Part shown: piece by piece, positions 1 to 64,000 of the stretch
Layout: every line of letters begins with the position of its first letter
How positions within the stretch are numbered: position 1 is the first letter of the stretch
Assembly: GCF_041248615.1 (NCBI RefSeq)
Contig: NZ_CP158426.1
Reading direction: 5' to 3' (one strand)
Source of the DNA: Escherichia coli
GTDB lineage: Bacteria > Pseudomonadota > Gammaproteobacteria > Enterobacterales > Enterobacteriaceae
Length of the DNA: 64,000 nucleotides
Translations under genes and position numbers: made by a program
Notes under the pieces: generated by a model
Databases searched by the model: none
Seen by the model: the letters and a program-made list of their open reading frames with translations, nothing else
Told to the model about the DNA's origin: nothing

Positions 1-72
1 GCCCATCACTTCAACAATCGTACTGTCCACCCCGGCAAGGGCGGCATCAAAGGCATTCTGAAAATCACGCAT
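1..72 (-). CDS. head-tail joining protein FII-like, first 24 codons only (gene continues beyond window start)
   Basis: minus-strand ATG at 72 just upstream of the FI stop; translation MRDFQNAFDAALAGVDSTIVEVMG resembles the lambda gpFII N-terminus; lambda gene order. Confidence 0.6.
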   Translation of the reverse strand, partial: MRDFQNAFDAALAGVDSTIVEVMG

Positions 73-439
73 AAACAGCCATTCCACCATCAACGTGTGT
101 TTTTGCATCTGAGGACATAATCAGAATCACCCGACCAACATCCGCAAGCTCAACGGATTCCCCCGTTTCACCATCAACGCCACAGAGATGGAGGCAGGTC
201 AGAACTCTGATGCGCGTTAACGCGCCGGATGTTTCCTCACGAACATCATGAGCCGCGGTTTCCCGCTCCCGGATATCCATATTCATAACCTGTACATCAT
301 CGCCGGATGACTGCATTTCCTCTTCCCATTCTGCCACCCGCTGCGCTATCTCTGCGGCACTCCCGGATATATCCGGCTCACGCCCCAGAATCAGGGCCAG
401 TTCATCAAGCCGTTTCAGATTTTGCTCTTTCGTTGCCAT
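65..439 (-). CDS. DNA-packaging protein FI-like
   Basis: ORF 65-487; probable start is the ATG at 439 (MATKEQNLKRLDELA...) preceded by AGGGGG; N-terminus resembles lambda gpFI; position between E and FII. Confidence 0.7.
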   Translation of the reverse strand: MATKEQNLKRLDELALILGREPDISGSAAEIAQRVAEWEEEMQSSGDDVQVMNMDIRERETAAHDVREETSGALTRIRVLTCLHLCGVDGETGESVELADVGRVILIMSSDAKTHVDGGMAVYA

Positions 440-450
440 ATCAGCCCCCT

Positions 451-481
451 GTGAAAAAAGACACGGGGGCATTTCGCCCCC
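451..481 (-). terminator. intrinsic-terminator-like hairpin between capsid gene E and FI
   Basis: on the minus strand a 6-bp GC stem (GGGGGC/GCCCCC) with 5-nt loop is followed by a T6 run, between the E stop and the FI ribosome-binding site. Confidence 0.45.
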
Positions 482-490
482 GCTCACGGA

Positions 491-1519
491 TTATTTCACC
501 TGTACCACCACAAACTCATCCGGGTCCGGCAACACCATCAGCGGCGCGGACTGCGTCATGGTAAATTCACGGGCGGGATCCCCTACCGTCAGCCAGTGTT
601 TCGGATAACGGGAAGAGGCCACCACACCTTCGGACAACGCCTGAGCATCCTGAATGGCACCGTAACAACGGATCCCATCTGCAGCAGTATTCCCCAGAAC
701 CAGCATGCCATCTGGAAGATAACGTTTTTCGATACCGTCTTCTGCTATATAAGACGTTTTCGCCACCACAATGGCCAGATCGCCGTAATACCCCTTGAAG
801 GACACCACTGCGCCCAGATCTTTCACTGCCGTTTCGAGTTGAGAATTTGAACCGCGACGGGTATCCAGTTTTTCGCGGAACAGCTTAAAACCATTCAGAA
901 GACGCCAGACGGTACCGTCCATAATGGCAATATTCACAAGACCGCTGGCCAGGTCGCAGTAGAGGTCAATATCATGTGTAGGATCGAACGTGTCACGATC
1001 CTGTTTTGACCACTCCTTACCACTACCCTGAGTGATGTTATTCTTCGTCGACCTGCCAAAATCGACCTCAATTTTCTCGAACTGGTCTCCTTCCATGGTG
1101 TATTTGCCATACAACACAGCATTTACCGCCTGCATTTCTTCCACCTGGACAATCGCGTGCTCTTCCTGTTTGAGGTTATCGGTAATGATACGCAGACGGC
1201 GGTAAGCCGGATCATTCAGTTGAGATGGATCTTCACCAGGAAGGCGCTCAACCGCCTGCTGGTAATTAAATTCGTGTTTCGGCTTGACGTAGCCCGGACG
1301 CAACACGCGGGTTTCACCACCACGATGACGCAGCACTTTTCCTTCAACAACCGGGGAGACATAGGCCGCCACCGGCGTTTTTCCGGTAATTTTGTCCAGC
1401 ATCACCTCTTCGGTATGGAAATTCACCGTACGGCGGAAAAACAGCTCCAGAAACAGCGCACGAAATTTAACTTTTTGTTCGGTATAACCGAGTAACTGGC
1501 GGGTCGTAAACAATCCCAT
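491..1519 (-). CDS. major capsid protein (lambda gpE family)
   Basis: 342-aa ORF, close to lambda gpE in length (my recollection) and motifs (YVKPKHE, KDLG, GDPAREFTM, SAPLM). Confidence 0.9.
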   Translation of the reverse strand: MGLFTTRQLLGYTEQKVKFRALFLELFFRRTVNFHTEEVMLDKITGKTPVAAYVSPVVEGKVLRHRGGETRVLRPGYVKPKHEFNYQQAVERLPGEDPSQLNDPAYRRLRIITDNLKQEEHAIVQVEEMQAVNAVLYGKYTMEGDQFEKIEVDFGRSTKNNITQGSGKEWSKQDRDTFDPTHDIDLYCDLASGLVNIAIMDGTVWRLLNGFKLFREKLDTRRGSNSQLETAVKDLGAVVSFKGYYGDLAIVVAKTSYIAEDGIEKRYLPDGMLVLGNTAADGIRCYGAIQDAQALSEGVVASSRYPKHWLTVGDPAREFTMTQSAPLMVLPDPDEFVVVQVK

Positions 1520-1550
1520 AAATCAGTTCCTTTCATTCAGAAATCAGTCA

Positions 1551-1566
1551 GGCCACCGCGGTGGCC
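1551..1566. repeat. perfect 16-bp palindrome GGCCACCGCGGTGGCC between D and E
   Basis: read directly in the D-E intercistronic region. Confidence 0.6.
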
Positions 1567-1576
1567 TGATAACGTG

Positions 1577-1924
1577 TTACGGCAGCGCCGCGTGACTCAG
1601 GGCACTGCCAGCAAAGGCGTTGGCCTTTTTGTGTTCATCCACACTTTCAGGCCAGTGGATTGCCTCCGTCGCAAAGGTTCCCGACTTGTAATACGTCAGC
1701 GCCGTCTCTGTGCCTTCAAGCGGCAGTACCAGTATGCCAACCGCACTACCGGCTTTCTGTCCGTCCCAGACCACCAGTTTCCCGGTGGCTTCATCCAGCA
1801 TCAGGGGCGTCAGTGCCGGTGTTGGCGAGGAAATCCCGCTGCTGCCTGTGGCGGTATGAGCCGGATCATTACCGGCAAAAATACGTACTTCCGCACGCTG
1901 TTCAGTGATGGTTTTCGTCACCAT
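1577..1924 (-). CDS. head decoration protein (lambda gpD family)
   Basis: 115-aa ORF with DPAHTAT, TPLMLD, WDG, YKSGTF motifs as in lambda gpD. Confidence 0.85.
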   Translation of the reverse strand: MVTKTITEQRAEVRIFAGNDPAHTATGSSGISSPTPALTPLMLDEATGKLVVWDGQKAGSAVGILVLPLEGTETALTYYKSGTFATEAIHWPESVDEHKKANAFAGSALSHAALP

Positions 1925-1960
1925 ATTGTAAAAACCTCCTATTGATGGTCAGCACTGACT

Positions 1961-3466
1961 TCATGGCATGGCCATGAGCATTTTCACGTCCGCATCACCG
2001 TCTGCTGACGTCTGTGCCACGCCACCCTGTACCGCTGCCGGTGAATGGTTCGCCATGAAATGTTCAAACATGGCGGTTGTGGATGCAGAGACCGGTTCTG
2101 CCTTACCTGATCCCGCAGCCAGCACAGCCCGGGCGCTCTCCACTGTCATTCCCGGGCAGGCAGCCAGCTGTTCAGCCTGCGCCTCAGCCCCTTTTGCCTC
2201 ATCCAGTGCCATGATCTGATCACGGAGTGATGGTCCGGCATCCGCCTGCGGTGAAGCAGCCAGGATCGGGCGGGCTTTTTCCACCGTCATCTCCGGCATC
2301 GCCGCCAGCGTTGCCGCCAGTTGTTCACGACCGTTCGCTTCTTCACACGCCATAATGCGATCGGCTTCACTCTGCGTGGATGCCACCGGCTGCTGCGGTG
2401 CCGCCGCGGCCAGAATCGCCCGGGCCTGTTCAACGCTCATGCCCTGTTGTCCTGCCAGCATCGTGGCAAGCTGTTCACGTCCTTTCGCTTCCTGGCATGT
2501 CAGGATCCCCATCACTCGCTGGTTCTCCTGCGCGGCGGCTTCCGTTGCAGTTAATTGCGGCATAGTGCCTCCTCTGACATTACTGTTCAGCGCCGTGGCC
2601 ATCACACTGATGGCATCCGACGCATTGATTAATTCATCCGCCAGCCCGGCCTCAATGCCGGACTGACCTTCAAAAACGGCAGCCTCTGTTCCCGTGACGG
2701 CATCAACAGACAGACCGGTATACATCGCCACTTTTTCGGCAAACATCCGGCGCGCCGCATCAATCCGCTGCTGCATGTCCTGGCGAACCTCTGCCGGCAA
2801 CGCTTCAAACTGATTGCCATCCACCTTGTGCGCCCCTGAGTAAATCAGCGTGATATCCACACCGGCCTGCGCCAGATGACCGGCATAGCTGACATGGCTC
2901 ATCATCACGCCAATGGAGCCGATACGGGATGTCTGGGTAACCAGCCGTCGGGAGCAGGCCGACGCCAGCAGCATGGCTGCAGAACAGGCCGTGTCATTGC
3001 ACAGTGCCCAGACCGGCTTCTGCTGACGGAGGCGGTAAATCATGTCAGCGCAGTCAAACGCGCCGGCGGCCTGCCCGCCCGGACTGTCAATGTCCAGCAG
3101 TACGCCCCGCACCTGGCTATCCGCCATTGCCTGCTGAAGACAGGCGACAATGCCGTCATAGCCTGTCATTCCGGAAAATGGCCGCATACCACCCAGCCGG
3201 TGCACCAGCGTGCCGGTCACCGGCAGTACAGCAATACCGTTCACCACCCGGTAAACACGGGCCGGTCGTTTACCTCCGGCCATGTACTCGTCCGTTTCAG
3301 CCAGCATTCCGGGAGCATCAAACTGTACCTGCTGTTGTGGTACCGAAAGACTTGCTGCCCCCATCTCGCGCCCGAGCGCGCAAAAGAAAACCCGCGCATA
3401 GGCGGGCTCCAGAAGCAGCGGTTCATTGAATGCTGCGGCAATAATGTGTGAAAGATTACGTCTCAC
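1961..3466 (-). CDS. head maturation protease / scaffold (lambda gpC with in-frame Nu3-like C-terminal part; ClpP/S49 peptidase fold)
   Basis: 501-aa ORF between portal and D; S49-type core; C-terminal third contains three ~45-aa tandem repeats. Confidence 0.8.
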   Translation of the reverse strand: MRRNLSHIIAAAFNEPLLLEPAYARVFFCALGREMGAASLSVPQQQVQFDAPGMLAETDEYMAGGKRPARVYRVVNGIAVLPVTGTLVHRLGGMRPFSGMTGYDGIVACLQQAMADSQVRGVLLDIDSPGGQAAGAFDCADMIYRLRQQKPVWALCNDTACSAAMLLASACSRRLVTQTSRIGSIGVMMSHVSYAGHLAQAGVDITLIYSGAHKVDGNQFEALPAEVRQDMQQRIDAARRMFAEKVAMYTGLSVDAVTGTEAAVFEGQSGIEAGLADELINASDAISVMATALNSNVRGGTMPQLTATEAAAQENQRVMGILTCQEAKGREQLATMLAGQQGMSVEQARAILAAAAPQQPVASTQSEADRIMACEEANGREQLAATLAAMPEMTVEKARPILAASPQADAGPSLRDQIMALDEAKGAEAQAEQLAACPGMTVESARAVLAAGSGKAEPVSASTTAMFEHFMANHSPAAVQGGVAQTSADGDADVKMLMAMP

Positions 3467-5048
3467 GTGGTGTTGTCTCCTCTTCCGGCCTACGACTCTC
3501 CGCTATCTGCTGCTGATACGCCTGCTCTATCCACACCGGACGTGAGAGTCCGGCTTTTTGCCGCTCAGCAGATTCCCTGACCTGCTGGCGGAAAATGTCC
3601 TGATAATCCTCGCCCATCAGCGCCAGCTCTTTCTCATACGTGCTCAGTCCGGCCTCAATGCGCATCACTGATTCCTGGACTTCCTTGAGCCCGTCAATGG
3701 CCATTCTTCCGGCACCAATCCACTCTGCCCGTGACCAGGCTGATCGCGCCTGATAAAAATCAAAACGTGCCCGTGGCGGACGAATAATCCCCCGAAGAAG
3801 TGCCTCTTCCAGCCAGCAGGAAAACATCTGCGTGGCCAGCCGGGCCGCAATAAATTTTCGCCGCCCCATAAAATAGCGCCACGACTCATTGGCGGAGGCG
3901 CGGGCACTTGAGTAACTGACCTTCGAGTAATCACGGGACAACTGTTCGTAGGAAACGCCAAGACCGGCGGCGATATACCGCAGCAGCGCCTGTTCAAGCG
4001 CAGAAAATCCATTGTCTGAATCCTGCGCAGTCTGTAGTTTCAGATCATCACCAGGGAAAAGGTGCGGAATTTTGACACCGCCCAGTGTCACGTTATTCGT
4101 GTCATACCAGCTGGAAAACTTCTCCAGAATATTAATAAGCGGATTATCCTTCTGCTCCTGTGGCGCGCCGGCGATATATTCAAAGGCCTTTTCGGTATCA
4201 AGTTCACTTTCAATCGTCGCTGCATACATCGCCTTCACTATGGCCGACTGAAGCTGTGTTGCCTGCAGGGAATCGAGCATCTTCAGCCGTTCCATGACGC
4301 TGTAAAACTGATTAGCCCCACGGGTCTGCCCGTCCTCCACCGGCTCGAAAATATGCAGCATGGCCGGACGCCCGGTGGGAAGTTCACGCGGGATCCGTTC
4401 CCATCGTCCACTACCAGAGAACGGAAAATCATCCTCACAGATATGGTACGCGACGGCACGGCCATATCGATCGACCTCCACACCGGCCCGCAGAAAACGG
4501 TTCCCCATACCGTGTCCAGGCGTGTCCACCCGTTTCGGACTCACGGCTTTAAAACGCGTACGGAATAACTGCGTGGTTTCCGTATCCCAGACCGGCTGCA
4601 CAAAGATTTCGCCGTTAAACGCATGAACGCCCACACCTTCACGGATAAATTCCGTGAACGTGCGTTTTCCTTCCACGTCGATCTCGCCAAACATCCCTTC
4701 GGCGTATTCCGACCAGGCCGCCTCCACCTCATCGACAAAGCTTTTTGCTGCGGTCTCCCGCATCCCCAGCCAGCGCCAGTTCGGACGGTAGCTGATCAGA
4801 AACATATGCCCGACAATGTGATCCTTATGCAGAGCCACCGCATTAGCCGCTATTCCGTTATTGCGCACCAGATCATCTGCCCGGGCATTCCCCAGACGCA
4901 ACGCGGGCAGCAGGGCCGCATCGGCACTCTGCGCCGGTGGCAACCACTCAGCCATTTGCCCGCCAAATCCTGCACCGCCCCCGTTGTAGCTGAGACTCTC
5001 ACGAAGCGGAACGCCGTTCACATCAATCAGGACAGGCGTTCGTTTCAT
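3456..5048 (-). CDS. portal protein (lambda gpB family)
   Basis: ORF 3456-5078; probable start MKRTPVLI at 5048, forming an ATGA overlap with the W stop; lambda gpB-like motifs (GANQFYSVME, LQSAIVKAMYAATIESELD, RMAIDGLKEVQE). Confidence 0.85.
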   Translation of the reverse strand: MKRTPVLIDVNGVPLRESLSYNGGGAGFGGQMAEWLPPAQSADAALLPALRLGNARADDLVRNNGIAANAVALHKDHIVGHMFLISYRPNWRWLGMRETAAKSFVDEVEAAWSEYAEGMFGEIDVEGKRTFTEFIREGVGVHAFNGEIFVQPVWDTETTQLFRTRFKAVSPKRVDTPGHGMGNRFLRAGVEVDRYGRAVAYHICEDDFPFSGSGRWERIPRELPTGRPAMLHIFEPVEDGQTRGANQFYSVMERLKMLDSLQATQLQSAIVKAMYAATIESELDTEKAFEYIAGAPQEQKDNPLINILEKFSSWYDTNNVTLGGVKIPHLFPGDDLKLQTAQDSDNGFSALEQALLRYIAAGLGVSYEQLSRDYSKVSYSSARASANESWRYFMGRRKFIAARLATQMFSCWLEEALLRGIIRPPRARFDFYQARSAWSRAEWIGAGRMAIDGLKEVQESVMRIEAGLSTYEKELALMGEDYQDIFRQQVRESAERQKAGLSRPVWIEQAYQQQIAESRRPEEETTPRET

Positions 5049-5251
5049 AACCTCACTCCCAGCGGACGACGGCGACACCGGGTTGTCCCCAGTACCGACT
5101 CCGCATCATTGATCGCCCGGTTAAGCTCATCCAGAGAAGCCGCCGTATATTCAATTCTGCGACCATCTTTCTGGACAGACACCACCCGTTTACCGGTTAA
5201 TAAATCAAGGCGCGCCTGACGCAGCGCCTGCAGTTCAGCGACTGTAACCAT
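5045..5251 (-). CDS. head-tail joining protein W
   Basis: 68-aa ORF, same length as lambda gpW, with GKRVVSVQKDGRR motif. Confidence 0.8.
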   Translation of the reverse strand: MVTVAELQALRQARLDLLTGKRVVSVQKDGRRIEYTAASLDELNRAINDAESVLGTTRCRRRPLGVRL

Positions 5252-7205
5252 TCACTCCTCCGGACAGCTTCGCTGCCAGTTCTTTAAGGGTTGGCCGGGT
5301 CGTCTCTTCTTCCCGGGATTTTGCCAGTACAGCCAGATCAAGCTGCCAGCGTTGCACGGACACACGTAATGCCGCGTAGGCATACACCAGGCAGTCCAGC
5401 GCTTCGTTACGCCGCTTTTTGTTATCCCACAGCAGACGCATCTTTCCTTTTTCCCACTTCTCCACAAGCTCTTCCGCGACCAGTTGCTGCGCCTCTGTCT
5501 GCGAAAAAATCTCCGGATCATCAGGAAAACGGATAGCATACGACGTGGCTTCATCCACAGGCGTGGGATCGGCTTTCATACGGGCATAGAGAATTTCTTT
5601 TGCGGTGTCCGTCCCCACTTCACACAGATACACGCCCCGCTGATTGCGGGTTTTTGGCATGGTGATCACCGGCTTGCCATAGACAGATGCGCCTTTTACC
5701 GGCAGCACCCGGAAAACACCGTGTTTTTTTGACCTCTGATAAACGATTTCGCCATCGATCCCCCCGATGTCCCAGCAGACACGGGAAATGGTCATTTCGG
5801 TTCCGTCTGCATGGCGGTATTTTTTGTTGATCGCCGCATCCACACGTAACAGCGTCTCTTCCTCATCGGGACGCCCCATAATGATGATTTTATCCACCAG
5901 AAAGGCTTCCTCTCCCGGAGCCCATCCCCAGACATACATCTCAAAACGGTTTCGCTGCGAGTCAATGCCCGCCGTCAGATAAACCACCCGGGCAGGCACC
6001 GCCGCCGTGTAACGCACAACCTTATCCATCAGCACCTGGTGATCGAGTTTTTCGCCCACAGCCTCTTCCCAGGTCTCGCCCAGCGTGGTGTTCACAAAGG
6101 TTTTCAGGCCGTTGGGATCTTTCAGTGCATCCAGCCAGTCATAGACAATCTGTACCCAGGTGGTGAACGGACTGTACGCCGTCCAGATATGGAAAGTGAT
6201 GGAGCGCGGCGGCGGAATTTCATCACCCCGGGCGCTGAAAAACATCAGGCCGTCACGGGTCCACATGCCCGTGTTTTCACAGATCCACCGCCCGTTACTC
6301 TGGTCAAGCTCAGACTGATGGATCACACAGCCATGATGCTCACAAAGGTAGAAAACACTTTCTGGCTTATTCTTCTCCCACTTAAGACCGAAAGGCGAGG
6401 CATCATCGCCAAATTTCAGATACTGCTCCTCCCCACAGTGCGGACAGGGCACATAAAAACGCATGAAGTGTGCCGACTCGTTAGCGGCTTTTTCGATCTG
6501 GCAGGAGCCTTTGATTTTAGGCGTCGAGCCGCGAATGGATTTTGGCCATACAGAGCCCTCAATACGTTTATCCCCCAGCAGGGTTGGCGAACCCTCTTTT
6601 TCAACATCCGGTTCGAACGAGGAAAGCTCGTCATAACAGACCACATCCACGGATTTTTCACGGTAGTTTTTTGCTGCCGCACCACCCAGACACCAGAACC
6701 CCACACCGGAGGAAAAACGCTTCAGGGTGAGCGTATTATCGCGGTGTTTTCTTCCGAACCATGGAGCCAGCTCCAGCAATGCAGGAACATCCCTTATCGT
6801 TGGCTCAACATGAGATTTCATAAAATCTTCAGCAGCTGAGTCCGTGGGCTGAAAAAGAAGGCTGTTGCGTGATTTATGCTCAATAAAATAAGCCTCCACT
6901 CCCAGCAACATCTTTGTATAACCAACACGGGCAGATTTAATCAGGTTAACCGTGCGAATCAGATCGTTGCCCATACAGTTCATGATGCCAACCTGAAACG
7001 GCAGTGTTTCCCATCGCCCCGGGGTATAAGACGACTCTTTAGGAAGGTAATAATGTTTATTGGCCCACTGAACTGTCGTCAGTGGAACAGGAATAATGAG
7101 AGATAAAAGCCCTGTAGCTATCGCACCGGCTGCATTAGCTGCCTTCTGCGCGTCTGAAATCATCGATCCACCCGCCCACGTTTTCACCGGCCTTAGCTGC
7201 AACAT
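5235..7205 (-). CDS. terminase large subunit (lambda gpA family)
   Basis: 656-aa ORF; motifs [43 protein letters not shown] as in lambda gpA. Confidence 0.9.
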
Positions 7206-7683
7206 TGGAGGCTTTCGCGATTTCAGTTTTCACCACATCAAGGTGTGATGGTGAAATGTCCGGATATTTACGCTGTAATGTCAACGGCACACGCACAAGT
7301 ATCCCCGAAATCTCCTGTGCCACACGTTGCAGAATGAAGGTAAACAGTTCAGTTTCCAGCACTACTCCGTCTTCACGGGCATTTTTCAGTTCCTGCGCAT
7401 CTGCCTGCGCTTTTGTGAGCCGGTAGCGTTCATAGTCAATGGTGCCGGGTTGTAAATCTGACTCCGCTGCCGCACGCAAATCGTCCAGTTCTTTGCGGAG
7501 CTTTTCGTTTTCGATATCAGTTTCCCTCTGCGCATACCACTGAATTGCCATGGCAGTATCAAATACAGATTCAATGCCCTTACTACCTTTGGAGGCGCAA
7601 GGGAGTCCCTGAGACTGCCAGCGTTCAATCGTCCGCGGGTCCACGTTGAAAATTTCGGCAAGCCTCTTTTTATTAACCTTCAT
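7135..7683 (-). CDS. terminase small subunit (lambda Nu1 family)
   Basis: 182-aa ORF; N-terminal [12 protein letters not shown]... and [21 protein letters not shown] motifs as in lambda Nu1; 3' end overlaps A. Confidence 0.9.
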
Positions 7684-7799
7684 GAAAACAACCCATTATC
7701 AAATACAAGGCCCGACATGAAAACGCCAGAAAAAGGCATTTTCGGACACTTTCATGTCGGACCTTTACGGATGCAATATTAAAAAAAACAAAAAGTTAT

Positions 7800-7880
7800 A
7801 TTCGAGAAGTACCGACACGATTTTCCCTGAAAAATTTTCATAAATAGTGAAAAACCGCGAGGTCGCCGCCCCGTAACCTG
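7800..7880 (-). other. cos site (cosN core about 7860-7871 plus flanking terminase-binding region)
   Basis: minus strand reads GGGGCGGCGACCTCGCGGTTTTTCACTATTTATGAAAATTTTTCAGG, near-identical to the lambda cos sequence as I recall it; lies upstream of Nu1. Confidence 0.75.
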
Positions 7881-8019
7881 TTGGATCGACGGAAAGGACC
7901 CGAAAACGAGAATAATTATCACTTACAGCAAGAATCGAATCTGATCTATTATGGTGCTTGCTATTATGTGCCGGCACAAGTGCGTCGTTTACCGTCATTT
8001 CACACAGAGGCATCATCAA

Positions 8020-8271
8020 ATGAAAATCAGAAATATTCTCGCTATCTCCCTTGCGACATCATCCTTCAGTTGCCTGGCATTTAAATCCTCGCCCAATGTG
8101 CTACCAGGACCAACGAATCAACTAACTGCGGTAGAAAGTAAAATTATCGGACATTTTTATGCCCCACACAGTACATTACCCGGAACAACCATCACAGGGA
8201 CATGTGACGCCTCCCCCGTCCCGGGATGCACCTGTCCGTTTTGTACTATGCTGCGTAGCCAAAACCGATAA
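8020..8271 (+). CDS. hypothetical small secreted protein with Cys-rich C-terminus
   Basis: internal start MKIRNILAISLATSSFSCLA looks like a signal peptide; C-terminus TGTCDASPVPGCTCPFC; no family recognised; may be non-coding. Confidence 0.3.
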   Translation: MKIRNILAISLATSSFSCLAFKSSPNVLPGPTNQLTAVESKIIGHFYAPHSTLPGTTITGTCDASPVPGCTCPFCTMLRSQNR

Positions 8272-8634
8272 CATCCGCATTTACCTGGTATTCCATGATG
8301 AGTTCACGCAGCGACTGATAGAGGAAGGAAAGATGGTTAGTAAAAGCAAGGCGCATTGCCGCCGCATGCTGCAGGCATTGCAACAGACGAGAGCAGGTAT
8401 TTTTGACCAGTTGGAAAACTGCCAGCATACTTTGCCCGAGTATATCGCCATCTCATCGGAAACCAGTGCAACTCTTATTCATCGGGTTCCACCAGAGAAA
8501 AAGAAGAAATGAACAGTGAGGCGTTGTGTGGCATACAACGCCTTCTTCCATCATTCCTCGTCAGCCATGACAAAAATATAACCGCTGGCTCTTTCATTTT
8601 TCTCCTGCTTCCAGCCCCTCTCTACCTGGAAGCA

Positions 8635-8961
8635 TCAAGGACGTGACGGCGTAAAGATAAATTGTCTCTTCACTCCCTGACAGGGGCGATTCTTTTCAAA
8701 TCGCCATTTCGCCATGGCCTTCACCACTTCATCACGAAACAAATTATGAGGCTCTGAGCGGAGAAAAACGATCCGTGTCACAGTCCCATCAGCACCAATA
8801 TCGAACTTAACCTCAACCAGCCCCTTGATATAATTTGCTGCAGCATATTCCGGATATCGTGGATACACCGTCACTAATTGCCGGGGCTCATCAGCTTTTT
8901 GCTGCGAGCATCCCACTGCCAGGACAGATAACAGAAAAAGTAGTAAAAGGCGTCTTTTCAT
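8635..8961 (-). CDS. lipoprotein consisting of a TonB C-terminal-domain-like fold
   Basis: start MKRRLLLLFLLSVLAVGCSQQ (signal peptide plus lipobox, Ser at +2); remainder matches the TonB C-terminal domain pattern (YP..A....I.G.V.VKFD...DG.V.......S.P.N.F..EV..AM..WRFE) of E. coli TonB as I recall it. Confidence 0.55.
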   Translation of the reverse strand: MKRRLLLLFLLSVLAVGCSQQKADEPRQLVTVYPRYPEYAAANYIKGLVEVKFDIGADGTVTRIVFLRSEPHNLFRDEVVKAMAKWRFEKNRPCQGVKRQFIFTPSRP

Positions 8962-9444
8962 TTTTATTCCTACGGGTCTTATTCTGACAATATATCCTGT
9001 GTTCCAGACTGCCACATCACCACATCCTGTGCCATTATCTGACTCACATTACATACATCGCATCGGGATACAGTAGTAGCACTTTCTGTAATACAGCTTC
9101 CTGTTTCTTCCACCATCGCACCGGGATAAACCCGCGAATCATTAACGCGGTAAAAACCCGGTGTGCATCGTTTTTAATTATTCCCGCACACTCACGCAGA
9201 AGGAATTCCCCGTCGGGCTACGGTCATGGTTAATGCGGGAATACGGCGACGATACAGCGCAGCTAAAAGGGTAATGGACGGATAGACCGGTTTATTTCAT
9301 TCCACAGGATTCTGAGTGTCCCCAACTTCCTCCAATAGTCTGAGCCCACCTGTGTAGTTTTAATTTTCATCAATCCATTTAACTATCGTTTAATTTTCTA
9401 CACATACGATTCTGCGAACTTCAAAAAGCATCGGGAATAACACC

Positions 9445-9738
9445 ATGAAAAAAATGCTACTCGCTACTGCGCTGGCCCTGCTTATTACAGGATGTGCTCA
9501 ACAGACGTTTACTGTTCAAAACAAACCGGCAGCAGTAGCACCAAAGGAAACCATCACCCATCATTTCTTCGTTTCTGGAATTGGGCAGAAGAAAACTGTC
9601 GATGCAGCCAAAATTTGTGGCGGCGCAGAAAATGTTGTTAAAACAGAAACCCAGCAAACATTCGTAAATGGATTGCTCGGTTTTATTACTTTAGGCATTT
9701 ATACTCCGCTGGAAGCGCGTGTGTATTGCTCACAATAA
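9445..9738 (+). CDS. bor: Bor lipoprotein (serum-resistance family)
   Basis: 97-aa ORF MKKMLLATALALLITGCAQQ..., matches lambda Bor as I recall it. Confidence 0.9.
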   Translation: MKKMLLATALALLITGCAQQTFTVQNKPAAVAPKETITHHFFVSGIGQKKTVDAAKICGGAENVVKTETQQTFVNGLLGFITLGIYTPLEARVYCSQ

Positions 9739-9769
9739 TTGCATGAGTTGCCCATCGATATGGGCAACT

Positions 9770-10231
9770 CTATCTGCACTGCTCATTAATATACTTCTGG
9801 GTTCCTTCCAGTTGTTTTTGCATAGTGATCAGCCTCTCTCTGAGGGTGAAATAATCCCGTTCAGCGGTGTCTGCCAGTCGGGGGGAGGCTGCATTATCCA
9901 CGCCGGAGGCGGTGGTGGCTTCACGCACTGACTGACAGACTGCTTTGATGTGCAACCGACGACGACCAGCGGCAACATCATCACGCAGAGCATCATTTTC
10001 AGCTTTAGCATCAGCTAACTCCTTCGTGTATTTTGCATCGAGCGCAGCAACATCACGCTGACGCATCTGCATGTCAGTAATTGCCGCGTTCGCCAGCTTC
10101 AGTTCTCTGGCATTTTTGTCGCGCTGGGCTTTGTAGGTAATGGCGTTATCACGGTAATGATTAACAGCCCATGACAGGCAGACGATGATGCAGATAACCA
10201 GAGCGGAGATAATCGCGGTGACTCTGCTCAT
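9770..10231 (-). CDS. Rz: spanin inner-membrane subunit Rz
   Basis: ORF 9770-10243; start [15 protein letters not shown] at 10231 gives 153 aa, matching lambda Rz. Confidence 0.9.
9829..10011 (-). CDS. Rz1: spanin outer-membrane lipoprotein subunit Rz1 (embedded in Rz, +1 frame)
   Basis: 60-aa ORF with lipobox VVVGC and proline-rich stretch, embedded in Rz. Confidence 0.85.
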
Positions 10232-10725
10232 TGCTGACCCCACAAACAGATTTCACGCTCAATCTCACGACGAGTCATGAGACCTTTCCATTGCTTACCG
10301 CCAGCATATGTCCAGCGACGTAGCTGATCACATGCGCCTTTGATATCGCCCTGGTTTATTTTGCGAAGAAGCGTCGATGTTCTGAAATTGCCAGCACCCA
10401 CGTTGTAAACGAATGAGTAAAGAGCGCCGCGCATTGTTTCCGGTATATCGACTTTGATGTACGGGTTAATTTGTCTGGCGACCGTGGCAAGGTCTTTATT
10501 CAGGAGGGCTTTGCATTCTGCTTTGGTATACGTTTTACCGAGCATGATGTCTTTTCCTGTATGCCCGTGACATACAGTCCATACACCAACAATATCTTTG
10601 TATGGTATGTAGCTGACACCTTCCAGACCATCGTTACCACTTGGGCCAGTGATTAACACTGATGCTATAGCAATTGCTCCGCCACCAATAGCAGCAGCAA
10701 CGGCTTTTCGTAATGATGGAGGCAT
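10228..10725 (-). CDS. SAR endolysin (phage 21 R21 type, T4-lysozyme fold)
   Basis: 165-aa [30 protein letters not shown]... (signal-anchor-release N-terminus) with lysozyme motifs, matching phage 21 R as I recall it. Confidence 0.9.
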
Positions 10726-10940
10726 TATTCACCTCTCGCAGCCTTGCGCTTATCTTCTTTAATCTTGAAATAAAGGTTTGTCAGGTACGTCAGCAGGCCA
10801 AATACCAGGCTACCCAGCACACCTATTGCCGCCCACTGTGAGGGCGTGACTTTATCGAGCAACTGTAAAAACCAGTACCCGGCACTACCTGCTGAGGTAC
10901 CATAGGCGACACCCGTTGTTAACTTATCCATGGATTTCAT
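10725..10940 (-). CDS. pinholin (phage 21 S21 type)
   Basis: 71-aa ORF with two TM segments and charged C-terminus, directly upstream of the SAR endolysin. Confidence 0.85.
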
Positions 10941-11528
10941 AACCCCACCTCGCAGACAAAGCGGGTGTAAATTAAGGGGATACTACGTATCGCAATAAAG
11001 GCAGAAACGTAACAGATTCGGAGTCAGTGAATAACTCAGGTATTGGGTTATCAGCTAATATCGAGACTCAAAAAATGGAAAAACCCGCTCGACGGCGGGT
11101 TTAAGCTGTGTGACGAAGTAACCACTCTTAACAGCATAACCAATTTTTTACGTACGTAAACTACTAAATGATATTTGTGAGAATGCCACCGAGTGTTCAA
11201 AACACCACCACAAATGCATAAGAAAACTTCAACAAATAACCAGTTAATAATTTCCGATGTTATTTTTAGTTTGTTTAAATTAAGCTAAAGAATTATAGAG
11301 CACTTATAAATAAGTGCCATTAATATAAATTAGCTAATAGATTTATTTTTGTTCAGACAAGAGCCATGAATAGGATTAGATAGAAAAGGTTCAGATAAAA
11401 ATAGAGATCTACTTCACAAATTAAATGAGAAACTAAAACTTACATCTTGAAATAATCACATTGATTAGATGAATATTTATCGCGCAGTGACATCATTTTT
11501 TAATAATAGTTCAAAAAAAGGGCGTACA

Positions 11529-12611
11529 ATGAAAAAATTAACAGTGGCAATTTCTGCTGTAGCTGCATCAGTACTGATGGCGATGTCTGCTCAGGCAGCT
11601 GAAATTTATAATAAAGACAGTAACAAGCTGGATCTATACGGGAAAGTTAATGCCAAGCACTACTTCTCCTCTAATGATGCAGATGATGGTGATACTACTT
11701 ATGCCCGTCTTGGCTTCAAAGGTGAAACCCAAATCAACGATCAACTGACTGGTTTCGGTCAGTGGGAATATGAATTCAAAGGCAACCGTGCTGAATCTCA
11801 AGGTTCTTCCAAAGACAAAACCCGTCTTGCATTTGCAGGCCTGAAATTTGGTGATTACGGCTCAATCGATTACGGCCGTAACTACGGTGTAGCATACGAC
11901 ATCGGTGCGTGGACTGACGTTCTGCCAGAATTCGGTGGTGATACCTGGACCCAAACAGATGTGTTCATGACTGGTCGCACTACTGGTGTTGCAACTTATC
12001 GTAACAACGACTTCTTTGGTCTGGTCGATGGCCTGAACTTTGCTGCTCAGTATCAGGGTAAAAATGACCGCACTGACGTAACTGAAGCCAATGGTGATGG
12101 TTTCGGTTTCTCCACTACTTATGAGTATGAAGGATTCGGCGTGGGTGCAACCTATGCTAAATCAGATCGCACTGACGGTCAGGTCGCCTATGGTAAGAGC
12201 AAATTCAATGCCTCCGGCAAAAATGCGGAAGTATGGGCTGCAGGCCTGAAATATGATGCGAACAATATCTATCTGGCTACCACATATTCTGAAACTCAGA
12301 ATATGACCGTTTTTGGTAATAACCATATTGCAAACAAAGCACAAAACTTTGAAGCAGTAGCACAATATCAGTTTGACTTCGGTCTGCGTCCATCTGTTGC
12401 TTACCTTCAGTCAAAAGGTAAAGACCTTGGTGTTCATGGTGACCGAGACTTAGTCAAGTATGTCGATGTCGGTGCTACTTACTACTTTAATAAAAACATG
12501 TCCACTTTTGTTGATTACAAAATCAACTTAATTGACGATAGTAAGTTTACCAAAACAGCTGGTATTGATACCGACGACATCGTCGCTGTAGGTCTGGTTT
12601 ATCAGTTCTAA
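11529..12611 (+). CDS. OmpC/OmpF-family outer-membrane porin (prophage moron, NmpC/Lc type)
   Basis: ORF 11469-12611; start [23 protein letters not shown] at 11529 (signal peptide); porin motifs and C-terminal VGLVYQF; preceded by ~350 bp of AT-rich DNA; opposite in orientation to the late operon. Confidence 0.85.
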
Positions 12612-12630
12612 TCTGACTTACGAAAAAGAT

Positions 12631-12660
12631 ATGTTGCGGGAGGCTTTGCCTCCGCAACAT
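12631..12660 (-). terminator. hairpin with T-run on the minus strand; candidate late-operon tR'
   Basis: imperfect 12-bp stem ATGTTGCGG(G)AGG / CCTCCGCAACAT; on the minus strand it is followed by ATCTTTTT. Confidence 0.4.
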
Positions 12661-12749
12661 ATAAGTGGAGCCCTCAAGCCACTTCCTTTAGAAGCACTAC
12701 CTTGCTTCTTACTATATAAACCTTCTGTTATATATTACCCTTTATTTTG

Positions 12750-12776
12750 GGGGCGTTTCCACGCCCCATTTTTAAT
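12750..12776 (+). terminator. intrinsic terminator downstream of the porin gene
   Basis: stem GGGGCGT/ACGCCCC with loop TTCC followed by ATTTTTAAT on the plus strand. Confidence 0.5.
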
Positions 12777-12799
12777 AACTTTTAGTAAACAATTGCATA

Positions 12800-13183
12800 T
12801 CAATTAGAATTATTAGCAACGATATCCATATCTAACCGGATATCTAATGCCATTAACATCCCTTCAATTATGCCCTCAGCCTTCTGTAACCTTTTCCCGA
12901 TATAACCATCCGAGCAGCAATGCTTACTTGCCAGTGACATGAATGTCATACCACATACATAATAATCTACTAATAAATCGTGTAAATCGCTGTTGTTCTT
13001 TTTCAGACGGGCCATGCACCCGCAAATGATCATCGCGTCATCGTCACAACATTGCGGGCGAGATTTTACTTTTGAAGGAATTAATCCCTTAAAACCGGCG
13101 GCAATGGACGACCAGGTCACATCTTCATGATTATTAGCCGCCCACGCACCCCAACGCTCAAGAACCATCTGAATATCACGCAT
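12800..13183 (-). CDS. late antiterminator Q (DLP12 QuuD / phage 21 type)
   Basis: ORF 12800-13198; start [21 protein letters not shown] at 13183 gives 127 aa, matching QuuD-type Q as I recall it. Confidence 0.85.
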
Positions 13184-13268
13184 CAACTTACTCCACAAAA
13201 ATCAGACCAGAACGCCAATTACAAGCAAAAATCAACAAAACAGTATTAGTTGATTGTTATCTCTGACT

Positions 13269-13391
13269 TCATACTCCTGTTCCTGTCAGGGTTTTGGCGT
13301 AATTCTTCAGTATTCGGTAATCGGTCAAAACAGAACCGAGGAAACGATATAAGCGCAGACGCCCCCAGCGGTGGCGAAGAAGTTCTGCCAT
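13269..13391 (-). CDS. small YlcG-like ORF between rusA and Q
   Basis: 40-codon minus-strand ORF MAELLRHRWGRLRLYRF... starting 14 nt after the rusA stop; below the ORF-track length cutoff; resembles DLP12 ylcG from memory. Confidence 0.4.
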   Translation of the reverse strand: MAELLRHRWGRLRLYRFLGSVLTDYRILKNYAKTLTGTGV

Positions 13392-13405
13392 ATTAAACTC
13401 AAACA

Positions 13406-13768
13406 TCATTCATTCCCCATTTCGGTGATGGTCAGTTCCAGCCTCCCACCTTTGGTAACAGGCATCTTCACAACGCGGTAATCAACGACCTGAGCATCAT
13501 CCAGCCAGAAACCTGCTTTAGTGAGTGCGTCAAAAGCGGCTTTTTGCAGATTATCCAGGTCACGGCGACGGCGATCCGGCATGTGGCACTCAATGCGGAT
13601 TTTCACAGGCATAGCCAGGCCGATATCCAGCATTGCGTTTTTAATGATTCGGGCGACGTTATCGCGGTATGCCTGCCCCTCTGCGCTGACGTGCGTGCGC
13701 CCGCGATTATGGCGGTAATAGCGATTATTGCTCGGAGGCCAGGGTAATGTGATGCTGTAGGTATTCAC
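13406..13768 (-). CDS. rusA: Holliday-junction resolvase RusA
   Basis: 120-aa ORF; RusA-family motifs; position between nin genes and Q. Confidence 0.9.
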
Positions 13769-13974
13769 GCCTTAATAACCCCCTCTTTCAGCCACATAAC
13801 CTGTGTTCTCGCCATACCTTCCAGCGCGCATTCTTTTGCATATGCAGCATCGACTTGCTTGGCATGCCCTTTACCGGCAATCTTCTGTATGCGCTAAACC
13901 TAGATAGAATCCACTCTGTGCACATTGAAGCCCGCTCTATGCTTTCTTTCAGGTATTGAAGGGATTGAGATGGG

Positions 13975-14358
13975 CTAAGCATTATTGGCCTCCTGCATCA
14001 GGAGAAAGACAATCATGGCGGCGCGGAGAGGTCTGGTATCAAATATTGGGCTTACGCCTTTTGCATCCACACACCATTCAGTTAACTGGTCTAAGATAGA
14101 AATCCTGTATTTCTCAATAATCGGCCATGAAGCGCTCGGATCATTGCAGTAGTCAGGCAAATGATTTAATGGCTCAAAAGTTGTATCAGCATTTCCGTAA
14201 TACCATTTGTTGGTGTTATTCCCTGATGTTTCCGGTTTACTTGCCCAAAGGCCTTTAAAAATTATGTCTCCTACCATTCTGTTAATTTCAAAATCACTTA
14301 ACTGTGAATAATCCATTGTCATTTCCTCGCACGATATCTTAGCCACCGGATATCCCAC
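13975..14358 (-). CDS. hypothetical nin-region phage protein
   Basis: 127-aa ORF in operon context; start uncertain (MTMDYSQL... possible); no family assigned. Confidence 0.5.
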
Positions 14359-14495
14359 AGGTGGGCTGTGTAATTGAAGGTTTTTACGTCAGATTCTTTT
14401 GGGATTAGCTTGCGTTTATTTCTGGAGCGTTTCGTTGGAAGGTATTTGCAGTTTTCGCAGATTATGTCGGTGATGCTTCGTCGCTGTCGTCTCAT
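14319..14495 (-). CDS. small hypothetical protein with CxxC motif
   Basis: internal start [18 protein letters not shown]... immediately after the methyltransferase stop. Confidence 0.3.
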
Positions 14496-15019
14496 GCAGC
14501 CCTCCTGACGCCCTGCCCGATCGCCATCAATGCCGCTTTGGATACGGTAGTAAACATCCGTCGAGGACTGATGAACGGTCGCCAAATCAGCAGCATGGAG
14601 CCTTTGCTGTTTCCCTTCTTCTCCAGCCCTGTCGATGGTTCGATAAAATTAATCCGTCCATCAGTGATAATACGAACTTCGTCAACACTCTCCAGAGCCT
14701 TGCTGAACCATCCGACAGACATATCCTCTGGCACAAGCATCACTACCGTCTGTCGCTGTTGTATACACTGCTCAGCGGCTTTTTCCACCCACGGCCTGAT
14801 ATTGCTGTACGGTGGGTTATTCCAGATTGCACCGTGGCTTACCCACTCAGAATTGAGCGCGTCGTCGTCCTCAGTTAGCCAGTGAGCGCACAGAGCATTT
14901 TTGTCGCTCGCTGCCGAATCCAGCCAGAATCCAAACTCAATATCCAGTGCATCAAAAAGCCAAAGCGGCGTTTGCCAGCAGTCCTTGTCGTGTGCTGGCG
15001 TATTTGATTTGATAGTCAT
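14492..15019 (-). CDS. phage DNA N6-adenine methyltransferase (Dam-like)
   Basis: ORF 14492-15079; start [22 protein letters not shown] at 15019 directly after the ninB stop; NPPY catalytic motif. Confidence 0.6.
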
Positions 15020-15456
15020 GCAGCCCGATCTCCCCATCGCGCTTTCCATTCGAGAGCCAGTCGCGCTTCGTCTGACCACTTAACGCCACGCTCTGTACCG
15101 AATGCCTGTATAAGCTCTAATAGCTCCGCAAATTCGCTTACACGCATCCTGCTGGTTGACTGGCCTATTACCACAAAGCCATTCCCGGCAAGGTTAGGAA
15201 CAACATCCTGCTGCTTTAATGCTGCGGTAAACACACACTTCCAGCTTTCTGCATCCAGCCAGCGACCATGCCATTCAACCTGACGAGAGACGTCACCTAA
15301 GCAGGCCCATAGCTTCCTGTTTTGGTCTAAGCTGCGGTTGCGTTCCTGAATGGTTACTACGATTGGTTTGGTTGGGTCTGGAAGGATTTGCTGTACTGCG
15401 TGAATAGCGTTTTGCTGATGTGCCGGAGATCGAATTTCAAAGGTTAGTTTTTTCAT
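15016..15456 (-). CDS. ninB: recombination protein NinB
   Basis: start MKKLTFEIRSPAHQQNAIHAV gives 146 aa, matching lambda NinB as I recall it. Confidence 0.85.
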   Translation of the reverse strand: MKKLTFEIRSPAHQQNAIHAVQQILPDPTKPIVVTIQERNRSLDQNRKLWACLGDVSRQVEWHGRWLDAESWKCVFTAALKQQDVVPNLAGNGFVVIGQSTSRMRVSEFAELLELIQAFGTERGVKWSDEARLALEWKARWGDRAA

Positions 15457-15529
15457 GACTTCCCTCTCCCCCAAATAAAAAGGCCTGCGATTACCTGCAG
15501 GCCTGTTATTAGCTCAGTGATGTAGATGG

Positions 15530-15820
15530 TCATCTTTTAACTCCATATACCGCCAATATCCGTTTCATCGTGGCACTCTGGCGACACTCCTTAAAAATCA
15601 GGTTCGTGCTCATCTTTCCTTCCCGTTCTTCCTTGGTAGCAAACCGGTAATACACCGTTCGCCAGACCTTACCTTCGATAACCAGAAGACCTGCCCGTGC
15701 CATTTTAGCCGCGGCCTGATTTATGCTGGTTACTGTTGCGCCTGTTAGCGCGGCAACGTCCGGCGCACAGAAGCTATTATGCGTCCCCAGGTAATGAATA
15801 ATTGCCTCTTTGCCCGTCAT
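15530..15820 (-). CDS. ren: Ren (Rex-exclusion escape protein)
   Basis: 96-aa ORF MTGKEAIIHYLGTHNSF..., lambda Ren. Confidence 0.85.
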   Translation of the reverse strand: MTGKEAIIHYLGTHNSFCAPDVAALTGATVTSINQAAAKMARAGLLVIEGKVWRTVYYRFATKEEREGKMSTNLIFKECRQSATMKRILAVYGVKR

Positions 15821-16518
15821 ACACTTGCTCCTTTCAGTCCTAACTTAGCTTTAATTTCTGCGATCTTCGCCAGCGCCTGAACACGATTTAGAGGTCTGCC
15901 GCCCATGACAGGAAGTTGTTTTACTGGTTCAGGTATCGTCTCACCACGGTTAATTCGCGCTGTCATACAGGTCAGTTCATCGGCAGCCTTGCGTCGTAAT
16001 TCCGCGTCAGTCAGCGCATTGGCCCGCATGTTCTGGTACAGGTTGGTAACCAGCCAGTAGTGCGCGTTCGATTTCCACGGATAAGACTCTGCATCCGGAT
16101 ACAGGCCTCGCTTCCGGCAATACTCGTAAACCATATCAACCAGCTCGCTGACGTTTGGCAGTCCGGCGATAACGGATGCTTCTTCCCGGCACCATGCAAC
16201 AAACTGCCCGGGTGATGGCAGAAATGGTCGATTCTGCCGACGGGCTACGCGCATTCCTGCGTTAACCTGTTCCATTGTGGTGATCCCGTTTTCCCGGAAA
16301 GCCAGAACCCACTGGCGGCGGATTTCGTTCAGTTCGTTCTGGTCACGGTTAGCCAGACTCGCCGGGAAAGTTGCCAGTAACTGGCTGAACACACCGTTGA
16401 TGATCTGCGCTACCTGCTGTACCTGCGGCTTTTCGTCGTACTGTTCCGGCATGTTGTTGGCGATCCGACGCATCTGCTCACGGTCAAAATTAACCATCTG
16501 TGCGGCGATGTTTTTCAT
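15817..16518 (-). CDS. P: replication protein P (DnaB loader)
   Basis: 233-aa ORF matching lambda gpP. Confidence 0.9.
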   Translation of the reverse strand: MKNIAAQMVNFDREQMRRIANNMPEQYDEKPQVQQVAQIINGVFSQLLATFPASLANRDQNELNEIRRQWVLAFRENGITTMEQVNAGMRVARRQNRPFLPSPGQFVAWCREEASVIAGLPNVSELVDMVYEYCRKRGLYPDAESYPWKSNAHYWLVTNLYQNMRANALTDAELRRKAADELTCMTARINRGETIPEPVKQLPVMGGRPLNRVQALAKIAEIKAKLGLKGASV

Positions 16519-17414
16519 AAATCCACCCCGTAAATCCAGTCAGTGTTTGTCAGGTCGAGTTTTGGTTTGCAGGCTGTCACACCTGCCTGTTGCTTGTTAC
16601 GGTTGATTTCGAGCTGGGTCCACTTGTCGCGGAGTTTGGCCGGGCTCAGCACGTTACCGGACCAGAAGTTGTCCTGGCATGCCCAGCGGAACAGTACACA
16701 CATGTCGCGATGGTTACGTCCGTCACGTTCACGCATCAGGCGGATATCGTTAGCCCACCCTGCAAAATTCGGTTTTCTGGCTGATGGCGCGATGGTCTTC
16801 ACCATGTCAAACATCCATTCTGCGGCGGTCAGGTCTTCTGCTGTCCCCCACTTGCTGCCGCTCTGAATTGCAGCATCCGGTTTCACCACAGAAAGGTCGT
16901 TTTCTGGCTGGTCAGAGGATTCGCCAGAATTCTCTGACGAATAATCTTTTCTTTTTTCTTTTGTAATAGTGTCTTTTGTGTCCCCCTGTTTTGAGGGATA
17001 GCAATCCCCCAATTTGAGGGATGTTTTATCCCTCGTTTTAGGGGATTTTCCCTCGTTTTGAGGGATACACCATTCTGAGATGTTTTTATTTGGTCCAAAC
17101 ATGCCGCCTTGCTGCTTGATAATATTCATTCTGACGAGTTCTAACTTGGCTTCATTGCACCGTTTGACGGGTAACTTTGTAATCTCGCTAAGTTGAGAAT
17201 CGGTGATTCTGTCCATTGGTTTATTCCATCCATAGGTTTTACGCAGAATGGCAAGCAGCACTTTAAACTGTCGCTTGGTCAGATCTGCGCCTGAATAAGC
17301 CTCAAGCAGCATATTTGATAGTCTGGCGTAACCATCATCGAGATCTGCCACATTACGCTCCTGTTTGGCAAAGTTACCTCTGCAGAAGTTGAGTATTTTT
17401 GCTGTATTTGTCAT
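16515..17414 (-). CDS. O: replication initiator O
   Basis: 299-aa ORF matching lambda gpO; contains the ori iterons. Confidence 0.9.
   Translation of the reverse strand: MTNTAKILNFCRGNFAKQERNVADLDDGYARLSNMLLEAYSGADLTKRQFKVLLAILRKTYGWNKPMDRITDSQLSEITKLPVKRCNEAKLELVRMNIIKQQGGMFGPNKNISEWCIPQNEGKSPKTRDKTSLKLGDCYPSKQGDTKDTITKEKRKDYSSENSGESSDQPENDLSVVKPDAAIQSGSKWGTAEDLTAAEWMFDMVKTIAPSARKPNFAGWANDIRLMRERDGRNHRDMCVLFRWACQDNFWSGNVLSPAKLRDKWTQLEINRNKQQAGVTACKPKLDLTNTDWIYGVDL
16981..17067. repeat. ori-lambda iterons (four ~19-bp O-binding repeats) with adjacent AT-rich region (16925-16980)
   Basis: four copies of the CCCTC(N4-6)GAGGGA-type inverted motif (e.g. TCCCCCTGTTTTGAGGGATA) inside the O gene. 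Confidence 0.85.
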
Positions 17415-17446
17415 AATGACTCCTGTGGATTGATCCAGTAATGACC

Positions 17447-17743
17447 TCAGAATTCCATCTGGATTTGTTCAGAACGCTCGGTTGCCGCCGGGCGTTTTTT
17501 ATTGGTGAGTCCATCAAGCGCATACTTAAAAGCCCTGCTAATCGGACTGATGTCTGATGCCATTCCGAAAGCACACAAGACCGAAGCAATAAATCTCCAG
17601 TCCGTTCTGCTTATCTTCGATTCATGACAGCCAATCATCTTTGCCAGACCGCGCTGGGTAATAGCTGACAGATTGATAAGTAAATCTGTTTCTGCGCGAT
17701 CAACGTCACGCTGTGATAGTTTGCTGTAACTTGTTCTTTCCAT
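17447..17743 (-). CDS. cII: CII transcriptional activator (mosaic: non-lambda N-terminal part, lambda-identical C-terminal tail)
   Basis: 98-aa ORF ending LTNKKRPAATERSEQIQMEF as lambda CII; N-terminal 75 residues differ. Confidence 0.8.
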   Translation of the reverse strand: MERTSYSKLSQRDVDRAETDLLINLSAITQRGLAKMIGCHESKISRTDWRFIASVLCAFGMASDISPISRAFKYALDGLTNKKRPAATERSEQIQMEF

Positions 17744-17828
17744 TTCTTAAGATTTCCAATAGTGAATAGTTAGTTGAAAGGTATGCGTGGAAACGCATAT
17801 GGCCTTAGTTGGTCAGATATCTTGGAAC

Positions 17829-17874
17829 TCGCTTTTCAGCGACGTAGGACGAATGTCCGTTGTTACAAAGAGCG
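17829..17874 (-). promoter_or_regulatory. candidate nutR (boxA CGCTCTTTGTAACAA, boxB hairpin TCGCTGAAAAGCGA on the minus strand)
   Basis: located just downstream of cro on the minus strand; boxB has the same GCTGAAAAGC core as the nutL candidate. Confidence 0.5.
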
Positions 17875-17884
17875 GATCCGCTTA

Positions 17885-18100
17885 TTAAGCGGCTTTGTGT
17901 TCCGGCGGGAACACGTCATCAAGACTGACTTTTGCGCCTAACTTGTTTAGGCACGCAACAAGAGCACGGCATGTTTTAAGGTCTGGGAAGCGACGACCAG
18001 ATTCCCAATGTCCGATAGCTCCCTGTGTGCATCCAACTGCCTTAGCAAGTGTTGTTTGAGAGATATTCAGTGACTCTCGATATTTTCGTAGGTTGCTCAT
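17885..18100 (-). CDS. cro: Cro-like repressor (XRE-family HTH)
   Basis: ORF 17885-18271; start MSNLRKYRESLNISQTTLAKAVGCTQGAIGHW at 18100 gives 71 aa; divergent from cI. Confidence 0.75.
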   Translation of the reverse strand: MSNLRKYRESLNISQTTLAKAVGCTQGAIGHWESGRRFPDLKTCRALVACLNKLGAKVSLDDVFPPEHKAA

Positions 18101-18217
18101 ATGCCCTCCATAGTAAACACGAATAAAAAAATACAATATGTACTTTGCGAATACAAGTAAAAATACACATTGTGCATGGATGGTTCCAGTACAGAGCGTA
18201 ATAATAAGGACATGAAA
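18101..18217. promoter_or_regulatory. OR operator region with divergent PR and PRM promoters
   Basis: 117-bp AT-rich intergenic region between divergent cro and cI; contains TACAATATGTACTTTG, which shares AAGTACATAT with an OL-region element. Confidence 0.6.
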
Positions 18218-18871
18218 ATGAAATGGTATGAACTGGCTAGATCCAGAATGAAAGAGCTCGGCATAACTCAAGAGAAGTTAGCCGAAGAGCTAGGTATGAC
18301 GCAGGGTGGGATTGGACACTGGTTGCGCGGATCTCGTCATCCATCTCTTAGTGATATTGGTGTGGTGTTTAAATACCTTGGTATTGATAACATATCATTC
18401 AACCACGACGGGACATTTTCACCTGTTGGCGAATACTCATCGGCCCCAGTTAAAAAACAATATGAGTACCCTGTTTTTTCTCATGTTCAGGCTGGGATGT
18501 TCTCTCCAGAACTCAGAACCTTTACCAAAGGCGATGCGGAGAGATTGGTAAGCACAACCAAAAAAGCCAGTGACTCTGCATTCTGGCTTGAGGTTGAAGG
18601 TAACTCAATGACCGCACCAACAGGTTCCAAACCCAGCTTTCCTGACGGGATGTTAATTCTGGTTGACCCTGAGCAAGCTGTTGAGCCCGGCGATTTCTGC
18701 ATAGCCAGACTTGGTGGTGATGAATTTACCTTCAAGAAACTGATCAGGGATAGCGGTCAGGTGTTTCTACAGCCACTAAACCCACAATACCCAATGATCC
18801 CATGCAATGAGAGTTGTTCCGTTGTGGGGAAAGTTATCGCCAGCCAATGGCCTGAAGAGACGTTTGGGTGA
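18218..18871 (+). CDS. cI: CI repressor (non-lambda N-terminal HTH domain, lambda-type C-terminal S24 autocleavage domain)
   Basis: ORF 18170-18871; preferred start ATG 18218 (AAGGA 7 nt upstream; ATG 18212 also possible); C-terminal ~140 aa match lambda CI as I recall it; [11 protein letters not shown] parallels Cro TQGAIGHW. Confidence 0.85.
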
Positions 18872-18910
18872 TGAAACCACTTTTATCTACAATTTACAGG
18901 GCGGTAAACA

Positions 18911-19468
18911 TTGGCAAAAATAGATGATTATCAGCCAAGCCAAGTAGAAGTTGATAAAGTACTTTATTGTAAAAAAATAGTTAACTTTTCTGGCGTTAAA
19001 TGGAAACAGAAACCAAGTCGCTCTGATATGTGGCTACAAGCCCATATCATCCCCTTGGATGAGGATTGTATACCTATACAAGGGCTAAAGTTTGAACTGA
19101 AATGGAAACCAGATCAGGATTCAGAACCTGATGACCCGATTTCTTACCCTAAAATAAATATTATTGCTTTCTATCATAACAAGAGGGTTTTCGCGGTAGA
19201 TACCTATCACTTTGACAAACACACGAATAGTTACAAGGTCGATCATCCGAAGTACCAAGATATCATTTACGGTGCTCACTACCATGTATACTATGAAGAA
19301 GCTGGATACTATAGTGATAGAATAGCGTTTCCAATCGAAGATGACATAAACCCAGATGACCTGGTAGGGTATTGGAATTACTTCTGTAAACATCTGAACA
19401 TAACTTACTCTGGGAGAATACCTTTACCGCTTGAAGATGAGTCGGGGCAAATGGGGTTTGGAATATGA
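18911..19468 (+). CDS. hypothetical protein A of the cI-proximal insert (rexA position)
   Basis: 185-aa ORF, probable TTG start, AT-rich codon usage, no family recognised, no obvious TM segments. Confidence 0.6.
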   Translation: MAKIDDYQPSQVEVDKVLYCKKIVNFSGVKWKQKPSRSDMWLQAHIIPLDEDCIPIQGLKFELKWKPDQDSEPDDPISYPKINIIAFYHNKRVFAVDTYHFDKHTNSYKVDHPKYQDIIYGAHYHVYYEEAGYYSDRIAFPIEDDINPDDLVGYWNYFCKHLNITYSGRIPLPLEDESGQMGFGI

Positions 19469-20217
19469 TGTGCTCAACAGTGATCTCACAACTAGGTTTC
19501 GAATGCCATCCAATAGGCAAGACCTTGAGAATTATCAGTCCATTCACTTACTGTGATGATGGAGAGCATGTCGGTGCCTTTATCCGTGAAGTCAATGGTA
19601 GGTATTTAGTTAGTGACAGATGCGATGCCTTAATGAATATGGAGGCAAGAGGGATCTCGCTTACCAAAAAACGACTTGATGAGATACGACAATTACTGCT
19701 TAAAGAAGGCGCAGAACTCAATGCTCGAGGAGAAATCATTGCTTGGGCAACAGAAAAGGATGTCGGTGCGATTACATCGAACATAATTAGAGCTGGTATA
19801 CTCGCATCAACTTTGTCGTTAGACTGGTATCAGCCAGTTCAAGCTGAAAAGTTTGAAAGTATGGTTATTGATTATCTATATCACACAGAGCTTAGAGACG
19901 CACTTTCTCTTCGTGAAAACGTATATGGCTTGAGTGGACATCAAATTACCGTCCCTGTAACAATAAAAACCGACATACCTAAATACGTTTTTACATCAAG
20001 CGTGAAACACGGAGGAAGCTGGAATAGTGCTTACTCATTGCTTGGGAAACTAATTGATCTTAAAGCTTCAAGTGAGGAGTATAACAACAGATTTGTTGTT
20101 ATAGACAGCGAAGCAATTGGTGATCAAATGCAACAACTCTCCTTACTCTTCCATGAATCAAGCCAAGTTCTACCATTCTCCAAAAGAGAGACTTGGGTTA
20201 AGAGACTTGCAGCATAA
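19465..20217 (+). CDS. hypothetical protein B of the cI-proximal insert (rexB position)
   Basis: 250-aa ORF with ATGATG start overlapping the stop of ORF A (ATGA overlap); AT-rich; no family recognised. Confidence 0.65.
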   Translation: MMCSTVISQLGFECHPIGKTLRIISPFTYCDDGEHVGAFIREVNGRYLVSDRCDALMNMEARGISLTKKRLDEIRQLLLKEGAELNARGEIIAWATEKDVGAITSNIIRAGILASTLSLDWYQPVQAEKFESMVIDYLYHTELRDALSLRENVYGLSGHQITVPVTIKTDIPKYVFTSSVKHGGSWNSAYSLLGKLIDLKASSEEYNNRFVVIDSEAIGDQMQQLSLLFHESSQVLPFSKRETWVKRLAA

Positions 20218-20222
20218 TACAA

Positions 20223-20248
20223 CCCGGCCTCAGCGCCGGGTTTTCTTT
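20223..20248 (+). terminator. intrinsic terminator ending the cI plus two-gene transcription unit
   Basis: stem CCCGGC/GCCGGG, loop CTCAGC, followed by TTTTCTTT; 6 nt after the ORF B stop. Confidence 0.6.
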
Positions 20249-20419
20249 GCCTCACGTTCGCCCACCTAAAAACACATAACCAATTATATTTATTGAAAAA
20301 TAAATAGATGCAACCCACTAAACCACGCAATTCTGATCTCTCCTTACATCGCCGAGGCAATACATCCACGCTAAAAAACAACACTATTAAATACAAAGCG
20401 TTATAAAAAACCACGCCAA

Positions 20420-20470
20420 CTTACAACAAATTGTATTGATCTTGTAAAGTACATATCGTACTATTTAACC
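20420..20470 (+). promoter_or_regulatory. PL promoter with OL operator palindromes
   Basis: TTGATC, 17-bp spacer, TACTAT; inverted repeats TACAA-N4-TTGTA and AGTAC-N5-GTACT overlap the promoter. Confidence 0.5.
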
Positions 20471-20509
20471 GTCAGCAGGACGCTGGAAGCCAAATGGAAC
20501 AGACTGGCA

Positions 20510-20555
20510 GGCTCTTTAAACAACGTCGACTCTCGACTACGTGGCTGAAAAGCCA
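20510..20555 (+). promoter_or_regulatory. candidate nutL (boxA GGCTCTTTAAACAAC, boxB hairpin TGGCTGAAAAGCCA)
   Basis: boxA close to the GCTCTTTAACAA consensus; 5-bp stem with GAAA loop about 100 nt upstream of N. Confidence 0.55.
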
Positions 20556-20653
20556 GATCACCCAACCACATAAGCTGTGGGATGCAATGCCGAAGCAACC
20601 GTCTCAGGAGGAGCTTCGAGATTGCATCGCCAAAGTTTATTCGGGAGGAATCC

Positions 20654-20926
20654 ATGTCCAGAAAAACAGAATTTAAAGGCACCGCAGCTTCTCGCCGTAG
20701 AGCTCGTCGCGCAAATCTGCAAAGTCAGGAGGCGATCAGCTCCGACAAGCTACACAGGCCAACCCCTTCACGAGTGGTCTTGCAATGCAAGCTCAAACCA
20801 GCAATGAGAGCAGAAGTGATAACTCTGACAACGTTGACCAGAAAATATGAAGGTTCAACTTGTCTTCCGAACGTAGCTCTTTACGCGGCAGGCTACCGGA
20901 AATCAAAACAACTGACGGCGAGATGA
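20654..20926 (+). CDS. N: N-type antiterminator (P22 gp24-like)
   Basis: ORF 20582-20926; start MSRKTEFKGTAASRRRARRANLQSQ at 20654 (GGAGG upstream); arginine-rich motif; C-terminal LYAAGYRKSKQLTAR resembles P22 gp24. Confidence 0.75.
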   Translation: MSRKTEFKGTAASRRRARRANLQSQEAISSDKLHRPTPSRVVLQCKLKPAMRAEVITLTTLTRKYEGSTCLPNVALYAAGYRKSKQLTAR

Positions 20927-20942
20927 TAAATTCATTTGCTAA

Positions 20943-21524
20943 TTACTTGTTTTTGCCATGCTTATCCTGAGCGATAAGTTCATCCATAAGGCTGTCTGCC
21001 TTCCCGGCAAACCTAATGTAGCACTCATGTCTATAGCTTTCAGGGATAACGAAACGGTCGGTATCAGGATATCCAACAGCAGGAGGCCTTCGAACGAGGA
21101 GTCCTTTTTTGAGCAATGAAATTGATTCATGAGCGCCCTTTTCCGTTTGTAGCTGGTTATTAGCGGCTACAGCGAATGCCAAATACGCTCTTTCTCCAAG
21201 AGTTAACGAATCAAACAAATCTTGCACATATTTTTCTTCTTTAGATTTGCGCTTCTGAGCAGCGAATACCTCAATTCTTTCAGTCACAGCGTGATAAGCG
21301 GAATTAACAACGCCGTTAAGCACATAGCTAACGCAAAACAACAGGATGTAATACATCCAGTAATGAGGAAGGATTTCTGGACTATGCAGGTTTATCCATT
21401 CTTTTACGCTTACCGGCATAACAATAATCAATATGATCAGGATGATTAGCATATGAATCAACTGTTTAAGTGTCATTCCTTGCAGGAAAAAATGCATTAG
21501 TTCCTGCCACCATGAGTTGTTCAT
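20943..21524 (-). CDS. sieB: superinfection exclusion protein SieB-like (membrane protein)
   Basis: 193-aa ORF MNNSWWQELMHFFLQGMTLKQLIHMLIILIILIIVMPV with TM segments, antisense immediately downstream of N. Confidence 0.6.
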   Translation of the reverse strand: MNNSWWQELMHFFLQGMTLKQLIHMLIILIILIIVMPVSVKEWINLHSPEILPHYWMYYILLFCVSYVLNGVVNSAYHAVTERIEVFAAQKRKSKEEKYVQDLFDSLTLGERAYLAFAVAANNQLQTEKGAHESISLLKKGLLVRRPPAVGYPDTDRFVIPESYRHECYIRFAGKADSLMDELIAQDKHGKNK

Positions 21525-21667
21525 CGGCGTTTCTCTTTTGCTCTCTGTAGGGGTGAATAGAGTTTATCCGATTTCTCGTTGTAGGGGTACACGAGAACCA
21601 CCGAGCCTGATGTGGTTAAAAGACAGGCACAATCTTTACTACCGCAATCCACTATTTAAGGTGATAT

Positions 21668-21754
21668 ATGGAAGAAGAATTTGAAGAGTTCGAAGAGCAT
21701 CCTCAAGATGTGATGGAACAATACCAGGACTATCCGTATGACTACGACTATTGA
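21668..21754 (+). CDS. 28-aa highly acidic mini-ORF overlapping the ral start
   Basis: MEEEFEEFEEHPQDVMEQYQDYPYDYDY; AAGG Shine-Dalgarno-like element upstream; below ORF-track cutoff. Confidence 0.25.
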   Translation: MEEEFEEFEEHPQDVMEQYQDYPYDYDY

Positions 21755-21938
21755 TACAAATCAATGGTGTGGACAATTCAAACGATGCAATGGATGCAAG
21801 CTGCAATCGGAATGCATGGTTAAGCCTGAAGAAATGTTTCCTGTAATGGAAGATGGGAAATATGTCGATAAATGGGCAATACGAACGACGGCAATGATTG
21901 CCAGAGAACTTGGTAAACAGAACAACAAAGCTGCCTGA
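21738..21938 (+). CDS. ral: restriction alleviation protein Ral
   Basis: 66-aa ORF MTTTIDTNQWCGQFKRCNGCKLQSEC..., lambda Ral. Confidence 0.8.
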   Translation: MTTTIDTNQWCGQFKRCNGCKLQSECMVKPEEMFPVMEDGKYVDKWAIRTTAMIARELGKQNNKAA

Positions 21939-22164
21939 TAGTGGCCTTTATTTTTGGCATAAATAACAGAATAAACACTGCACTGTGTATTCATTCCAAC
22001 GAGTGAATACACGGAGCAATGTCGCTCGTAACTAAACAGGAGCCGACTTGTTCTGATTGTTGGAAATCTTCTTTGCCCTCCAGTGTGAGGGCTTTTTTAT
22101 ATGCATACCAATAACGCTTCACTCGAGGCGTTTTCGTTATGCAATCAAATATAAGGAGTTACCC

Positions 22165-22299
22165 ATGATGCACTTTCAGCTCGCGGGTAGCGGCGTCATG
22201 TCCGCTTTCTACCCGCACGAATCTGAATTATCACGCAGAGTTAAACAATTAATCAGAGCAGCAAAGAAACAACTGGAGGCGTTATGCGCAATGAAATAG
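22165..22299 (+). CDS. CIII-like small protein (candidate FtsH inhibitor)
   Basis: 44-aa ORF MMHFQLAGSGVMSAFYPHESELSRRVKQL with AAGGAG 6 nt upstream; loosely resembles lambda CIII. Confidence 0.4.
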   Translation: MMHFQLAGSGVMSAFYPHESELSRRVKQLIRAAKKQLEALCAMK

Positions 22300-22436
22300 C
22301 CATTAATCACCAGATGCTTCGTGCTGCACAGAACAAAGCAGTAATAGCCAGATTTATTGGTGATTCAAAAATGTGGCTTGAAGCAAATAAAGCGATGAAA
22401 TCAGCTATCAACCTTCCGTGGTATCGCAGGAAATGA
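22284..22436 (+). CDS. Kil-like small protein
   Basis: 50-aa ORF MRNEIAINHQMLRAAQNKAVIARFIGDSKMWLEAN...; GGAGG upstream; FIGD.KM motif resembles lambda Kil from memory. Confidence 0.4.
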   Translation: MRNEIAINHQMLRAAQNKAVIARFIGDSKMWLEANKAMKSAINLPWYRRK

Positions 22437-22517
22437 GTTTTACAGATAACTGGTCAGACGAAGAATTCATTCGTCAGATGAAAGAAATGCTCAATCAGCA
22501 CAAAGAACAGGAGAAAG

Positions 22518-22829
22518 ATGATGATTCTGACTCTGAATGATAAGCGTGAAATATCGCAAATAATCGCAAGTTTTACTGATGAAGATTACGAACGAATCAA
22601 CAGTGAAGTTGATCGCCTCTGCAAACGTTGCGACCCAATAAGCGAAATGCTTCGCTCATATAAACCAGATGAACACACTAAGGACGCTATCGACTGGCTG
22701 GAAGATGATGACTGTAACTATCAGGAAAAAGCCGCTGAATGGTTCTGGGATGCAATAACCGAAAGAGTTAAGGCTGAATATGCCTTCGCAATATTCAAAC
22801 GCAGACACATTTATGGAGAAGCAGCATGA
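22518..22829 (+). CDS. hypothetical acidic protein, overlapping the recT start
   Basis: 103-aa ORF; stop overlaps the recT start; no family assigned. Confidence 0.5.
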   Translation: MMILTLNDKREISQIIASFTDEDYERINSEVDRLCKRCDPISEMLRSYKPDEHTKDAIDWLEDDDCNYQEKAAEWFWDAITERVKAEYAFAIFKRRHIYGEAA

Positions 22830-23737
22830 GCAATATCGTTGAATTCGTTAAACAGCAGGAGCAGTTATTCTGCGGGGCATTGACTGAACAGACGGTGACA
22901 TGGGCTAAGGAAAGCCAGTTTGCAATTCAGTATTTCCAGAAAAATGATTACCTGGCTAAAACAGCACTGGCAAATCCAACCAGCGCACAGAACGCCATCA
23001 TCAATGTTGCGGCGATCGGTATCACCTTAAACCCGGCTAGCAAACTGGCTTATCTGGTTCCGCGCGACGGCATGGTTTGCCTTGATATCAGCTATATGGG
23101 ATTGCTACATATTGCAATGGAGTCTGGTGTTATCTCATGGGGTCAGGCAAAGCTTGTTCATGCTAACGATACTTATGAGTCAAACGGACTTGATAAAGCA
23201 CCAACCCATAAATACAACGCCTTCGGTGATCGTGGCGATATCGTTGGTGTTTACTGCACAGTTAAGACGCCAGCAGGTGATTATCTAACGGAAGAGATGA
23301 GTCTGGCTGAAATTGAGGCTGTAAGGAAAACAAGCAAGGCGGCATTCAGCGATAAAGGACCATGGGTAAATCACTGGAATGAGATGGCGCGAAAGACGGT
23401 CGTAAAGCGTGCAAGCAAGTATTGGCCTAAGGCATCACGTCTTGATAGTGCTATTCACGTACTAAACGAAGAAGAAGGTGTATGGACTGAACCAGTTATG
23501 CCTCACAAATCAGAGGAAGATATCCGCGAAGATGAACGGAAACGCCAGCAGGAAATAACGGATAAAGCACAACTTCTTTGTGATGAAATGGCTCAGGCTG
23601 AAAACATGGATGATTTGAAGAGATATTTTGCAGAAGCATATCGCCTGACATCTGGAATGAAATTGCAGCAGAACATACAAGCCATTTACATAGAATGCAA
23701 AGCGAAACTGGAGGTTGCCAGTGAGCAAACTATATGA
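22826..23737 (+). CDS. recT: RecT-family single-strand annealing recombinase
   Basis: 303-aa ORF with GPWVNHWNEMARKTVVKRASKYWP, paralleling the E. coli RecT motif. Confidence 0.8.
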   Translation: MSNIVEFVKQQEQLFCGALTEQTVTWAKESQFAIQYFQKNDYLAKTALANPTSAQNAIINVAAIGITLNPASKLAYLVPRDGMVCLDISYMGLLHIAMESGVISWGQAKLVHANDTYESNGLDKAPTHKYNAFGDRGDIVGVYCTVKTPAGDYLTEEMSLAEIEAVRKTSKAAFSDKGPWVNHWNEMARKTVVKRASKYWPKASRLDSAIHVLNEEEGVWTEPVMPHKSEEDIREDERKRQQEITDKAQLLCDEMAQAENMDDLKRYFAEAYRLTSGMKLQQNIQAIYIECKAKLEVASEQTI

Positions 23738-24203
23738 AATTGCCAATGAATACGCAAAATTGATGGATTCAGATTTAGAACCAGAGATGATTGCTGACAC
23801 AATAGAAGGCATGGAAGGAGAATTTACCGATAAAATAGAACAACTTCTTTCCGTCATTAAAAATGAATCTGGTTATGCCGAACGCCTCAAGGAAGAGGCA
23901 AAGTCACTAAATGAGCGAGCCGCAGTAATTCAAAACAAGATTGACAGCATCAAATCATATATAGCGTCATCGCTTGAAATGGTTGGAAAGAAAAATATTC
24001 GAGCAGGTATTCACCAGGTAACAATCCGCAAACCGTCAGAAACTGTAGAAATCATCGACTCAAGCGCCCTTCCTCCTGAATACGTTGAGTTCGAAACGAC
24101 AATTAAAGCCGACAAACTGGCAATCAAACACCAACTAAAAGCAGGAATAAATATCCCCGGTGCTCAACTCAAAGTTGGAAAACCTTCACTTCTTATCAAA
24201 TAA
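23715..24203 (+). CDS. hypothetical phage protein (possibly siphovirus Gp157-like, often next to recT)
   Basis: 162-aa ORF in operon context; family call from memory only. Confidence 0.4.
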   Translation: MPVSKLYEIANEYAKLMDSDLEPEMIADTIEGMEGEFTDKIEQLLSVIKNESGYAERLKEEAKSLNERAAVIQNKIDSIKSYIASSLEMVGKKNIRAGIHQVTIRKPSETVEIIDSSALPPEYVEFETTIKADKLAIKHQLKAGINIPGAQLKVGKPSLLIK

Positions 24204-24214
24204 CGGTATCGCCT

Positions 24215-24529
24215 ATGAAAAAGACTCCATGGGAGAAATGGGAAGTCGATTTCTTGCGCGAGGTAGCGGCGACAATGCCAGTTGAAGTTATCGCAGAAAA
24301 ACTGGAAAGGACTGAAAAAGCAGTAATGGCGAAAGCAACAAGGATTGGCGCTGACATTGTTAGCCGACTTCGTGGAAGACGATGGACAAGAGCCGAAGTA
24401 TCACTTTTCGGTAAGTTCTCAGCAGAAGAAATAGCAATTGCAACCTGCCGCTCAATTTATTCAGTAAGAGCTATGCGATACAAGCTAAAAAAACTCGATG
24501 AAGAAAGAGCAGGCATACGAATAAATTAA
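24215..24529 (+). CDS. hypothetical protein
   Basis: 104-aa ORF in the early-left operon. Confidence 0.5.
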   Translation: MKKTPWEKWEVDFLREVAATMPVEVIAEKLERTEKAVMAKATRIGADIVSRLRGRRWTRAEVSLFGKFSAEEIAIATCRSIYSVRAMRYKLKKLDEERAGIRIN

Positions 24530-24545
24530 CATGGAGTAATTAACA

Positions 24546-24827
24546 ATGAAGCTAAACATCGACCTCGGAAAATACGTTATTACCGGAACCAAACACGACC
24601 TGATTCTTAGTGAAAGAGGAATTATCAAAGAAGGCGAGAATGCAGGGAAAGAAACACTAAGCCGTATCGGTTATTACAGCAAGTTTGAGCATCTGGTTAA
24701 AGAGTTATGCAACCGTGAAATCCTGTTATCTCAGGCGCAGACGCTACAGGATATTCAGCAGCATATCGAGACTTTAGGTATGTCACTTAGCATGGCTATT
24801 GACCAGTTAGTGGAGAGTAAATCATGA
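24546..24827 (+). CDS. hypothetical protein
   Basis: 93-aa ORF in the early-left operon. Confidence 0.5.
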
Positions 24828-24984
24828 GAGGACTTGCATACAATCCCGGAATTCTTCCGGCAGAAATGATTATTCGCCAACGCGTAAAGCCAATGCCATC
24901 GAGAGAGGAATTGCTTAAGAGAAATTCTTTTCCATCAGTGAATCAAAACAAATATCTGAATGCGATGTGGCGGAGTGGGAAGAA

Positions 24985-25416
24985 ATGAAACAAATGTCAC
25001 TAATTGAGATGGATGGTTTTCTGAAAGGTAAATGCATCCCAAGTGATTTAAAGGTTAACGAAACAAACGCTGAATATCTGGTGCGTAAATTTGCTGAAGC
25101 GGAGGCCAAGTGCGCGGCGCTGGCAGCGGAGAATGCGGGGCTGAAGTCTGGCGCTATGGGCGAAATCAAGGTTATCAACCGTGGAGGGCAGGCATATTGC
25201 GTAAAAGATGGAGTGCAAGTTAATCCCATGTATGCAAGAGGGTGGAATGACTATCGCGCAAAGTCTCTGCAATCAGACACCCAAGCCACCGATGCTTTCC
25301 TGGCTGAAGTACGGGCGCAGGGCGTGGAGATGTTTGCTGAGTGCGCATACACACTTGAACATCATGATCACGCAGTAGCCTTCGCCGCTGAGCTTCGCAA
25401 AGGAGGCAACCAGTGA
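24985..25416 (+). CDS. hypothetical protein
   Basis: ORF 24967-25416; likely ATG start at 24985 ([11 protein letters not shown]...). Confidence 0.5.
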
Positions 25417-25958
25417 GTGTAACGGTTGAAAAGATTGATGTGTTGTCATTCGTTATAACCGGTGCAGAGCGACTAGATCCGGTTCGAGTGATGATTGAAA
25501 ACTACGAACCTGGTAAGGGAAGAATCACCATCACCTGCTACGGAAAGGCGTGGACTGCGGCTTGGTTTGCTATGGGCGGTGATGATGTGCAGACGTTCAT
25601 TAAGCGGGTCAGCAACGAGTATCTAATCGGCTATTTCGACCCACAACTGCGAAGCACGGTCGACGATGACAACGATGCAAATCTGCTTTTCGTGAAGTCA
25701 GAAATCATAAAGTTACGAAGAGAGAGAGAAATAGACGCCGTACTGGCTCGCGAAATGTGGGACGAGGCGGAAAACGCCGATGACGTAAAAGAAAGCTGCT
25801 GCTGTTTCGGCGTCGGTAACAAACTACTGAATCTCTTTGGTGATGATCCGTGGTATGCCGACTGGCCAACGGTACCAAACCCGAAATACCAGTATCTGGA
25901 ACGCGTACTTAATGCAGTGAGAGACGGTCTTAAGCAAATAGAGAAGGTGGAACCATGA
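25413..25958 (+). CDS. hypothetical protein
   Basis: 181-aa ORF, GTG start with AGGAGG 7 nt upstream; start overlaps the previous stop. Confidence 0.55.
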   Translation: MSVTVEKIDVLSFVITGAERLDPVRVMIENYEPGKGRITITCYGKAWTAAWFAMGGDDVQTFIKRVSNEYLIGYFDPQLRSTVDDDNDANLLFVKSEIIKLRREREIDAVLAREMWDEAENADDVKESCCCFGVGNKLLNLFGDDPWYADWPTVPNPKYQYLERVLNAVRDGLKQIEKVEP

Positions 25959-26254
25959 CTGTATGTCTTATTGATAAACGTCGACGTGGGCAACAAATAC
26001 CATCTGTTGAAATGCCGAATCACACATGGTTTTGCGTACTTGATATCGATGGCATGGATAAGTTTGTTGACACTCGTCATTACTGCGATACCGCAACAGC
26101 TACTCCGGCGAAAGCAAAGAAAATGGCTGCTCTGATAGAAAACTGGACTCCACCTGATGGTTGGTGCAATGGGAATGATCGAGATTGGCACGAAAAAATG
26201 AAGGGCTATATCTGCGATTTTTTACGTAAATGCAACGGATTCAGGGTGATGTGA
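25955..26254 (+). CDS. hypothetical protein
   Basis: 99-aa ORF; ATGA overlap with the previous ORF. Confidence 0.5.
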   Translation: MTVCLIDKRRRGQQIPSVEMPNHTWFCVLDIDGMDKFVDTRHYCDTATATPAKAKKMAALIENWTPPDGWCNGNDRDWHEKMKGYICDFLRKCNGFRVM

Positions 26255-26255
26255 C

Positions 26256-26888
26256 ATGAGCAAGATTGACTATCAGGCACTGCGTGAAGCGGCAGAGCGT
26301 GCAATTCCGGCAATGGAACGCCTGTTAATGTTGCCAGCTGATGATGATTTGTTAAGTGAACAGGAACTTAAAGATTACGGTGTGGATATTGATGCGCTCA
26401 ACGCCTTCAAATTTCTGACCGGACCAGAAACCGTGCTGGCGCTGCTGGATGAACGGGAAAGAAACCAGCAATACATAAAACGCCGCGATCAGGAGAACGA
26501 GGATATTGCGCTAACGGTAGGGAAACTGCGTGTTGAGCTTGAGGAAGCAAAATCAAAACTCAACGAGCAACGCGAGTATTACGAAGGTGTTATCTCGGAT
26601 GGGAGTAAGCGTATTGCTGAACTGGAAGCACGGGAAATAAAACCAGCCAAAGGTGAAGTTCTTGTCGTTGTTTCTGGTTTTACTGGTTGCGGAAAAAGCG
26701 CCATTGCCGGGGAAATAGAAATCGCGATGAAGGCTATTGGTGTACCGGTTAAGTGGACTAATGGCGATGCAGAAAAGCGCATGACTGGCGCTGACTGGCT
26801 GACAGCGATTGAGATGTACAAACCAACTGTGCGCATCGTGGAAGTTAATGTGCCACGCGCCGCTGGCATTCGCATCAAAGGAGACTGA
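26256..26888 (+). CDS. hypothetical protein with predicted coiled-coil middle region
   Basis: 210-aa ORF. Confidence 0.5.
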   Translation: MSKIDYQALREAAERAIPAMERLLMLPADDDLLSEQELKDYGVDIDALNAFKFLTGPETVLALLDERERNQQYIKRRDQENEDIALTVGKLRVELEEAKSKLNEQREYYEGVISDGSKRIAELEAREIKPAKGEVLVVVSGFTGCGKSAIAGEIEIAMKAIGVPVKWTNGDAEKRMTGADWLTAIEMYKPTVRIVEVNVPRAAGIRIKGD

Positions 26889-26889
26889 T

Positions 26890-27087
26890 ATGGATAAAAA
26901 CACCACTGCTTACTGGAATCTGTCACTTGATACCGAATGCCCAAAATGCGGTCACAATTTCGATCTGCTTTGCGATCCAGATTTCTGGGAATTTTCTGGA
27001 GCAAAACAGGCATGTGAAGAAATAAAAGGTTACGAAACATGCTGTCCAGAATGTAACCATGAATTTAAAACAGATTTTGTGTATTGA
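26890..27087 (+). CDS. small zinc-ribbon-like protein
   Basis: 65-aa ORF MDKNTTAYWNL... with CPKCGH and CCPECNH cysteine pairs. Confidence 0.45.
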   Translation: MDKNTTAYWNLSLDTECPKCGHNFDLLCDPDFWEFSGAKQACEEIKGYETCCPECNHEFKTDFVY

Positions 27088-27097
27088 GGCATAACGA

Positions 27098-28285
27098 ATG
27101 ACCACTTTTACTAAAGAACAATTAATAGAGATGATTAAGCGCAATATAACGGTTATGGATCGTTATCCTGATTTAGTAACTGCACAAATGGATCTGGAAG
27201 TATACAAAATTGCGCTGGCATCACTGGAAGCAGAACCAGTTGCTTATATTTTCAAACATCCGGCCGGGAAATTATTCTGGGCTTTAACGGATGAAAGCAA
27301 TAAAGAGCAACCGGACGTTATTCCTGTTTATGCTGACTCACCTGCGCCGGTTGTGCCGGATGAAATAGACGTAAACGATGTGCCAAGGGCGGTGACATAT
27401 TTCAAGACACACAGAGATTGTTACGCAGATGGCTGGAACGCCTGCCGCGCCGCCATGCTTCAGTCCGGAAACTTTCGGGAAAACAAGAATTCGTCAACCA
27501 ATAATTTTCGGGAAATCGCGGAAACGTCAACCAACTATCCGGTAATTCCTAGTGAGGTGTTGTCCGCAATCCAGAAGGTTGCCAAGATTCGTGCCGATTT
27601 CGATGATTTTGACGGTGACAGGCGAGGTATCGGTGATTGTCTGGATGAGGCTGAGCAAGAGCTTATCGTTACCATTAACAAATATGCCAGTCAGTTGGCA
27701 GCAGAACCTATAGCGCCTAATGACGTTCGAGAGCAGCAGACAGCCGTTCCGCCAGTTCCAGAAATACAGGCTGATGTCGCGCAAGCAATTGAAAATCTCA
27801 AGCAGAAGTTAGTGGAATGCAATCGCTATAACTACTGTGCAGATGCAGTTAAAGGCGTAGAGGATGCCTGCCGTGCTGTTAGCTATAGCCAAGCCGACAA
27901 TCAGCCAGCATCTGGCAACCAGGCTGCCGAATCCAATCGCGATAATGAGTGGACTGGCAATCCTGATATTGATAACGCCATCATCATGCTCGACCGCATA
28001 GATACGCTGGAAAATTGCGATGATGACCGTATTGAGGCTGTTAAGGCTGTTTTGCGTAGACTGGCTGGCAACTATCCGGTAACTCCGGATAGTTGGATAA
28101 GCTGTAGTGAGCGAATGCCCGCTCAAGATGATTGGATTTTAATTTATTCAAAGCACGGCGAGTATATGGCAGGACAGGTACAAGGGGAATACGTGGAGTT
28201 GAGCGACGGCACTTTATCGTGGTTAGGGAACGCCTTGTACTGGATGCCTCTACCAGAACCGCCGAAGGAGGTTAACCGTGGCTAA
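27098..28285 (+). CDS. hypothetical phage protein with C-terminal DUF551-like domain
   Basis: 395-aa ORF; C-terminal WISCSERMPAQDDWILIYSKHGEYMAG typical of DUF551 from memory. Confidence 0.5.
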   Translation: MTTFTKEQLIEMIKRNITVMDRYPDLVTAQMDLEVYKIALASLEAEPVAYIFKHPAGKLFWALTDESNKEQPDVIPVYADSPAPVVPDEIDVNDVPRAVTYFKTHRDCYADGWNACRAAMLQSGNFRENKNSSTNNFREIAETSTNYPVIPSEVLSAIQKVAKIRADFDDFDGDRRGIGDCLDEAEQELIVTINKYASQLAAEPIAPNDVREQQTAVPPVPEIQADVAQAIENLKQKLVECNRYNYCADAVKGVEDACRAVSYSQADNQPASGNQAAESNRDNEWTGNPDIDNAIIMLDRIDTLENCDDDRIEAVKAVLRRLAGNYPVTPDSWISCSERMPAQDDWILIYSKHGEYMAGQVQGEYVELSDGTLSWLGNALYWMPLPEPPKEVNRG

Positions 28286-28562
28286 CCTGCAACTTGCCGT
28301 CAAAGGTGAATACTTCGATGCCATGATTCGCGGAGAGAAAACGGAAGAGTATCGCCTGTGTAATGACTACTGGAAAAAGCGCCTCGTTAACCGTAAGCAT
28401 GACCGCCTGATTATCACAAAGGGATATCCGAAGCGCGACGATTCCAGCCGCAGAGTTGATGTTCCGTATGACGGATATGAAGTGAAGACAATCACACATC
28501 CGCACTTCGGTGATAAACCGGTAAAGGTATACGCGATAAAGGTAAATATCGGCACTGAATAA
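28278..28562 (+). CDS. hypothetical protein
   Basis: 94-aa ORF. Confidence 0.5.
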   Translation: MANLQLAVKGEYFDAMIRGEKTEEYRLCNDYWKKRLVNRKHDRLIITKGYPKRDDSSRRVDVPYDGYEVKTITHPHFGDKPVKVYAIKVNIGTE

Positions 28563-28587
28563 CAATCCGCACAACACAAGGTCAAGA

Positions 28588-28827
28588 ATGTTCAGAGTGA
28601 TTTACCCTAACACCTGGTACGTCGACCACCACGGCACTCCCTGCAAAATCCTGCGTTCCACTCACAACAAAGCTCACTACATCCGAAAAGGCAGAACATG
28701 TATCGCCAGCATGTTCCGCTTTAATCATGACTTTGAACCTGTGAATAAAGCTGACGCAGATCGGATAGCTGAAGAGATCGAAACAGCAGAACACATTAAG
28801 AAGTTACGTGCCATACGCAGGAAATAG
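28588..28827 (+). CDS. hypothetical protein
   Basis: 79-aa ORF. Confidence 0.45.
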   Translation: MFRVIYPNTWYVDHHGTPCKILRSTHNKAHYIRKGRTCIASMFRFNHDFEPVNKADADRIAEEIETAEHIKKLRAIRRK

Positions 28828-28966
28828 AAAAATTGATAAATTCAATACTGCATTTCTCAGCATTAAATTTATCTCTATGACCAGTCAAGAGATGTACCTG
28901 CCATGAGCTTAATATCATGTCAGATATATCGGTCACAAACTCCCTCAGCAGCTAAGAGGAGGACAA

Positions 28967-29203
28967 ATGTCTCGACTAATCACTTTACAGGACTGGGCTA
29001 AAGAAGAATTTGGGGACTTAGCACCAAGTGAGCGAGTTCTGAAAAAATACGCGCAAGGGAAAATGATGGCCCCACCCGCTATAAAAGTTGGTCGCTACTG
29101 GATGATTGACCGAAATTCCCGTTTTGTAGGAACGCTTGCAGAACCGCAACTCCCAATAAACGCAAACCCAAAACTCCAACGGATAATCGCTGATGGCTGC
29201 TAG
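28967..29203 (+). CDS. xis: excisionase
   Basis: 78-aa ORF overlapping the int start; Xis/AlpA-like KVGRYWMI motif. Confidence 0.75.
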   Translation: MSRLITLQDWAKEEFGDLAPSERVLKKYAQGKMMAPPAIKVGRYWMIDRNSRFVGTLAEPQLPINANPKLQRIIADGC

Positions 29204-30335
29204 ACCCCGATCTCACAAAATCTCTATACCCAATTTATATTGCAAATTAGATAAGCGAACCGGAAAGGTATATTGGCAATACAAACATCCACTATCCGGT
29301 CGTTTTCATAGCTTAGGAACTGATGAGAATGAAGCAAAACAAGTTGCTACTGAAGCAAATACCATTATTGCTGAACAACGTACCCGACAAATATTAAGCG
29401 TCAATGAGCGTCTAGAAAGAATGAAAGGCAGGCGCTCAGACATTACGGTGACAGAATGGCTTGATAAATATATTTCTATCCAGGAGGACAGGCTGCAACA
29501 TAATGAACTAAGACCCAACTCCTATCGGCAAAAAGGCAAACCCATTCGTCTTTTCCGTGAGCATTGTGGAATGCAACACCTCAAGGATATTACCGCACTT
29601 GATATTGCCGAAATAATTGATGCTGTAAAGGCTGAAGGTCATAACAGGATGGCGCAAGTCGTGAGAATGGTGTTGATCGACGTCTTCAAAGAAGCACAAC
29701 ACGCAGGACATGTTCCGCCAGGATTTAACCCAGCGCAGGCAACAAAACAACCGCGAAATCGAGTAAACCGCCAAAGATTATCACTGCCCGAATGGCAGGC
29801 AATATTTGACAGCGTAAGCAGACGGCAGCCCTATTTAAAATGCGGGATGCTACTTGCTCTTGTCACTGGACAACGTTTAGGCGATATCTGCAATTTGAAA
29901 TTCTCTGATATCTGGGACGACATGTTGCACATTACTCAGGAAAAAACCGGTTCAAAACTTGCTATTCCGCTTAACCTGAAATGCGATGCTCTGAATATTA
30001 CCCTTCGTGAAGTTATATCTCAGTGCAGGGATGCTGTTGTTAGTAAATATCTGGTCCATTACCGTCACACTACCTCTCAAGCAAACAGAGGAGACCAGGT
30101 GTCTGCAAATACTCTTACAACGGCTTTTAAAAAGGCCAGGGAAAAATGTGGCATAAAATGGGAGCCAGGAACTGCGCCCACATTTCATGAGCAGCGATCT
30201 CTGTCAGAACGGTTATATCGGGAACAGGGTCTGGATACGCAAAAGTTGTTAGGTCATAAATCCAGAAAAATGACCGACCGATACAATGATGATCGTGGTA
30301 AAGACTGGATTATCGTAGATATCAAAACAGCATAG
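29193..30335 (+). CDS. int: tyrosine integrase (e14/phage 21 icd-targeting type)
   Basis: 380-aa ORF with C-terminal catalytic region (HEQRSL...LGHKSRKMTDRY); adjacent to the icd 3' end. Confidence 0.9.
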   Translation: MAARPRSHKISIPNLYCKLDKRTGKVYWQYKHPLSGRFHSLGTDENEAKQVATEANTIIAEQRTRQILSVNERLERMKGRRSDITVTEWLDKYISIQEDRLQHNELRPNSYRQKGKPIRLFREHCGMQHLKDITALDIAEIIDAVKAEGHNRMAQVVRMVLIDVFKEAQHAGHVPPGFNPAQATKQPRNRVNRQRLSLPEWQAIFDSVSRRQPYLKCGMLLALVTGQRLGDICNLKFSDIWDDMLHITQEKTGSKLAIPLNLKCDALNITLREVISQCRDAVVSKYLVHYRHTTSQANRGDQVSANTLTTAFKKAREKCGIKWEPGTAPTFHEQRSLSERLYREQGLDTQKLLGHKSRKMTDRYNDDRGKDWIIVDIKTA

Positions 30336-30345
30336 AAAATAGCCA

Positions 30346-30382
30346 GTTTTGGGGAAGGGTTTTGGGGAAAGTTTTGGGGAAG
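30346..30382 (+). repeat. three tandem 12-13-bp direct repeats GTTTTGGGGAAG next to int
   Basis: units start at 30346, 30359 and 30371, between the int stop and the icd terminator; candidate arm-type Int binding sites. Confidence 0.5.
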
Positions 30383-30402
30383 ATTTTACATCATCATAAA
30401 AC

Positions 30403-30425
30403 AACGGGCGTGTTATACGCCCGTT
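30403..30425 (-). terminator. icd intrinsic terminator
   Basis: stem ACGGGCG/CGCCCGT with 7-nt loop; on the minus strand it is followed by TTGTTTTATGATG. Confidence 0.7.
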
Positions 30426-30448
30426 ACAATATTTAACACATGTAGTGA

Positions 30449-31699
30449 TTACATATTCTTGATGATCGCATCACCAAACTCTGAACATTTCAGCAGCTTA
30501 GCGCCTTCCATCAGACGTTCGAAGTCATAGGTTACGGTCTTCGCATTGATTGCGCCTTCCATACCTTTAACAATCAGGTCTGCGGCTTCAGTCCAGCCCA
30601 TATGGCGCAGCATCATCTCAGCGGAGAGAATAATAGAGCCAGGGTTAACTTTGTCCTGACCGGCATATTTCGGCGCAGTACCGTGGGTGGCTTCAAACAG
30701 GGCGCATTCGTCACCGATGTTTGCGCCTGGGGCGATACCGATACCGCCGACCTGTGCAGCCAGAGCGTCAGAAATGTAGTCACCGTTCAGGTTCATACAG
30801 GCGATAACATCATATTCAGCCGGACGCAGCAGGATCTGTTGCAGGAATGCATCAGCAATCACATCTTTAATGACGATCTCTTTGCCGGTATTCGGGTTTT
30901 TAACTTTCAGCCACGGGCCGCCGTCGATCAGTTCACCGCCAAACTCTTCACGCGCCAGCTGGTAGCCCCAGTCTTTAAACGCGCCTTCGGTGAACTTCAT
31001 GATGTTGCCTTTGTGCACCAGGGTCACAGAGTCACGATCGTTAGCAATTGCGTATTCGATCGCGGCACGGACCAGACGTTTGGTGCCTTCTTCAGAACAC
31101 GGCTTAATACCGATACCGCAATGTTCCGGGAAGCGAATTTTCTTCACGCCCATCTCTTCACGCAGGAATTTAATCACTTTCTCGGCGTCGGCAGAGTCAG
31201 CTTTCCATTCGATACCCGCATAAATGTCTTCCGAGTTTTCACGGAAGATAACCATATCGGTCAGTTCAGGATGTTTAACCGGGCTTGGGGTGCCCTGATA
31301 GTAACGTACCGGACGCAGGCAGATGTAGAGATCCAGTTCCTGGCGCAGGGCAACGTTCAGAGAACGAATACCGCCACCAACCGGAGTGGTCAGAGGGCCT
31401 TTAATGGCAACGCGATATTCACGAATCAGATCAAGGGTTTCAGCAGGCAGCCAGACATCCTGACCATAAACCTGTGTGGATTTTTCACCGGTGTAAATTT
31501 CCATCCAGGAGATTTTACGCTCGCCTTTATAGGCTTTCTCGACTGCAGCGTCGACCACTTTCAGCATGGCTGGGGTTACATCTACACCGATTCCATCACC
31601 TTCAATGTAAGGGATAATCGGATTTTCAGGAACGTTGAGTTTGCCGTTTTGCAGGGTGATCTTCTTGCCTTGTGCCGGAACAACTACTTTACTTTCCAT
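30449..31699 (-). CDS. icd: isocitrate dehydrogenase (NADP), with prophage-associated 3' end
   Basis: 416-aa ORF, full-length Icd; C-terminal residues ...[20 protein letters not shown]. Confidence 0.95.
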
Positions 31700-31870
31700 T
31701 CACCTCTCCTTCGAGCGCTACTGGTTTGCTCGTCTGCCACCACGTTGCATATGCGTTTGCGTCCTGCGATACGGATGCATTAGAGCAATTTTTTGTTAAT
31801 GATTTGTAATTGGCTTGTCAATACTACCCTATTGTTTGCCGTCATGAAAGATGCGCGTTATTAGGCTATA

Positions 31871-32014
31871 ATGCGGCAATTCATAATCTCTGAAAATACC
31901 ATGCAAAAAACTTCTTTTAGACCAAAGACAGTATTTTTCAGACCTTCAAATAAGGCATTAAATATCAATAAGTTACACCAGTTTTTAAGCAATAAAAAAA
32001 ACCACCAGAGATAA
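31871..32014 (+). pseudogene. displaced 5' fragment of rluE (first ~17 codons, then unrelated sequence)
   Basis: ATGCGGCAATTCATAATCTCTGAAAATACCATGCAAAAAACTTCTTTTAG encodes MRQFIISENTMQKTSF, which matches the E. coli K-12 RluE N-terminus as I recall it; the reading frame then diverges. Confidence 0.5.
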
Positions 32015-32160
32015 CTAACAGGATGCTATTTGGTCAAAATTTGACATTACTCGACTCAGCGACTATCTCACTTTGAGCACTATTGGGAAAATTATCAAAA
32101 GTCATGGTTGAAGCGACAAGCAACGAGTAAATTATGGCATCCCCCCTTTTTGAGGTTCAC

Positions 32161-32247
32161 ATGAAACGCTTTGCACTGATAGCTGTGAAACTCGTTGCCT
32201 TTACTGGTTCTGCATCTGCTGCAACCGAAGAAATCAACTTCAAGTAA
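32161..32247 (+). CDS. 28-aa mini-ORF resembling an isolated signal peptide
   Basis: MKRFALIAVKLVAFTGSASAATEEINFK with GAGG 5 nt upstream; same reading frame as the downstream 149-aa ORF, separated by two stop codons. Confidence 0.3.
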   Translation: MKRFALIAVKLVAFTGSASAATEEINFK

Positions 32248-32280
32248 CAGAAACACTATATAACAATGGAGTGTTGACAA

Positions 32281-32730
32281 ATGGATACTACCGAAGAACG
32301 CAATGGAACATATTTCTACAGAGGACACCCGAACCTGTCCAAAATAGAACTACTCAACGTCATATTCCTTGAAGAATTCTGTAAGGAATTGGGGATTGAT
32401 TCGGTATCAGGTGCAGCAATCTTATCTGGTCAACCGTGGCTGGGTACAAGAGCGAAGCCGCAAGGGGCAACCCTGGGAACAAGTGTTGTCTCAAAGTATG
32501 CGCGTATACTGATGAGAGATGCACGCATGCCTTTTGGTATTTCTGTTCATACACCAGTGGGTGTAAGGATGCAGAAATCTAATAAGCTTGCTGCAATTAT
32601 CGCTCGTTGGGTCCCGTGGATTGGTTGGGCTTCACTGTCGATGAGTCTTTACAGGGTTTCGACTCGTACCCAGGAAAAATACAATCTGATTGCCAAACCT
32701 CAAGACCGTATTAAGTGGACTTCCTTCTAA
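32281..32730 (+). CDS. hypothetical protein (149 aa), first gene of an overlapping pair
   Basis: ORF-track entry; no family assigned. Confidence 0.55.
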   Translation: MDTTEERNGTYFYRGHPNLSKIELLNVIFLEEFCKELGIDSVSGAAILSGQPWLGTRAKPQGATLGTSVVSKYARILMRDARMPFGISVHTPVGVRMQKSNKLAAIIARWVPWIGWASLSMSLYRVSTRTQEKYNLIAKPQDRIKWTSF

Positions 32731-33065
32731 TGGCGACAACAATCACAGACGAAGTTTTAGCACTGTTCCGTGATGAGATTCCAGGTTATCAGGATGACCA
32801 CGGGAAGGAAATTCCGTTAGAACTGGACTCTGATTTGTTCGACTATCCACGAGATGATTTAGAGGACGCTATACGGAAATACAAAGAGAGGTTTGGGATT
32901 AACCTGGATAATCTGGACTGGTCTTTGTACCTTCCATGGGAGTCTGCACCATTGCTTCAACGATGGTTCAAGCTCAAGCGGGAAGAGGTAGAAACAACAC
33001 GTTTACCGTTAACTGTACGGATGTTTGCAGAATCAGCAGAAGCGGGAAAATGGCTGTATCAGTAG
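32715..33065 (+). CDS. hypothetical small acidic protein (116 aa), overlapping the upstream ORF by 16 nt
   Basis: ORF-track entry; acidic composition; no family assigned with confidence. Confidence 0.55.
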   Translation: MDFLLMATTITDEVLALFRDEIPGYQDDHGKEIPLELDSDLFDYPRDDLEDAIRKYKERFGINLDNLDWSLYLPWESAPLLQRWFKLKREEVETTRLPLTVRMFAESAEAGKWLYQ

Positions 33066-33397
33066 AATAAAAAAGAAGGCTGCGATGCCCCTCTTATTAC
33101 TGCTGTTGATGGTAGTGGTAAAGCATCATCCTGAACTTGAACAGTGAAGTGCTGTCACCCATCAGTAATACAGAAACACTATTTTTCATACCAGTATTTA
33201 TTCAATTCATCAATGTAAAATGTGTTCATTGGGCCATATTTATCACCATGCAGCCACACAACCGCTGCTCACTAACCCAGGTATTGATGAAACCGCGCTG
33301 AAGAGCCTGAACCCTGAACCTCTAACGAGTACCTTAAAAGTCCAATGCAATCCGACACTGTGCTACCCTCTGCGTATAGCTCTATTTGGAATTTACC

Positions 33398-34036
33398 ATG
33401 AAATACTTTAGCGATTCTAAATCTTCTTTTAGAAAAAAACAGGTTAGTCGACTAAACTCGCAACACTCCACTAAGCGTAAACCTGAAAACCAGCCCACGC
33501 GCGTGATCCTGTTCAATAAACCCTACGATGTTCTTCCGCAGTTCACCGATGAAGCCGGACGCAAAACATTAAAAGAATTCATCCCGGTTCAGGGCGTTTA
33601 TGCAGCAGGTCGTCTTGACCGCGATAGCGAAGGGTTACTGGTGCTGACCAATAACGGCGCGTTGCAGGCGCGTTTAACCCAGCCGGGTAAACGCACCGGA
33701 AAAATCTATTATGTGCAGGTGGAAGGTATTCCCACACAAGACGCACTTGAAGCCTTGCGCAATGGCGTAACCTTAAATGATGGCTCTACCCTGCCCGCAG
33801 GCGTAGAGCTGGTTGACGAACCCGCGTGGTTATGGCCGCGGAATCCACCAATTCGTGAACGCAAAAGTATTCCCACCAGCTGGCTGAAGATCACCTTATA
33901 TGAAGGACGTAATCGCCAGGTGCGCCGCATGACCGCCCATGTTGGTTTCCCCACGCTGCGACTGATTCGCTATGCGATGGGTGATTACTCTTTGGATAAT
34001 CTTGCCAATGGCGAATGGCGAGAAGCGACAGATTAA
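33398..34036 (+). CDS. rluE: 23S rRNA pseudouridine(2457) synthase
   Basis: ORF 33386-34036; ATG at 33398 ([15 protein letters not shown]...); from residue ~20 onward matches K-12 RluE as I recall it. Confidence 0.85.
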
Positions 34037-34045
34037 GGACGCAAA

Positions 34046-34507
34046 ATGTTTAAACCGCACGTTACCGTTGCTTGCGTGGTGCACGCAGAAGGCAAATTTT
34101 TAGTCGTTGAAGAGACGATTAATGGTAAAGCGTTATGGAACCAACCTGCCGGGCATCTGGAAGCCGATGAAACCTTAGTGGAAGCCGCCGCCCGTGAGCT
34201 GTGGGAAGAAACCGGCATCAGCGCGCAGCCGCAACACTTTATTCGTATGCATCAGTGGATTGCGCCAGATAAAACGCCGTTTTTGCGTTTCCTCTTTGCC
34301 ATTGAGCTTGAGCAAATATGCCCGACCCAGCCTCATGACAGCGATATCGACTGCTGCCGTTGGGTCAGCGCCGAAGAAATTTTACAGGCGTCAAATCTTC
34401 GTTCGCCGCTGGTGGCGGAAAGTATTCGTTGTTATCAAAGCGGGCAACGCTATCCGCTGGAGATGATTGGCGATTTTAACTGGCCTTTTACAAAGGGTGT
34501 CATCTAA
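34046..34507 (+). CDS. nudJ: Nudix phosphatase NudJ
   Basis: 153-aa ORF with Nudix box ([22 protein letters not shown]). Confidence 0.9.
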
Positions 34508-34560
34508 AAGGCTGCGTGATAGAATACGCCGCCTTGAAGTTCAATGTCGTGAGTGATCCA

Positions 34561-35667
34561 ATGTCTGAAACCGCAAAAAAAGTAATCGTCGGCATGTCCG
34601 GCGGTGTCGATTCCTCCGTTTCTGCCTGGCTGTTGCAACAACAGGGATATCAGGTCGAAGGCCTGTTTATGAAGAACTGGGAAGAAGACGACGGTGAAGA
34701 ATATTGCACGGCGGCAGCGGATCTGGCTGATGCCCAGGCTGTCTGCGACAAGCTCGGCATTGAACTGCACACCGTTAACTTTGCTGCCGAGTACTGGGAC
34801 AACGTCTTCGAACTGTTCCTTGCCGAATATAAAGCCGGTCGCACGCCGAATCCGGATATTCTGTGCAACAAAGAGATCAAATTTAAAGCCTTCCTCGAAT
34901 TTGCCGCTGAAGATTTAGGTGCCGATTATATCGCTACCGGTCATTACGTACGTCGGGCAGATGTCGATGGCAAGAGCCGCCTGCTGCGTGGTCTGGACAG
35001 CAATAAAGACCAGAGCTACTTCCTTTATACGCTTAGCCATGAGCAGATTGCGCAAAGCCTGTTCCCGGTCGGCGAACTGGAAAAACCGCAGGTGCGTAAG
35101 ATTGCTGAAGATCTTGGTCTGGTCACCGCGAAGAAAAAAGACTCTACCGGCATTTGCTTCATTGGCGAGCGTAAATTCCGCGAGTTCCTGGGCCGTTATC
35201 TCCCGGTGCAACCGGGCAAAATCATTACCGTCGATGGCGATGAAATTGGTGAGCACCAGGGGCTGATGTATCACACCCTCGGTCAGCGTAAAGGTCTGGG
35301 TATCGGTGGCACCAAAGACGGCACCGAAGAACCGTGGTATGTGGTCGATAAAGACGTCGAAAACAACATTCTGATTGTTGCGCAGGGCCATGAACACCCG
35401 CGTCTGATGTCTGTCGGTCTGATTGCCCAGCAGCTGCACTGGGTCGATCGCGAGCCGTTCACCGGTACTATGCGTTGCACAGTAAAAACCCGCTATCGCC
35501 AGACCGACATCCCGTGCACCGTCAAGGCGCTGGACGATGATCGCATTGAAGTGATTTTCGATGAGCCGGTTGCCGCCGTGACGCCGGGCCAGTCTGCCGT
35601 TTTCTATAACGGTGAAGTGTGCCTCGGTGGCGGTATTATTGAGCAGCGTCTGCCGCTGCCGGTCTGA
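34561..35667 (+). CDS. mnmA: tRNA 2-thiouridylase
   Basis: ORF 34516-35667; start [19 protein letters not shown] at 34561 gives 368 aa; PP-loop motif. Confidence 0.9.
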
Positions 35668-35702
35668 TTATTATCTTTACTTAAAACAAGGAAGCAGTGA
35701 AC

Positions 35703-36344
35703 GTGGCAAAGAATTACTATGACATCACCCTCGCCCTAGCCGGTATTTGTCAGTCGGCACGCCTGGTGCAACAACTCGCTCACCAGGGGCATTGTGATGC
35801 CGATGCGCTACACGTCTCACTCAACAGTATTATTGATATGAACCCCAGCTCGACGCTGGCGGTTTTTGGCGGCAGCGAAGCCAACCTGCGCGTCGGGCTG
35901 GAAACCTTGCTCGGCGTGCTCAATGCCAGCAGTCGCCAGGGCTTAAACGCTGAGTTAACCCGCTACACACTCAGCCTGATGGTGCTTGAGCGCAAACTCT
36001 CCTCAGCGAAAGGTGCGCTCGACACTCTGGGCAACCGGATCAACGGCCTGCAACGCCAGCTCGAACACTTCGATTTACAGTCCGAAACGCTGATGAGCGC
36101 GATGGCTGCTATCTATGTTGATGTGATTAGCCCGCTTGGCCCGCGCATTCAGGTAACCGGTTCCCCTGCTGTACTGCAAAGCCCACAAGTGCAGGCGAAA
36201 GTTCGCGCAACCCTGCTGGCAGGCATTCGCGCCGCCGTGCTCTGGCACCAGGTTGGCGGCGGACGTCTGCAACTGATGTTTTCTCGTAATCGCCTGACCA
36301 CTCAGGCAAAACAAATTCTTGCTCATTTAACCCCGGAGTTGTGA
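35703..36344 (+). CDS. hflD: high-frequency lysogenization protein HflD
   Basis: ORF 35697-36344; GTG start at 35703 gives 213 aa. Confidence 0.85.
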
Positions 36345-37718
<1,374 letters not shown>

Positions 37719-37809
37719 GCCTCAAAACAGTGCCGGATGGCGATGCTGTCCGGCCTGCTTATTAAGATTATCCACTTTTTCTTTTTTCACTTTACCTCCC
37801 CTCCCCGCT

Positions 37810-37826
37810 GGTTTATTTAATGTTTA
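37810..37826 (+). promoter_or_regulatory. PhoP box (GGTTTA-N5-TGTTTA) of the autoregulated phoPQ promoter
   Basis: GGTTTATTTAATGTTTA read about 60 bp upstream of phoP. Confidence 0.8.
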
Positions 37827-37887
37827 CCCCCATAACCACATAATCGCGTTACACTATTTTAATAATTAAGACAGGGAGAAATAAAAA

Positions 37888-38559
37888 ATGCGCGTACTGG
37901 TTGTTGAAGACAATGCGTTGTTACGTCACCATCTTAAAGTTCAGATTCAGGATGCTGGTCATCAGGTCGATGACGCAGAAGATGCCAAAGAAGCCGATTA
38001 TTATCTCAATGAACATTTACCGGATATTGCGATTGTCGATCTCGGTTTGCCTGACGAGGACGGTCTGTCACTGATACGCCGCTGGCGTAGCAATGATGTT
38101 TCACTGCCGATTCTGGTATTAACCGCCCGTGAAAGCTGGCAGGACAAAGTCGAAGTATTAAGTGCCGGTGCTGATGATTACGTGACTAAACCGTTTCATA
38201 TTGAAGAGGTGATGGCGCGAATGCAGGCATTAATGCGGCGTAATAGCGGTCTGGCTTCACAGGTCATTTCGCTACCCCCGTTTCAGGTTGATCTCTCCCG
38301 CCGTGAATTATCTATTAATGACGAAGTGATCAAACTGACCGCGTTCGAATACACCATCATGGAAACGTTGATACGCAATAATGGCAAAGTGGTCAGCAAA
38401 GATTCGTTAATGCTACAACTCTACCCGGATGCGGAGCTGCGGGAAAGTCATACCATAGATGTACTGATGGGACGTCTGCGCAAAAAAATACAGGCACAAT
38501 ATCCGCAAGAAGTGATTACCACCGTTCGCGGCCAGGGCTATCTGTTCGAATTGCGCTGA
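37888..38559 (+). CDS. phoP: response regulator PhoP
   Basis: 223-aa OmpR-family ORF. Confidence 0.95.
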
Positions 38560-40019
38560 TGAAAAAATTACTGCGTCTTTTTTTCCCGCTCTCGCTGCGG
38601 GTACGTTTTCTGTTAGCAACGGCAGCAGTAGTACTGGTGCTTTCGCTTGCCTACGGAATGGTTGCGCTGATCGGTTATAGCGTCAGTTTCGATAAAACCA
38701 CGTTTCGGCTGTTACGTGGCGAGAGCAATCTGTTCTATACCCTTGCGAAGTGGGAAAACAATAAGTTGCATGTCGAGTTACCCGAAAATATCGACAAGCA
38801 AAGCCCCACTATGACGCTAATTTATGATGAGAACGGGCAGCTTTTATGGGCGCAACGTGACGTGCCCTGGCTGATGAAGATGATCCAGCCTGACTGGCTG
38901 AAATCGAATGGTTTTCATGAAATTGAAGCGGATGTTAACGATACCAGCCTCTTGCTGAGTGGAGATCATTCGATACAGCAACAGTTGCAGGAAGTGCGGG
39001 AAGATGATGACGACGCGGAGATGACCCACTCGGTGGCGGTAAACGTCTACCCGGCAACATCGCGGATGCCAAAGTTGACCATTGTGGTGGTGGATACCAT
39101 TCCGGTGGAGCTAAAAAGTTCCTATATGGTCTGGAGCTGGTTTATCTATGTGCTCTCAGCCAATCTGCTGTTAGTGATCCCGCTGCTGTGGGTCGCCGCC
39201 TGGTGGAGTTTACGCCCCATCGAAGCCCTGGCAAAAGAAGTCCGCGAACTGGAAGAACATAACCGCGAATTGCTCAATCCAGCCACAACGCGAGAACTGA
39301 CCAGTCTGGTACGAAACCTGAACCGATTGTTAAAAAGTGAACGCGAACGTTACGACAAATATCGTACGACGCTCACCGACCTGACCCATAGTCTGAAAAC
39401 GCCACTGGCGGTGCTGCAAAGTACGCTGCGTTCTCTGCGTAGTGAGAAGATGAGCGTCAGTGATGCTGAACCGGTAATGCTGGAGCAAATCAGCCGCATT
39501 TCACAGCAAATTGGCTACTACCTGCATCGTGCCAGTATGCGCGGCGGGACATTGCTCAGCCGCGAGCTGCATCCGGTCGCCCCACTGCTGGACAATCTCA
39601 CCTCGGCGCTGAACAAAGTGTATCAACGCAAAGGGGTCAATATCTCTCTCGATATTTCGCCAGAGATCAGCTTTGTCGGTGAGCAGAACGATTTTGTCGA
39701 GGTGATGGGCAACGTGCTGGATAATGCCTGTAAATATTGCCTCGAGTTTGTCGAAATATCTGCAAGGCAAACAGACGAGCATCTCTATATTGTGGTCGAG
39801 GATGATGGCCCCGGTATTCCATTAAGCAAGCGAGAGGTCATTTTCGACCGTGGTCAACGGGTTGATACTTTACGCCCTGGGCAAGGTGTAGGGCTGGCGG
39901 TAGCCCGCGAAATCACCGAGCAATATGAGGGTAAAATCGTCGCCGGAGAGAGCATGCTGGGCGGTGCGCGGATGGAGGTGATTTTTGGTCGCCAGCATTC
40001 TGCGCCGAAAGATGAATAA
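38559..40019 (+). CDS. phoQ: sensor histidine kinase PhoQ
   Basis: 486-aa ORF with TM segments and HATPase motifs. Confidence 0.95.
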
Positions 40020-40094
40020 ATATGTCCATACTTCACGCATTACGTTAAGCATCCGTTATAATCGGTTGCAGATACCAGCCTGTGGATGCTTAAC

Positions 40095-41216
40095 ATGGAA
40101 TACCAACTCACTCTTAACTGGCCCGATTTTCTTGAACGTCACTGGCAGAAACGTCCGGTGGTGTTAAAACGCGGCTTTAATAATTTTATTGACCCGATCT
40201 CTCCAGACGAGTTGGCGGGTTTGGCGATGGAAAGCGAAGTCGACAGTCGACTGGTCAGTCACCAGGATGGCAAATGGCAGGTCAGCCACGGCCCGTTCGA
40301 AAGCTACGATCATCTCGGTGAAACTAACTGGTCATTGTTAGTGCAGGCAGTGAACCACTGGCATGAGCCGACCGCCGCGCTGATGCGACCGTTCCGTGAA
40401 CTACCGGACTGGCGTATTGATGATCTGATGATCTCTTTTTCTGTACCTGGCGGCGGCGTCGGCCCGCATCTCGATCAGTACGACGTGTTTATCATTCAGG
40501 GTACCGGACGTCGTCGCTGGCGAGTGGGCGAAAAGCTGCAAATGAAACAGCACTGCCCGCACCCGGATCTGTTACAGGTTGATCCGTTCGAAGCCATCAT
40601 TGATGAAGAACTGGAGCCAGGCGATATTCTTTATATTCCGCCAGGATTCCCCCATGAAGGCTACGCGCTGGAAAATGCGATGAACTATTCCGTCGGTTTT
40701 CGCGCACCAAATACGCGGGAACTGATTAGCGGATTTGCCGATTATGTGCTGCAACGTGAACTGGGCGGCAACTACTACAGCGATCCGGATGTCCCACCTC
40801 GCGCTCATCCTGCGGACGTTCTACCGCAAGAAATGGATAAACTGCGTGAGATGATGCTTGAATTGATCAACCAGCCGGAACACTTTAAGCAATGGTTTGG
40901 CGAGTTTATATCCCAGTCACGTCATGAACTGGATATCGCGCCACCAGAGCCGCCTTATCAGCCGGATGAAATCTACGATGCGCTAAAACAAGGTGATGTG
41001 CTGGTGCGCCTGGGTGGTCTGCGCGTATTGCGCATTGGCGACGACGTGTATGCCAATGGTGAGAAGATCGATTCCCCGCACCGTCCGGCACTGGATGCGC
41101 TCGCCAGCAACATTGCGCTGACCGCGGAGAATTTTGGTGATGCATTGGAAGATCCGTCATTCCTCGCGATGCTCGCGGCACTAGTCAATAGCGGGTATTG
41201 GTTCTTCGAAGGGTAA
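40095..41216 (+). CDS. roxA: ribosomal protein L16 arginine hydroxylase (JmjC family; RoxA/YcfD)
   Basis: ORF 40086-41216; start MEYQLTLNWPDF gives 373 aa. Confidence 0.85.
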   Translation: MEYQLTLNWPDFLERHWQKRPVVLKRGFNNFIDPISPDELAGLAMESEVDSRLVSHQDGKWQVSHGPFESYDHLGETNWSLLVQAVNHWHEPTAALMRPFRELPDWRIDDLMISFSVPGGGVGPHLDQYDVFIIQGTGRRRWRVGEKLQMKQHCPHPDLLQVDPFEAIIDEELEPGDILYIPPGFPHEGYALENAMNYSVGFRAPNTRELISGFADYVLQRELGGNYYSDPDVPPRAHPADVLPQEMDKLREMMLELINQPEHFKQWFGEFISQSRHELDIAPPEPPYQPDEIYDALKQGDVLVRLGGLRVLRIGDDVYANGEKIDSPHRPALDALASNIALTAENFGDALEDPSFLAMLAALVNSGYWFFEG

Positions 41217-41264
41217 GTTTGGATTTAAGCCGGATGCGGCATCACATGCCGCATCCCTTTTCGC

Positions 41265-42491
41265 TTACTTCCGTTGCGCCGTCAACTCGGCAATACGGAC
41301 GATCACCTGCACCGCTTTTTCCATACCTTCCAGAGTCACAAACTCATGCTTACCATGATAGTTGTAACCGCCAGTGAACAGGTTCGGGCACGGTAATCCC
41401 ATAAACGACAACTGCGCGCCGTCGGTACCGCCGCGGATCGGTTTCAGTTCCGGTTCAATATCGCAGTCACGCATCGCCTGCTGGGCGATATCGAGAATAT
41501 GCGGATGCTCAACCACTTTCTCGCGCATATTGTAGTAACTGTCTTCAATCACCAGTTCAATGTAGCAATCAGGGTGTAACCCTTTGCCCACTTTTTTGGC
41601 GATCTCCATCATTTTGCGTTTACGCGCTTCAAACTGCTTACGATCAAAATCACGAATGATGTAGTGCATATCGGCCCGTTCAACGGTGCCTTTCATGCTC
41701 GCCAGGTGATAGAAACCTTCATAGCCTTCTGTCATTTCCGGGCTTTCATCCGCCGGAACTTCCGCATGAATACGTGCCGCCAGCGACAGCGCATTTACCA
41801 TCACTCCTTTCGCCGTGCCCGGGTGAACATTGTTACCGACAATTTTGATATTGACCGACGCGGCGTTGAAGTTTTCAAACTCCAGTTCGCCTACGCCACC
41901 ACCATCAACGGTGTAAGCCCAGCGGGCATCGAAGGCGTCAACATCAAAATGTTTCGCCCCTTTGCCCACTTCTTCATCCGGGGTAAAGGCGACGCGAATA
42001 TCACCATGCGGAATGTTTTTCTGTTGCAATACCGCCAGCGCGGTCATGATTTCTGCAATACCTGCTTTGTCATCGGCACCTAACAAGGTTTTACCATCGG
42101 TGGTAATCAGCGTCTGACCCAGTAGCTGATGCAGCACCGGGAACATAACCGGTGATAAAACTTCATCGCCGATACCCAGCGCAATATCGCCACCGCGATA
42201 GTTTTCAACAATTTGCGGATTCACATTTTTGCCGCTGCAATCCGGTGAGGTATCCACATGAGAAATAAAGCCAATCGCCGGGATATCGCCAGGGACGTTA
42301 GCCGGTAACGTCGCCATCAAAGTGCCCTTCTCACTTAAGGTCACATTGATAAGCCCCATCTCTTCGAGCTGCTCTTTCAGCAGATGCAATAACTTCCATT
42401 GGCCTTCCGTGCTGGGAACCTGTCTCACCCCTGCCTTTGATTGGGTATCCAGAGACACGTAGTTCAAAAATCGCTCAAGTAGTTTATCCAT
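41265..42491 (-). CDS. pepT: peptidase T (tripeptide aminopeptidase)
   Basis: ORF 41265-42533; start [21 protein letters not shown] at 42491 gives 408 aa. Confidence 0.9.
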
Positions 42492-42740
42492 GTAGTCACC
42501 CTCACTTTTTGTGACAACATTATTAAGAAGCAAGAAAAGACAAATATTGCGTCAGGTCACTTTTACCCCTGCAAGCGGGAATATTTATCAGCATTACCTT
42601 AATGAATATAAAGCTAAGCCAGTAATTCACAACAAAGATTGGCGATTCAAGCGGTTTGCCGTAGAATTACCGCCCTCATTAAGAGTCACCAAGGTGGTTA
42701 ACCACAAACCCCGCATCGGTAAGCCATCCGTTGCGTTTAC

Positions 42741-43877
42741 ATGGGACAGAGTAAAAAATTGAATAAACAACCGAGTTCGCTTTCACCGCTGGTGCAATTG
42801 GCGGGAATTCGCAAATGCTTTGATGGTAAAGAGGTCATTCCCCAGCTGGATCTGACTATCAACAATGGCGAGTTCCTCACGCTGCTTGGCCCTTCTGGCT
42901 GCGGTAAAACAACCGTTCTTCGCCTGATTGCAGGTCTGGAAACTGTTGATTCCGGACGCATCATGCTGGATAACGAGGACATCACCCACGTTCCGGCGGA
43001 AAACCGCTATGTGAACACTGTTTTCCAAAGCTACGCACTTTTCCCCCACATGACCGTGTTCGAAAATGTGGCCTTTGGGTTGCGCATGCAAAAAACCCCC
43101 GCTGCTGAAATTACGCCCCGCGTGATGGAAGCCCTGCGGATGGTGCAGCTGGAAACCTTCGCTCAACGCAAACCGCATCAGCTCTCTGGTGGTCAACAGC
43201 AACGCGTCGCCATTGCCCGCGCGGTGGTTAACAAGCCTCGTCTGTTGTTGCTGGATGAGTCGCTCTCAGCGCTGGATTACAAACTGCGCAAGCAAATGCA
43301 GAACGAGCTGAAAGCGTTACAGCGTAAGCTTGGCATTACATTCGTCTTCGTGACTCACGACCAGGAAGAAGCACTCACCATGTCGGACAGGATTGTGGTG
43401 ATGCGCGATGGTCGCATTGAGCAAGACGGCACGCCGCGTGAAATCTATGAAGAGCCGAAAAACCTGTTTGTTGCTGGGTTTATTGGCGAAATCAATATGT
43501 TTAACGCCACTGTCATCGAACGTCTCGACGAGCAGCGCGTACGCGCCAACGTTGAAGGCCGCGAATGTAATATCTACGTTAACTTCGCCGTTGAACCGGG
43601 GCAAAAACTGCATGTTCTGCTGCGCCCGGAAGACTTACGTGTTGAAGAGATTAACGACGACAACCACGCTGAAGGGCTGATTGGTTACGTTCGCGAGCGT
43701 AACTACAAAGGCATGACGCTGGAGTCGGTTGTTGAACTGGAAAATGGCAAGATGGTGATGGTCAGCGAATTCTTCAATGAAGACGATCCTGACTTTGACC
43801 ACTCTCTCGACCAAAAAATGGCCATTAATTGGGTAGAAAGCTGGGAGGTCGTACTGGCTGATGAAGAACACAAGTAA
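42741..43877 (+). CDS. potA: spermidine/putrescine ABC transporter ATP-binding protein
   Basis: 378-aa ORF; Walker [10 protein letters not shown], signature LSGGQQQR. Confidence 0.95.
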
Positions 43878-43890
43878 GTTCCAGAATGTA

Positions 43891-44718
43891 GTGATTGTCA
43901 CTATTGTCGGTTGGCTTGTGTTGTTTGTCTTTCTGCCCAACCTGATGATCATTGGCACCAGCTTTTTGACCCGCGACGACGCCAGTTTCGTCAAAATGGT
44001 CTTTACGCTGGATAACTACACGCGTCTGCTCGATCCGCTCTATTTTGAAGTGCTATTGCACTCGCTGAATATGGCGCTGATCGCCACCCTCGCCTGCCTG
44101 GTGCTGGGCTATCCGTTTGCCTGGTTTCTGGCGAAGCTGCCACACAAGGTGCGTCCGCTGCTGCTGTTTCTGCTGATTGTTCCATTCTGGACCAACTCAT
44201 TGATTCGTATCTACGGGCTGAAAATTTTCCTCAGCACCAAAGGCTATCTCAACGAGTTTTTGCTCTGGCTGGGCGTTATTGATACACCAATTCGCATCAT
44301 GTTCACGCCCAGTGCGGTGATTATCGGTCTGGTTTACATTCTGCTACCGTTTATGGTGATGCCGCTGTACTCCAGTATCGAAAAACTGGATAAGCCGTTG
44401 CTTGAGGCGGCGCGCGATCTCGGTGCCAGCAAGTTACAGACTTTTATCCGCATCATTATTCCACTGACGATGCCAGGAATTATTGCCGGATGTCTGCTGG
44501 TGATGCTGCCAGCGATGGGCCTGTTCTATGTGTCCGATCTGATGGGCGGTGCGAAAAACCTGCTGATCGGTAACGTCATCAAAGTACAGTTCCTCAATAT
44601 TCGTGACTGGCCGTTTGGTGCAGCCACCAGCATTACGCTGACTATCGTAATGGGCCTGATGTTGCTGGTTTACTGGCGCGCTTCTCGTCTGCTGAACAAA
44701 AAGGTGGAACTCGAATGA
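43891..44718 (+). CDS. potB: spermidine/putrescine ABC transporter permease
   Basis: ORF 43861-44718; GTG start at 43891 gives 275 aa. Confidence 0.9.
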   Translation: MIVTIVGWLVLFVFLPNLMIIGTSFLTRDDASFVKMVFTLDNYTRLLDPLYFEVLLHSLNMALIATLACLVLGYPFAWFLAKLPHKVRPLLLFLLIVPFWTNSLIRIYGLKIFLSTKGYLNEFLLWLGVIDTPIRIMFTPSAVIIGLVYILLPFMVMPLYSSIEKLDKPLLEAARDLGASKLQTFIRIIIPLTMPGIIAGCLLVMLPAMGLFYVSDLMGGAKNLLIGNVIKVQFLNIRDWPFGAATSITLTIVMGLMLLVYWRASRLLNKKVELE

Positions 44719-45509
44719 TCGGTCGACTGCTTCGCGGCGGTTTTATGACCGCTATCTACGCGTACCTGTATATCCCAATCATTATTTTGATTGTGAACTC
44801 CTTTAACAGCTCGCGCTTTGGCATCAACTGGCAGGGTTTTACCACCAAATGGTATAGCCTGCTGATGAACAACGACAGCCTGTTACAGGCAGCGCAGCAT
44901 TCACTAACAATGGCGGTGTTTTCGGCGACGTTTGCTACGCTTATCGGTTCACTGACGGCAGTTGCGCTGTACCGTTATCGCTTTCGTGGTAAGCCGTTCG
45001 TTAGCGGAATGCTGTTTGTGGTGATGATGTCACCAGATATCGTGATGGCGATTTCGCTGCTGGTGCTGTTTATGCTGCTGGGTATTCAGCTTGGCTTCTG
45101 GTCGCTGCTGTTCTCGCATATCACCTTCTGCCTGCCATTTGTGGTGGTGACAGTGTATTCGCGCCTGAAAGGTTTTGACGTGCGAATGCTGGAAGCGGCG
45201 AAAGATCTCGGTGCCAGCGAATTTACCATTCTGCGAAAAATCATTCTGCCACTGGCAATGCCAGCGGTAGCGGCGGGCTGGGTGTTAAGCTTTACCCTGT
45301 CGATGGACGATGTAGTAGTTTCTTCGTTCGTCACCGGACCAAGCTATGAAATTCTGCCGTTAAAAATTTATTCGATGGTCAAAGTCGGCGTATCGCCGGA
45401 AGTTAACGCGCTGGCAACCATATTACTGGTGCTGTCGCTGGTGATGGTAATTGCCAGCCAGCTTATTGCTCGTGATAAAACGAAAGGTAACACAGGGGAC
45501 GTTAAATGA
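44715..45509 (+). CDS. potC: spermidine/putrescine ABC transporter permease
   Basis: 264-aa ORF. Confidence 0.95.
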   Translation: MIGRLLRGGFMTAIYAYLYIPIIILIVNSFNSSRFGINWQGFTTKWYSLLMNNDSLLQAAQHSLTMAVFSATFATLIGSLTAVALYRYRFRGKPFVSGMLFVVMMSPDIVMAISLLVLFMLLGIQLGFWSLLFSHITFCLPFVVVTVYSRLKGFDVRMLEAAKDLGASEFTILRKIILPLAMPAVAAGWVLSFTLSMDDVVVSSFVTGPSYEILPLKIYSMVKVGVSPEVNALATILLVLSLVMVIASQLIARDKTKGNTGDVK

Positions 45510-46552
45510 AAAAATGGTCACGCCACCTGCTCGCGGCGGGTGCTCTGGCACTGGGCATGAGCGCCGCTCACGCCGATGACAACAATACGCTGTATTTCTA
45601 CAACTGGACCGAGTACGTGCCGCCAGGACTGCTTGAACAGTTCACCAAAGAAACCGGTATTAAGGTTATCTATTCGACTTACGAGTCGAACGAAACCATG
45701 TACGCGAAGCTGAAAACGTACAAAGACGGTGCCTATGACCTGGTGGTTCCTTCAACCTATTACGTCGATAAAATGCGTAAAGAAGGGATGATCCAGAAGA
45801 TCGACAAGTCGAAGTTAAGCAATTTCAGCAACCTCGATCCAGACATGCTCAACAAGCCGTTTGACCCGAATAACGACTATTCCATTCCGTATATCTGGGG
45901 TGCGACGGCGATTGGCGTTAACGGTGATGCGGTAGATCCGAAATCCGTTACCAGCTGGGCCGATCTGTGGAAGCCTGAGTACAAAGGCAGCCTGCTGCTG
46001 ACCGACGATGCCCGTGAAGTGTTCCAGATGGCGCTGCGCAAACTGGGCTACTCCGGTAACACTACCGATCCGAAAGAGATTGAAGCTGCATATAACGAGC
46101 TAAAAAAACTGATGCCAAACGTAGCAGCGTTTAACTCCGATAACCCGGCTAACCCGTACATGGAAGGCGAAGTTAACCTCGGCATGATCTGGAACGGTTC
46201 TGCTTTCGTTGCACGCCAGGCGGGTACGCCTATTGACGTGGTGTGGCCGAAAGAAGGCGGCATTTTCTGGATGGACAGCCTGGCGATCCCGGCAAATGCC
46301 AAAAACAAAGAAGGCGCGCTGAAATTGATCAACTTCCTGCTGCGCCCGGATGTGGCAAAACAGGTTGCTGAAACTATCGGTTATCCAACGCCAAACCTTG
46401 CGGCGCGTAAGCTGTTAAGTCCGGAAGTGGCGAACGATAAAACGCTCTACCCGGATGCTGAAACCATTAAAAATGGTGAATGGCAGAATGACGTTGGCGC
46501 AGCCAGCAGCATTTATGAAGAGTATTATCAGAAGCTGAAAGCAGGACGTTAA
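45506..46552 (+). CDS. potD: spermidine/putrescine-binding periplasmic protein
   Basis: 348-aa ORF with signal peptide. Confidence 0.95.
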   Translation: MKKWSRHLLAAGALALGMSAAHADDNNTLYFYNWTEYVPPGLLEQFTKETGIKVIYSTYESNETMYAKLKTYKDGAYDLVVPSTYYVDKMRKEGMIQKIDKSKLSNFSNLDPDMLNKPFDPNNDYSIPYIWGATAIGVNGDAVDPKSVTSWADLWKPEYKGSLLLTDDAREVFQMALRKLGYSGNTTDPKEIEAAYNELKKLMPNVAAFNSDNPANPYMEGEVNLGMIWNGSAFVARQAGTPIDVVWPKEGGIFWMDSLAIPANAKNKEGALKLINFLLRPDVAKQVAETIGYPTPNLAARKLLSPEVANDKTLYPDAETIKNGEWQNDVGAASSIYEEYYQKLKAGR

Positions 46553-46559
46553 TTCAGCA

Positions 46560-46590
46560 AGCGGGCGGTGGTATTACCGCCCGTTTTTTA
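46560..46590 (+). terminator. potD intrinsic terminator
   Basis: stem GCGGGCGGT/ACCGCCCG followed by TTTTTTATTT. Confidence 0.6.
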
Positions 46591-46609
46591 TTTAGCAAGG
46601 ATGTGGCTA

Positions 46610-47071
46610 ATGAGTCAGGACAGTAGAGTTTTCTTTCGTATATTCCTCGGTATCGGTCTGGTACTGATCCTCATTTCTGTTGTTGTCTTTTATAACCAGT
46701 TCACCTATAGCAAAGACGCGATTCATACTGAAGGCGTCATTGTTGATACCGTCTGGCACTCCAGTCATTCTCATCGCACGGGTAAAAATGGTTCGTGGTA
46801 TCCCGTCGTTGCCTTTCGACCGACGTCTGATTACACGCTAATTTTCAATTCGAGTATCGGCAGCGATTTTTATGAAGACAGCGAAGGCGATAAAGTTAAT
46901 GTTTATTATTCTCCAGGGCATCCTGAAAAGGCTGAGATAAATAACCCGTGGGTTAATTTTTTTAAATGGGGGTTTATCGGCATTATGGGCGTTATTTTTA
47001 TCGCCGTCGGTTTATTAATCAGTATGCCCTCCTCTAAAAAGTCACGCAGGAAACGGAAGTCCCGTCCATGA
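46610..47071 (+). CDS. ymfA: inner-membrane protein YmfA
   Basis: ORF 46568-47071; start [14 protein letters not shown] at 46610 gives 153 aa; conserved neighbourhood. Confidence 0.8.
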
Positions 47072-47853
47072 AAAAAATCATAATACTGCTCAGTTTACTG
47101 ATACTGCTGCCTCTGACAGCAACCAGTAAGCCCTTAATCCCAATAATGAAGACACTTTTTACGGATGTTACAGGTACTGTACCGGATGCTGAGGAGATTG
47201 CGCGGAAAGCGGAGCTTTTTCGTCAACAAACCGGGATTGCGCCGTTTATCGTGGTTGTACCTGACGTTAATGAAGCAAGCTTCAGGCAAAATGGCAAAGC
47301 GATGCTGGCGCATGCGTCATCTTCATTGAGTGATGTAAAAGGCAGCGTCCTGTTACTTTTTACCACCCGCGAGCCACGGTTAATTATGATAACCAACGGC
47401 CAGGTTGAAAGCGGTCTGGACGATAAACATCTCGGCCTTCTGGTAGAAAATCACACTCATGCTTATTTACATGCGGACCTCTGGTATCAGGGAATCAATA
47501 ATGCATTGGCTGTTTTACAAGCACAGATATTAAAACAACCGACGCCGCCACTGACATATTATCCGCATCCCGGACAACAGCAGGAGAATGATCCTCCCGG
47601 CAGTACCACGATATTAGGTCTTTTTGCCTGGGCAGTTGCATTCATCTTCTTTACTGCATTTTTTTACTACACGACGCGCCTTAATTATGCATTAAAGTTT
47701 GCAGTGGCGATGACTATTGCCAATATGGGTTATCAGGCTTTATGTTTGTACATCGATAATAGCTTTGCGATTACCAGAATATCGCCGCTCTGGGCAGGGC
47801 TGATTGGTGTCTGTACGTTTATTGCCGCGTTGTTATTGACGAGTAAACGGTAA
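47068..47853 (+). CDS. ycfZ: inner-membrane protein YcfZ
   Basis: 261-aa ORF; conserved neighbourhood. Confidence 0.8.
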
Positions 47854-47869
47854 AAGAGGCAGTAAAGTG

Positions 47870-47990
47870 TGCGTTTATTATGCCGGATGCGGCGCGAACG
47901 CCTTATCTGGCCCACAAAACCCGCAAATTCAATTAATTGCGTCCCCTTGTAGGCCTGATAAGCGTAGCGCATCAGGCAATGCTTCCTGCT
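47870..47990. repeat. REP/BIME palindromic elements
   Basis: GCCGGATGCGGCGCGAACGCCTTATCTGGCC and GTAGGCCTGATAAGCGTAGCGCATCAGGCA motifs. Confidence 0.8.
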
Positions 47991-48812
47991 TTATAAGCCC
48001 TTCAGCAACTTTTCAACAAACTCTGGCACCACCTGGCTTGCCGGGCCGTAATATTTCTCGGCAAATTCATTACCGACCTGGCTTGGTTCAAGATTCAGTT
48101 CCACGGTGTGTGCGCCATGCAGTTTCGCTTCGTGAACAAACCCAGCCGCCGGATAAACATGCCCTGATGTACCAATGGCAATGAAAATATCGGCCATTGA
48201 CAACGCCATATAAATTTCATCCATGCCGAGTGGCATTTCGCCAAACCAAACGACGTGCGGGCGCAAGGGTGCCGGGAACTGGCAACAATGGCATTTATCT
48301 TCTGGCGTAACGTCTCCGGTCCAGTCGAGAACCTGACCACTTTGCGAACAGCGAACTTTCAGCAGTTCCCCATGCATATGAATGACATTGGTATTACCTG
48401 CGCGTTCATGCAGGTTGTCGATATTCTGCGTCACCAGCAAAAAGCGATCGCCGAGGGCGTCTTGCAGTTTAGCCAGCGCAAGATGCGCGGCGTTAGGCTG
48501 AATTTCTGGCTGCTGTAGCTGTCGACGACGGGCGTTATAAAACGCTTGCACCAGTTCAGGATCGCGATCGAAACCTTCCGGCGTTGCCACATCTTCAACC
48601 CGATGTTCTTCCCACAGGCCATCTGCGGCGCGAAAGGTACGAATACCTGATTCCGCAGAAATCCCTGCCCCTGTCAGTACGAGTACTCTTGGTTTTTCCA
48701 TTGCTTCCGGCACCACTTTATCTCTGAAAAAAATACGCTGACGCAAACGCTCGCGCAGACGGCGTTTATTTTTACGAAAACGACTTAACCGATGACCCCG
48801 ACGCGACAGCAC
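47991..48812 (-). CDS. cobB: NAD-dependent protein deacylase (sirtuin) CobB
   Basis: 273-aa ORF with sirtuin motifs ([14 protein letters not shown], CxxC pairs). Confidence 0.9.
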
Positions 48813-48827
48813 AGCAACCTCTGTTGT

Positions 48828-49739
48828 TTAATCGGTTAGATGTAGGAAGGCCGCACCACGCATTCCTCCCGCATCACCGTGGCGCGCGCGTTCAATGCGC
48901 GGAACACGAGCTACAGGTAAGAGATGACGAGGCAGCCTGTCCGCCAGTTGCGTTGTGATTGCCGGGAAATTCGATAAGCCACCACCAATGACGACCAGGT
49001 CAGGGTCAACAATGGTCAGGATATTTCCCAGACAAACCGCTAATAAATCCAGATAACGCTCAACGTGCGCCCTTGCCTGCTCATCACCTTGATCATAAAG
49101 CGCAATAATTTCGGGAGCCTGCAACGGTTGATGATAATAGTGTTGATACAGCCACGCAAAACCGCGACCAGACAGATAATTTTCAATGCAGCCATGCTGA
49201 CCACAGCCGCAGCGGCGTAACGGGAAATCCAGCCCCATCATGGTTAACGCATCAACCGGCAGACGCATATGGCCAAACTCGCCGGTAATATAGCTTTTAC
49301 CGGTAATTGGTTTACCGTTGAAAATCAGCCCGCCGCCAACGCCGGTGCCGAGAATCAACCCCATCACCAGTGGATATTGAGTAAATTCATCATCCCAGGC
49401 TTCTGAAAGGGCAAAACAGTTGGCATCGTTATCAAGGCGGACATCGCGATCAAGACGTGCGCTCAGGTCGGCACGCAGCGGTTTACCGCTGGCAGCGGGG
49501 ACATTGGCGGCATACAGCGTACCATCTTCTGTTTCCGGCATTCCCGGAATACCGATGCCGACAGAGCCTTTACAGCCAAAACGTTGGTCAGCTTCAGCTA
49601 CCAGCTCACACACTGCATCTAAAAATGCGTCATAGCTGTCACGCGGTGTCGGCACCCGCTTTTCCCACTGCAACTGCCGACCGCTATCAAACACGCCAAG
49701 CGCAATTTTTGTTCCACCAATATCAAACCCGTAATACAT
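48828..49739 (-). CDS. nagK: N-acetyl-D-glucosamine kinase
   Basis: ORF 48828-49799; start [15 protein letters not shown] at 49739 gives 303 aa. Confidence 0.9.
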
Positions 49740-49767
49740 TGCCGCTCCTTGTTTTAATGTACTGCCT

Positions 49768-53016
<3,249 letters not shown>

Positions 53017-53165
53017 TCAATCGACTAAAGGGCCTCATTTTCTCATTGGCCTTGTGGCCTGATCTTTATCTGAAAAATAACCAAATACAGACAGATACGC
53101 ATTACACCACGCGACTGGCCCCTCAGGATCAACAGCATGTTAAATAAAAAGAGCGTGTTGTCCTG

Positions 53166-54239
53166 ATGAAACAAAAAGAGCTATGGATTAACCAGATCAA
53201 AGGATTATGTATTTGTCTGGTAGTGATTTATCACTCGGTGATTACCTTTTATCCGCATCTGAGCACTTTTCAGCATCCGTTATCGGAAGTCCTGAGCAAA
53301 TGCTGGATCTATTTCAATCTTTACCTTGCACCCTTTCGTATGCCGGTTTTTTTCTTTATATCCGGCTATTTGATTCGCCGCTATATCGACAGCGTACCGT
53401 GGGGAAATTGTCTCGATAAACGGATCTGGAACATCTTCTGGGTGCTGGCGCTTTGGGGCGTGGTGCAGTGGCTGGCGTTAAGTGCGCTGAACCAGTGGCT
53501 GGCACCTGAGCGCGATTTAAGCAATGCCTCCAATGCCGCGTATGCCGATTCCACCGGTGAGTTCCTGCACGGGATGATCACCGCCAGCACCAGTTTGTGG
53601 TATCTGTATGCGTTAATTGTTTATTTCGTGGTATGTAAAATTTTTAGCCGTCTGGCGCTGCCACTATTCGCCTTGTTTGTACTGATGAGTGTGGCGGTTA
53701 ATTTCGTTCCCACGCCGTGGTGGGGAATGAACAGTGTGATCCGCAATTTGCCTTATTACAGCCTTGGCGCATGGTTTGGCGCAACATTAATGACCTACGT
53801 TAAAGAGGTGCCGTTGCGCCGCCATCTGCTGATGGCTTCTTTGCTGACCGTTCTGGCGGTCGGTGCCTGGTTGTTTACTATCTCGCTGCTGTTGTCGCTG
53901 GTATCGATTGTGGTGATCATGAAGCTGTTTTATCAATACGAGCAACGTTTCGGTATGCGCTCCACCAGCCTGCTGAATGTGATTGGCACCAACACCATTG
54001 CTATCTACACCACCCATCGCATTCTGGTAGAGATATTCAGCTTAACTCTGCTTGCGCCAATGAACGCGGCACGCTGGTCGCCGCAAGTCGAACTGACACT
54101 CCTGATGGTTTACCCCTTTGTCAGTTTGTTCATCTGTACTGTTGCGGGCTTGCTGGTAAGAAAACTTTCACAGCGCGCATTCAGCGATCTGTTGTTCTCC
54201 CCGCCTTCACTGCCCGCTGCCGTCAGTTACTCCCGCTAA
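53166..54239 (+). CDS. ycfT: inner-membrane acyltransferase-3 family protein YcfT
   Basis: 357-aa polytopic ORF; conserved neighbourhood. Confidence 0.8.
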   Translation: MKQKELWINQIKGLCICLVVIYHSVITFYPHLSTFQHPLSEVLSKCWIYFNLYLAPFRMPVFFFISGYLIRRYIDSVPWGNCLDKRIWNIFWVLALWGVVQWLALSALNQWLAPERDLSNASNAAYADSTGEFLHGMITASTSLWYLYALIVYFVVCKIFSRLALPLFALFVLMSVAVNFVPTPWWGMNSVIRNLPYYSLGAWFGATLMTYVKEVPLRRHLLMASLLTVLAVGAWLFTISLLLSLVSIVVIMKLFYQYEQRFGMRSTSLLNVIGTNTIAIYTTHRILVEIFSLTLLAPMNAARWSPQVELTLLMVYPFVSLFICTVAGLLVRKLSQRAFSDLLFSPPSLPAAVSYSR

Positions 54240-54366
54240 GCCATCGCCCCAGCCGGGGCGATTCAATTTGCTAAACCATGTCGATTACGGATAATGAACA
54301 GCATTGCTTATCAGAGATATGCCCCCATATGTTGAGGCATATCCTAACGAGAATCTGACAACCGTT

Positions 54367-57300
54367 ATGCCTGAACAATATCGTTATACGCTGCCCGTCA
54401 AAGCGGGTGAGCAGCGTCTGCTGGGCGAGTTAACCGGCGCTGCCTGCGCGACGCTGGTAGCGGAAATTGCCGAACGTCACGCCGGTCCGGTGGTACTCAT
54501 TGCACCAGATATGCAAAATGCTCTGCGTTTGCATGATGAAATCAGCCAGTTTACCGATCAAATGGTGATGAATCTGGCGGACTGGGAAACTCTTCCCTAC
54601 GACAGTTTTTCGCCTCATCAGGACATTATCTCCTCGCGCCTTTCCACCCTTTACCAGCTACCGACGATGCAGCGTGGCGTACTGATTGTTCCGGTGAATA
54701 CGCTTATGCAGCGCGTTTGCCCGCACAGCTTTCTCCACGGTCATGCGCTGGTGATGAAAAAAGGTCAGCGCCTGTCACGAGATGCATTACGAACCCAACT
54801 GGACAGCGCCGGTTATCGCCATGTTGACCAGGTGATGGAACACGGCGAATACGCCACGCGCGGCGCGTTGCTGGATCTCTTCCCGATGGGGAGTGAGCTG
54901 CCTTACCGTCTTGATTTCTTTGATGATGAAATTGACAGTCTGCGGGTGTTTGACGTCGATAGCCAGCGCACGCTGGAAGAAGTAGAAGCCATCAACCTGT
55001 TGCCCGCGCACGAATTTCCGACCGATAAAGCGGCGATTGAACTGTTCCGCAGCCAGTGGCGCGATACCTTCGAAGTGAAGCGCGACCCGGAACATATTTA
55101 TCAGCAAGTGAGTAAAGGCACATTACCTGCCGGGATCGAGTACTGGCAGCCGCTATTCTTCAGCGAACCGCTGCCGCCACTGTTCAGTTATTTCCCTGCC
55201 AATACGCTGTTGGTGAATACTGGCGATCTGGAAAACAGTGCCGAACGTTTCCAGGCTGACACGCTGGCGCGTTTTGAAAATCGCGGCGTCGATCCGATGC
55301 GTCCACTGTTGCCACCACAATCGCTCTGGCTGCGGGTAGACGAGCTCTTTTCAGAGCTGAAAAACTGGCCGCGTGTGCAGCTAAAAACTGAACATTTACC
55401 GACAAAAGCAGCGAATGCCAATTTAGGTTTTCAGAAGCTGCCAGACCTGGCCGTTCAGGCACAACAAAAAGCGCCGCTGGATGCGCTGCGTAAGTTCCTC
55501 GAGTCTTTCGACGGTCCGGTGGTGTTCTCGGTAGAAAGTGAAGGTCGCCGTGAAGCACTGGGTGAACTGCTCGCGCGAATTAAAATTGCTCCTCAACGCA
55601 TTATGCGTCTTGATGAAGCCAGCGACCGTGGGCGTTATCTGATGATTGGCGCTGCCGAACATGGTTTTGTCGATACGGTACGTAATCTGGCGCTGATCTG
55701 CGAAAGCGATCTGCTCGGTGAACGCGTTGCCCGCCGTCGTCAGGATTCTCGCCGCGCCATCAACCCCGATACACTGATCCGTAACCTCGCGGAGCTGCAT
55801 ATTGGTCAGCCGGTGGTCCATCTGGAGCACGGTGTCGGTCGTTATGCAGGAATGACCACGCTGGAAGCGGGCGGCATTACTGGCGAGTACCTGATGCTCA
55901 CCTATGCCAACGACGCCAAACTGTATGTTCCGGTGTCGTCACTGCATCTGATTAGCCGTTACGCAGGTGGCGCGGAAGAAAACGCCCCGCTGCATAAACT
56001 TGGCGGCGATGCGTGGTCACGCGCGCGGCAGAAAGCGGCGGAAAAAGTGCGTGATGTGGCGGCAGAATTACTGGATATTTACGCGCAACGCGCCGCCAAA
56101 GAGGGCTTCGCGTTTAAACACGATCGCGAGCAGTATCAGTTGTTCTGCGACAGCTTCCCGTTTGAAACCACGCCGGATCAGGCACAGGCCATTAATGCGG
56201 TACTTAGCGACATGTGTCAGCCGCTGGCAATGGATCGTCTGGTGTGCGGCGATGTTGGCTTTGGTAAAACAGAAGTGGCGATGCGCGCCGCTTTCCTAGC
56301 AGTAGATAACCACAAGCAGGTGGCGGTGCTGGTGCCTACCACCCTTCTCGCGCAGCAGCATTACGACAACTTCCGCGACCGTTTCGCCAACTGGCCGGTA
56401 CGTATCGAAATGATCTCCCGTTTCCGCAGCGCCAAAGAGCAGACGCAAATCCTTGCGGAAGTGGCGGAAGGGAAAATCGATATTCTGATCGGTACGCACA
56501 AACTGCTGCAAAGTGACGTCAAGTTTAAAGATTTAGGCCTGCTGATTGTCGATGAAGAACACCGCTTCGGGGTGCGTCATAAAGAGCGCATTAAAGCGAT
56601 GCGCGCGAACGTGGATATTCTGACGCTTACTGCAACGCCGATCCCACGTACGCTGAATATGGCAATGAGCGGAATGCGTGACCTGTCGATTATCGCCACG
56701 CCGCCCGCCCGTCGTCTGGCGGTCAAAACGTTTGTCCGCGAGTATGACAGTCTGGTGGTCCGGGAGGCGATCCTGCGTGAAATTTTGCGCGGAGGACAGG
56801 TTTATTATCTCTACAATGATGTGGAAAACATCCAGAAAGCCGCCGAACGGCTGGCAGAACTGGTACCTGAAGCGCGGATTGCCATCGGTCACGGGCAGAT
56901 GCGTGAGCGCGAACTGGAACGGGTGATGAATGATTTCCATCATCAACGTTTCAACGTGCTGGTTTGTACCACCATTATCGAAACCGGGATCGACATCCCG
57001 ACAGCCAACACCATTATCATTGAACGCGCGGATCACTTCGGTCTGGCGCAGCTGCACCAGTTACGCGGTCGCGTCGGACGTTCGCATCATCAGGCATATG
57101 CATGGTTGCTGACACCGCATCCAAAAGCGATGACTACCGATGCACAAAAACGTCTTGAAGCGATTGCCTCGCTGGAAGATCTCGGGGCAGGTTTTGCGCT
57201 GGCAACGCACGATCTGGAGATTCGCGGCGCGGGTGAACTGCTTGGCGAAGAACAAAGCGGCTCAATGGAAACCATCGGTTTCTCGCTGTATATGGAGTTG

Positions 57301-57813
57301 CTGGAAAACGCCGTCGATGCGCTGAAAGCCGGACGCGAGCCGTCGCTGGAAGATCTCACCAGTCAGCAAACAGAAGTCGAGCTGCGGATGCCGTCGCTGT
57401 TGCCGGATGATTTCATTCCTGACGTGAATACGCGTTTGTCGTTCTATAAACGTATTGCCAGCGCCAAAACGGAAAACGAACTGGAAGAGATCAAAGTTGA
57501 GCTTATCGATCGCTTCGGCCTGCTGCCGGATCCGGCGCGAACCCTGCTGGATATTGCCCGTCTGCGCCAGCAAGCGCAGAAACTGGGGATCAGGAAGCTG
57601 GAAGGTAATGAGAAAGGCGGCGTGATCGAATTTGCCGAGAAGAATCACGTTAATCCGGCCTGGTTGATTGGTTTGCTGCAAAAACAGCCGCAGCATTACC
57701 GCCTTGATGGTCCGACGCGCCTGAAGTTTATTCAGGATTTGAGTGAGCGGAAAACGCGTATCGAATGGGTACGCCAGTTTATGCGTGAACTGGAAGAGAA
57801 CGCCATCGCTTAA
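54367..57813 (+). CDS. mfd: transcription-repair coupling factor
   Basis: ORF 54304-57813; start MPEQYRYTLPVKAGEQ at 54367 gives 1148 aa; helicase motifs. Confidence 0.95.
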   Translation: MPEQYRYTLPVKAGEQRLLGELTGAACATLVAEIAERHAGPVVLIAPDMQNALRLHDEISQFTDQMVMNLADWETLPYDSFSPHQDIISSRLSTLYQLPTMQRGVLIVPVNTLMQRVCPHSFLHGHALVMKKGQRLSRDALRTQLDSAGYRHVDQVMEHGEYATRGALLDLFPMGSELPYRLDFFDDEIDSLRVFDVDSQRTLEEVEAINLLPAHEFPTDKAAIELFRSQWRDTFEVKRDPEHIYQQVSKGTLPAGIEYWQPLFFSEPLPPLFSYFPANTLLVNTGDLENSAERFQADTLARFENRGVDPMRPLLPPQSLWLRVDELFSELKNWPRVQLKTEHLPTKAANANLGFQKLPDLAVQAQQKAPLDALRKFLESFDGPVVFSVESEGRREALGELLARIKIAPQRIMRLDEASDRGRYLMIGAAEHGFVDTVRNLALICESDLLGERVARRRQDSRRAINPDTLIRNLAELHIGQPVVHLEHGVGRYAGMTTLEAGGITGEYLMLTYANDAKLYVPVSSLHLISRYAGGAEENAPLHKLGGDAWSRARQKAAEKVRDVAAELLDIYAQRAAKEGFAFKHDREQYQLFCDSFPFETTPDQAQAINAVLSDMCQPLAMDRLVCGDVGFGKTEVAMRAAFLAVDNHKQVAVLVPTTLLAQQHYDNFRDRFANWPVRIEMISRFRSAKEQTQILAEVAEGKIDILIGTHKLLQSDVKFKDLGLLIVDEEHRFGVRHKERIKAMRANVDILTLTATPIPRTLNMAMSGMRDLSIIATPPARRLAVKTFVREYDSLVVREAILREILRGGQVYYLYNDVENIQKAAERLAELVPEARIAIGHGQMRERELERVMNDFHHQRFNVLVCTTIIETGIDIPTANTIIIERADHFGLAQLHQLRGRVGRSHHQAYAWLLTPHPKAMTTDAQKRLEAIASLEDLGAGFALATHDLEIRGAGELLGEEQSGSMETIGFSLYMELLENAVDALKAGREPSLEDLTSQQTEVELRMPSLLPDDFIPDVNTRLSFYKRIASAKTENELEEIKVELIDRFGLLPDPARTLLDIARLRQQAQKLGIRKLEGNEKGGVIEFAEKNHVNPAWLIGLLQKQPQHYRLDGPTRLKFIQDLSERKTRIEWVRQFMRELEENAIA

Positions 57814-57956
57814 TGGTAAATCGGGGGCGTTTCTACGCCCCCATCTGCAACATTTACAAATTCTTTGCACTTCCCTGCACTATCCGACACTGTCACCATC
57901 CATAATTCAGGCTTATCTGTTTATTACAATAACCTTATATTTATTATGGATTTTTG

Positions 57957-58919
57957 GTGATGATCAAAACGCGTTTTTCTCGCTGGCTAACGTTTTTTAC
58001 GTTCGCCGCTGCCGTGGCGCTGGCGCTACCGGCAAAAGCCAACACCTGGCCGCTGCCGCCAGCGGGCAGTCGTCTGGTTGGCGAAAACAAATTTCATGTG
58101 GTGGAAAATGACGGTGGTTCTCTGGAAGCCATCGCCAAAAAATATAACGTCGGCTTTCTCGCTCTGTTACAGGCTAACCCCGGCGTTGATCCTTACGTAC
58201 CGCGCGCGGGCAGCGTGTTAACGATCCCGTTGCAAACCCTACTTCCAGACGCGCCGCGTGAAGGCATTGTGATCAACATTGCGGAGCTGCGTCTCTATTA
58301 CTACCCGCCGGGTAAAAATTCGGTAACCGTGTATCCCATCGGCATTGGTCAGTTGGGTGGTGACACGCTGACACCAACAATGGTGACCACCGTTTCAGAC
58401 AAACGTGCAAACCCAACCTGGACGCCAACGGCAAACATCCGCGCCCGTTATAAAGCACAGGGAATTGAGTTGCCTGCGGTAGTTCCGGCTGGACCGGATA
58501 ACCCAATGGGCCATCATGCGATTCGCCTGGCGGCCTATGGCGGCGTTTATTTGCTTCACGGTACGAACGCCGATTTCGGCATTGGCATGCGGGTAAGTTC
58601 TGGCTGTATTCGTCTGCGGGATGACGATATCAAAACACTCTTTAGCCAGGTCACCCCAGGTACCAAAGTAAATATCATCAACACCCCGATTAAAGTCTCT
58701 GCCGAACCAAACGGTGCGCGTCTGGTTGAAGTACATCAGCCGCTGTCAGAGAAGATTGATGACGATCCGCAGCTGCTGCCAATTACGCTGAATAACGCAA
58801 TGCAATCGTTTAAAGATGCAGCACAAACTGACGCTGAAGTGATGCAACATGTGATGGATGTCCGTTCCGGGATGCCGGTGGATGTCCGCCGTCATCAAGT
58901 GAGCCCACAAACTCTGTAA
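57957..58919 (+). CDS. ldtC: L,D-transpeptidase LdtC (YcfS)
   Basis: ORF 57954-58919; GTG start at 57957 gives 320 aa; signal peptide, LysM and YkuD motif (HGTN...SSGCIRL). Confidence 0.9.
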   Translation: MMIKTRFSRWLTFFTFAAAVALALPAKANTWPLPPAGSRLVGENKFHVVENDGGSLEAIAKKYNVGFLALLQANPGVDPYVPRAGSVLTIPLQTLLPDAPREGIVINIAELRLYYYPPGKNSVTVYPIGIGQLGGDTLTPTMVTTVSDKRANPTWTPTANIRARYKAQGIELPAVVPAGPDNPMGHHAIRLAAYGGVYLLHGTNADFGIGMRVSSGCIRLRDDDIKTLFSQVTPGTKVNIINTPIKVSAEPNGARLVEVHQPLSEKIDDDPQLLPITLNNAMQSFKDAAQTDAEVMQHVMDVRSGMPVDVRRHQVSPQTL

Positions 58920-58928
58920 AGCACGGAT

Positions 58929-58961
58929 AAAAAAATCCCCGCGACACAGCATGTCGCGGGG
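58929..58961 (-). terminator. bhsA intrinsic terminator
   Basis: stem CCCCGCGACA/TGTCGCGGGG flanked by A-runs; T-run follows on the minus strand. Confidence 0.6.
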
Positions 58962-59001
58962 AAAAAAATCAGCAGTAGCAGGCATTAATGAGGGTTAATG
59001 C

Positions 59002-59259
59002 TTATTTATAAATTACTGCTGTTCCATGGAGGGTATTCGGACCGGTTACAGAAGTAATACGGAAAGATTTTGCGCCCATCTCATCCGCTTTTTGCGCCAG
59101 CTGCTCTTCCAGCGATCCCAGATTTGTCCCCGCGTTAGCACTGATAGTACCGACTTTTTGTTGGCCTTCTGGCGTTGACTGAACTTCGACAGCCGCAAAG
59201 CTGGCAAATGACATGGAGCTTAAAATCACCGCAGCGATGAGGGTTTTTACGTTTTTCAT
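59002..59259 (-). CDS. bhsA: multiple stress resistance protein BhsA (YcfR; DUF1471)
   Basis: 85-aa ORF MKNVKTLIAAVILSSMSFASFAAVEVQ...TAVIYK. Confidence 0.9.
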   Translation of the reverse strand: MKNVKTLIAAVILSSMSFASFAAVEVQSTPEGQQKVGTISANAGTNLGSLEEQLAQKADEMGAKSFRITSVTGPNTLHGTAVIYK

Positions 59260-59499
59260 AATAGTGGCCTTATGCAGATGAATGACGTCGCAAGCAATTA
59301 CTTAACGATCGATAACTAAATGATAGATGTGATCTGGATCACATACAAGATATTTTTTATAACAATCATTAATTAATTTAAAAATATTTAAATTTCAGTT
59401 AAATAGAAAGCAATTATTTTTATGGTTTGTGGACTGGTGAACGGAGGTGATTATTTTTATAATAACCTTTCATTCACAGTCACCAGGTACAACGGCATC

Positions 59500-60132
59500 A
59501 TGGCAACTGACTCAACACAATGTGTAAAAAAAAGCCGTGGCCGCCCAAAAGTGTTCGACAGGGATGCCGCGCTTGATAAGGCCATGAAATTGTTCTGGCA
59601 ACACGGTTATGAAGCGACTTCTCTTGCGGACCTCGTCGAAGCGACCGGAGCCAAAGCGCCCACGCTATACGCGGAATTTACCAACAAAGAGGGGTTATTC
59701 CGCGCCGTACTCGACCGCTATATCGATCGTTTTGCCGCTAAGCATGAAGCACAGCTGTTTTGTGAAGAGAAAAGCGTGGAGTCTGCGCTGGCTGACTATT
59801 TTGCTGCCATCGCCAACTGCTTTACCAGCAAAGACACCCCGGCAGGCTGCTTCATGATCAACAACTGCACCACCCTCTCCCCAGATTCAGGAGATATCGC
59901 CAATACGCTGAAATCACGCCATGCAATGCAAGAGCGCACTTTGCAGCAGTTTTTATGTCAACGACAAGCGCGCGGGGAAATCCCGACCCACTGTGACGTG
60001 ACGCATCTGGCAGAATTCCTTAATTGTATTATTCAGGGGATGTCGATCAGCGCACGCGAAGGTGCATCGCTGGAAAAACTGATGCAGATTGCCCGAACGA
60101 CTTTGCGTTTATGGCCCGAACTGGTGAAATAA
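59500..60132 (+). CDS. comR: TetR-family repressor ComR (YcfQ)
   Basis: ORF 59422-60132; start MATDSTQCVKKSRGRPK at 59500 gives 210 aa. Confidence 0.85.
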   Translation: MATDSTQCVKKSRGRPKVFDRDAALDKAMKLFWQHGYEATSLADLVEATGAKAPTLYAEFTNKEGLFRAVLDRYIDRFAAKHEAQLFCEEKSVESALADYFAAIANCFTSKDTPAGCFMINNCTTLSPDSGDIANTLKSRHAMQERTLQQFLCQRQARGEIPTHCDVTHLAEFLNCIIQGMSISAREGASLEKLMQIARTTLRLWPELVK

Positions 60133-60193
60133 GGCGCAAAAAAAGCCCCTCAGCCTGAGCGAATGAGGGGCCAAATTGCAGAGTACAGCCTTG

Positions 60194-60733
60194 TTATACT
60201 TTGTTATTCAAAATCAGTTGCCCGTTACTATCTAGCGGGATCTGCGTACCCGGATCGCGGTCCATGCGGATTTTGCCCTGCTGATCGCCAATCTTATAGG
60301 TCACATCATAACCGAGCATTTTTTCTGACTTGTCATACACCGTTTTACAACGCTGTTGCGTAGTCGTGTAAGTATCGCTTTCCTGGAGAGAGCCCTGGAT
60401 CTGGTTACCGGCATATCCACCACCCAGCGCCCCCACAACAGTGGCGACATCTTTACCACGACCACCACCAAACTGATGCCCTATCACGCCGCCAGCAACA
60501 GCGCCGAGCACCGACCCGGTAATGCGATTTTCATCCTGCACCAGTCGACGATGGGTCACTGTGACGTTGCGACACTCCTGACGCGGTGTTTTAACCGTTT
60601 CCTTGATTGGGGTTGCATAAACAACCTGAGCGTATTGCGGGCCACGTTCAAACACGTTCAGACTGGCCACTGCCGCTACGCCCAGCGCAGCTGCGACACC
60701 AATCCCGATACCCGCCAACATTGATTTATTCAC
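60194..60733 (-). CDS. ycfJ: glycine-zipper membrane protein YcfJ
   Basis: ORF 60194-60772; GTG start at 60733 gives 179 aa. Confidence 0.8.
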   Translation of the reverse strand: MNKSMLAGIGIGVAAALGVAAVASLNVFERGPQYAQVVYATPIKETVKTPRQECRNVTVTHRRLVQDENRITGSVLGAVAGGVIGHQFGGGRGKDVATVVGALGGGYAGNQIQGSLQESDTYTTTQQRCKTVYDKSEKMLGYDVTYKIGDQQGKIRMDRDPGTQIPLDSNGQLILNNKV

Positions 60734-60915
60734 GGGAACACCTCCTTCTTTGCAGTTATGCCAATCATGCAAGCGAAGGAGAAAAGCAGCTATCAGACAG
60801 AAGATGAAAAGCGCGGGAATGGCTGGAAATACTTAGGGATTCGGAGGAGTCTGAAGGAATGCCTGATGCGACGCTTAACGCGTCTTATCAGGCCTACCGC
60901 TCGTACCATTTGTCC

Positions 60916-60949
<34 letters not shown>

Positions 60950-60959
60950 TACAAGCCGA

Positions 60960-62264
60960 TTAATGCAACTTCAAACGCGGACGGATAACGCGGTTAATAC
61001 TCCCCACCAGCATCATTAATCCAGTTTTAAAGTAACCATGCAGCGCAATCTGGTGCATTCGGTATAGCGAGATGTATACAAAGCGCGCAATTCGTCCTTC
61101 AATCATCATTGAGCCGCGCGTCAGGTTACCCATCAGGCTACCGACGGTGGAGAAGTTCGACAGCGATACCAGAGAACCGTGATCTTTATACTGATAATTT
61201 TTCAGCGGCTTACCGTTCATCTGCGCCAGAATGTTGTTCATTGCGCAGGTTGCCATCTGGTGTGCGGCCTGCGCACGCGGCGGAACAAAGCCCCCTTCCG
61301 GACGCGGGCATGACGCGCAGTCGCCAATAGCGTATATGTCTGGATCGCGAGTGGTTTGCAGCGTCGGTTCCACCACCAGCTGGTTGATACGGTTGGTTTC
61401 AAGACCACCGATATCTTTCAGGAAGTCTGGTGCTTTGATCCCGGCTGCCCACACCATCAGATCAGCCTCAATATATTCGCCATCTTTAGTATGCAGGCCG
61501 CCTTCATCAGCACTGGTGACCATGGTTTGCGTCAGCACGCGAACGCCAAGTTTCGTTAACTCATTATGGGCCGCAGCAGAGATACGTGGCGGTAATGCAG
61601 GCAAAATACGTTCGCCCGCTTCTACCAGCGTTACGTTCAGGGCTTCGTTGGTCAGACCTTTATAACCGTAGCTGTGCAGTTGCTTGACCGCGTTGTGCAA
61701 TTCAGCGGAGAGTTCTACACCCGTCGCGCCGCCGCCGACTATCGCAATGTTCACTTTGCCATTCGCGCCCAGGTTGGCGGAGTATTTCAGGAACAGATTC
61801 AGCATCTCCTGGTGGAAGCGACGCGCCTGGTGCGGGTTATCGAGGAAAATGCAGTTCTCTTTGACACCTGGCGTATTGAAATCGTTGGAGGTGCTACCCA
61901 GCGCCATTACCAGGGTGTCATAGGCGATTTTACGTTCCGGAACCAGCAATTCACCTTTTTCGTCGCGCAGTTCTGCAATAGTGATTGTTTTCGCTTCACG
62001 ATCAATATCAATGACGGAACCCAGCTGGAACTGGAAACCATGATTACGCGCATGGGCCAGATAGCTCAACGCATCAACGCCTTCATCAAGCGAGCCAGTC
62101 GCCACTTCGTGCAGCAGCGGTTTCCACAGGTGGCTGTGGTTACGATCGACCAGCGTGATTTTGGCTTTTTTCTTGCGTCCCAGCTTATGCCCCAGCTGTG
62201 TTGCCATTTCCAGCCCACCAGCACCGCCGCCGACAATCACAATTTTTTTCAATGGCGTAGTCAA
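60960..62264 (-). CDS. ndh: NADH dehydrogenase II (type-2 NADH:quinone oxidoreductase)
   Basis: ORF 60960-62291; TTG start at 62264 (GGGGG upstream) gives 434 aa; two GxGxxG dinucleotide folds. Confidence 0.9.
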
Positions 62265-62400
62265 CGTGACCCCCTTAAATTTATTAACCAATTGTTAATT
62301 AATGGTTATTAACATAGCTCTTAATTAACAACAGGTTACAGCAATGAAAATGTTCTTCGCTATTGAGAATAACATGAATGGTGCATTGGTCATACCAAAA

Positions 62401-62414
62401 TTGATGTTAATCAA
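62401..62414. promoter_or_regulatory. FNR-box-like palindrome TTGAT-N4-ATCAA in the ndh promoter region
   Basis: TTGATGTTAATCAA about 140 bp upstream of the ndh start; ndh is a known FNR-repressed gene. Confidence 0.5.
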
Positions 62415-62594
62415 GTTTTGTTGCTGAAAAGATAGGCGACTTTACCGGGCGAGATCAAAAAACAGAGTTTGTTGTTTATTATTTGAGCTAATTTATGAGA
62501 GTGGTATAGCGTGAGGGGTGTATGGAGGACGTTTGGTAGGCCTGATAAAATGCGCATCAGGTACCGGCAAGGTTACCTGATGCGACGAGGGCAT

Positions 62595-63137
62595 TTACCC
62601 GAGGGTTTTGAACGCTTTAATGCGCTGCAAATGCGGGGAGATATTCTTGAATTTGTGCGACTGCTCTTCGTCCCAGACAATCTCGTAATAATGATGCAGC
62701 TCTTCAGATGTCCGCTGGCTGTTAAGCGCTTCATCATTACGCGACAAAATCACCAGGCAACGATCGCGATTCTTCTCACGGAAGTTGGTCACACACTTAG
62801 TGGCAATATCGGCATACTCTTCCGGGCGATCAATCTTGCCTTCCATGTTCTCATAAGGGAACAAATTAGGGTTGAAGATCACCTGGCGGATGTCGCAAAG
62901 AAAACCAATCCGTTCTGCCCAGTATCCGCCCAAGCCAACGCCGCAAATTAGCGGACGCTCGTCAACGTTCAGTTGCAACATTTTGTCCACTTCTTTAAGC
63001 AGATGCTGCATATCATGTTTCGGATGCCGCGTACTGTAGCTTATCAAGCGTACATCCGGGTCAATAAACTGCAATTGTAAGACTTTCTCGTGGTTACCCG
63101 GACTGTTAGAGTCAAAACCGTGTAAATAGATAATCAT
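62595..63137 (-). CDS. ycfP: esterase-fold protein YcfP (UPF0227)
   Basis: ORF 62595-63194; start [18 protein letters not shown] at 63137 gives 180 aa. Confidence 0.85.
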
Positions 63138-63159
63138 CGCTTCCTCACATAAGCCAGGG

Positions 63160-64000
<841 letters not shown>

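Follow-up and report, generated by a model that had tools for sequence, protein, structure and literature searches.

The closest described systems to the locus considered here are those of VT2-Sakai (Sp5) and its relatives among the Stx phages. PMC10742460, which cites Fattah et al. 2000, describes a VT2-Sakai CI that resembles lambda in its C-terminal region and diverges in its N-terminal region, and counts six operators. Operators and promoters of Stx-phage relatives have been annotated since about 1999-2003, and the record AP005153 annotates PR, PRM and six operators, half of them at OR and half at OL. The literature gel shifts found for these operators (the VT2-Sakai sites) used lambda CI only, and none used the cognate repressor. 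For antitermination, the nutR of H-19B contains two hairpins (PMC3526286), a design that matches the nut sites described below.

The window, the whole stretch of 64,000 nucleotides of Escherichia coli DNA that was analysed, shares this organization. Judged from its sequence, positions 17447-20926 are very probably the part of a lambdoid prophage that governs immunity and early regulation, of the VT2-Sakai immunity type and set in a lambda/HK97 mosaic backbone. What the sequence shows directly is identities, the families of the domains, the statistics of motifs and patterns of conservation; the binding, promoter and antitermination activities are inferred from these. The core of the region consists of the following features.

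18212..18871, + strand: cI repressor (Pfam HTH_3 and Peptidase_S24; lambda alignment; DNA joint; start-codon analysis)
17885..18100, - strand: cro (Pfam HTH_3, E=4e-12; annotated as Cro in PV340572 and AP005153)
18129..18203, no strand assigned: OR, a set of three 17-bp operators with the pattern N3-TAC-N5-GTA-N3, positions taken from AP005153
18129-18145: OR1, AAATACAATATGTACTT, mapped from AP005153
18161-18177: OR2, AAATACACATTGTGCAT, mapped from AP005153
18187-18203: OR3, CAGTACAGAGCGTAATA, mapped from AP005153
18128..18156, - strand: PR, TTGTAT (18156-18151), 17-nt spacer, TATTTT (18133-18128), read from the sequence
18177..18205, + strand: candidate PRM, TGGATG, 17-nt spacer, AATAAT, from the AP005153 annotation and geometry
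20389..20464, + strand: OL and PL, with mapped operators OL3 (20389-20405), OL2 (20422-20438) and OL1 (20447-20463, AAGTACATATCGTACTA) and a promoter read from the sequence, TTGATC (20436-20441), 17-nt spacer, TACTAT (20459-20464)

Phages ev207, ev017, PhiR57_1 and PhiR63_2 carry the segment at 100% identity, and among them ev207 and PhiR57_1 are records deposited as complete phage genomes. The region is carried by 775 of 5426 complete E. coli genomes, and the chromosome of E. coli Nissle 1917 carries it at 100% identity. The Nissle 1917 prophage with the exactly matching sequence has been reported to be non-inducible, which raises the possibility that the prophage in the window is defective as well.

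The segment from cro through OR to the cI N-domain is 98.3-98.6% identical (over 576 bp to AP000422 and AP000363) to a set of Stx phages comprising VT2-Sakai, Stx2 II, the Stx1-converting phage, Nil2, 2851, YYZ-2008 and 1717, so that the DNA-binding domain of cI, Cro and the operators are all nearly identical to the VT2-Sakai type. VT2-Sakai and its relatives also share N, nutL, nutR and the lambda-type cI C-terminal domain, and their six operators match with 0-1 mismatch. They differ in the inter-operator spacers, in the backbone, which is lambda-like here, and in the cargo between cI and PL, which leaves about 40% of the interval covered by the original prediction unshared. Six records cover at least 80% of that interval, and no Stx-converting phage is among them. 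A previously undescribed immunity specificity, with a new set of cI, Cro and operators, would fit with a cI N-domain that is unlike those of lambda and P22 and with the absence from NCBIfam of a specific name for cI, Cro, cII or N. It is nevertheless extremely improbable, being refuted by the 98-99% identity of this segment to VT2-Sakai, Stx2 II and other Stx phages and by the operators and promoters of those phages, which are already annotated, as in AP005153, and treated in the literature. The immunity type, the lambda-like C-terminal domain of cI and the six operators are thus previously annotated and published; their interpretation here is correct and is not a discovery. The only poorly understood part of the region is the two-gene cargo in the position of lambda rexAB.

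The repressor is a mosaic, as originally predicted, of an HTH_3 N-domain with the recognition helix QGGIGHW and a lambda-type S24 hinge and C-terminal domain. From YEYPVFSH to its end, cI aligns with lambda cI with a single difference (W to L), whereas the N-terminal ~85 aa align only weakly and DNA homology to lambda begins at 18461 (blastn joint). The C-terminal part matches Peptidase_S24 (E=1e-28), and the lambda-identical stretch contains the AG site of a self-cleaving domain together with its GNSM and FKKL motifs. Following established knowledge of lambda cI, we take the AG site to be the cleavage site and GNSM and FKKL to contain the catalytic Ser/Lys dyad. The start of cI is annotated in databases at 18176, but the true start is probably 18212 or 18218. 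Cro, of 71 aa, is HTH_3 throughout with the recognition helix QGAIGHW and has a fold in the style of 434 and P22 rather than that of lambda Cro. The parallel noted earlier between TQGGIGHW in cI and TQGAIGHW in Cro is present, both proteins match Pfam HTH_3, and the cI N-domain and Cro share 35% identity over 62 aa (E=9e-13). The two genes diverge from starts at 18100 (cro, -) and 18176/18212 (cI, +), with three 17-bp dyads between or overlapping them.

The two DNA-binding proteins also travel together. This cI N-domain occurs in 53 related loci, of which 51 carry the matching cro and the two exceptions are deletion derivatives with a truncated cro, in line with both proteins belonging to one immunity group. 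Where the cI N-domain is found, cro, OR and OL come with it as one block, and where it is missing they are missing too, whereas N, nutL and nutR persist. At about 22 loci the whole block has been swapped together, with N, nutL and nutR retained. All five sequence observations of the original prediction are borne out at the positions given, and the repressor and Cro fit the operators as N fits the nut sites, in agreement with the earlier view of the locus as a mosaic lambdoid immunity region.

The AP005153 operators map onto the window with 0-1 mismatch, and the three OL sites at 20389-20463 form a second set at PL with the same N3-TAC-N5-GTA-N3 pattern as OR. An element common to OR and PL/OL had been proposed, and the 64-kb window indeed contains AAGTACATAT at two places and no others, 18136-18145 (-) within OR1 and 20447-20456 (+) within OL1 (chance expectation 0.08; two or more copies in 0/100 shuffles). 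Among 21-23 distinct related sequences, relatives differ in the inter-operator spacers rather than in the operators, with varying columns numbering 22/103 in operators versus 29/49 in spacers (Fisher p=7e-6), and the TAC/GTA core triplets vary in 1/36 columns.

The gene order and divergent promoters are those of lambda, as is the cI hinge and C-terminal domain but for one residue, whereas the cI N-domain, the Cro fold, the operators (here TAC-N5-GTA), N and the nut sites are different and rexAB is replaced. PR matches the 'putative major rightward promoter' of AP005153, and OL1 is placed in PL exactly like OR1 in PR. The centre of OR1 lies at -17 of PR, as in lambda, and in helix 2 the lambda residues E34 and D38 are aligned with acidic counterparts in this cI. 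By analogy with lambda, the PRM start is predicted at the A of ATG 18212, giving a leaderless cI mRNA with the OR2 centre at -43, the lambda position. A generic sigma-70 consensus scan did not report PR, PL or PRM and gave fewer promoter-like sites than in shuffles; the promoter assignments come from analogy and from the annotation of AP005153. Since the OR1-OR2 centre distance is 32 bp (24 bp in lambda) and the OL spacings, 25 and 33 bp, are in the opposite order, lambda-style pairwise cooperativity is not guaranteed.

Rightward of cro, the mosaic joins lambda within cII.

17447..17743, - strand: cII (Pfam Phage_CII, E=7e-34; alignments to HK97 and lambda cII)
17471-17498: oop terminator (terminator scan), inside the lambda-homologous DNA that starts at 17509
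17721..17752, + strand: candidate PRE, a TTGC-N6-TTGT repeat (17721-17734) followed by TAAGAT, by analogy

CII had been described as a hybrid that becomes lambda-identical only at its end, just before a lambda-type O gene. This description stands for the last 20 residues, LTNKKRPAATERSEQIQMEF, and for the O gene that follows, with the correction that the remainder, residues 1-78, is HK97-type. The DNA joint places position 17509 at lambda 38591 (blastn), and the lambda-type stretch beyond it runs through O, P and ren at 97%. The candidate PRE lies within the first cII codons, is directed towards cI and resembles lambda PRE (TTGC-N6-TTGC...TAAGTAT), the basis for the analogy.

The antitermination system comprises N and two nut sites.

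20654..20926, + strand: N antiterminator, 90 aa (Pfam N_peptide PF25694, E=1.5e-32; alignments)
20510..20555, + strand: nutL, between PL and N (motif, folding, composite pattern), with boxA GGCTCTTTAAACAAC (20510-20524), spacer hairpin GTCGACTCTCGAC (20525-20537), TACG and boxB TGGCT-GAAA-AGCCA (20542-20555)
17829..17874, - strand: nutR, between cro and cII (motif, folding, composite pattern), with boxA CGCTCTTTGTAACAAC (17874-17859), spacer hairpin GGACATTCGTCC (17858-17847), TACG and boxB TCGCT-GAAA-AGCGA (17842-17829)

N, which is preceded by a GGAGG Shine-Dalgarno sequence 5 nt upstream, belongs to PF25694 at 112.5 bits (cut-off 27.9), whereas lambda N scores 16.4 bits, below the cut-off. 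It has the arginine-rich motif (ARM) KGTAASRRRARRANLQSQ and an HK97/P22-type C-terminus, CLPNVALYAAGYRKSKQLTAR. At both PL and PR, boxA and then a boxB hairpin lie 3' of the promoter and 5' of the first terminators. The boxB candidates TGGCTGAAAAGCCA (20542-20555, +) and TCGCTGAAAAGCGA (17829-17842, -) each form a hairpin in which 5 bp are capped by a GAAA loop (z = -4.1 and -2.6), and their stems differ by a compensatory G-C to C-G pair. The two sites are collinear 44-nt units with a common design of boxA, spacer hairpin and boxB, and the composite pattern GCTCTTT-N-TACGT-boxB matches only nutL and nutR, both at 44 nt, with 0 matches expected by chance. The conservation of the boxB hairpins in related phages was borne out, with no change in boxA or boxB across the distinct related sequences, 32 for nutL and 29 for nutR, although these are close (82-100% identity) and the invariance is modest evidence by itself. 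Only the loop of the spacer hairpin varies in nutL among these relatives.

The original prediction of near-identical boxB hairpins upstream of N and downstream of cro, matching a P22 gp24-like N rather than lambda N, holds in this respect; the nearest characterised relative is the N of HK97/H-19B, and the loop is GAAA. P22 gp24 is also a member of PF25694, with the C-terminus LPxVALYAAGxRKSKQxTAR, a GCGCU-type boxB stem and boxA CGCTCTTTA in common, but overall identity is 45%, and P22 has a GACAA pentaloop and lacks a TACG-linked spacer hairpin of the present form. With HK97/H-19B, N shares the N-terminus MxRxTxFKG and the last 21 residues. The nutR of HK97 has the same boxA, spacer hairpin GGACATTCGTCC, TACG and boxB stem, while the loop here is 1 nt shorter. 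N is of 127 aa in HK97/H-19B but 90 aa here because of internal deletions, and the ARM is AASRRRARRANL here but SRSRRRERLKAK in HK97/H-19B. The boxB loops, GACAA pentaloops in HK97/H-19B, are GAAA tetraloops at both sites here; the protein is a family member and its RNA target a variant.

The interval of the original prediction also contains two genes that it did not mention, which fill 40% of it.

18911..19468, + strand: ORF185, first cassette gene, in the place of rexA, with a TTG start
19465..20217, + strand: ORF250, second gene of the cassette, with 4 bp shared with ORF185
20221-20242, + strand: intrinsic terminator (terminator scan)
20221..20342, + strand: lambda-homologous segment (blastn to lambda 35826-35708, 90%)

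The lambda-homologous segment begins in lambda one base past the rexB stop codon, and with lambda-matching DNA on both sides of the rex slot the cassette (18911-20217) replaces rexAB exactly. Like repressor-linked cargo such as lambda RexAB and BstA, the two-gene operon lies directly downstream of the repressor, co-oriented with it, and it ends at the terminator that follows rexB in lambda. BstA of Salmonella phage BTP1 is reportedly a repressor-linked defence cargo of a lambdoid prophage (PMC8585504). Neither ORF matches a Rex or BstA family in PADLOC, Pfam or PHROGs. ORF185 is beta-rich with a conserved Asp/His cluster and no match to a known fold. ORF250 combines a DUF1828 (YbjN/chaperone-like) N-domain with a restriction-endonuclease-like C-domain, in which no canonical PD-(D/E)xK catalytic motif could be assigned. 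At least 13 other cargos occur in the slot after cI, a hot spot in this respect, and one of them is genuine rexAB, which we take to be the 279-aa and 144-aa pair in the slot of one related locus; that pair is unrelated in sequence to ORF185 and ORF250. In other genera the ORF185/ORF250 pair always lies behind a prophage repressor, and in prophages of Aeromonas, Photorhabdus and Salmonella it directly follows three unrelated repressor types. A literature search found no paper on PDC-M24, the PADLOC candidate system that the pair resembles, and judged by titles and abstracts the few papers that name DUF1828 or DUF6978 apparently do so in passing.

Two readings compete over the nut sites. The N/boxB pair of this phage group, with its true GNRA tetraloop, may constitute a separate antitermination specificity, or the GAAA boxB may be interchangeable with the GACAA form of P22 and HK97, in which case N would be a plain P22-type protein, as the original prediction had it, and the changes in loop and ARM neutral drift. 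The common Pfam family and identical C-terminus are in keeping with interchangeable hairpins, and HK97 nutR has an identical TACG lead-in, spacer hairpin and boxB stem (CGCU/AGCG). NMR of the N-boxB complexes of lambda and P22 established that each pentaloop flips out one base and adopts a GNRA-like tetraloop fold, so that the surface offered by a true GAAA loop could be the same. On the other side, the tetraloop is found in both nut sites of the phage, and the ARM is unlike those of HK97 and P22 at most positions, with the Glu that follows RRR/RRH in lambda, P22 and HK97 being Ala in this N. Furthermore, the ARM type predicts the loop: among loci with a scorable nutL hairpin (about 220 of 240), GAAA accompanies this ARM type in 79/79 but the HK97 and P22 types in 0 of about 140, all of which have GACAA. 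Each class is essentially one lineage, so this perfect association counts as one evolutionary event and not 79. On balance, interchangeability appears rather doubtful.

The cassette may likewise have an accessory role other than lysogen-expressed defence or exclusion, for example in lysogenic conversion or, in line with a proposal for RexAB, in regulating the switch. We regard this as a real possibility, though short of probable. The literature search found no experimental data on the pair, ORF250 has no assignable canonical motif, and ORF185 matches PDC-M24A of PADLOC only weakly and partially (judged by E value: 4.8e-4, residues 104-163, the C-terminal third). A bioRxiv preprint reportedly proposes that lambda RexAB aids the transition from lysogeny to lytic growth. 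Arguing for defence instead, ORF250 matches PDC-M24B over its full length (E=4.7e-10), so that the two genes give hits to the A and B components of one candidate system, albeit weakly for A. The restriction-endonuclease-like domain, the recurrence of the pair behind three unrelated repressors and the varied cargos of the slot, genuine rexAB among them, point in the same direction.

Taken together, these features suggest how the switch would operate. Dimers of cI would bind the three 17-bp operators at OR and the three at OL through the HTH_3 N-domain, and because the recognition helices are nearly identical, cI and Cro would read the same sites. At PR as at PL, the first operator (OR1 or OL1) occupies the space between the -35 and -10 hexamers, and repressor bound there would shut off the promoter; OR2, adjoining the PRM -35 as in lambda, probably activates the leaderless cI transcript. 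The repressor has the C-terminal half of lambda cI and should accordingly dimerise, bind cooperatively and undergo RecA-stimulated Ala-Gly self-cleavage in the lambda manner. Once the prophage is induced, N made from PL would bind the GAAA-tetraloop boxB hairpin through its ARM and load onto RNA polymerase at nutL and nutR, allowing transcription to read through to cII, O and P in one direction and to the recombination genes in the opposite one. The CII protein, with an HK97-type DNA-binding part and a lambda tail, would activate PRE. In the lysogen, ORF185 and ORF250, which follow cI and end at the conserved terminator, are probably co-transcribed with it, like lambda rexAB.

We propose tentatively, at somewhat under an even chance for the two parts jointly, that the cassette is a candidate for an uncharacterised prophage anti-phage system acting by exclusion or abortive infection and, as a lesser novelty, that the N/boxB pair of this phage group represents a separate antitermination specificity. 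If the cassette is such a system, ORF185, a protein of novel fold, would work with ORF250, in which a DUF1828 sensor is fused to an effector of the restriction-endonuclease fold.

The immunity region of this prophage is of an already described lambdoid type, that of VT2-Sakai (Sp5), and nothing in the switch itself is new. The original prediction nevertheless recognized features that are real and non-random, and it interpreted them correctly. One paper describes a VT2-Sakai CI with a lambda-like C-terminal portion and a divergent N-terminal one and names the six operators of the phage VOR1-3 and VOL1-3 (PMC10742460, citing Fattah et al., 2000). On the plus strand of the window, the order of the region is the lambda map in reverse:

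P, O and cII (cII at 17447-17743, minus strand); cII matches Phage_CII (Pfam)
nutR, then cro (17885-18100, minus strand), then OR; Cro matches HTH_3 (Pfam)
cI (ending at 18871, plus strand); HTH_3 plus Peptidase_S24 (Pfam)
ORF185 (18911-19468, plus strand); 185 aa
ORF250 (19465-20217, plus strand); 250 aa
terminator (20221-20242), then OL/PL and nutL
N (20654-20926, plus strand); N_peptide PF25694 (Pfam)
sieB, downstream of N (-); SieB (Pfam)

The hairpin AUGCGU-UUCC-ACGCAU, which is the same in HK97, lies between nutR and cII at 17783-17798, the position of lambda tR1. An Rfam search (E up to 1) over 15000-23000 returned chance-level matches only and no nut or oop family.

This immunity type is widespread. 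The Escherichia phages ev207, ev017, PhiR57_1 and PhiR63_2 match the interval 17400-21000 at 100% identity, as does the chromosome of E. coli Nissle 1917 for window 15285-21060. The core formed by cro, OR and the cI N-domain (576 bp) shares 98.3-98.6% identity with VT2-Sakai, Stx2 II and the Morioka Stx1-converting phage, and likewise with Nil2, 2851, YYZ-2008, 1717 and the PA series. Of 5426 complete E. coli genomes, 775 contain this core, or about one in seven, and the carriers of the immunity type include Nissle 1917, ATCC 25922 and the type strain.

The mosaic nature predicted for the regulatory proteins is evident on alignment. From YEYPVFSH to its C-terminus, cI is that of lambda with one W to L change, while alignment to lambda cI is only loose over the first ~85 residues; at the DNA level, lambda homology runs from 18461 on at 93% identity. 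The proposed parallel between the recognition helices, TQGGIGHW in cI and TQGAIGHW in Cro, falls in the turn and third helix of HTH_3, and the two HTH_3 domains share 35% identity over 62 residues (E=9e-13). The residues aligned with the lambda positive-control residues E34 and D38 are both Glu. In one related sequence, the Gln codon opening the cI recognition helix (equivalent of window 18302) is changed from CAG to TAG, a repressor nonsense allele in that relative. As anticipated, cII is a hybrid, with its first 78 residues of HK97 type and its last 20 identical to lambda. The DNA joint to lambda lies at 17509, and beyond it O, P and ren are 97% lambda.

The expectation that the cI N-domain and Cro belong to the same immunity group was examined in 80 IMG/VR loci coding for the same N. 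The cI N-domain of the window type is present in 53 of these, and 51 of the 53 also carry the cro of the window type. The two exceptions without a full cro (L069 and L076) are deletion derivatives fusing 13460 to 18043, in which OR, cI and N are retained but cII, O and P are missing and cro lacks its 5' part; both are likely to be cryptic, locked-in prophages. About 22 loci retain nutR and nutL-N around another repressor/cro/operator block. Based on these swaps, the cI N-domain, Cro and the operators are exchangeable as one unit, with N, nutL and nutR as a second.

The record of a Stx1-converting phage, AP005153, annotates PR, PRM and three operators each at OR and OL. Mapping these operators onto the window placed six sites, which are given here with the promoters read from the sequence:

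OR1, 18129-18145, AAATACAATATGTACTT (from AP005153)
OR2, 18161-18177, AAATACACATTGTGCAT (from AP005153)
OR3, 18187-18203, CAGTACAGAGCGTAATA (from AP005153)
OL3, 20389-20405 (from AP005153)
OL2, 20422-20438 (from AP005153)
OL1, 20447-20463, AAGTACATATCGTACTA (from AP005153)
PR, 18156-18128, minus strand, TTGTAT-N17-TATTTT
PL, 20436-20464, TTGATC-N17-TACTAT
PRM candidate, TGGATG (18177-18182)-N17-AATAAT (18200-18205), predicted from sequence and AP005153

The operators share the pattern N3-TAC-N5-GTA-N3. The 10-mer AAGTACATAT, noted earlier as common to OR and PL/OL, is the half-site common to OR1 and OL1; it occurs at 18136-18145 (minus strand) and 20447-20456 (plus strand), its only two copies in 64 kb, where 0.08 would be expected by chance. 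Among 21-23 distinct relatives, 22 of 103 columns are variable in the operators compared to 29 of 49 in the DNA between them (Fisher p=7e-6), and in the TAC/GTA core only 1 of 36 columns is variable. Because operator columns vary less than the DNA between them, the putative operators are independently supported. At PR and PL alike, 5 bp of the -10 hexamer lie within O1. A generic promoter scan reported none of PR, PL and PRM, the consensus match being too weak, and the promoters therefore rest on analogy and the AP005153 annotation. Transcription from the PRM candidate would begin at the A of ATG 18212. This would center OR2 at -43 and OR3 at -17, a geometry essentially like that of lambda. 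In contrast, the operator spacing differs from that of lambda, with 32 bp between the centers of OR1 and OR2 and 26 bp between those of OR2 and OR3. The corresponding spacings at OL are 25 and 33 bp.

The cI start in databases, ATG 18176, is doubtful because of an excess of variation, the nature of the changes and the position of OR3. Among the relatives, 18178-18211 has 8 variable columns out of 34, compared to 20 of 249 for 18212-18460 (p=0.01). Read in the 18176 frame, nine of ten changes are nonsynonymous, while downstream changes are mostly synonymous. Moreover, OR3 would fall within coding sequence if cI began at 18176; the 36 nt preceding ATG 18212, in which it lies, vary like non-coding DNA. 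This pattern is suggestive of an annotated cI that is 12 codons too long, with ATG 18212 or 18218 as the likelier start. The former is compatible with a leaderless PRM transcript, and the latter has AAGG 8 nt upstream. Such a correction would be of concern to whoever expresses the repressor.

N was predicted to resemble P22 gp24 rather than lambda N. The family assignment holds, since N scores 112 bits against PF25694 while lambda N scores 16, below the cut-off, and matches PF11438 instead. The closest relative named must be changed, however, because N, which has two internal deletions relative to HK97 N, shares 59% identity with it where the two align, and 45% with P22 gp24. The two boxB candidates, at 20542-20555 and 17829-17842, fold into 5-bp stems with a GAAA loop. 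They belong to complete nut sites, in which boxA (G/CGCTCTTT..AACAAC) is followed by a short spacer hairpin, TACG and boxB:

nutL, 20510-20555
nutR, 17874-17829

The composite of GCTCTTT ... TACGT and boxB is confined to these two sites, 44 nt each, with 0 expected by chance. A third boxB-like hairpin, TCGCTGGAAAGCGA at 63219-63232, was rejected as a chance match, as it has no boxA and is inside a chromosomal coding gene, which from its translation we take to be nagZ-like; the window thus extends into the host chromosome. The window phage shares its spacer hairpin and its boxB stem with the nutR of HK97. In H-19B, nutR likewise forms two hairpins, and the spacer and boxB are protected by N and NusA (PMC3526286). 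The predicted conservation of boxB was borne out, as neither boxA nor boxB varies among 32 distinct relatives at nutL and 29 at nutR. At nutL, change among these is confined to the loop of the spacer hairpin. Between the two nut sites, one G-C pair of the boxB stem is replaced by C-G, a compensatory difference.

The boxB loop differs from those of P22 and HK97, which have the five-nucleotide GACAA, while the GAAA of the window phage is one nucleotide shorter. Across 240 loci, the loop is predicted without exception by the type of the arginine-rich motif (ARM) of N. The ARM KGTAASRRRARRANLQSQ is paired with GAAA in 79 of 79 loci, and GACAA accompanies the ARMs of HK97/H-19B and P22 in about 140 of 140; other ARM classes with the same N C-terminus have quite different hairpins. 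Each class is a single lineage, so this pairing represents one co-change and not statistical proof. L228, a locus with an RRRARR motif and a tetraloop, was considered as a second independent N lineage and rejected because its nut hairpins differ, which leaves the link between ARM and tetraloop a single-lineage observation. It is conceivable, although we consider it somewhat improbable, that the GAAA boxB is fully interchangeable with the GACAA boxB and carries no separate specificity. A literature search for nut sites of Stx phages found nothing relevant. Loci L227-L246 have at least five N-terminal ARMs, each with its own nutL hairpin, on a common N C-terminus (..LPxVALYAAGxRKSKQxTAR). Judged from sequence, N is itself mosaic, combining an RNA-binding module with a polymerase-side one.

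In each nut site, boxA opens with the same four bases as the 5' arm of the boxB of that site (GGCU in nutL, CGCU in nutR), so that the 3' arm of boxB can pair with either. In the minimum-energy folds of both sites, boxA is paired with this 3' arm. The pairing is reminiscent of 'alternative NUT RNA structures', which have reportedly been described for H-19B.

Between cI and the terminator, the region departs from lambda. Lambda homology ends at the cI stop codon (18872) and restarts at 20221, equivalent to lambda 35826, one base past the rexB stop codon. ORF185 and ORF250 are therefore an exact replacement of rexA-rexB (window 18873-20220). The two genes overlap by 4 bp, and a terminator scan placed an intrinsic terminator after ORF250 and none between cI and the pair. 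ORF250 is a DUF1828 protein with a full-length match to PDC-M24B of the PADLOC candidate defence system PDC-M24 (E=4.7e-10). ORF185 weakly matches PDC-M24A and DUF6978 in its C-terminal third. A profile search with the ORF185 alignment reached no protein annotated DUF6978, so the link to that family comes from one weak Pfam match. Structurally, ORF185 is predicted to be a novel fold, and ORF250 a DUF1828 domain plus a restriction-endonuclease-like domain. No canonical catalytic motif, including PD-(D/E)xK, could be assigned in ORF250, its C-domain alone had no match in Pfam, and PDB sequence searches with both proteins returned designed repeat proteins or noise only. A literature search for the function of PDC-M24, DUF1828 and DUF6978 found nothing relevant.

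Homologues of both proteins occur in Enterobacterales and Aeromonas, with at least 10 contigs carrying both. In prophages of Aeromonas caviae, Photorhabdus and Salmonella, the pair is always directly 3' of a repressor gene and co-oriented with it, and these repressors are of three different kinds. Within E. coli, the cassette was found in 240 of 5426 complete genomes at ≥99% identity, and one locus (L082) carries it with a different immunity. Our best guess, with about an even chance of being right or slightly better, is that the cargo may provide an exclusion or abortive-infection function expressed in the lysogen. Across 70 same-anchor loci (L007-L086, all with the same N), the rex slot, from the cI 3' end to the lambda-homologous terminator segment, holds at least 13 cargos. 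These include a pair of 279 and 144 aa in L031, which we take to be genuine RexA/RexB, a three-ORF cargo in L070 that by eye has a toxin-antitoxin look, and several single large ORFs.

The map also bears on a published result (Bury et al., 2018; PMC5987069), in which a 'phage repressor (pr, EcN_1294)' was cloned from Nissle 1917 and, in K-12, reduced plating about 200-fold for lambda and Stx phages. The primers used for cloning lie at window 17421-17440 and 17771-17789, and those for qPCR at 17488-17546. The pr clone is therefore cII with oop and PRE, not cI, which alters the reading of the protection result.

Overall, this phage group has a clean hot spot with flanking anchors in its rex slot, and the cargo here is a conserved two-gene candidate module. 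Only this cassette and, to a lesser extent, the tetraloop boxB might be worth experimental work.

What the first reader, a model, noticed from the sequence alone, without database searches (positions are those of the whole stretch)
18872..20250. Uncharacterised two-gene AT-rich insert at the rexAB position, directly downstream of cI
Two overlapping ORFs (18911-19468, 185 aa, probable TTG start; 19465-20217, 250 aa) sit immediately after cI on the same strand. The ATGA start/stop overlap suggests translational coupling. They are followed 6 nt later by a clean intrinsic terminator (20223-20248), then PL/OL, a boxA-boxB nutL and N. In lambda this slot holds rexA-rexB, which are co-transcribed with cI in the lysogen and abort superinfecting phage. 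The segment looks clearly AT-richer than the flanking phage backbone (codons dominated by AAA, AAT, ATA, GAT, TAT), consistent with a horizontally acquired moron. I recognise no family for either protein, and neither has an obvious membrane-spanning segment, so this would not be a RexAB-like channel system. Constitutive expression from the repressor promoter in every lysogen is the hallmark of prophage exclusion or abortive-infection cargo.
Basis: partly seen in the sequence, partly recalled or inferred. Interest (0 to 1): 0.8.

Follow-up and report, generated by a model that had tools for sequence, protein, structure and literature searches.

The report
Untested prophage defence-candidate gene pair
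Two overlapping, uncharacterised genes sit directly behind the repressor gene of an E. coli lambda-like prophage (also in probiotic strain Nissle 1917), a position kept in many related phages, and they are most likely an untested system protecting the host from other phages.

Summary
ORF-A (18911-19468, TTG start) and ORF-B (19465-20217) overlap by ATGA. They follow cI after an unstructured 39-nt gap and end at a strong terminator. They are the most AT-rich 1.3 kb of the window and have no membrane segments.

ORF-B is a DUF1828 + DUF1829 protein: a YbjN/type-III-chaperone-like N-domain plus a restriction-endonuclease-fold C-domain that lacks the canonical catalytic motif. ORF-A is a marginal DUF6978 relative with an invariant Asp/His/Asn/His/His cluster and no solved structural relative.

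The pair is a discrete mosaic cassette (18912-20251). In 62 of 62 intact viral-contig copies, and in Aeromonas, Klebsiella, Thorsellia and Pseudomonas prophages, A precedes B with a 4-nt overlap. It always lies downstream of the prophage repressor on the same strand, behind at least 21 repressor types.

It is present in 249 of 5426 complete E. coli genomes. Both exact proteins are listed as "predicted novel defense gene" in DefensePredictor's tables but were not screened. ORF-B is a distant relative of the untested PADLOC candidate PDC-M24B.

Best reading: a lysogen-expressed, cytoplasmic two-protein anti-phage module. Function and mechanism are unproven.

The parts
18101..18175 (.). cro-cI divergent intergenic region (OR/PRM-type control region). 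It is the presumed source of the lysogenic transcript that reads through cI into the pair.
   Evidence: Lies between cro (17885-18100, minus strand) and cI (18176-18871, plus strand), as annotated in the identical phage PhiR57_1. Promoter and operators were not mapped here, so this is inferred.
18176..18871 (+). cI-type repressor (LexA/S24 family, 231 aa). It is the upstream gene of the operon.
   Evidence: Annotated as cI in PhiR57_1 and as a LexA family protein in RefSeq. A repressor-like gene is the nearest upstream same-strand gene in 62 of 62 viral loci.
18872..18910 (+). 39-nt cI to ORF-A spacer with no terminator.
   Evidence: No terminator-like site. The fold is no better than shuffles, z -0.06.
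18911..19468 (+). ORF-A, 185 aa, soluble, TTG start. Confidently predicted fold with no solved relative. Family invariants are K22, W31, R92, D97, N106, G121, H123, H125, F158 and P173; H104 is nearly invariant. The disordered C-terminal tail carries a conserved GQ motif.
19465..19468 (+). ATGA start/stop overlap (translational coupling signal).
   Evidence: The same 4-nt overlap occurs in 62 of 63 viral loci and in remote pairs from metagenomes, Pseudomonas, Aeromonas, Klebsiella and Thorsellia.
19465..20217 (+). ORF-B, 250 aa, soluble. The N-domain (about residues 1-120) is DUF1828 with a YbjN/T3SS-chaperone-like fold. The C-domain (about residues 127-250) is DUF1829 with a PD-(D/E)xK (restriction endonuclease) fold but no canonical D...(D/E)xK motif.
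20221..20250 (+). Intrinsic terminator that closes the cI-A-B transcription unit (equivalent of lambda tImm).
   Evidence: -14.6 kcal/mol, z -3.5, followed by UUUUCUUU.
18912..20251 (+). Extent of the exchangeable cassette (pair plus terminator), defined by mosaic homology breakpoints.
   Evidence: L040 matches the window only at 18912-20251. L037 carries the same pair behind a different immunity region. In L034 homology ends at 20381.

Best explanation
The pair is a cargo ('moron') cassette of temperate phages. It is transcribed with the repressor in the lysogen and most likely acts as a cytoplasmic two-protein anti-phage system, by exclusion or abortive infection.

Working model, with the status of each step:
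1. Shown from sequence: the lysogenic repressor transcript can run through the 39-nt gap into ORF-A and ORF-B and stop at the terminator at 20221-20250.
2. Shown: translation of B is coupled to A by a universally conserved ATGA overlap, and A nearly always starts with a weak GTG/TTG codon. Inferred: A is made at low, fixed stoichiometry with B and the two form a complex.
3. Inferred: ORF-B's chaperone-like DUF1828 domain is the protein-binding or sensing part. It may hold ORF-A, perhaps through A's conserved disordered C-terminal GQ tail, or recognise a phage product.
4. Inferred: on superinfection the complex is activated and one partner acts enzymatically. Candidates are ORF-A through its invariant Asp/His/Asn/His/His cluster (a likely metal site), or ORF-B's restriction-endonuclease-fold domain through a non-canonical site (SGH157-159, K195, D198, R209). 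I favour ORF-A as the catalytic effector and ORF-B as its regulator or sensor, because the canonical nuclease motif is absent from the whole B family.
For: Position and expression logic:
- Same strand as cI, 39 nt after it, no intervening terminator, own terminator.
- The conserved cassette starts exactly at the ORF-A start codon, so it carries no promoter of its own.

Conserved module:
- A then B with a 4-nt overlap in 62 of 63 IMG/VR loci.
- The same arrangement holds in remote pairs down to 22-30% identity.
- Strong purifying selection: dS is saturated, dN is 0.11-0.63, and omega is about 0.075 where computable.

Conserved habitat:
- The nearest upstream same-strand gene is a repressor in 62 of 62 loci, spanning 21 repressor clusters.
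- The same holds in Aeromonas, Klebsiella Rac-like, Thorsellia and Pseudomonas prophages.
- This slot holds rexAB in lambda and bstA in BTP1 (PMC8585504).

Independent defence predictions:
- PADLOC PDC-M24B match, full length, E 4.7e-10. PDC-M24 is an A>>B cassette found embedded in BREX/DISARM/type I RM loci (bioRxiv 10.1101/2024.01.29.577857).
- DefensePredictor lists WP_000968518.1 and WP_001062368.1 as predicted novel defence genes (PMC13092281 Tables S5/S10). These accessions are identical to the window proteins by the RefSeq annotation of identical DNA.

Other support:
- Folds.
- AT-rich foreign composition.
- The pair is retained intact in the defective Nissle 1917 prophage.
Against: - No experimental evidence of expression or phage resistance exists in anything I could read.
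- DefensePredictor's overall validation rate was only 45%, and it uses genomic context, so it is not independent of the position argument.
- The PDC-M24 link is distant for B. For A it is marginal: E 4.8e-4 for the window protein, and no hit for four other A homologs.
- ORF-B's endonuclease-fold domain lacks the canonical catalytic D...(D/E)xK across the family.
- ORF-A's metal site is inferred from conservation alone.
- The A-B complex and the tail-docking idea were not tested, because no multimer prediction was available.
- A constant position next to the repressor is equally expected for a regulator of the lysis-lysogeny switch.
Confidence: 0.55

Rival explanations
1. Toxin-antitoxin or addiction module. 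Its main role would be to stabilise the prophage or its immunity region. One protein would be a toxin (probably ORF-A, kept low by its GTG/TTG start) and the other a neutralising partner (ORF-B, with its chaperone-like domain). Any anti-phage effect would be secondary.
For: - Two small, coupled, soluble proteins with fixed order and overlap.
- A weak start codon on A is conserved.
- In the validated HipAD/DS-6 system, the partner of the HipA-like toxin carries a weakly predicted DUF1829 domain and is proposed to act as an antitoxin (PMC13092281).
- The pair is retained in the decayed Nissle prophage.
Against: - No match to any known toxin or antitoxin family in Pfam, NCBIfam or PADLOC.
- No DNA-binding antitoxin domain and no own promoter for autoregulation.
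- TA and abortive-infection roles are not mutually exclusive, so this rival overlaps the best explanation.
Confidence: 0.13
2. Accessory regulators of the prophage's own lysis-lysogeny switch or induction. They might, for example, modulate repressor activity or cleavage. The model is the reported switch-modulating role of lambda RexA (from my own knowledge, not checked here).
For: The pair is invariably placed directly behind the repressor and in its operon, across at least 21 repressor types and several genera.
Against: - The identical pair works behind unrelated repressors, both S24-type and short RacR-like HTH. That is hard to reconcile with a specific repressor partner.
- In Pseudomonas prophages other cargo genes separate it from the repressor.
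- Distant relatives of B (PDC-M24) occur inside BREX/DISARM/RM loci rather than in phages.
- The prophage in Nissle is defective yet keeps the pair.
Confidence: 0.1
3. Direct nuclease restriction. ORF-B would be the effector: an endonuclease of the restriction-enzyme fold that cuts incoming phage DNA. ORF-A would be a specificity or activating subunit. There would be no abortive infection.
For: - Published HHpred places residues 155-241 in DUF1829, PDDEXK clan.
- PD-(D/E)xK nucleases were the most common domain among validated DefensePredictor systems.
- An invariant acidic residue, D198, sits in the helix after beta-3, where NgoMIV-type enzymes place their last catalytic Glu. That placement is recalled from memory and was not tested.
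Against: - The beta-2 Asp and the beta-3 (D/E)xK are absent in all 30 divergent family members. H159 stands at the beta-2 position. K173 and K181 are not conserved.
- No self/non-self mechanism such as a methyltransferase is present in the cassette.
Confidence: 0.12
4. Lysogenic-conversion cargo unrelated to phage defence (for example a host-physiology or virulence function), or an anti-defence function.
For: - The same prophage carries other conversion genes, iss and an ompC-like porin.
- The pair is found in many extraintestinal pathogenic strains such as NU14, UTI89 and APEC.
Against: - No signal peptide or membrane segment.
- No similarity to any virulence or metabolic family.
- It also occurs in environmental Pseudomonas, Azotobacter and Aeromonas prophages.
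- Both defence predictors flag it.
Confidence: 0.07

Closest known systems
Lambda RexA/RexB (abortive-infection pair in the cI-N slot)
   Same: Same genomic slot and logic: two genes directly after cI on the same strand, closed by a terminator before PL/N, and therefore expressed in the lysogen (PMC8585504).
   Different: No sequence, profile or fold similarity. RexB is a membrane protein, whereas both proteins here are soluble. There is no Rex hit in PADLOC.
BstA of Salmonella prophage BTP1
   Same: It is encoded downstream of the prophage repressor, presumably sharing its promoter. That position is conserved across genera, it has its own terminator, and it mediates abortive infection (PMC8585504).
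   Different: BstA is a single protein of an unrelated family. No PADLOC, Pfam or PHROG relation was found. No aba-like self-immunity element was looked for here.
PADLOC phage-defence candidate PDC-M24 (Payne et al., bioRxiv 10.1101/2024.01.29.577857)
   Same: It is a two-gene A>>B cassette. ORF-B matches the PDC-M24B profiles over their full length (E 4.7e-10), and B homologs from four other genera also match. ORF-A matches PDC-M24A and DUF6978 over the His-cluster region.
   Different: The relation is distant. ORF-A matches only partially (E 4.8e-4), and other A-family members do not match at all. PDC-M24 was defined from copies embedded in BREX/DISARM/type I RM loci, whereas this clade lives in prophage immunity regions. 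PDC-M24 itself is untested.
HipAD / DS-6 (DefensePredictor; Brenes & Laub 2025)
   Same: A prophage-associated two-gene system in which the second protein carries a DUF1829-like domain (HHpred 0.78) and is proposed to bind and control the first protein, the effector.
   Different: The effector there is a HipA-family kinase, and the partner's N-domain is DUF3037 rather than DUF1828. ORF-A is not a kinase.
PD-(D/E)xK defence nucleases (e.g. NgoMIV-type restriction enzymes, Can2/Card1 nuclease domains)
   Different: The canonical catalytic residues are not conserved. There is no CARF, helicase or methyltransferase partner.

Membership tests
RexAB | RexB-type polytopic membrane protein paired with a cytosolic RexA | tested here: not met
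   No segment in either protein reaches membrane-helix hydropathy: maximum 19-residue KD is 0.45 and 1.19. No Rex model hit in PADLOC.
RexAB | Location between cI and the PL/N region, same strand as cI, terminator before PL | tested here: met
PADLOC PDC-M24 | B component matches the PDC-M24B profile | tested here: met
   PDLC04540 E 4.7e-10, residues 2-249 on profile positions 4-254 of 256. Homologs from Aeromonas, Pseudomonas and a metagenome also hit, at 3.5e-5 to 1.8e-12.
PADLOC PDC-M24 | A component matches the PDC-M24A profile | tested here: inconclusive
   The window protein matches at E 4.8e-4, covering only profile positions 79-134 of 148. Four other A-family members give no hit at E<=0.01.
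PADLOC PDC-M24 | Adjacent, same-strand A>>B gene order | tested here: met
   Order FAM_00129>>FAM_00065 in the source table. Here A then B with a 4-nt overlap.
Pfam DUF1828 (PF08861) | Profile match | tested here: met
   E 9.1e-8, residues 26-110. 29 of 30 divergent family members match.
Pfam DUF1829 (PF08862) / PD-(D/E)xK clan | Restriction-endonuclease-like alpha-beta-beta-beta-alpha-beta fold in the C-domain | tested here: met
Pfam DUF1829 (PF08862) / PD-(D/E)xK clan | Catalytic D (beta-2) ... (D/E)xK (beta-3) motif | tested here: not met
   Alignments A4 and A5 conserve only G155, S157, G158, H159, P164, W186, K195, D198 and R209. There is no conserved acid at beta-2 and no (D/E)xK at beta-3. 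Strand positions come from the AF2 model. Three-dimensional proximity was not examined.
Pfam DUF6978 (PF22398) | Profile match | tested here: inconclusive
   E 4.6e-4 over residues 104-164 only. 2 of 32 family members match at E<=1e-3 and 20 of 32 at E<=0.1.
Type II toxin-antitoxin system | One protein toxic alone and neutralised by direct binding of the other | not testable with these tools
   Needs expression experiments or multimer prediction. No known toxin or antitoxin domain was found.
Validated anti-phage defence system (any) | Experimentally shown reduction of phage infection | not testable with these tools
   The pair is absent from DefensePredictor's list of screened transcription units, Table S6. 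Brenes & Laub 2025 (PMID 40409266) is not held and could not be checked.

The most novel reading that the evidence does not exclude
The pair is the founding, experimentally tractable example of a widespread repressor-linked defence family of gammaproteobacterial temperate phages. In this reading a histidine-cluster metalloenzyme of a previously unseen fold (ORF-A) is the effector. It is held and released by a partner that combines a chaperone-like domain with a catalytically remodelled endonuclease fold (ORF-B). The pair would also be the unidentified prophage-3 factor behind E. coli Nissle 1917's complete resistance to lambda and Stx phages (PMC5987069).
Probability: 0.25. Interest if true: 0.75.

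Novelty: new variant of a known kind. Interest (0 to 1): 0.6.

Why it matters
If the pair is a working defence system, it adds a mechanistically new two-protein module to the set of lysogen-expressed exclusion systems that occupy the classic rexAB slot. One protein has no structural relatives, and the other is an endonuclease fold without the usual active site.

It is carried by about 4.6% of complete E. coli genomes. Carriers include the probiotic Nissle 1917, the type strain and uropathogenic strains. It could therefore bear on phage-therapy host range and on why Nissle resists Stx-converting phages.

The strict link between the cassette and the repressor operon, across at least 21 immunity types, also gives a simple rule for finding further cargo in that slot. 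The experiments needed are simple: clone two genes and plate phages.

Tried and rejected
- Sequence-profile searches of both families against all PDB chains found nothing real. The only 'hit' was a designed Kelch-repeat protein matching a low-complexity stretch.
- NCBIfam gave nothing.
- Rfam at a permissive threshold over 17-22 kb gave only two sub-threshold chance matches, so there is no known RNA element in the cassette.
- Literature searches for PDC-M24 and PhiR57 found no papers. The accession/Pfam-id search found no main-text mention of WP_000968518 or WP_001062368; it surfaced DefensePredictor through DUF1829. The DUF1828 and DUF6978 mentions are incidental.
- I guessed an operator consensus (TACAANNNNTTGTA) to mark OL/OR. 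It occurred no more often than chance, so I dropped it and operators are not mapped.
- I first took the cI start as the ATG at 18214. It is out of frame, and the correct start is 18176.
- I considered that Bury et al.'s protective 'phage repressor pr' might be this operon. Their primers map to the cII-like gene at 17421-17789 instead.
- dN/dS could mostly not be computed because synonymous sites are saturated.
Full report
**1. Observation**

The window carries a lambda-like prophage integrated next to icd. It is collinear with the E. coli NU14 prophage over 1-22100 at 99.76% identity, and host genes begin near 31.9 kb.

- Layout. ORF-A (18911-19468, 185 aa, TTG start) and ORF-B (19465-20217, 250 aa) lie on the plus strand with an ATGA start/stop overlap.
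- Upstream. They follow a LexA/S24-type cI repressor (18176-18871) after a 39-nt spacer. The spacer has no terminator and folds no better than shuffled sequence.
- Downstream. They are closed by an 8-bp GC hairpin plus U-run at 20221-20250 (-14.6 kcal/mol, z -3.5). A boxA-like GCTCTTTAA, a boxB hairpin and N follow (read; N, SieB, Ral, cIII, Kil, Gam and Bet are annotated in the identical phage PhiR57_1).
- Composition. The pair has GC 0.396, against 0.492 for the window and 0.467 for cI. It is the 0.3rd percentile of all equal-sized windows.
- Solubility. Neither protein has a membrane-spanning segment.

**2. What the proteins are**

*ORF-B.*
- It matches Pfam DUF1828 (E 9e-8; 29 of 30 divergent relatives match), PHROG 1960, and the PADLOC candidate profile PDC-M24B over its full length (E 4.7e-10).
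- This agrees with a published HHpred assignment of residues 155-241 to DUF1829, Pfam clan PDDEXK (PMC13092281 Table S5).
- Across 30 relatives down to 22% identity, the conserved C-domain residues are G155, S157, G158, H159, P164, W186, K195, D198 and R209. The canonical beta-2 Asp and beta-3 (D/E)xK are absent.
- The N-domain carries invariant C3, C14, D32, D51, G89 and E90.

*ORF-A.*
- It matches PHROG 2017. It matches DUF6978 and PDC-M24A only marginally, over residues 104-164.
- A profile search of 1.84 billion representative proteins found only 20 relatives.
- The family invariants are K22, W31, R92, D97, N106, G121, H123, H125, F158 and P173, with H104 nearly invariant. This looks like a metal or active site (inference). 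A preprint says the same of DUF6978 in passing.
- The last dozen or so residues are predicted disordered but carry a conserved GQ motif.

**3. The pair is one module with a fixed place**

- Prevalence. Identical DNA occurs in 249 of 5426 complete E. coli genomes, always chromosomal. Carriers include Nissle 1917, ATCC 11775 and NU14. It also occurs in five sequenced coliphages.
- Gene order. In 63 IMG/VR loci encoding an ORF-B relative, 62 have an ORF-A relative ending 4 nt inside ORF-B. One of these 62 (L039) has ORF-A split in two. The remaining locus (L077) is a truncated ORF-B without ORF-A.
- Remote pairs. Remote ORF-A relatives (22-32% identity) from metagenomes are each followed by a DUF1828 gene with the same overlap. 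So is an unannotated ORF in Pseudomonas phage phPA-G.
- Habitat. In 62 of 62 loci the nearest upstream same-strand gene is a repressor, either S24-type or a short RacR-like HTH. The 31 non-identical contexts fall into 21 repressor clusters.
- Other genera. Aeromonas, Klebsiella (Rac-like), Thorsellia and Pseudomonas prophages show the same arrangement. In Pseudomonas, other cargo genes sometimes lie in between.
- Cassette edges. Homology breakpoints define the cassette as 18912-20251: the pair plus terminator, without a promoter. The identical pair also sits behind a different immunity region in L037.
- Selection. Synonymous sites are saturated while dN is 0.11-0.63, so both genes are under purifying selection. 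ORF-A diverges faster than ORF-B.
- Start codon. ORF-A's start codon is GTG or TTG in 24 of 27 alignable homologs.

**4. Function**

No experiment addresses these genes in anything I could read. The case for defence is indirect but comes from several directions.

- (a) The slot holds rexAB in lambda and bstA in BTP1, and it is a recognised mosaic hotspot read from the highly active repressor promoter (PMC8585504).
- (b) ORF-B is a distant relative of PDC-M24B. That is a two-gene A>>B candidate found embedded in BREX/DISARM/type I RM loci, and it is itself untested.
- (c) DefensePredictor lists exactly these two proteins (WP_001062368.1 and WP_000968518.1) as predicted novel defence genes, with log-odds 4.9-5.6 against a cutoff of 4. 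They are not among the transcription units it screened, and its validation rate was 45%.
- (d) The cassette is compositionally foreign, freely exchanged between immunity regions, and kept intact in the defective Nissle prophage.

I therefore rate 'lysogen-expressed anti-phage module' at about 0.55.

Within that reading, I favour a complex in which ORF-B senses or regulates through its chaperone-like domain and ORF-A supplies the chemistry through its His cluster. The reason is that the nuclease motif is missing family-wide in ORF-B. This assignment is inference and could be reversed.

The rivals are a toxin-antitoxin or addiction role, a role in the prophage's own switch, direct restriction by ORF-B, and unrelated conversion cargo.

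**5. Comparison and novelty**

The pair works like RexAB and BstA in genomic logic but belongs to neither family. It is a sister of the untested PADLOC candidate PDC-M24, and it shares a DUF1829-type partner domain with HipAD/DS-6.

The genes have already been flagged computationally, and defence cargo in this slot is an established theme. So this is a new variant of a known kind rather than something categorically new. The unexplored ORF-A fold and the remodelled endonuclease domain are the novel parts.

One caveat remains. Brenes & Laub 2025, which screened E. coli prophages for defence against temperate phages, is not in the library. If the pair was validated there, it is already known.

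**6. Link to Nissle 1917**

Bury et al. 2018 (PMC5987069) reported that Nissle resists lambda and Stx phages, and that part of this maps to prophage 3. They concluded that a further unidentified prophage factor must exist.

Their 'phage repressor pr' primers map to the cII-like gene at 17421-17789, not to cI. The pair studied here lies 1.1 kb away in the same prophage and is an obvious, untested candidate for that factor.

Noticed in passing
window 17421-17789 (cII-like ORF 17447-17743, minus strand): The 'phage repressor pr' (EcN_1294) of Bury et al. 2018 lowered lambda and Stx phage plating about 200-fold when cloned in MG1655. Their primers map to this prophage's cII homologue, not to the cI/LexA-type repressor at 18176-18871.
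   Followed up: partly
window 18911 and homologous loci L003, L006, L040-L076: The ORF-A start codon is GTG (21) or TTG (3) in 24 of 27 alignable distinct homologs, preceded by only a weak GGA-type Shine-Dalgarno sequence. ORF-B always starts ATG (often ATG-ATG). A weak start that is conserved suggests ORF-A dosage is deliberately kept low.
   Followed up: partly
L013 (Pseudomonas phage VB_PaD_phPA-G, PP083311.1) 3420-4004: An unannotated ORF overlaps the DUF1828 gene (4001-4756) by 4 nt. It carries the ORF-A family motifs (VVAID..HMN..HPHLH..W..F..N..GQMGF). The GenBank record misses this gene.
   Followed up: yes
window 20943-21524 (minus strand): A SieB-type superinfection-exclusion gene lies directly after N, on the opposite strand. 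The immunity region therefore carries a second, known exclusion function next to the pair.
   Followed up: no
window about 9443-9736 and about 11527-12609 (coordinates transferred from NU14 locus L079): By collinearity with the annotated NU14 prophage, the late region carries iss (serum-survival lipoprotein, bor-like) and a prophage-borne ompC-like porin gene between Q and the lysis genes. A TonB-family gene is also present. I did not verify the ORFs in the window itself.
   Followed up: no
window 22100-28265: This early-left-operon stretch has no counterpart in the otherwise 98-99.8% identical NU14 prophage, so it is another mosaic replacement. Its content was not examined.
   Followed up: no
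window 20494-20676: RefSeq annotates a 60-aa hypothetical CDS (WP_000438342.1) here. It lies over the boxA/boxB nutL element and overlaps the N start, so it is probably a spurious call.
   Followed up: no
L002 (E. coli Nissle 1917 derivative, NZ_CP035486.1) 6749-8354: In Nissle the prophage is cut short after sieB by an ISEc52 insertion and a truncated integrase. The cI-ORF-A-ORF-B unit is nonetheless 100% identical and intact.
   Followed up: partly
L083 4200-5405, L081 1081-4195, L013 2680-3330: In Pseudomonas prophages the slot between the repressor and the pair holds further unknown cargo genes. One is a BRCT-domain protein in L083 (4640-5143); the 216-aa ORF at L013 2680-3330 is unclassified. 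This suggests a multi-gene cargo array downstream of the repressor.
   Followed up: no
ORF-B residues 3 and 14 (window 19471-19473, 19504-19506): Two cysteines at the extreme N-terminus (C3, C14) are invariant in all 30 divergent ORF-B relatives, along with D32, D51 and E90. That is unusual for a chaperone-like fold, and it is unexplained.
   Followed up: no

What the first reader, a model, noticed from the sequence alone, without database searches (positions are those of the whole stretch)
20943..21524. SieB-like membrane exclusion gene antisense downstream of N
A 193-aa ORF with two strongly hydrophobic segments lies on the opposite strand immediately after N, the position and orientation of sieB in lambda and P22. 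Together with the cI-proximal pair, the TonB-like lipoprotein, Ral and the Dam-like methyltransferase, this prophage carries several layered host-protection functions.
Basis: partly seen in the sequence, partly recalled or inferred. Interest (0 to 1): 0.3.

Follow-up and report, generated by a model that had tools for sequence, protein, structure and literature searches.

The report
Known SieB phage-exclusion gene, P22 type
This is an ordinary, already annotated copy of the prophage gene sieB, which makes a lysogenic bacterium abort infections by rival phages; it comes with its known self-protection parts (the internal Esc start and the sas antisense RNA).

Summary
The 193-aa ORF at 20943..21524 (minus strand) is real.

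It is a true SieB:
- Pfam PF14163 gives E 9e-22.
- PHROG 1301 gives E 1e-121 over the full length.
- It is 82% identical (E 5e-111) to the experimentally studied P22 SieB.
- It is 100% identical to RefSeq WP_001066176.1, "super-infection exclusion protein B", in E. coli prophages.
- It is the P22 type. Identity to lambda SieB is only about 20%, although both match the same Pfam family.

The rest of the P22 module is also present:
- the region homologous to the annotated sieB promoter and RNA start;
- the in-frame Met25 that starts Esc in P22, which is invariant in 24 homologues;
- a 126-nt stretch on the plus strand (21520..21645) that matches the P22 sas antisense RNA at 122 of 127 positions.

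The most likely function is prophage-expressed abortive infection, with Esc and sas giving self-immunity. This is inferred by homology and was not tested here.

An AlphaFold model suggests a cytoplasmic C-terminal domain with a weak resemblance to MarR-type winged helices. That is only a lead.

Verdict: observation confirmed, interpretation supported, already known, low interest.

The parts
20943..21524 (-). sieB coding sequence (193 aa plus stop). Full-length SieB is the exclusion protein.
   Evidence: ORF. PF14163, E 9e-22. PHROG 1301, E 1e-121. 82% identity to P22 SieB, E 5e-111. 100% identical to annotated SieB in E. coli prophages and in phages PhiR57_1 and ev017. dN/dS 0.08-0.48 against three homologues.
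20943..21452 (-). Putative esc reading frame. It is the in-frame internal start at Met25 (ATG 21450-21452) and would give a 169-aa product lacking the first 24 residues.
   Evidence: P22 esc is annotated from 29830, which is codon 25 of sieB. This maps to window 21452. Met25 is invariant in 24 aligned homologues, including lambda SieB. Translation from this ATG was not shown here.
21561..21591 (-). Region homologous to the annotated P22 sieB promoter. The homologue of the P22 sieB RNA start falls at window 21554.
   Evidence: P22 features at 29690-29720 and 29727, mapped through the DNA alignment. The ral-to-sieB intergenic region is 95% identical to P22. The generic sigma-70 scan did not pick up this site.
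21525..21554 (-). Inferred 30-nt sieB mRNA leader, including the ribosome-binding region (AAGAGAAACGCCG before the ATG).
   Evidence: Mapping of the P22 RNA start site and the sequence.
21520..21645 (+). Homologue of the P22 sas antisense RNA. It is complementary to the sieB start codon, leader and promoter region, but not to the esc start.
   Evidence: The 127-nt P22 sas sequence from RNA-seq (PMC13397905, Table 2) aligns here with 122 identical positions, 4 substitutions and 1 indel. There is no Rfam family. Its folding energy is not unusual (z -0.47).
21405..21461 (-). Hydrophobic segment 1 (residues ~22-40), a predicted transmembrane helix.
   Evidence: Kyte-Doolittle peak 3.03. Helical in the AF2 model. 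Highly conserved.
21297..21362 (-). Hydrophobic segment 2 (residues ~55-76), a predicted transmembrane helix. It is followed by a K/R-rich stretch (6 K+R in residues 77-100).
21000..21227 (-). C-terminal soluble domain (residues ~100-175), predicted with high confidence. It weakly resembles winged-helix (MarR-type) folds.
20654..20926 (+). N antiterminator gene, the upstream neighbour on the pL transcript. It defines the context.
   Evidence: PF25694, E 1.5e-32. RefSeq 'transcriptional antitermination N peptide'.
21738..21938 (+). ral (restriction alleviation), the downstream neighbour on the pL transcript.
   Evidence: PF11058, E 1.7e-48 over the full length. RefSeq annotation.

Best explanation
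The ORF is the sieB gene of an E. coli lambdoid prophage and is an orthologue of P22 sieB. By homology with P22, the prophage transcribes it from its own promoter, against the direction of the repressed pL operon. It produces a small inner-membrane protein with two transmembrane helices and a cytoplasmic C-terminal domain. When a rival phage superinfects, SieB aborts that infection by stopping cellular macromolecular synthesis midway through the lytic cycle. This is abortive infection, not a block to DNA entry. The phage protects itself in two ways. An internal in-frame start at Met25 yields Esc, a shortened SieB that inhibits the full-length protein. An antisense RNA, sas, is made by the lytically growing phage on the pL-sense strand. 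It covers the sieB start codon and leader but not the esc start, so translation shifts from SieB to Esc. Shown here: gene identity, gene context, and conservation of the Esc start, the promoter region and the sas sequence. Inferred from P22 literature: expression, the exclusion phenotype and the translational switch. Unknown and only guessed: the molecular killing step. I favour a membrane-level action triggered through the cytoplasmic domain, with Esc acting as a dominant-negative partner.
For: Family membership: PF14163, 77.7 bits against a cut-off of 26, and PHROG 1301, E 1e-121 over 1-193. Orthology to the characterised protein: 82% identity over 191 aa, E 5e-111. The first ~84 codons and the upstream region are 95-97% identical to P22 at the DNA level. 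Synteny with P22 and lambda: N, then sieB antisense, then ral. The Esc start Met25 is invariant in 24 homologues and matches the P22 esc annotation. The sas homologue matches at 122/127 positions. Purifying selection: dN/dS 0.08-0.16 for codons 1-84 and 0.18-0.48 for the rest. The identical protein is annotated as SieB in RefSeq, and the 1.6-kb region has a match covering at least 80% of it in 218 complete E. coli genomes. Physiology and the Esc/sas logic come from the literature: PMC10461980, PMC12197685, PMC10002423, PMC3224144 and PMC12888859. All of these cite Susskind et al. 1974 and Ranade & Poteete 1993.
Against: There are no expression or phenotype data for this E. coli allele. All functional knowledge comes from P22 in Salmonella, and less from lambda. 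The C-terminal half is only about 76-90% identical to P22 at the DNA level, with 32 differing codons that change the amino acid, so specificity may differ. The generic sigma-70 scan does not detect the sieB promoter, nor any plus-strand promoter for sas. The Met25 ATG has no obvious Shine-Dalgarno sequence. The leader targeted by sas differs from P22 at 3 of ~36 positions. The original Ranade & Poteete papers could not be read here, so details of sas biogenesis rest on secondary sources and my memory.
Confidence: 0.88

Rival explanations
1. The gene is an intact but functionally silent passenger. It was inherited by mosaic recombination from a P22-like ancestor and gives no exclusion against phages that E. 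coli actually meets.
For: There are no phenotype data. Lambdoid genomes are mosaic: the prophage backbone beyond ral differs between genomes that share this 1.6 kb. In some lineages an IS3-family element sits inside the same 1.6-kb region.
Against: dN/dS is well below 1 in both halves. The reading frame, the promoter region, Met25 and sas are all conserved. Identical copies occur in many genomes.
Confidence: 0.08
2. The protein blocks entry of superinfecting DNA at the membrane. That would be true superinfection exclusion like P22 SieA or T4 Imm, rather than abortion of an infection already under way.
For: It is a small two-helix membrane protein. The name and some reviews group it with injection blockers.
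Against: Literature on P22 states that SieB stops macromolecular synthesis midway through the lytic cycle, whereas SieA is the system that acts at DNA injection (PMC10461980). A self-immunity system that depends on RNA made by the incoming phage requires the DNA to have entered.
Confidence: 0.03
3. The C-terminal domain is a true winged-helix DNA-binding module. SieB would then act as a membrane-tethered regulator or nucleic-acid sensor rather than as a membrane-damaging effector.
Confidence: 0.15

Closest known systems
Salmonella phage P22 SieB / Esc / sas (Susskind et al. 1974; Ranade & Poteete 1993)
   Same: It is 82% identical in protein sequence and differs in length by one residue (193 vs 192 aa). 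It has the same two hydrophobic segments and the same position antisense between the N homologue (gene 24) and ral. The promoter region is 95% identical. The Met25 Esc start is the same, and the sas sequence is nearly identical.
   Different: The host is E. coli rather than Salmonella. The C-terminal third is more diverged (76-79% DNA identity over codons 129-192). There are three differences in the sas-targeted leader. The neighbouring N has a different N-terminal part; VT1-Sakai annotates its N, beside a 92%-identical SieB, as phi-21-like.
SieB of E. coli lambdoid prophages and phages (RefSeq WP_001066176.1; phages PhiR57_1, ev017; VT1-Sakai SieB)
   Same: It is 100% identical to WP_001066176.1 and to the SieB of PhiR57_1 and ev017. 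It is 92% identical to VT1-Sakai SieB, which has the same context next to N.
   Different: Nothing of substance differs. This is the same gene.
Phage lambda SieB (NP_597779, 184 aa)
   Same: Same Pfam family PF14163. Same position and orientation between N and ral. The Met corresponding to Met25 is conserved. An Esc product is also reported for lambda (PMC3224144).
   Different: Only about 20% identity, and pairwise BLASTP is barely significant (E 0.022). The N-terminus and C-terminus differ.
Lambda S105/S107 holin-antiholin dual start (analogy only)
   Same: One gene yields two membrane proteins from alternative in-frame starts, and one inhibits the other (PMC3224144, Table 1).
   Different: There is no sequence relationship. 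In S the longer form is the inhibitor, while in SieB the shorter form (Esc) is. The switch is made by an antisense RNA rather than by an mRNA stem-loop. This comparison rests on general knowledge and was not tested.

Membership tests
SieB (Pfam PF14163 / PHROG 1301) | Sequence match to the family profile above the curated threshold | tested here: met
   PF14163: 77.7 bits against a cut-off of 26, E 9e-22. PHROG 1301: E 1e-121 over the full length.
SieB (Pfam PF14163 / PHROG 1301) | Close similarity to the experimentally characterised P22 SieB | tested here: met
   156/191 identical, E 5e-111.
SieB (Pfam PF14163 / PHROG 1301) | Small protein (~190 aa) with two N-terminal hydrophobic (membrane) segments | tested here: met
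   193 aa. Hydrophobic segments at residues 22-40 and 55-73. Both are helical in the AF2 model.
SieB (Pfam PF14163 / PHROG 1301) | Location between N and ral, transcribed against pL | tested here: met
   N at 20654..20926 (+), sieB at 20943..21524 (-), ral at 21738..21938 (+). P22 and lambda have the same arrangement.
P22-type sieB/esc/sas module | In-frame internal start (Met25) for the Esc inhibitor | tested here: met
   The ATG at 21450-21452 aligns with the annotated P22 esc start. It is invariant in 24 homologues. This is sequence-level evidence only; translation was not shown.
P22-type sieB/esc/sas module | Antisense sas RNA covering the sieB start and leader | tested here: met
   Window 21520..21645 (+) matches the P22 sas RNA-seq sequence at 122/127 positions. 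Transcription in this prophage was not shown.
P22-type sieB/esc/sas module | Own promoter active in the lysogen | tested here: inconclusive
   The homologue of the annotated P22 promoter and RNA start is conserved. The generic sigma-70 scan does not report it, and there are no expression data.
P22-type sieB/esc/sas module | Abortive exclusion of superinfecting phages that lack esc | not testable with these tools
   This needs plating or one-step growth assays. It is known only for P22 and lambda, from the literature.
Known defence systems in PADLOC-DB v2.0.0 | Match to a PADLOC protein model | tested here: not met
   No PADLOC family matched at E <= 0.01.
MarR-type winged-helix proteins | Significant fold or sequence match to the winged-helix domain | tested here: inconclusive

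The most novel reading that the evidence does not exclude
The best-predicted part of SieB is a cytoplasmic winged-helix-like domain held at the membrane by a long helix. It is less constrained than the membrane part (dN/dS up to 0.48 against ~0.1). If that domain is the sensor that recognises a product of the invading phage, then its divergence between alleles, together with the few differences in the sas-targeted leader, could set which phages each SieB allele excludes and which it spares. This would give a first molecular handle on a 50-year-old system whose mechanism is unknown.
Probability: 0.2. Interest if true: 0.35.

Novelty: already known. Interest (0 to 1): 0.1.

Why it matters
It matters little as a discovery. 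The gene, its family, its position and its regulation are textbook P22 and lambda biology, and RefSeq already names this exact protein. The useful results are modest:
- This allele is the P22 type, not the lambda type.
- The full sieB/esc/sas module is intact in an E. coli prophage, so phage-resistance or phage-therapy work on strains with this prophage should allow for a SieB-type abortive system.
- PADLOC-DB v2.0.0 gave no match to this protein.
- How SieB kills is still unknown. The predicted winged-helix-like cytoplasmic domain is a cheap, testable lead.

Tried and rejected
- Rfam search of 20000-22500 at E <= 1 gave only chance-level hits (snoR126, mir-15, rliG). There is no family for sas.
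- Folding the sas homologue gave -32.6 kcal/mol, z -0.47 against shuffles, so there is no thermodynamic signal.
- The sigma-70 and terminator scan found one promoter-like site, inside sieB on the minus strand (21476-21448), against 3.8 expected by chance. I dismissed it. It found no plus-strand promoter upstream of the sas 5' end.
- The PADLOC scan gave no hit for SieB, Ral or N.
- The PDB sequence search gave no relative at E <= 10.
- NCBIfam gave only a meaningless sub-threshold hit.
- Pfam on the C-terminal 96 residues alone showed no winged-helix family.
- I tried to read Ranade & Poteete 1993 (J Bacteriol and Genes Dev) by PubMed id and PMC id, but they are not held. I used secondary sources instead.
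- I considered diversifying selection on the C-terminal half because raw counts there were 32 nonsynonymous to 11 synonymous codon differences. I rejected it because Nei-Gojobori dN/dS is 0.18-0.48, below 1.

Full report
**Observation**

One search lists an ATG-initiated ORF at 20943..21524 on the minus strand, 193 aa. It is longer than any ORF found in 200 shuffles of the surrounding 3 kb (mean longest 84 aa, maximum 180).

A 19-residue hydropathy scan gives two hydrophobic segments, at residues ~22-40 (peak 3.03) and ~55-73 (peak 1.53). A lysine/arginine-rich stretch follows, with 6 K+R in residues 77-100. By the positive-inside rule, which is general knowledge, the C-terminal two-thirds should be cytoplasmic.

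The ORF sits tail-to-tail, 17 bases from the stop of a plus-strand gene at 20654..20926. That gene is a true N antiterminator (Pfam PF25694, E 1.5e-32). On its other side lies Ral at 21738..21938 (PF11058, E 1.7e-48). The CI-type repressor (HTH_3 plus Peptidase_S24) lies upstream at 18212..18871.

**Identity**

- The protein passes the Pfam SieB model PF14163 (77.7 bits against a cut-off of 26, E 9e-22).
- It matches PHROG 1301 end to end (E 1e-121).
- tblastn against 50,697 phage records finds 91 records, 89 of them covering at least 80% of the protein. Almost all are annotated SieB or superinfection exclusion. Two are 100% identical (Escherichia phages PhiR57_1 and ev017). VT1-Sakai SieB is 92% identical and P22 SieB about 82%.
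- Direct BLASTP against the P22 protein gives 156/191 identities, E 5e-111.
- Against lambda SieB the pairwise match is marginal (about 20% identity, E 0.022). Lambda SieB and P22 SieB both belong to PF14163. The gene is therefore a P22-type allele of the family.
- In complete E. coli genomes the 1.6-kb region has a match covering at least 80% of it in 218 genomes. The protein is RefSeq WP_001066176.1, 'super-infection exclusion protein B'.
- The whole prophage segment 8000-30000 is 99.8% identical to a prophage of E. coli NRZ14408.
- A search of 5.8 billion proteins found 116 relatives. Those that carry an organism name come from Escherichia, Salmonella, Citrobacter, Leclercia, Yersinia, Enterobacter, Obesumbacterium and Arsenophonus. 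All but three short fragments carry PF14163.

**Anatomy beyond the ORF**

The annotated P22 record lists a sieB promoter (29690-29720), the sieB RNA start (29727), sieB (29758-30336) and an internal esc CDS that starts at 29830, which is codon 25.

A DNA alignment of the window with P22 maps these features as follows:

| P22 feature | Window position (minus strand) |
|---|---|
| sieB promoter | 21591-21561 |
| sieB RNA start | 21554 |
| sieB ATG | 21524 |
| esc ATG | 21452 |

The ral-to-sieB intergenic region is 95% identical to P22. Codons 1-64 are 96-97% identical at the DNA level, falling to 76-79% for codons 129-192. This is the usual lambdoid mosaic pattern.

Met25 is one of only eight invariant columns in an alignment of 24 homologues down to 20% identity, lambda included. 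That fits a conserved second start.

A 2026 RNA-seq study of P22 gives the sequence of the sas antisense RNA as 127 nt (PMC13397905, Table 2). It aligns to the window plus strand at 21520-21645 with 122 identities, 4 substitutions and 1 indel. The stretch covers the sieB start codon (21522-21524), the 30-nt leader and the promoter region. It stops short of the esc ATG. This geometry is what a switch needs in order to silence SieB but spare Esc.

**Function and mechanism**

The following comes from the literature, not from tests here.

- P22 prophages express sieB. SieB exclusion stops cellular macromolecular synthesis midway through the lytic cycle of superinfecting P22-like phages, but not of P22 itself (PMC10461980).
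- sieB encodes both SieB and Esc, an in-frame shorter product that inhibits SieB. The sas antisense RNA (105 nt, cis-acting) pairs with sieB mRNA and switches translation towards Esc, so the phage escapes its own exclusion system (PMC12197685; PMC10002423; PMC7067206; PMC3224144; PMC12888859). All of these cite Ranade & Poteete 1993.

Every sequence element of this module is conserved, so I infer the same mechanism for the window gene.

Nei-Gojobori dN/dS against P22, VT1-Sakai and Hafnia phage Pocitis76 is 0.08-0.16 for codons 1-84 and 0.18-0.48 for the rest. The gene is under purifying selection, more relaxed in the C-terminal domain.

I cannot say how sas is made. The scan found no sigma-70-like promoter upstream of its 5' end. 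This fits, but does not prove, an origin from the pL transcript. That origin would explain why only a derepressed or superinfecting phage makes it. This is my inference.

**Structure lead**

An AlphaFold2 model from the 24-sequence alignment has mean pLDDT 79.8. The N-terminal membrane part is poorly predicted (pLDDT 52-66). Residues ~100-190 are predicted well (ten-residue block means 88-95).

The model's elements are a long helix (56-105) that continues from the second hydrophobic segment, then helix 109-120, strand 125-128, helix 132-139, strands 144-146 and 155-159, and helix 162-172.

Esc lacks the conserved N-terminal 24 residues, including the amphipathic helix at residues 4-14, and begins three residues into the first hydrophobic segment (residues ~22-40). 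That fits a dominant-negative partner. This is inference only.

**Rivals**

- A silent relic is unlikely, given the conservation and dN/dS.
- An entry-blocking mechanism contradicts the published physiology and the logic of an immunity RNA made by the incoming phage.
- A role as a membrane-tethered DNA-binding regulator rests only on the weak fold match.

**Comparison and novelty**

This is the same gene as the annotated SieB of many E. coli lambdoid prophages and a close orthologue of P22 SieB. It meets all sequence-testable defining features. The promoter test is inconclusive and the phenotype is untestable here. The finding is already known. It is not in PADLOC-DB v2.0.0, which is a practical gap rather than a biological novelty.

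The remark about layered protection holds at the annotation level.

- A 108-aa protein with a lipobox (LAVGC) and a TonB_C domain lies at 8635..8961.
- Bor/Iss lies at 9445..9738, and a Dam-family methyltransferase at 14492..15079.
- The two genes after cI, at the rexA/rexB position, match the PADLOC candidate system PDC-M24 (A: E 4.8e-4; B: E 4.7e-10).

**Verdict**

The gene is ordinary and already explained. Interest is 0.1.

Noticed in passing
window 18911..19468 (+) and 19465..20217 (+): Two overlapping genes lie directly after the cI repressor gene, where lambda has rexA and rexB. They match the PADLOC candidate defence system PDC-M24: protein A at E 4.8e-4 and protein B at E 4.7e-10. In Pfam they match DUF6978 (below the cut-off) and DUF1828. 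RefSeq calls them 'hypothetical' and 'DUF1828 domain-containing'. This pair is probably more interesting than sieB.
   Followed up: partly
window 20494..20676 (+): A 60-aa ORF is annotated as a hypothetical protein (WP_000438342.1) in RefSeq and overlaps the start of N. It has no Pfam hit. It covers a boxA-like GCTCTTTAA (20511-20519) followed by a hairpin at 20525-20537. This looks like nutL, so the ORF is probably a spurious call.
   Followed up: partly
window 11469..12611 (+): A full-length general porin gene (Pfam Porin_1, E 2e-151; RefSeq 'porin OmpC') sits inside the prophage between the lysis genes and the Q antiterminator. It is a moron that could change the receptor surface.
   Followed up: no
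window 8635..8961 (-) and 9445..9738 (+): A small lipoprotein with a TonB C-terminal domain (108 aa, lipobox LAVGC) and a Bor/Iss serum-resistance lipoprotein lie next to the lysis cassette.
   Followed up: partly
window 20400..22000, compared with ATCC 25922, CFT073 and M16807 genomes: In these E. coli lineages the otherwise 100% identical 1.6-kb N-sieB-ral region is split into two pieces by an IS3-family (ISEc52) insertion. sieB is still annotated as intact there. I did not determine the exact insertion point or whether it separates sieB from pL or sas.
   Followed up: no
window 21520..21554: Three of the five differences between the window sas homologue and P22 sas fall in the ~35 nt that overlap the sieB mRNA leader and start. 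Whether this affects cross-protection between phages carrying different alleles is unknown, and the clustering is not statistically meaningful.
   Followed up: no
window 22000..28000, compared with L001 (strain 1105): Downstream of ral the window carries RecT, a siphovirus Gp157 family protein and other genes. Strain 1105 shares identical cI-N-sieB-ral but carries ea10-cIII-kil-gam-bet-exo instead. A mosaic junction therefore lies just beyond ral.
   Followed up: no

What the first reader, a model, noticed from the sequence alone, without database searches (positions are those of the whole stretch)
21668..21754. Extremely acidic 28-codon mini-ORF overlapping the ral start
MEEEFEEFEEHPQDVMEQYQDYPYDYDY has a plausible Shine-Dalgarno element and overlaps the first codons of ral in another frame. 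Such acidic mini-proteins can act as DNA mimics or regulators; ral itself modulates restriction-modification, so an associated acidic peptide is worth a look.
Basis: seen in the sequence. Interest (0 to 1): 0.25.

Follow-up and report, generated by a model that had tools for sequence, protein, structure and literature searches.

The report
Conserved acidic mini-protein upstream of ral
The 28-codon acidic ORF is phage lambda's long-annotated but never characterised gene orf28; comparison across phages shows it is a real protein-coding gene under strong selection that sits next to two different anti-restriction genes, so it probably helps the phage escape bacterial restriction enzymes.

Summary
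Window 21668-21754 (+) encodes MEEEFEEFEEHPQDVMEQYQDYPYDYDY, has a Shine-Dalgarno sequence, and overlaps the ral start by 17 nt in another frame. It is not new: it is lambda orf28 (lambdap47, NP_040623.1; phrog_16060, unknown function). RefSeq bacterial annotation omits it.

In loci found through Ral alone (Escherichia, Salmonella, Cronobacter, Providencia, Proteus, Erwinia, Pantoea) the frame stays open. Indels are multiples of three. Variable sites fall 3/4/15 on codon positions 1/2/3. pN/pS is 0.13 in this frame, and it is the only frame that is both open and constrained.

- The invariant core is E-F-x-x-H-P-x-D-x-M-x-Q-Y-Q-D-Y, so a specific sequence is conserved, not just charge.
- The gene also persists without ral, either alone or directly downstream of a Lar-family restriction-alleviation gene.
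- The motif occurs as a C-terminal tail on larger proteins.
- Ral occasionally occurs without it.

Best reading: a real micro-protein that acts as an accessory to restriction alleviation. The mechanism is unproven. AlphaFold2 gave no Ral-peptide complex, and there are no homologues of known function. Interest is moderate, because a simple lambda experiment could test it.

The parts
21668..21754 (+). orf28 coding sequence (28 codons plus stop), the acidic mini-protein MEEEFEEFEEHPQDVMEQYQDYPYDYDY. It is the same as lambda orf28 / lambdap47 and belongs to phrog_16060.
   Evidence: sequence and ORF; lambda annotation; phrog_16060, E 7e-19, full length; exact sequence is AAA96576.1, seen on 182 contigs; purifying selection in this frame only.
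21683..21733 (+). Conserved core of the peptide, codons 6-22 (EEFEEHPQDVMEQYQDY). Invariant or near-invariant positions are E7 F8 H11 P12 D14 M16 Q18 Y19 Q20 D21 Y22.
   Evidence: Alignments A2 and A6. Sequences found through Ral alone keep the motif.
21658..21665 (+). Shine-Dalgarno sequence of orf28 (AAGGTGAT), spaced 2 nt from the ATG by sequence (6 nt after the GG core).
   Evidence: sequence; duplex energy -4.8 kcal/mol here; -6.9 to -11.6 for most leaders in relatives, -3.2 for P22.
21644..21667 (+). Conserved leader and mosaic junction (GCAATCCACTATTTAAGGTGATAT). In phages that lack sieB, homology begins here, so orf28 and ral travel together with this leader.
   Evidence: phage 21, SfI, Sf101 and CUS-3 matches start at query position 85 = window 21644; at least six different upstream contexts joined about 20-25 nt before the ATG; the same leader precedes other genes in Citrobacter and Kluyvera.
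21738..21754 (+). 17-nt overlap between the orf28 3' end and the ral 5' end. The ral ATG lies inside the P-Y-D codons of orf28.
   Evidence: The arrangement is conserved in distant relatives.
21725..21729 (+). Weak Shine-Dalgarno-like CAGGA for ral, lying inside orf28 codons Q20-D21, 8 nt before the ral ATG.
   Evidence: sequence; -4.0 kcal/mol, spacing 7-8 nt. That it acts in ral translation is inference.
21738..21938 (+). ral, the restriction-alleviation protein (66 aa, PF11058). It is the downstream partner gene.
   Evidence: (Pfam E 1.7e-48).
21930..21955 (+). Terminator-like hairpin plus T-run starting in the last ral codons. In ral-less relatives a similar hairpin follows directly after the orf28 stop codon.
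   Evidence: scan; downstream sequences of L159, L165, L175, L153.
20943..21524 (-). sieB (superinfection exclusion B), transcribed divergently. This is context, not part of the unit.
   Evidence: (PF14163).
20582..20926 (+). N-type antiterminator gene of the leftward early operon (context). RefSeq starts it at window 20654.
   Evidence: (PF25694, E 1e-32).

Best explanation
The ORF is lambda gene orf28, a genuine translated micro-protein gene of the N-dependent leftward early operon.

Shown here:
- The peptide sequence itself is under strong purifying selection.
- Its conserved core is E-F-x-x-H-P-x-D-x-M-x-Q-Y-Q-D-Y.
- The gene physically overlaps a restriction-alleviation gene in nearly all contexts. 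It overlaps the start of ral in most phages, or the stop of a Lar-family gene in others.
- The motif is portable. It exists alone, or as the C-terminal tail of larger small proteins.

Inferred:
- The peptide is made together with Ral or Lar through translational coupling.
- It acts in the same counter-defence step, namely escape from type IA restriction-modification enzymes such as EcoKI.
- It does so as a short, acidic, sequence-specific ligand that binds a basic surface of the host enzyme complex, or of a factor controlling it. It thereby assists Ral or Lar, or adds to their effect.
- It is not an obligate subunit of Ral.

My probabilities: real, selected coding gene about 0.9; role in restriction alleviation or anti-defence about 0.45; the specific mode 'acidic ligand of the type I enzyme' about 0.25.
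For: **Coding.** Loci retrieved through Ral only are unbiased with respect to the mini-ORF.
- They keep an open frame of 22-28 codons, and the length differences are multiples of three.
- In the 18 codons upstream of the ral ATG, variable sites are 3/4/15 at codon positions 1/2/3.
- Providencia versus Pantoea shows 9 synonymous and 1 nonsynonymous difference.
- Summed pN/pS is 0.126 in this frame. The other frames give 4.5, 1.3, 1.7 and 2.9. The remaining antisense frame gives 0.23 but has 2-5 stop codons in every homologue.
- Every lineage has a Shine-Dalgarno sequence.
- There is no conserved RNA structure that could explain the conservation.

**Independence from ral.**
- The ORF is intact in all 118 lambda-type contexts, including 12 where ral is deleted internally or carries a nonsense codon.
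- Natural ral-less versions end exactly after the orf28 stop codon and run into a terminator hairpin (L153, L173, L175).

**Link to restriction alleviation.** Among 170 distinct contexts:
- 145 have Ral downstream.
- 9 have a Lar-family gene directly upstream (PF14354 above threshold on three tested examples; phrog_599 'Lar-like restriction alleviation protein').
- None has both.
- A second, RalR-like Lar gene precedes the 56-aa Klebsiella version.

**Portability.** The motif forms the C-terminal tail of Cys-rich 56-69-aa proteins in Klebsiella and Raoultella phages, and of an 81-aa Brenneria phage protein.

**Published experiment consistent with a contribution.** A 'ral' expression construct was amplified from orf28 codon 16 onward, so it lacked intact orf28. 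It gave 'little to no effect' against EcoKI (PMC9410887). Older work reports strong alleviation by induced ral (PMC3874165).
Against: - There is no direct evidence of translation or of any phenotype. CRISPRi knock-down of orf28 had no effect, but it was done on a host without type I restriction (PMC10695390).
- Ral exists without the mini-ORF. In Citrobacter a different 66-aa ORF sits in its place, and in Kluyvera ral starts directly at the leader. Ral is therefore not strictly dependent on it.
- Only one close clade of Lar genes, plus the Klebsiella RalR-like one, carries it. Distant Lar genes and Rac prophage RalR do not.
- The position just downstream of N is a general hot spot for accessory genes, so adjacency could be coincidental.
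- AlphaFold2 on an orf28-linker-Ral fusion gave peptide pLDDT of 44-53, the same as a reversed-peptide control.
- There is no similarity to any protein of known function or structure.
- The weak result with the truncated construct in PMC9410887 could equally reflect poor ral translation.
Confidence: 0.42

Rival explanations
1. The mini-protein is a real gene but is unrelated to restriction. It would target some other host function, and it sits next to ral or lar only because the region just downstream of N collects small accessory genes.
For: - Standalone versions occur with no Ral or Lar nearby (L153, L173, L175/L226).
- Ral occurs without it.
- Most Lar genes lack it.
- Neighbouring positions hold diverse unrelated small genes, such as Ead/Ea22-like and Kil.
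- AlphaFold2 shows no predicted contact with Ral.
Against: - 154 of 170 distinct contexts have an intact Ral or Lar gene physically overlapping the mini-ORF. The two are mutually exclusive, as expected for alternative partners.
- 12 of the 16 remaining contexts are recent ral pseudogenes.
- Two different Lar subtypes acquired the motif independently.
Confidence: 0.3
2. The peptide binds Ral or Lar itself, for example as a chaperone, stabiliser or neutraliser made in equal amounts by translational coupling. It would have no target of its own.
For: - The genes overlap, which is typical of proteins made in fixed ratio.
- In the Klebsiella type, a Cys-rich putative zinc knuckle and the acidic tail are fused in one chain. 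This resembles a Lar-then-tail gene order.
- RalR/Lar of Rac prophage is annotated as a DNase toxin, which an acidic partner might restrain.
Against: - The peptide persists where ral is dead or absent, and where the Lar gene is a pseudogene (phage XY3).
- Ral and Lar are near neutral in charge (counted from the sequences), so they do not obviously need a -12 partner.
- One peptide core serves Ral proteins that differ by up to about 50% in sequence, as well as Lar-family proteins, which show no significant similarity to Ral.
- The AlphaFold2 fusion model is no better than its reversed control.
Confidence: 0.15
3. The ORF is only a leader whose translation delivers ribosomes to the weak ral start. 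The peptide product itself would be irrelevant.
For: - The ral ATG and its weak CAGGA Shine-Dalgarno sequence lie inside the ORF.
- The orf28 leader is a stronger ribosome-binding site in most relatives.
- Where the ORF is missing, ral takes over the strong leader directly (Kluyvera) or is stop-start coupled to another ORF (Citrobacter).
- A construct lacking the orf28 start performed poorly.
Against: - A pure coupling device does not need a conserved amino-acid sequence. Here synonymous sites are saturated while pN/pS is 0.13.
- The ORF is kept without any downstream ral, downstream of lar, and as a tail on other proteins.
- Coupling can still be a second, compatible role.
Confidence: 0.08
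4. It is not a gene at all. It would be either a chance ORF in A+G-rich sequence, or a region conserved for a non-coding reason such as the sieB promoter, an RNA structure, or an antisense ORF.
For: - Short ORFs are abundant here.
- Two antisense frames are also free of stop codons because of the GAA/GAG-rich composition.
- RefSeq pipelines do not call it.
Against: - Substitutions show third-position periodicity, and purifying selection is seen only in this frame among the open frames.
- Indels are in-frame.
- Consensus RNA folding is weak: -6.7 kcal/mol, with covariation term -0.44.
- The upstream region, which would hold the sieB promoter, is replaced by unrelated sequence in many phages while the ORF stays.
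Confidence: 0.03

Closest known systems
Lambda orf28 (lambdap47, NP_040623.1 / AAA96576.1), PHROG family phrog_16060
   Same: The peptide is identical. The position (between sieB/N and ral) and the 17-nt overlap with ral are the same. It matches the PHROG profile over its full length.
   Different: Nothing differs except one synonymous base. The family has no assigned function. It is absent from Pfam and NCBIfam, and is not called in RefSeq bacterial genomes.
DNA-mimic anti-restriction proteins Ocr (T7 gene 0.3) and ArdA
   Same: It is very acidic, phage- or mobile-element-encoded, expressed early, and associated with escape from type I restriction. What Ocr and ArdA do is taken from PMC9410887 and PMC3874165.
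   Different: It has 28 residues against more than 100 in folded dimers. There is no sequence or profile similarity and no confident fold. Its conserved residues include H, P, M, Q and Y, so a specific motif is conserved rather than a phosphate-like charge array.
T4 Stp, a 26-residue peptide that inhibits the type IC enzyme EcoprrI (from my own knowledge; not checked with tools)
   Same: It is a phage-encoded peptide under 30 residues in size, proposed to act directly on a type I restriction-modification enzyme.
   Different: Stp is not acidic. Sequence similarity to orf28 was not tested here. Stp has experimental support and orf28 has none.
Acidic C-terminal tails of single-strand DNA-binding proteins (E. 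coli SSB ...DFDDDIPF, T7 gp2.5; from my own knowledge)
   Same: Both are short acidic, aromatic, unstructured segments. The motif can work as a portable tail on different proteins, and here it does occur as a C-terminal tail.
   Different: In SSB tails the extreme C-terminal residue is essential. Here the C-terminus varies (Y, N, K, E, S, D) and the conserved part is internal. No SSB-related protein was found by the exhaustive profile search.
Translationally coupled leader or upstream ORFs in phage operons
   Same: It overlaps the start of the downstream gene and contains that gene's ribosome-binding site.
   Different: The peptide sequence is itself under selection, and the ORF survives without the downstream gene.

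Membership tests
Lambda orf28 / phrog_16060 | Sequence matches the family profile over its full length | tested here: met
   phrog_16060, E 7.1e-19, residues 1-28 on profile positions 1-28 of 28.
Lambda orf28 / phrog_16060 | Identity with the lambda reference protein | tested here: met
   The same 28-residue peptide in NC_001416. The exact-sequence look-up returns AAA96576.1 and Q38269_LAMBD.
Lambda orf28 / phrog_16060 | Position in the leftward early operon, overlapping the ral start | tested here: met
   Gene order is N, sieB (opposite strand), orf28, ral, ea10-like, cIII, kil, gam, bet, exo. The 17-nt overlap is as in lambda.
DNA-mimic anti-restriction proteins (Ocr, ArdA) | Sequence or profile similarity to the Ocr or ArdA families | tested here: not met
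   No Pfam family at E up to 1. No PDB sequence match at E up to 10. An exhaustive profile search of 1.84 billion proteins returns only orf28-type peptides, plus two long multi-stretch proteins that were not inspected.
DNA-mimic anti-restriction proteins (Ocr, ArdA) | A folded, elongated protein or dimer whose carboxylates imitate the phosphates of a stretch of B-DNA | tested here: inconclusive
   It has only 28 residues. AlphaFold2 gives no secondary structure and pLDDT of 44-53 for the peptide part. A single peptide cannot span the footprint known for Ocr or ArdA (inference).
DNA-mimic anti-restriction proteins (Ocr, ArdA) | High density of negative charge | tested here: met
   12 Asp/Glu in 28 residues, with no Lys or Arg.
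DNA-mimic anti-restriction proteins (Ocr, ArdA) | Binds and inhibits type I restriction-modification enzymes | not testable with these tools
   This needs biochemistry or phage plating assays.
Ral (PF11058) | Match to the Ral profile | tested here: not met
   The mini-protein has no Pfam hit. The downstream 66-aa protein is the Ral family member. The UniRef name 'Ral' for the 28-aa peptide is a misnomer.
Pure coupling leader ORF | Overlaps or abuts the start of the regulated gene | tested here: met
   17-nt overlap, with the ral Shine-Dalgarno-like CAGGA inside the ORF.
Pure coupling leader ORF | The peptide sequence is free to vary, and only its translation matters | tested here: not met
   pN/pS of 0.126 with saturated synonymous sites, and an invariant core motif.
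Pure coupling leader ORF | Occurs only together with the regulated downstream gene | tested here: not met
   Standalone versions and Lar-linked versions lack ral.
T4 Stp-like anti-restriction peptides | Sequence similarity to Stp | not tested
The resemblance is in size and proposed role only.

The most novel reading that the evidence does not exclude
The orf28 motif would be the missing co-factor of Ral- and Lar-type restriction alleviation. It would be a portable 17-residue acidic motif that docks on the type IA methyltransferase/restriction complex, for instance on the HsdM N-terminal domain, where Ral sensitivity maps according to PMC12707154.

Together with the small Cys-rich Ral or Lar protein, it would switch the enzyme from restriction to de novo methylation.

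This would explain three things:
- why the motif is coupled to two restriction-alleviation families that show no significant sequence similarity;
- why it can be fused to a Cys-rich domain in Klebsiella phages;
- why Ral expressed without intact orf28 works poorly.
Probability: 0.22. Interest if true: 0.7.

Novelty: already known. Interest (0 to 1): 0.42.

Why it matters
How Ral converts EcoKI-type enzymes into de novo methylases has been unresolved since the 1980s, and Ral has always been treated as acting alone. Three findings here bear on that:
- The ORF overlapping its start is one of the most conserved coding sequences in the module.
- It is also attached to the Lar family, which has the same phenotype.
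- It survives when ral decays.

Together these give a concrete, cheap hypothesis to test in lambda: make an orf28 point mutant, and express ral with and without orf28.

There are also practical points:
- The gene is present in 884 of 5426 complete E. coli genomes but is invisible in RefSeq annotation.
- 'ral' constructs used as tools may be incomplete.
- It is an example of a functional micro-protein below the usual gene-calling thresholds.

Tried and rejected
- **AlphaFold2 of orf28-(GGGGS)4-Ral with a 30-row paired alignment.** The peptide had pLDDT 44-53 and no structure, identical to a reversed-peptide control. This is uninformative. No multimer tool or contact output was available.
- **Conserved RNA structure or sequestration of the ral start.** The single-sequence fold has z = -1.4. 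The consensus of nine diverse sequences is -6.7 kcal/mol with negligible covariation. Rejected as an explanation of the conservation.
- **Antisense ORF (21639-21806, minus strand, 55 aa).** It is open only because of base composition. The antisense frames have pN/pS of 1.7-2.9, or contain stop codons.
- **Word-index protein search with the peptide alignment.** I replaced it with DNA pattern scans, a search with the 56-aa variant, and an exhaustive profile search.
- **Scan of species-representative genomes.** It gave only 5 hits. Four are lambdoid orf28 sequences, three of them in records whose taxonomic label is doubtful, and one is a chance match.
- **orf28-Ral fusion proteins P0002 and P0004 (89 aa).** Each rests on a single short contig, so I treat them as a frameshift or assembly error, not as biology.
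- **Relaxed constraint on orf28 once ral is dead.** The counts are 45 synonymous to 15 nonsynonymous with ral intact, against 9 to 5 with ral disrupted. That is too few to tell.
- **Rac prophage.** RalR is followed by rcbA, not by an acidic ORF.
- **Homology between Ral and Lar.** BLASTP E = 0.16 and hhalign probability 3%. This is not supported, although CxGC...PE...WxxR line up.
- **Alignment A8.** It contained two rows that I had completed by guess. I discarded it and redid it as A9 with database sequences.
- **Ribosome-profiling paper on lambda (PNAS 2013).** It could not be retrieved.
- **Pattern-scan loci.** The loci found by the pattern scans were not used for selection statistics, because the search pattern itself forces the motif.

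Full report
**1. What is there**

Window 21668-21754 (+) is an ATG-to-TGA ORF of 28 codons encoding MEEEFEEFEEHPQDVMEQYQDYPYDYDY.
- It has 12 acidic residues, 7 aromatic residues, and no Lys or Arg.
- AAGGTGAT at 21658-21665 is a credible Shine-Dalgarno sequence (-4.8 kcal/mol against the 16S 3' end).
- ral (66 aa, PF11058) starts at 21738, so the two ORFs overlap by 17 nt in different frames.

The surrounding genes form a lambdoid leftward early operon on the + strand. The order is a LexA-family (CI-type) repressor gene, N (PF25694), sieB on the opposite strand (PF14163), then ral, an ea10-like gene, cIII, kil, gam, bet and exo.

**2. It is an annotated gene**

The region is 99-100% identical to phage lambda and its relatives. 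In the lambda reference genome the ORF is annotated as orf28 (lambdap47, NP_040623.1, 34271-34357 complement), product 'hypothetical protein'.
- The peptide is identical to lambda's.
- It matches PHROG family phrog_16060, function unknown, over its full length.
- It has no Pfam, NCBIfam, PADLOC or PDB match.

The literature I could search mentions it only in strain lists and in a CRISPRi table. There it scored non-essential, on a host without type I restriction (PMC2327257, PMC10695390). No reviewed account of Ral mentions it (PMC12707154, PMC3874165).

RefSeq annotation of a 100%-identical E. coli chromosome lists sieB and Ral but no CDS for it. The DNA is present in 884 of 5426 complete E. 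coli genomes.

**3. Is it a real gene?**

ORF length alone says nothing: 53 ORFs of at least 20 codons overlap the 2.5 kb around it.

To avoid circularity I used only loci found through Ral protein or by DNA similarity of the whole region:
- lambda-type sequences (80 viral contigs);
- P22, ST64T, SE16 and ST415;
- more distant Ral homologues (61-70% identical to the window's Ral across their full length) from Providencia, Proteus, Erwinia and Pantoea, plus Cronobacter.

All of these carry an upstream acidic ORF in the same arrangement:
- MEDDIEEFDEHPDDDMSQYQDYPYEYDY (Providencia)
- V/MEDDIEEFDEHPDDDMSQYQDYPYEHDY (Proteus)
- MEEFDQHPDDDMSQYQDYRYEY (Erwinia)
- MDEEEFDEHPADDMSQYQDYPYEFDY (Pantoea)

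The supporting measurements are:
- Length differences are multiples of three.
- In the 18 codons that lie entirely upstream of the ral ATG, variable sites fall 3/4/15 on codon positions 1/2/3.
- Pairwise counts are strongly synonymous, for example 9 synonymous to 1 nonsynonymous for Providencia versus Pantoea, with only about 7 synonymous sites available.
- Summed over 21 lineage pairs, pN/pS is 0.126 in the orf28 frame.
- The other sense frames give 4.5 and 1.3, and two antisense frames give 1.7 and 2.9.
- The third antisense frame gives 0.23, but it has 2-5 stop codons in every homologue.

The mini-protein is about as conserved as Ral itself, and more so among the Providencia, Proteus, Erwinia and Pantoea lineages. 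No conserved RNA structure explains this. The sequence upstream of the leader is replaced by unrelated DNA in many phages, with the homology junction about 20-25 nt before the ATG. That rules out the sieB promoter as the source of constraint.

I conclude with about 0.9 confidence that this is a protein-coding gene whose amino-acid sequence is selected.

**4. What is conserved**

The invariant or near-invariant positions are E7 F8 H11 P12 D14 M16 Q18 Y19 Q20 D21 Y22. The N-terminal acidic run varies in length. The extreme C-terminus varies (Y, N, K, E, S or D as last residue). Part of that C-terminus is also constrained by the overlapping ral codons.

So the conserved entity is a specific 17-residue motif, not merely negative charge. 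This argues for recognition by a defined partner rather than generic polyanion behaviour.

**5. Contexts beyond ral**

Degenerate DNA pattern scans of viral contigs were used for context only, not for selection statistics. Together with the other loci they gave 170 distinct contexts.
- 145 have an intact Ral gene downstream. These include very divergent Ral proteins, about 50% identical (L129, L148).
- 9 have no ral. Instead a Lar-family restriction-alleviation gene lies directly upstream (PF14354 above the gathering score on three tested examples; phrog_599). Its stop codon overlaps the probable GTG start of the mini-ORF, behind a strong GGAGG site.
- None has both.
- Of the 16 with neither, 12 are lambda-type prophages in which ral carries an internal deletion or a nonsense codon while orf28 is intact.
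- Three types (L153, L173, L175/L226) are clean ral-less versions. There the sequence after the orf28 stop codon runs straight into a terminator-like hairpin.

In Klebsiella and Raoultella phages the motif is the C-terminal half of a 56-69-aa protein. Its N-terminal half is Cys-rich (CxxC...HxC). It lies directly after a RalR-like Lar gene, which is itself a pseudogene in phage XY3. In Brenneria phage BREN6 the motif ends an 81-aa protein.

An exhaustive profile search of 1.84 billion representative proteins returned only 30 hits. The 27 short ones I inspected are all of these kinds or are gene-call or assembly artefacts of them. Two long proteins with 6-10 matched stretches were not inspected. 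The family is therefore narrow (phages of Enterobacterales) and has no characterised relatives.

The converse also holds:
- Ral occurs without the mini-ORF in Citrobacter, where another 66-aa ORF sits between the same leader and ral.
- Ral occurs without it in Kluyvera, where ral starts directly at the leader.
- Distant Lar genes and Rac prophage RalR lack it.

**6. How it most likely works**

*Shown:*
- The gene is real and selected.
- It almost always overlaps a restriction-alleviation gene of one of two families, Ral or Lar. I could not show these to be homologous (BLASTP E = 0.16; hhalign probability 3%).
- It survives when that partner decays.
- Its motif is portable.

*Inferred:*
- It is co-translated with Ral or Lar.
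- It acts in the same counter-defence step against type IA restriction-modification enzymes.
- It does so as a sequence-specific acidic ligand of the host enzyme complex or of a factor controlling it.
- It is neither an obligate Ral subunit nor a mere coupling device.

One published experiment fits this reading. A 'ral' helper plasmid was amplified with a primer beginning at orf28 codon 16, so it lacked the first 15 codons and the orf28 ribosome-binding site. It gave 'little to no effect' against EcoKI (PMC9410887). A review of earlier work reports 800-fold rescue within a minute of ral induction (PMC3874165). The weak result could equally be poor ral translation, so it is a lead and not proof.

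Against the model:
- There is no phenotype and no direct translation evidence.
- Ral exists alone in some lineages.
- The region downstream of N is an accessory-gene hot spot.
- An AlphaFold2 fusion test gave nothing above its reversed-peptide control.

My confidence in an anti-restriction role is about 0.45, and in the specific ligand mode about 0.25.

**7. Comparison with known systems**

- Membership in lambda orf28 / phrog_16060 is met on every feature tested.
- It is not a member of the Ocr or ArdA DNA-mimic families. There is no sequence similarity, the size is incompatible, and there is no predicted fold. It shares only acidity and the biological setting.
- In size and proposed role it resembles T4 Stp (from my own knowledge).
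- As a portable acidic, aromatic tail it resembles SSB-type C-terminal tails. Unlike those, its extreme C-terminus is not conserved.
- It fails two defining features of a pure leader ORF.

**8. Verdict**

The finding is real but not new as an object. It is lambda orf28, known and annotated for decades and ignored.

What the analysis adds:
- clear evidence that it is a functional micro-protein;
- a defined motif;
- a context pattern (Ral downstream, Lar upstream, standalone, or fused as a tail) that ties it to restriction alleviation.

Together these make an old open question, how Ral works, testable with simple lambda genetics. Interest is moderate, about 0.4.

Noticed in passing
Related loci L116, L132, L139, L145, L152, L209, L212 (deletion allele); L125/L126, L158, L177, L188 (nonsense alleles): ral is frequently a pseudogene in E. 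coli prophages. One recurrent internal deletion (WCGQ fused out of frame to the C-terminal part) and four or five independent nonsense mutations were seen. The overlapping orf28 is intact in all 118 lambda-type contexts examined.
   Followed up: partly
Window 21644-21667; L096 and L099 upstream of ral; L106 and L203 downstream of ral: A recurrent leader, CCACTTATTTGAGGTGAGAT (CCACTATTTAAGGTGATAT in the window), precedes orf28 in many mosaic backgrounds. It also precedes a different 66-aa ORF in Citrobacter and ral itself in Kluyvera, and it recurs after ral in some phages. It looks like a module-boundary linker that doubles as a ribosome-binding site.
   Followed up: partly
Alignments A9 (Ral) and A7 (Lar): The profile comparison of Ral and Lar is not significant (hhalign probability 3%). 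Even so, it lines up CxGC, PE and W-x-x-R of both families. Both are small Cys4 proteins with the same phenotype, so remote homology or convergence is worth a structural check.
   Followed up: partly
Literature: PMC9410887, supplementary primer 4576: The published 'ral' anti-restriction helper construct starts at orf28 codon 16 (ATGGAACAATACCAGGACTATC). It therefore lacks intact orf28 and its ribosome-binding site. Ral then had little to no effect against EcoKI.
   Followed up: yes
L108, L271 (Klebsiella phages); proteins P0103-P0135, P0155, P0161: There is a 56-69-aa family with a Cys-rich N-terminal half (CxxC...HxC, a possible zinc knuckle) fused to the orf28 motif. It is placed after a RalR-like Lar gene, and that Lar gene is frameshifted and truncated in phage vB_KpnP_XY3.
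   Followed up: partly
Window 21639-21806, minus strand: A 55-codon antisense ORF covers orf28. Two antisense frames lack stop codons in all homologues because of the GAA/GAG-rich sense strand, but they show no purifying selection.
   Followed up: yes
L222, L223 ('Segatella copri' MAG), L226 ('Chryseobacterium sp. 18061'): Genome records with these labels carry lambdoid, Enterobacterales-type orf28 regions, with or without ral. Mis-binning, contamination or mislabelling seems likely.
   Followed up: no
Database entry for the 28-aa peptide: UniRef entry Q38269_LAMBD names the 28-residue orf28 peptide 'Ral(Restriction alleviation66)'. That name belongs to the neighbouring gene.
   Followed up: no
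Window 22121-22170: RefSeq starts the ea10-like (DUF2528) gene at an ATG with no Shine-Dalgarno sequence (window 22121). A better site, AAGGAG followed by ATG, lies about 45 nt downstream at about 22166. The annotated start may be too long.
   Followed up: no
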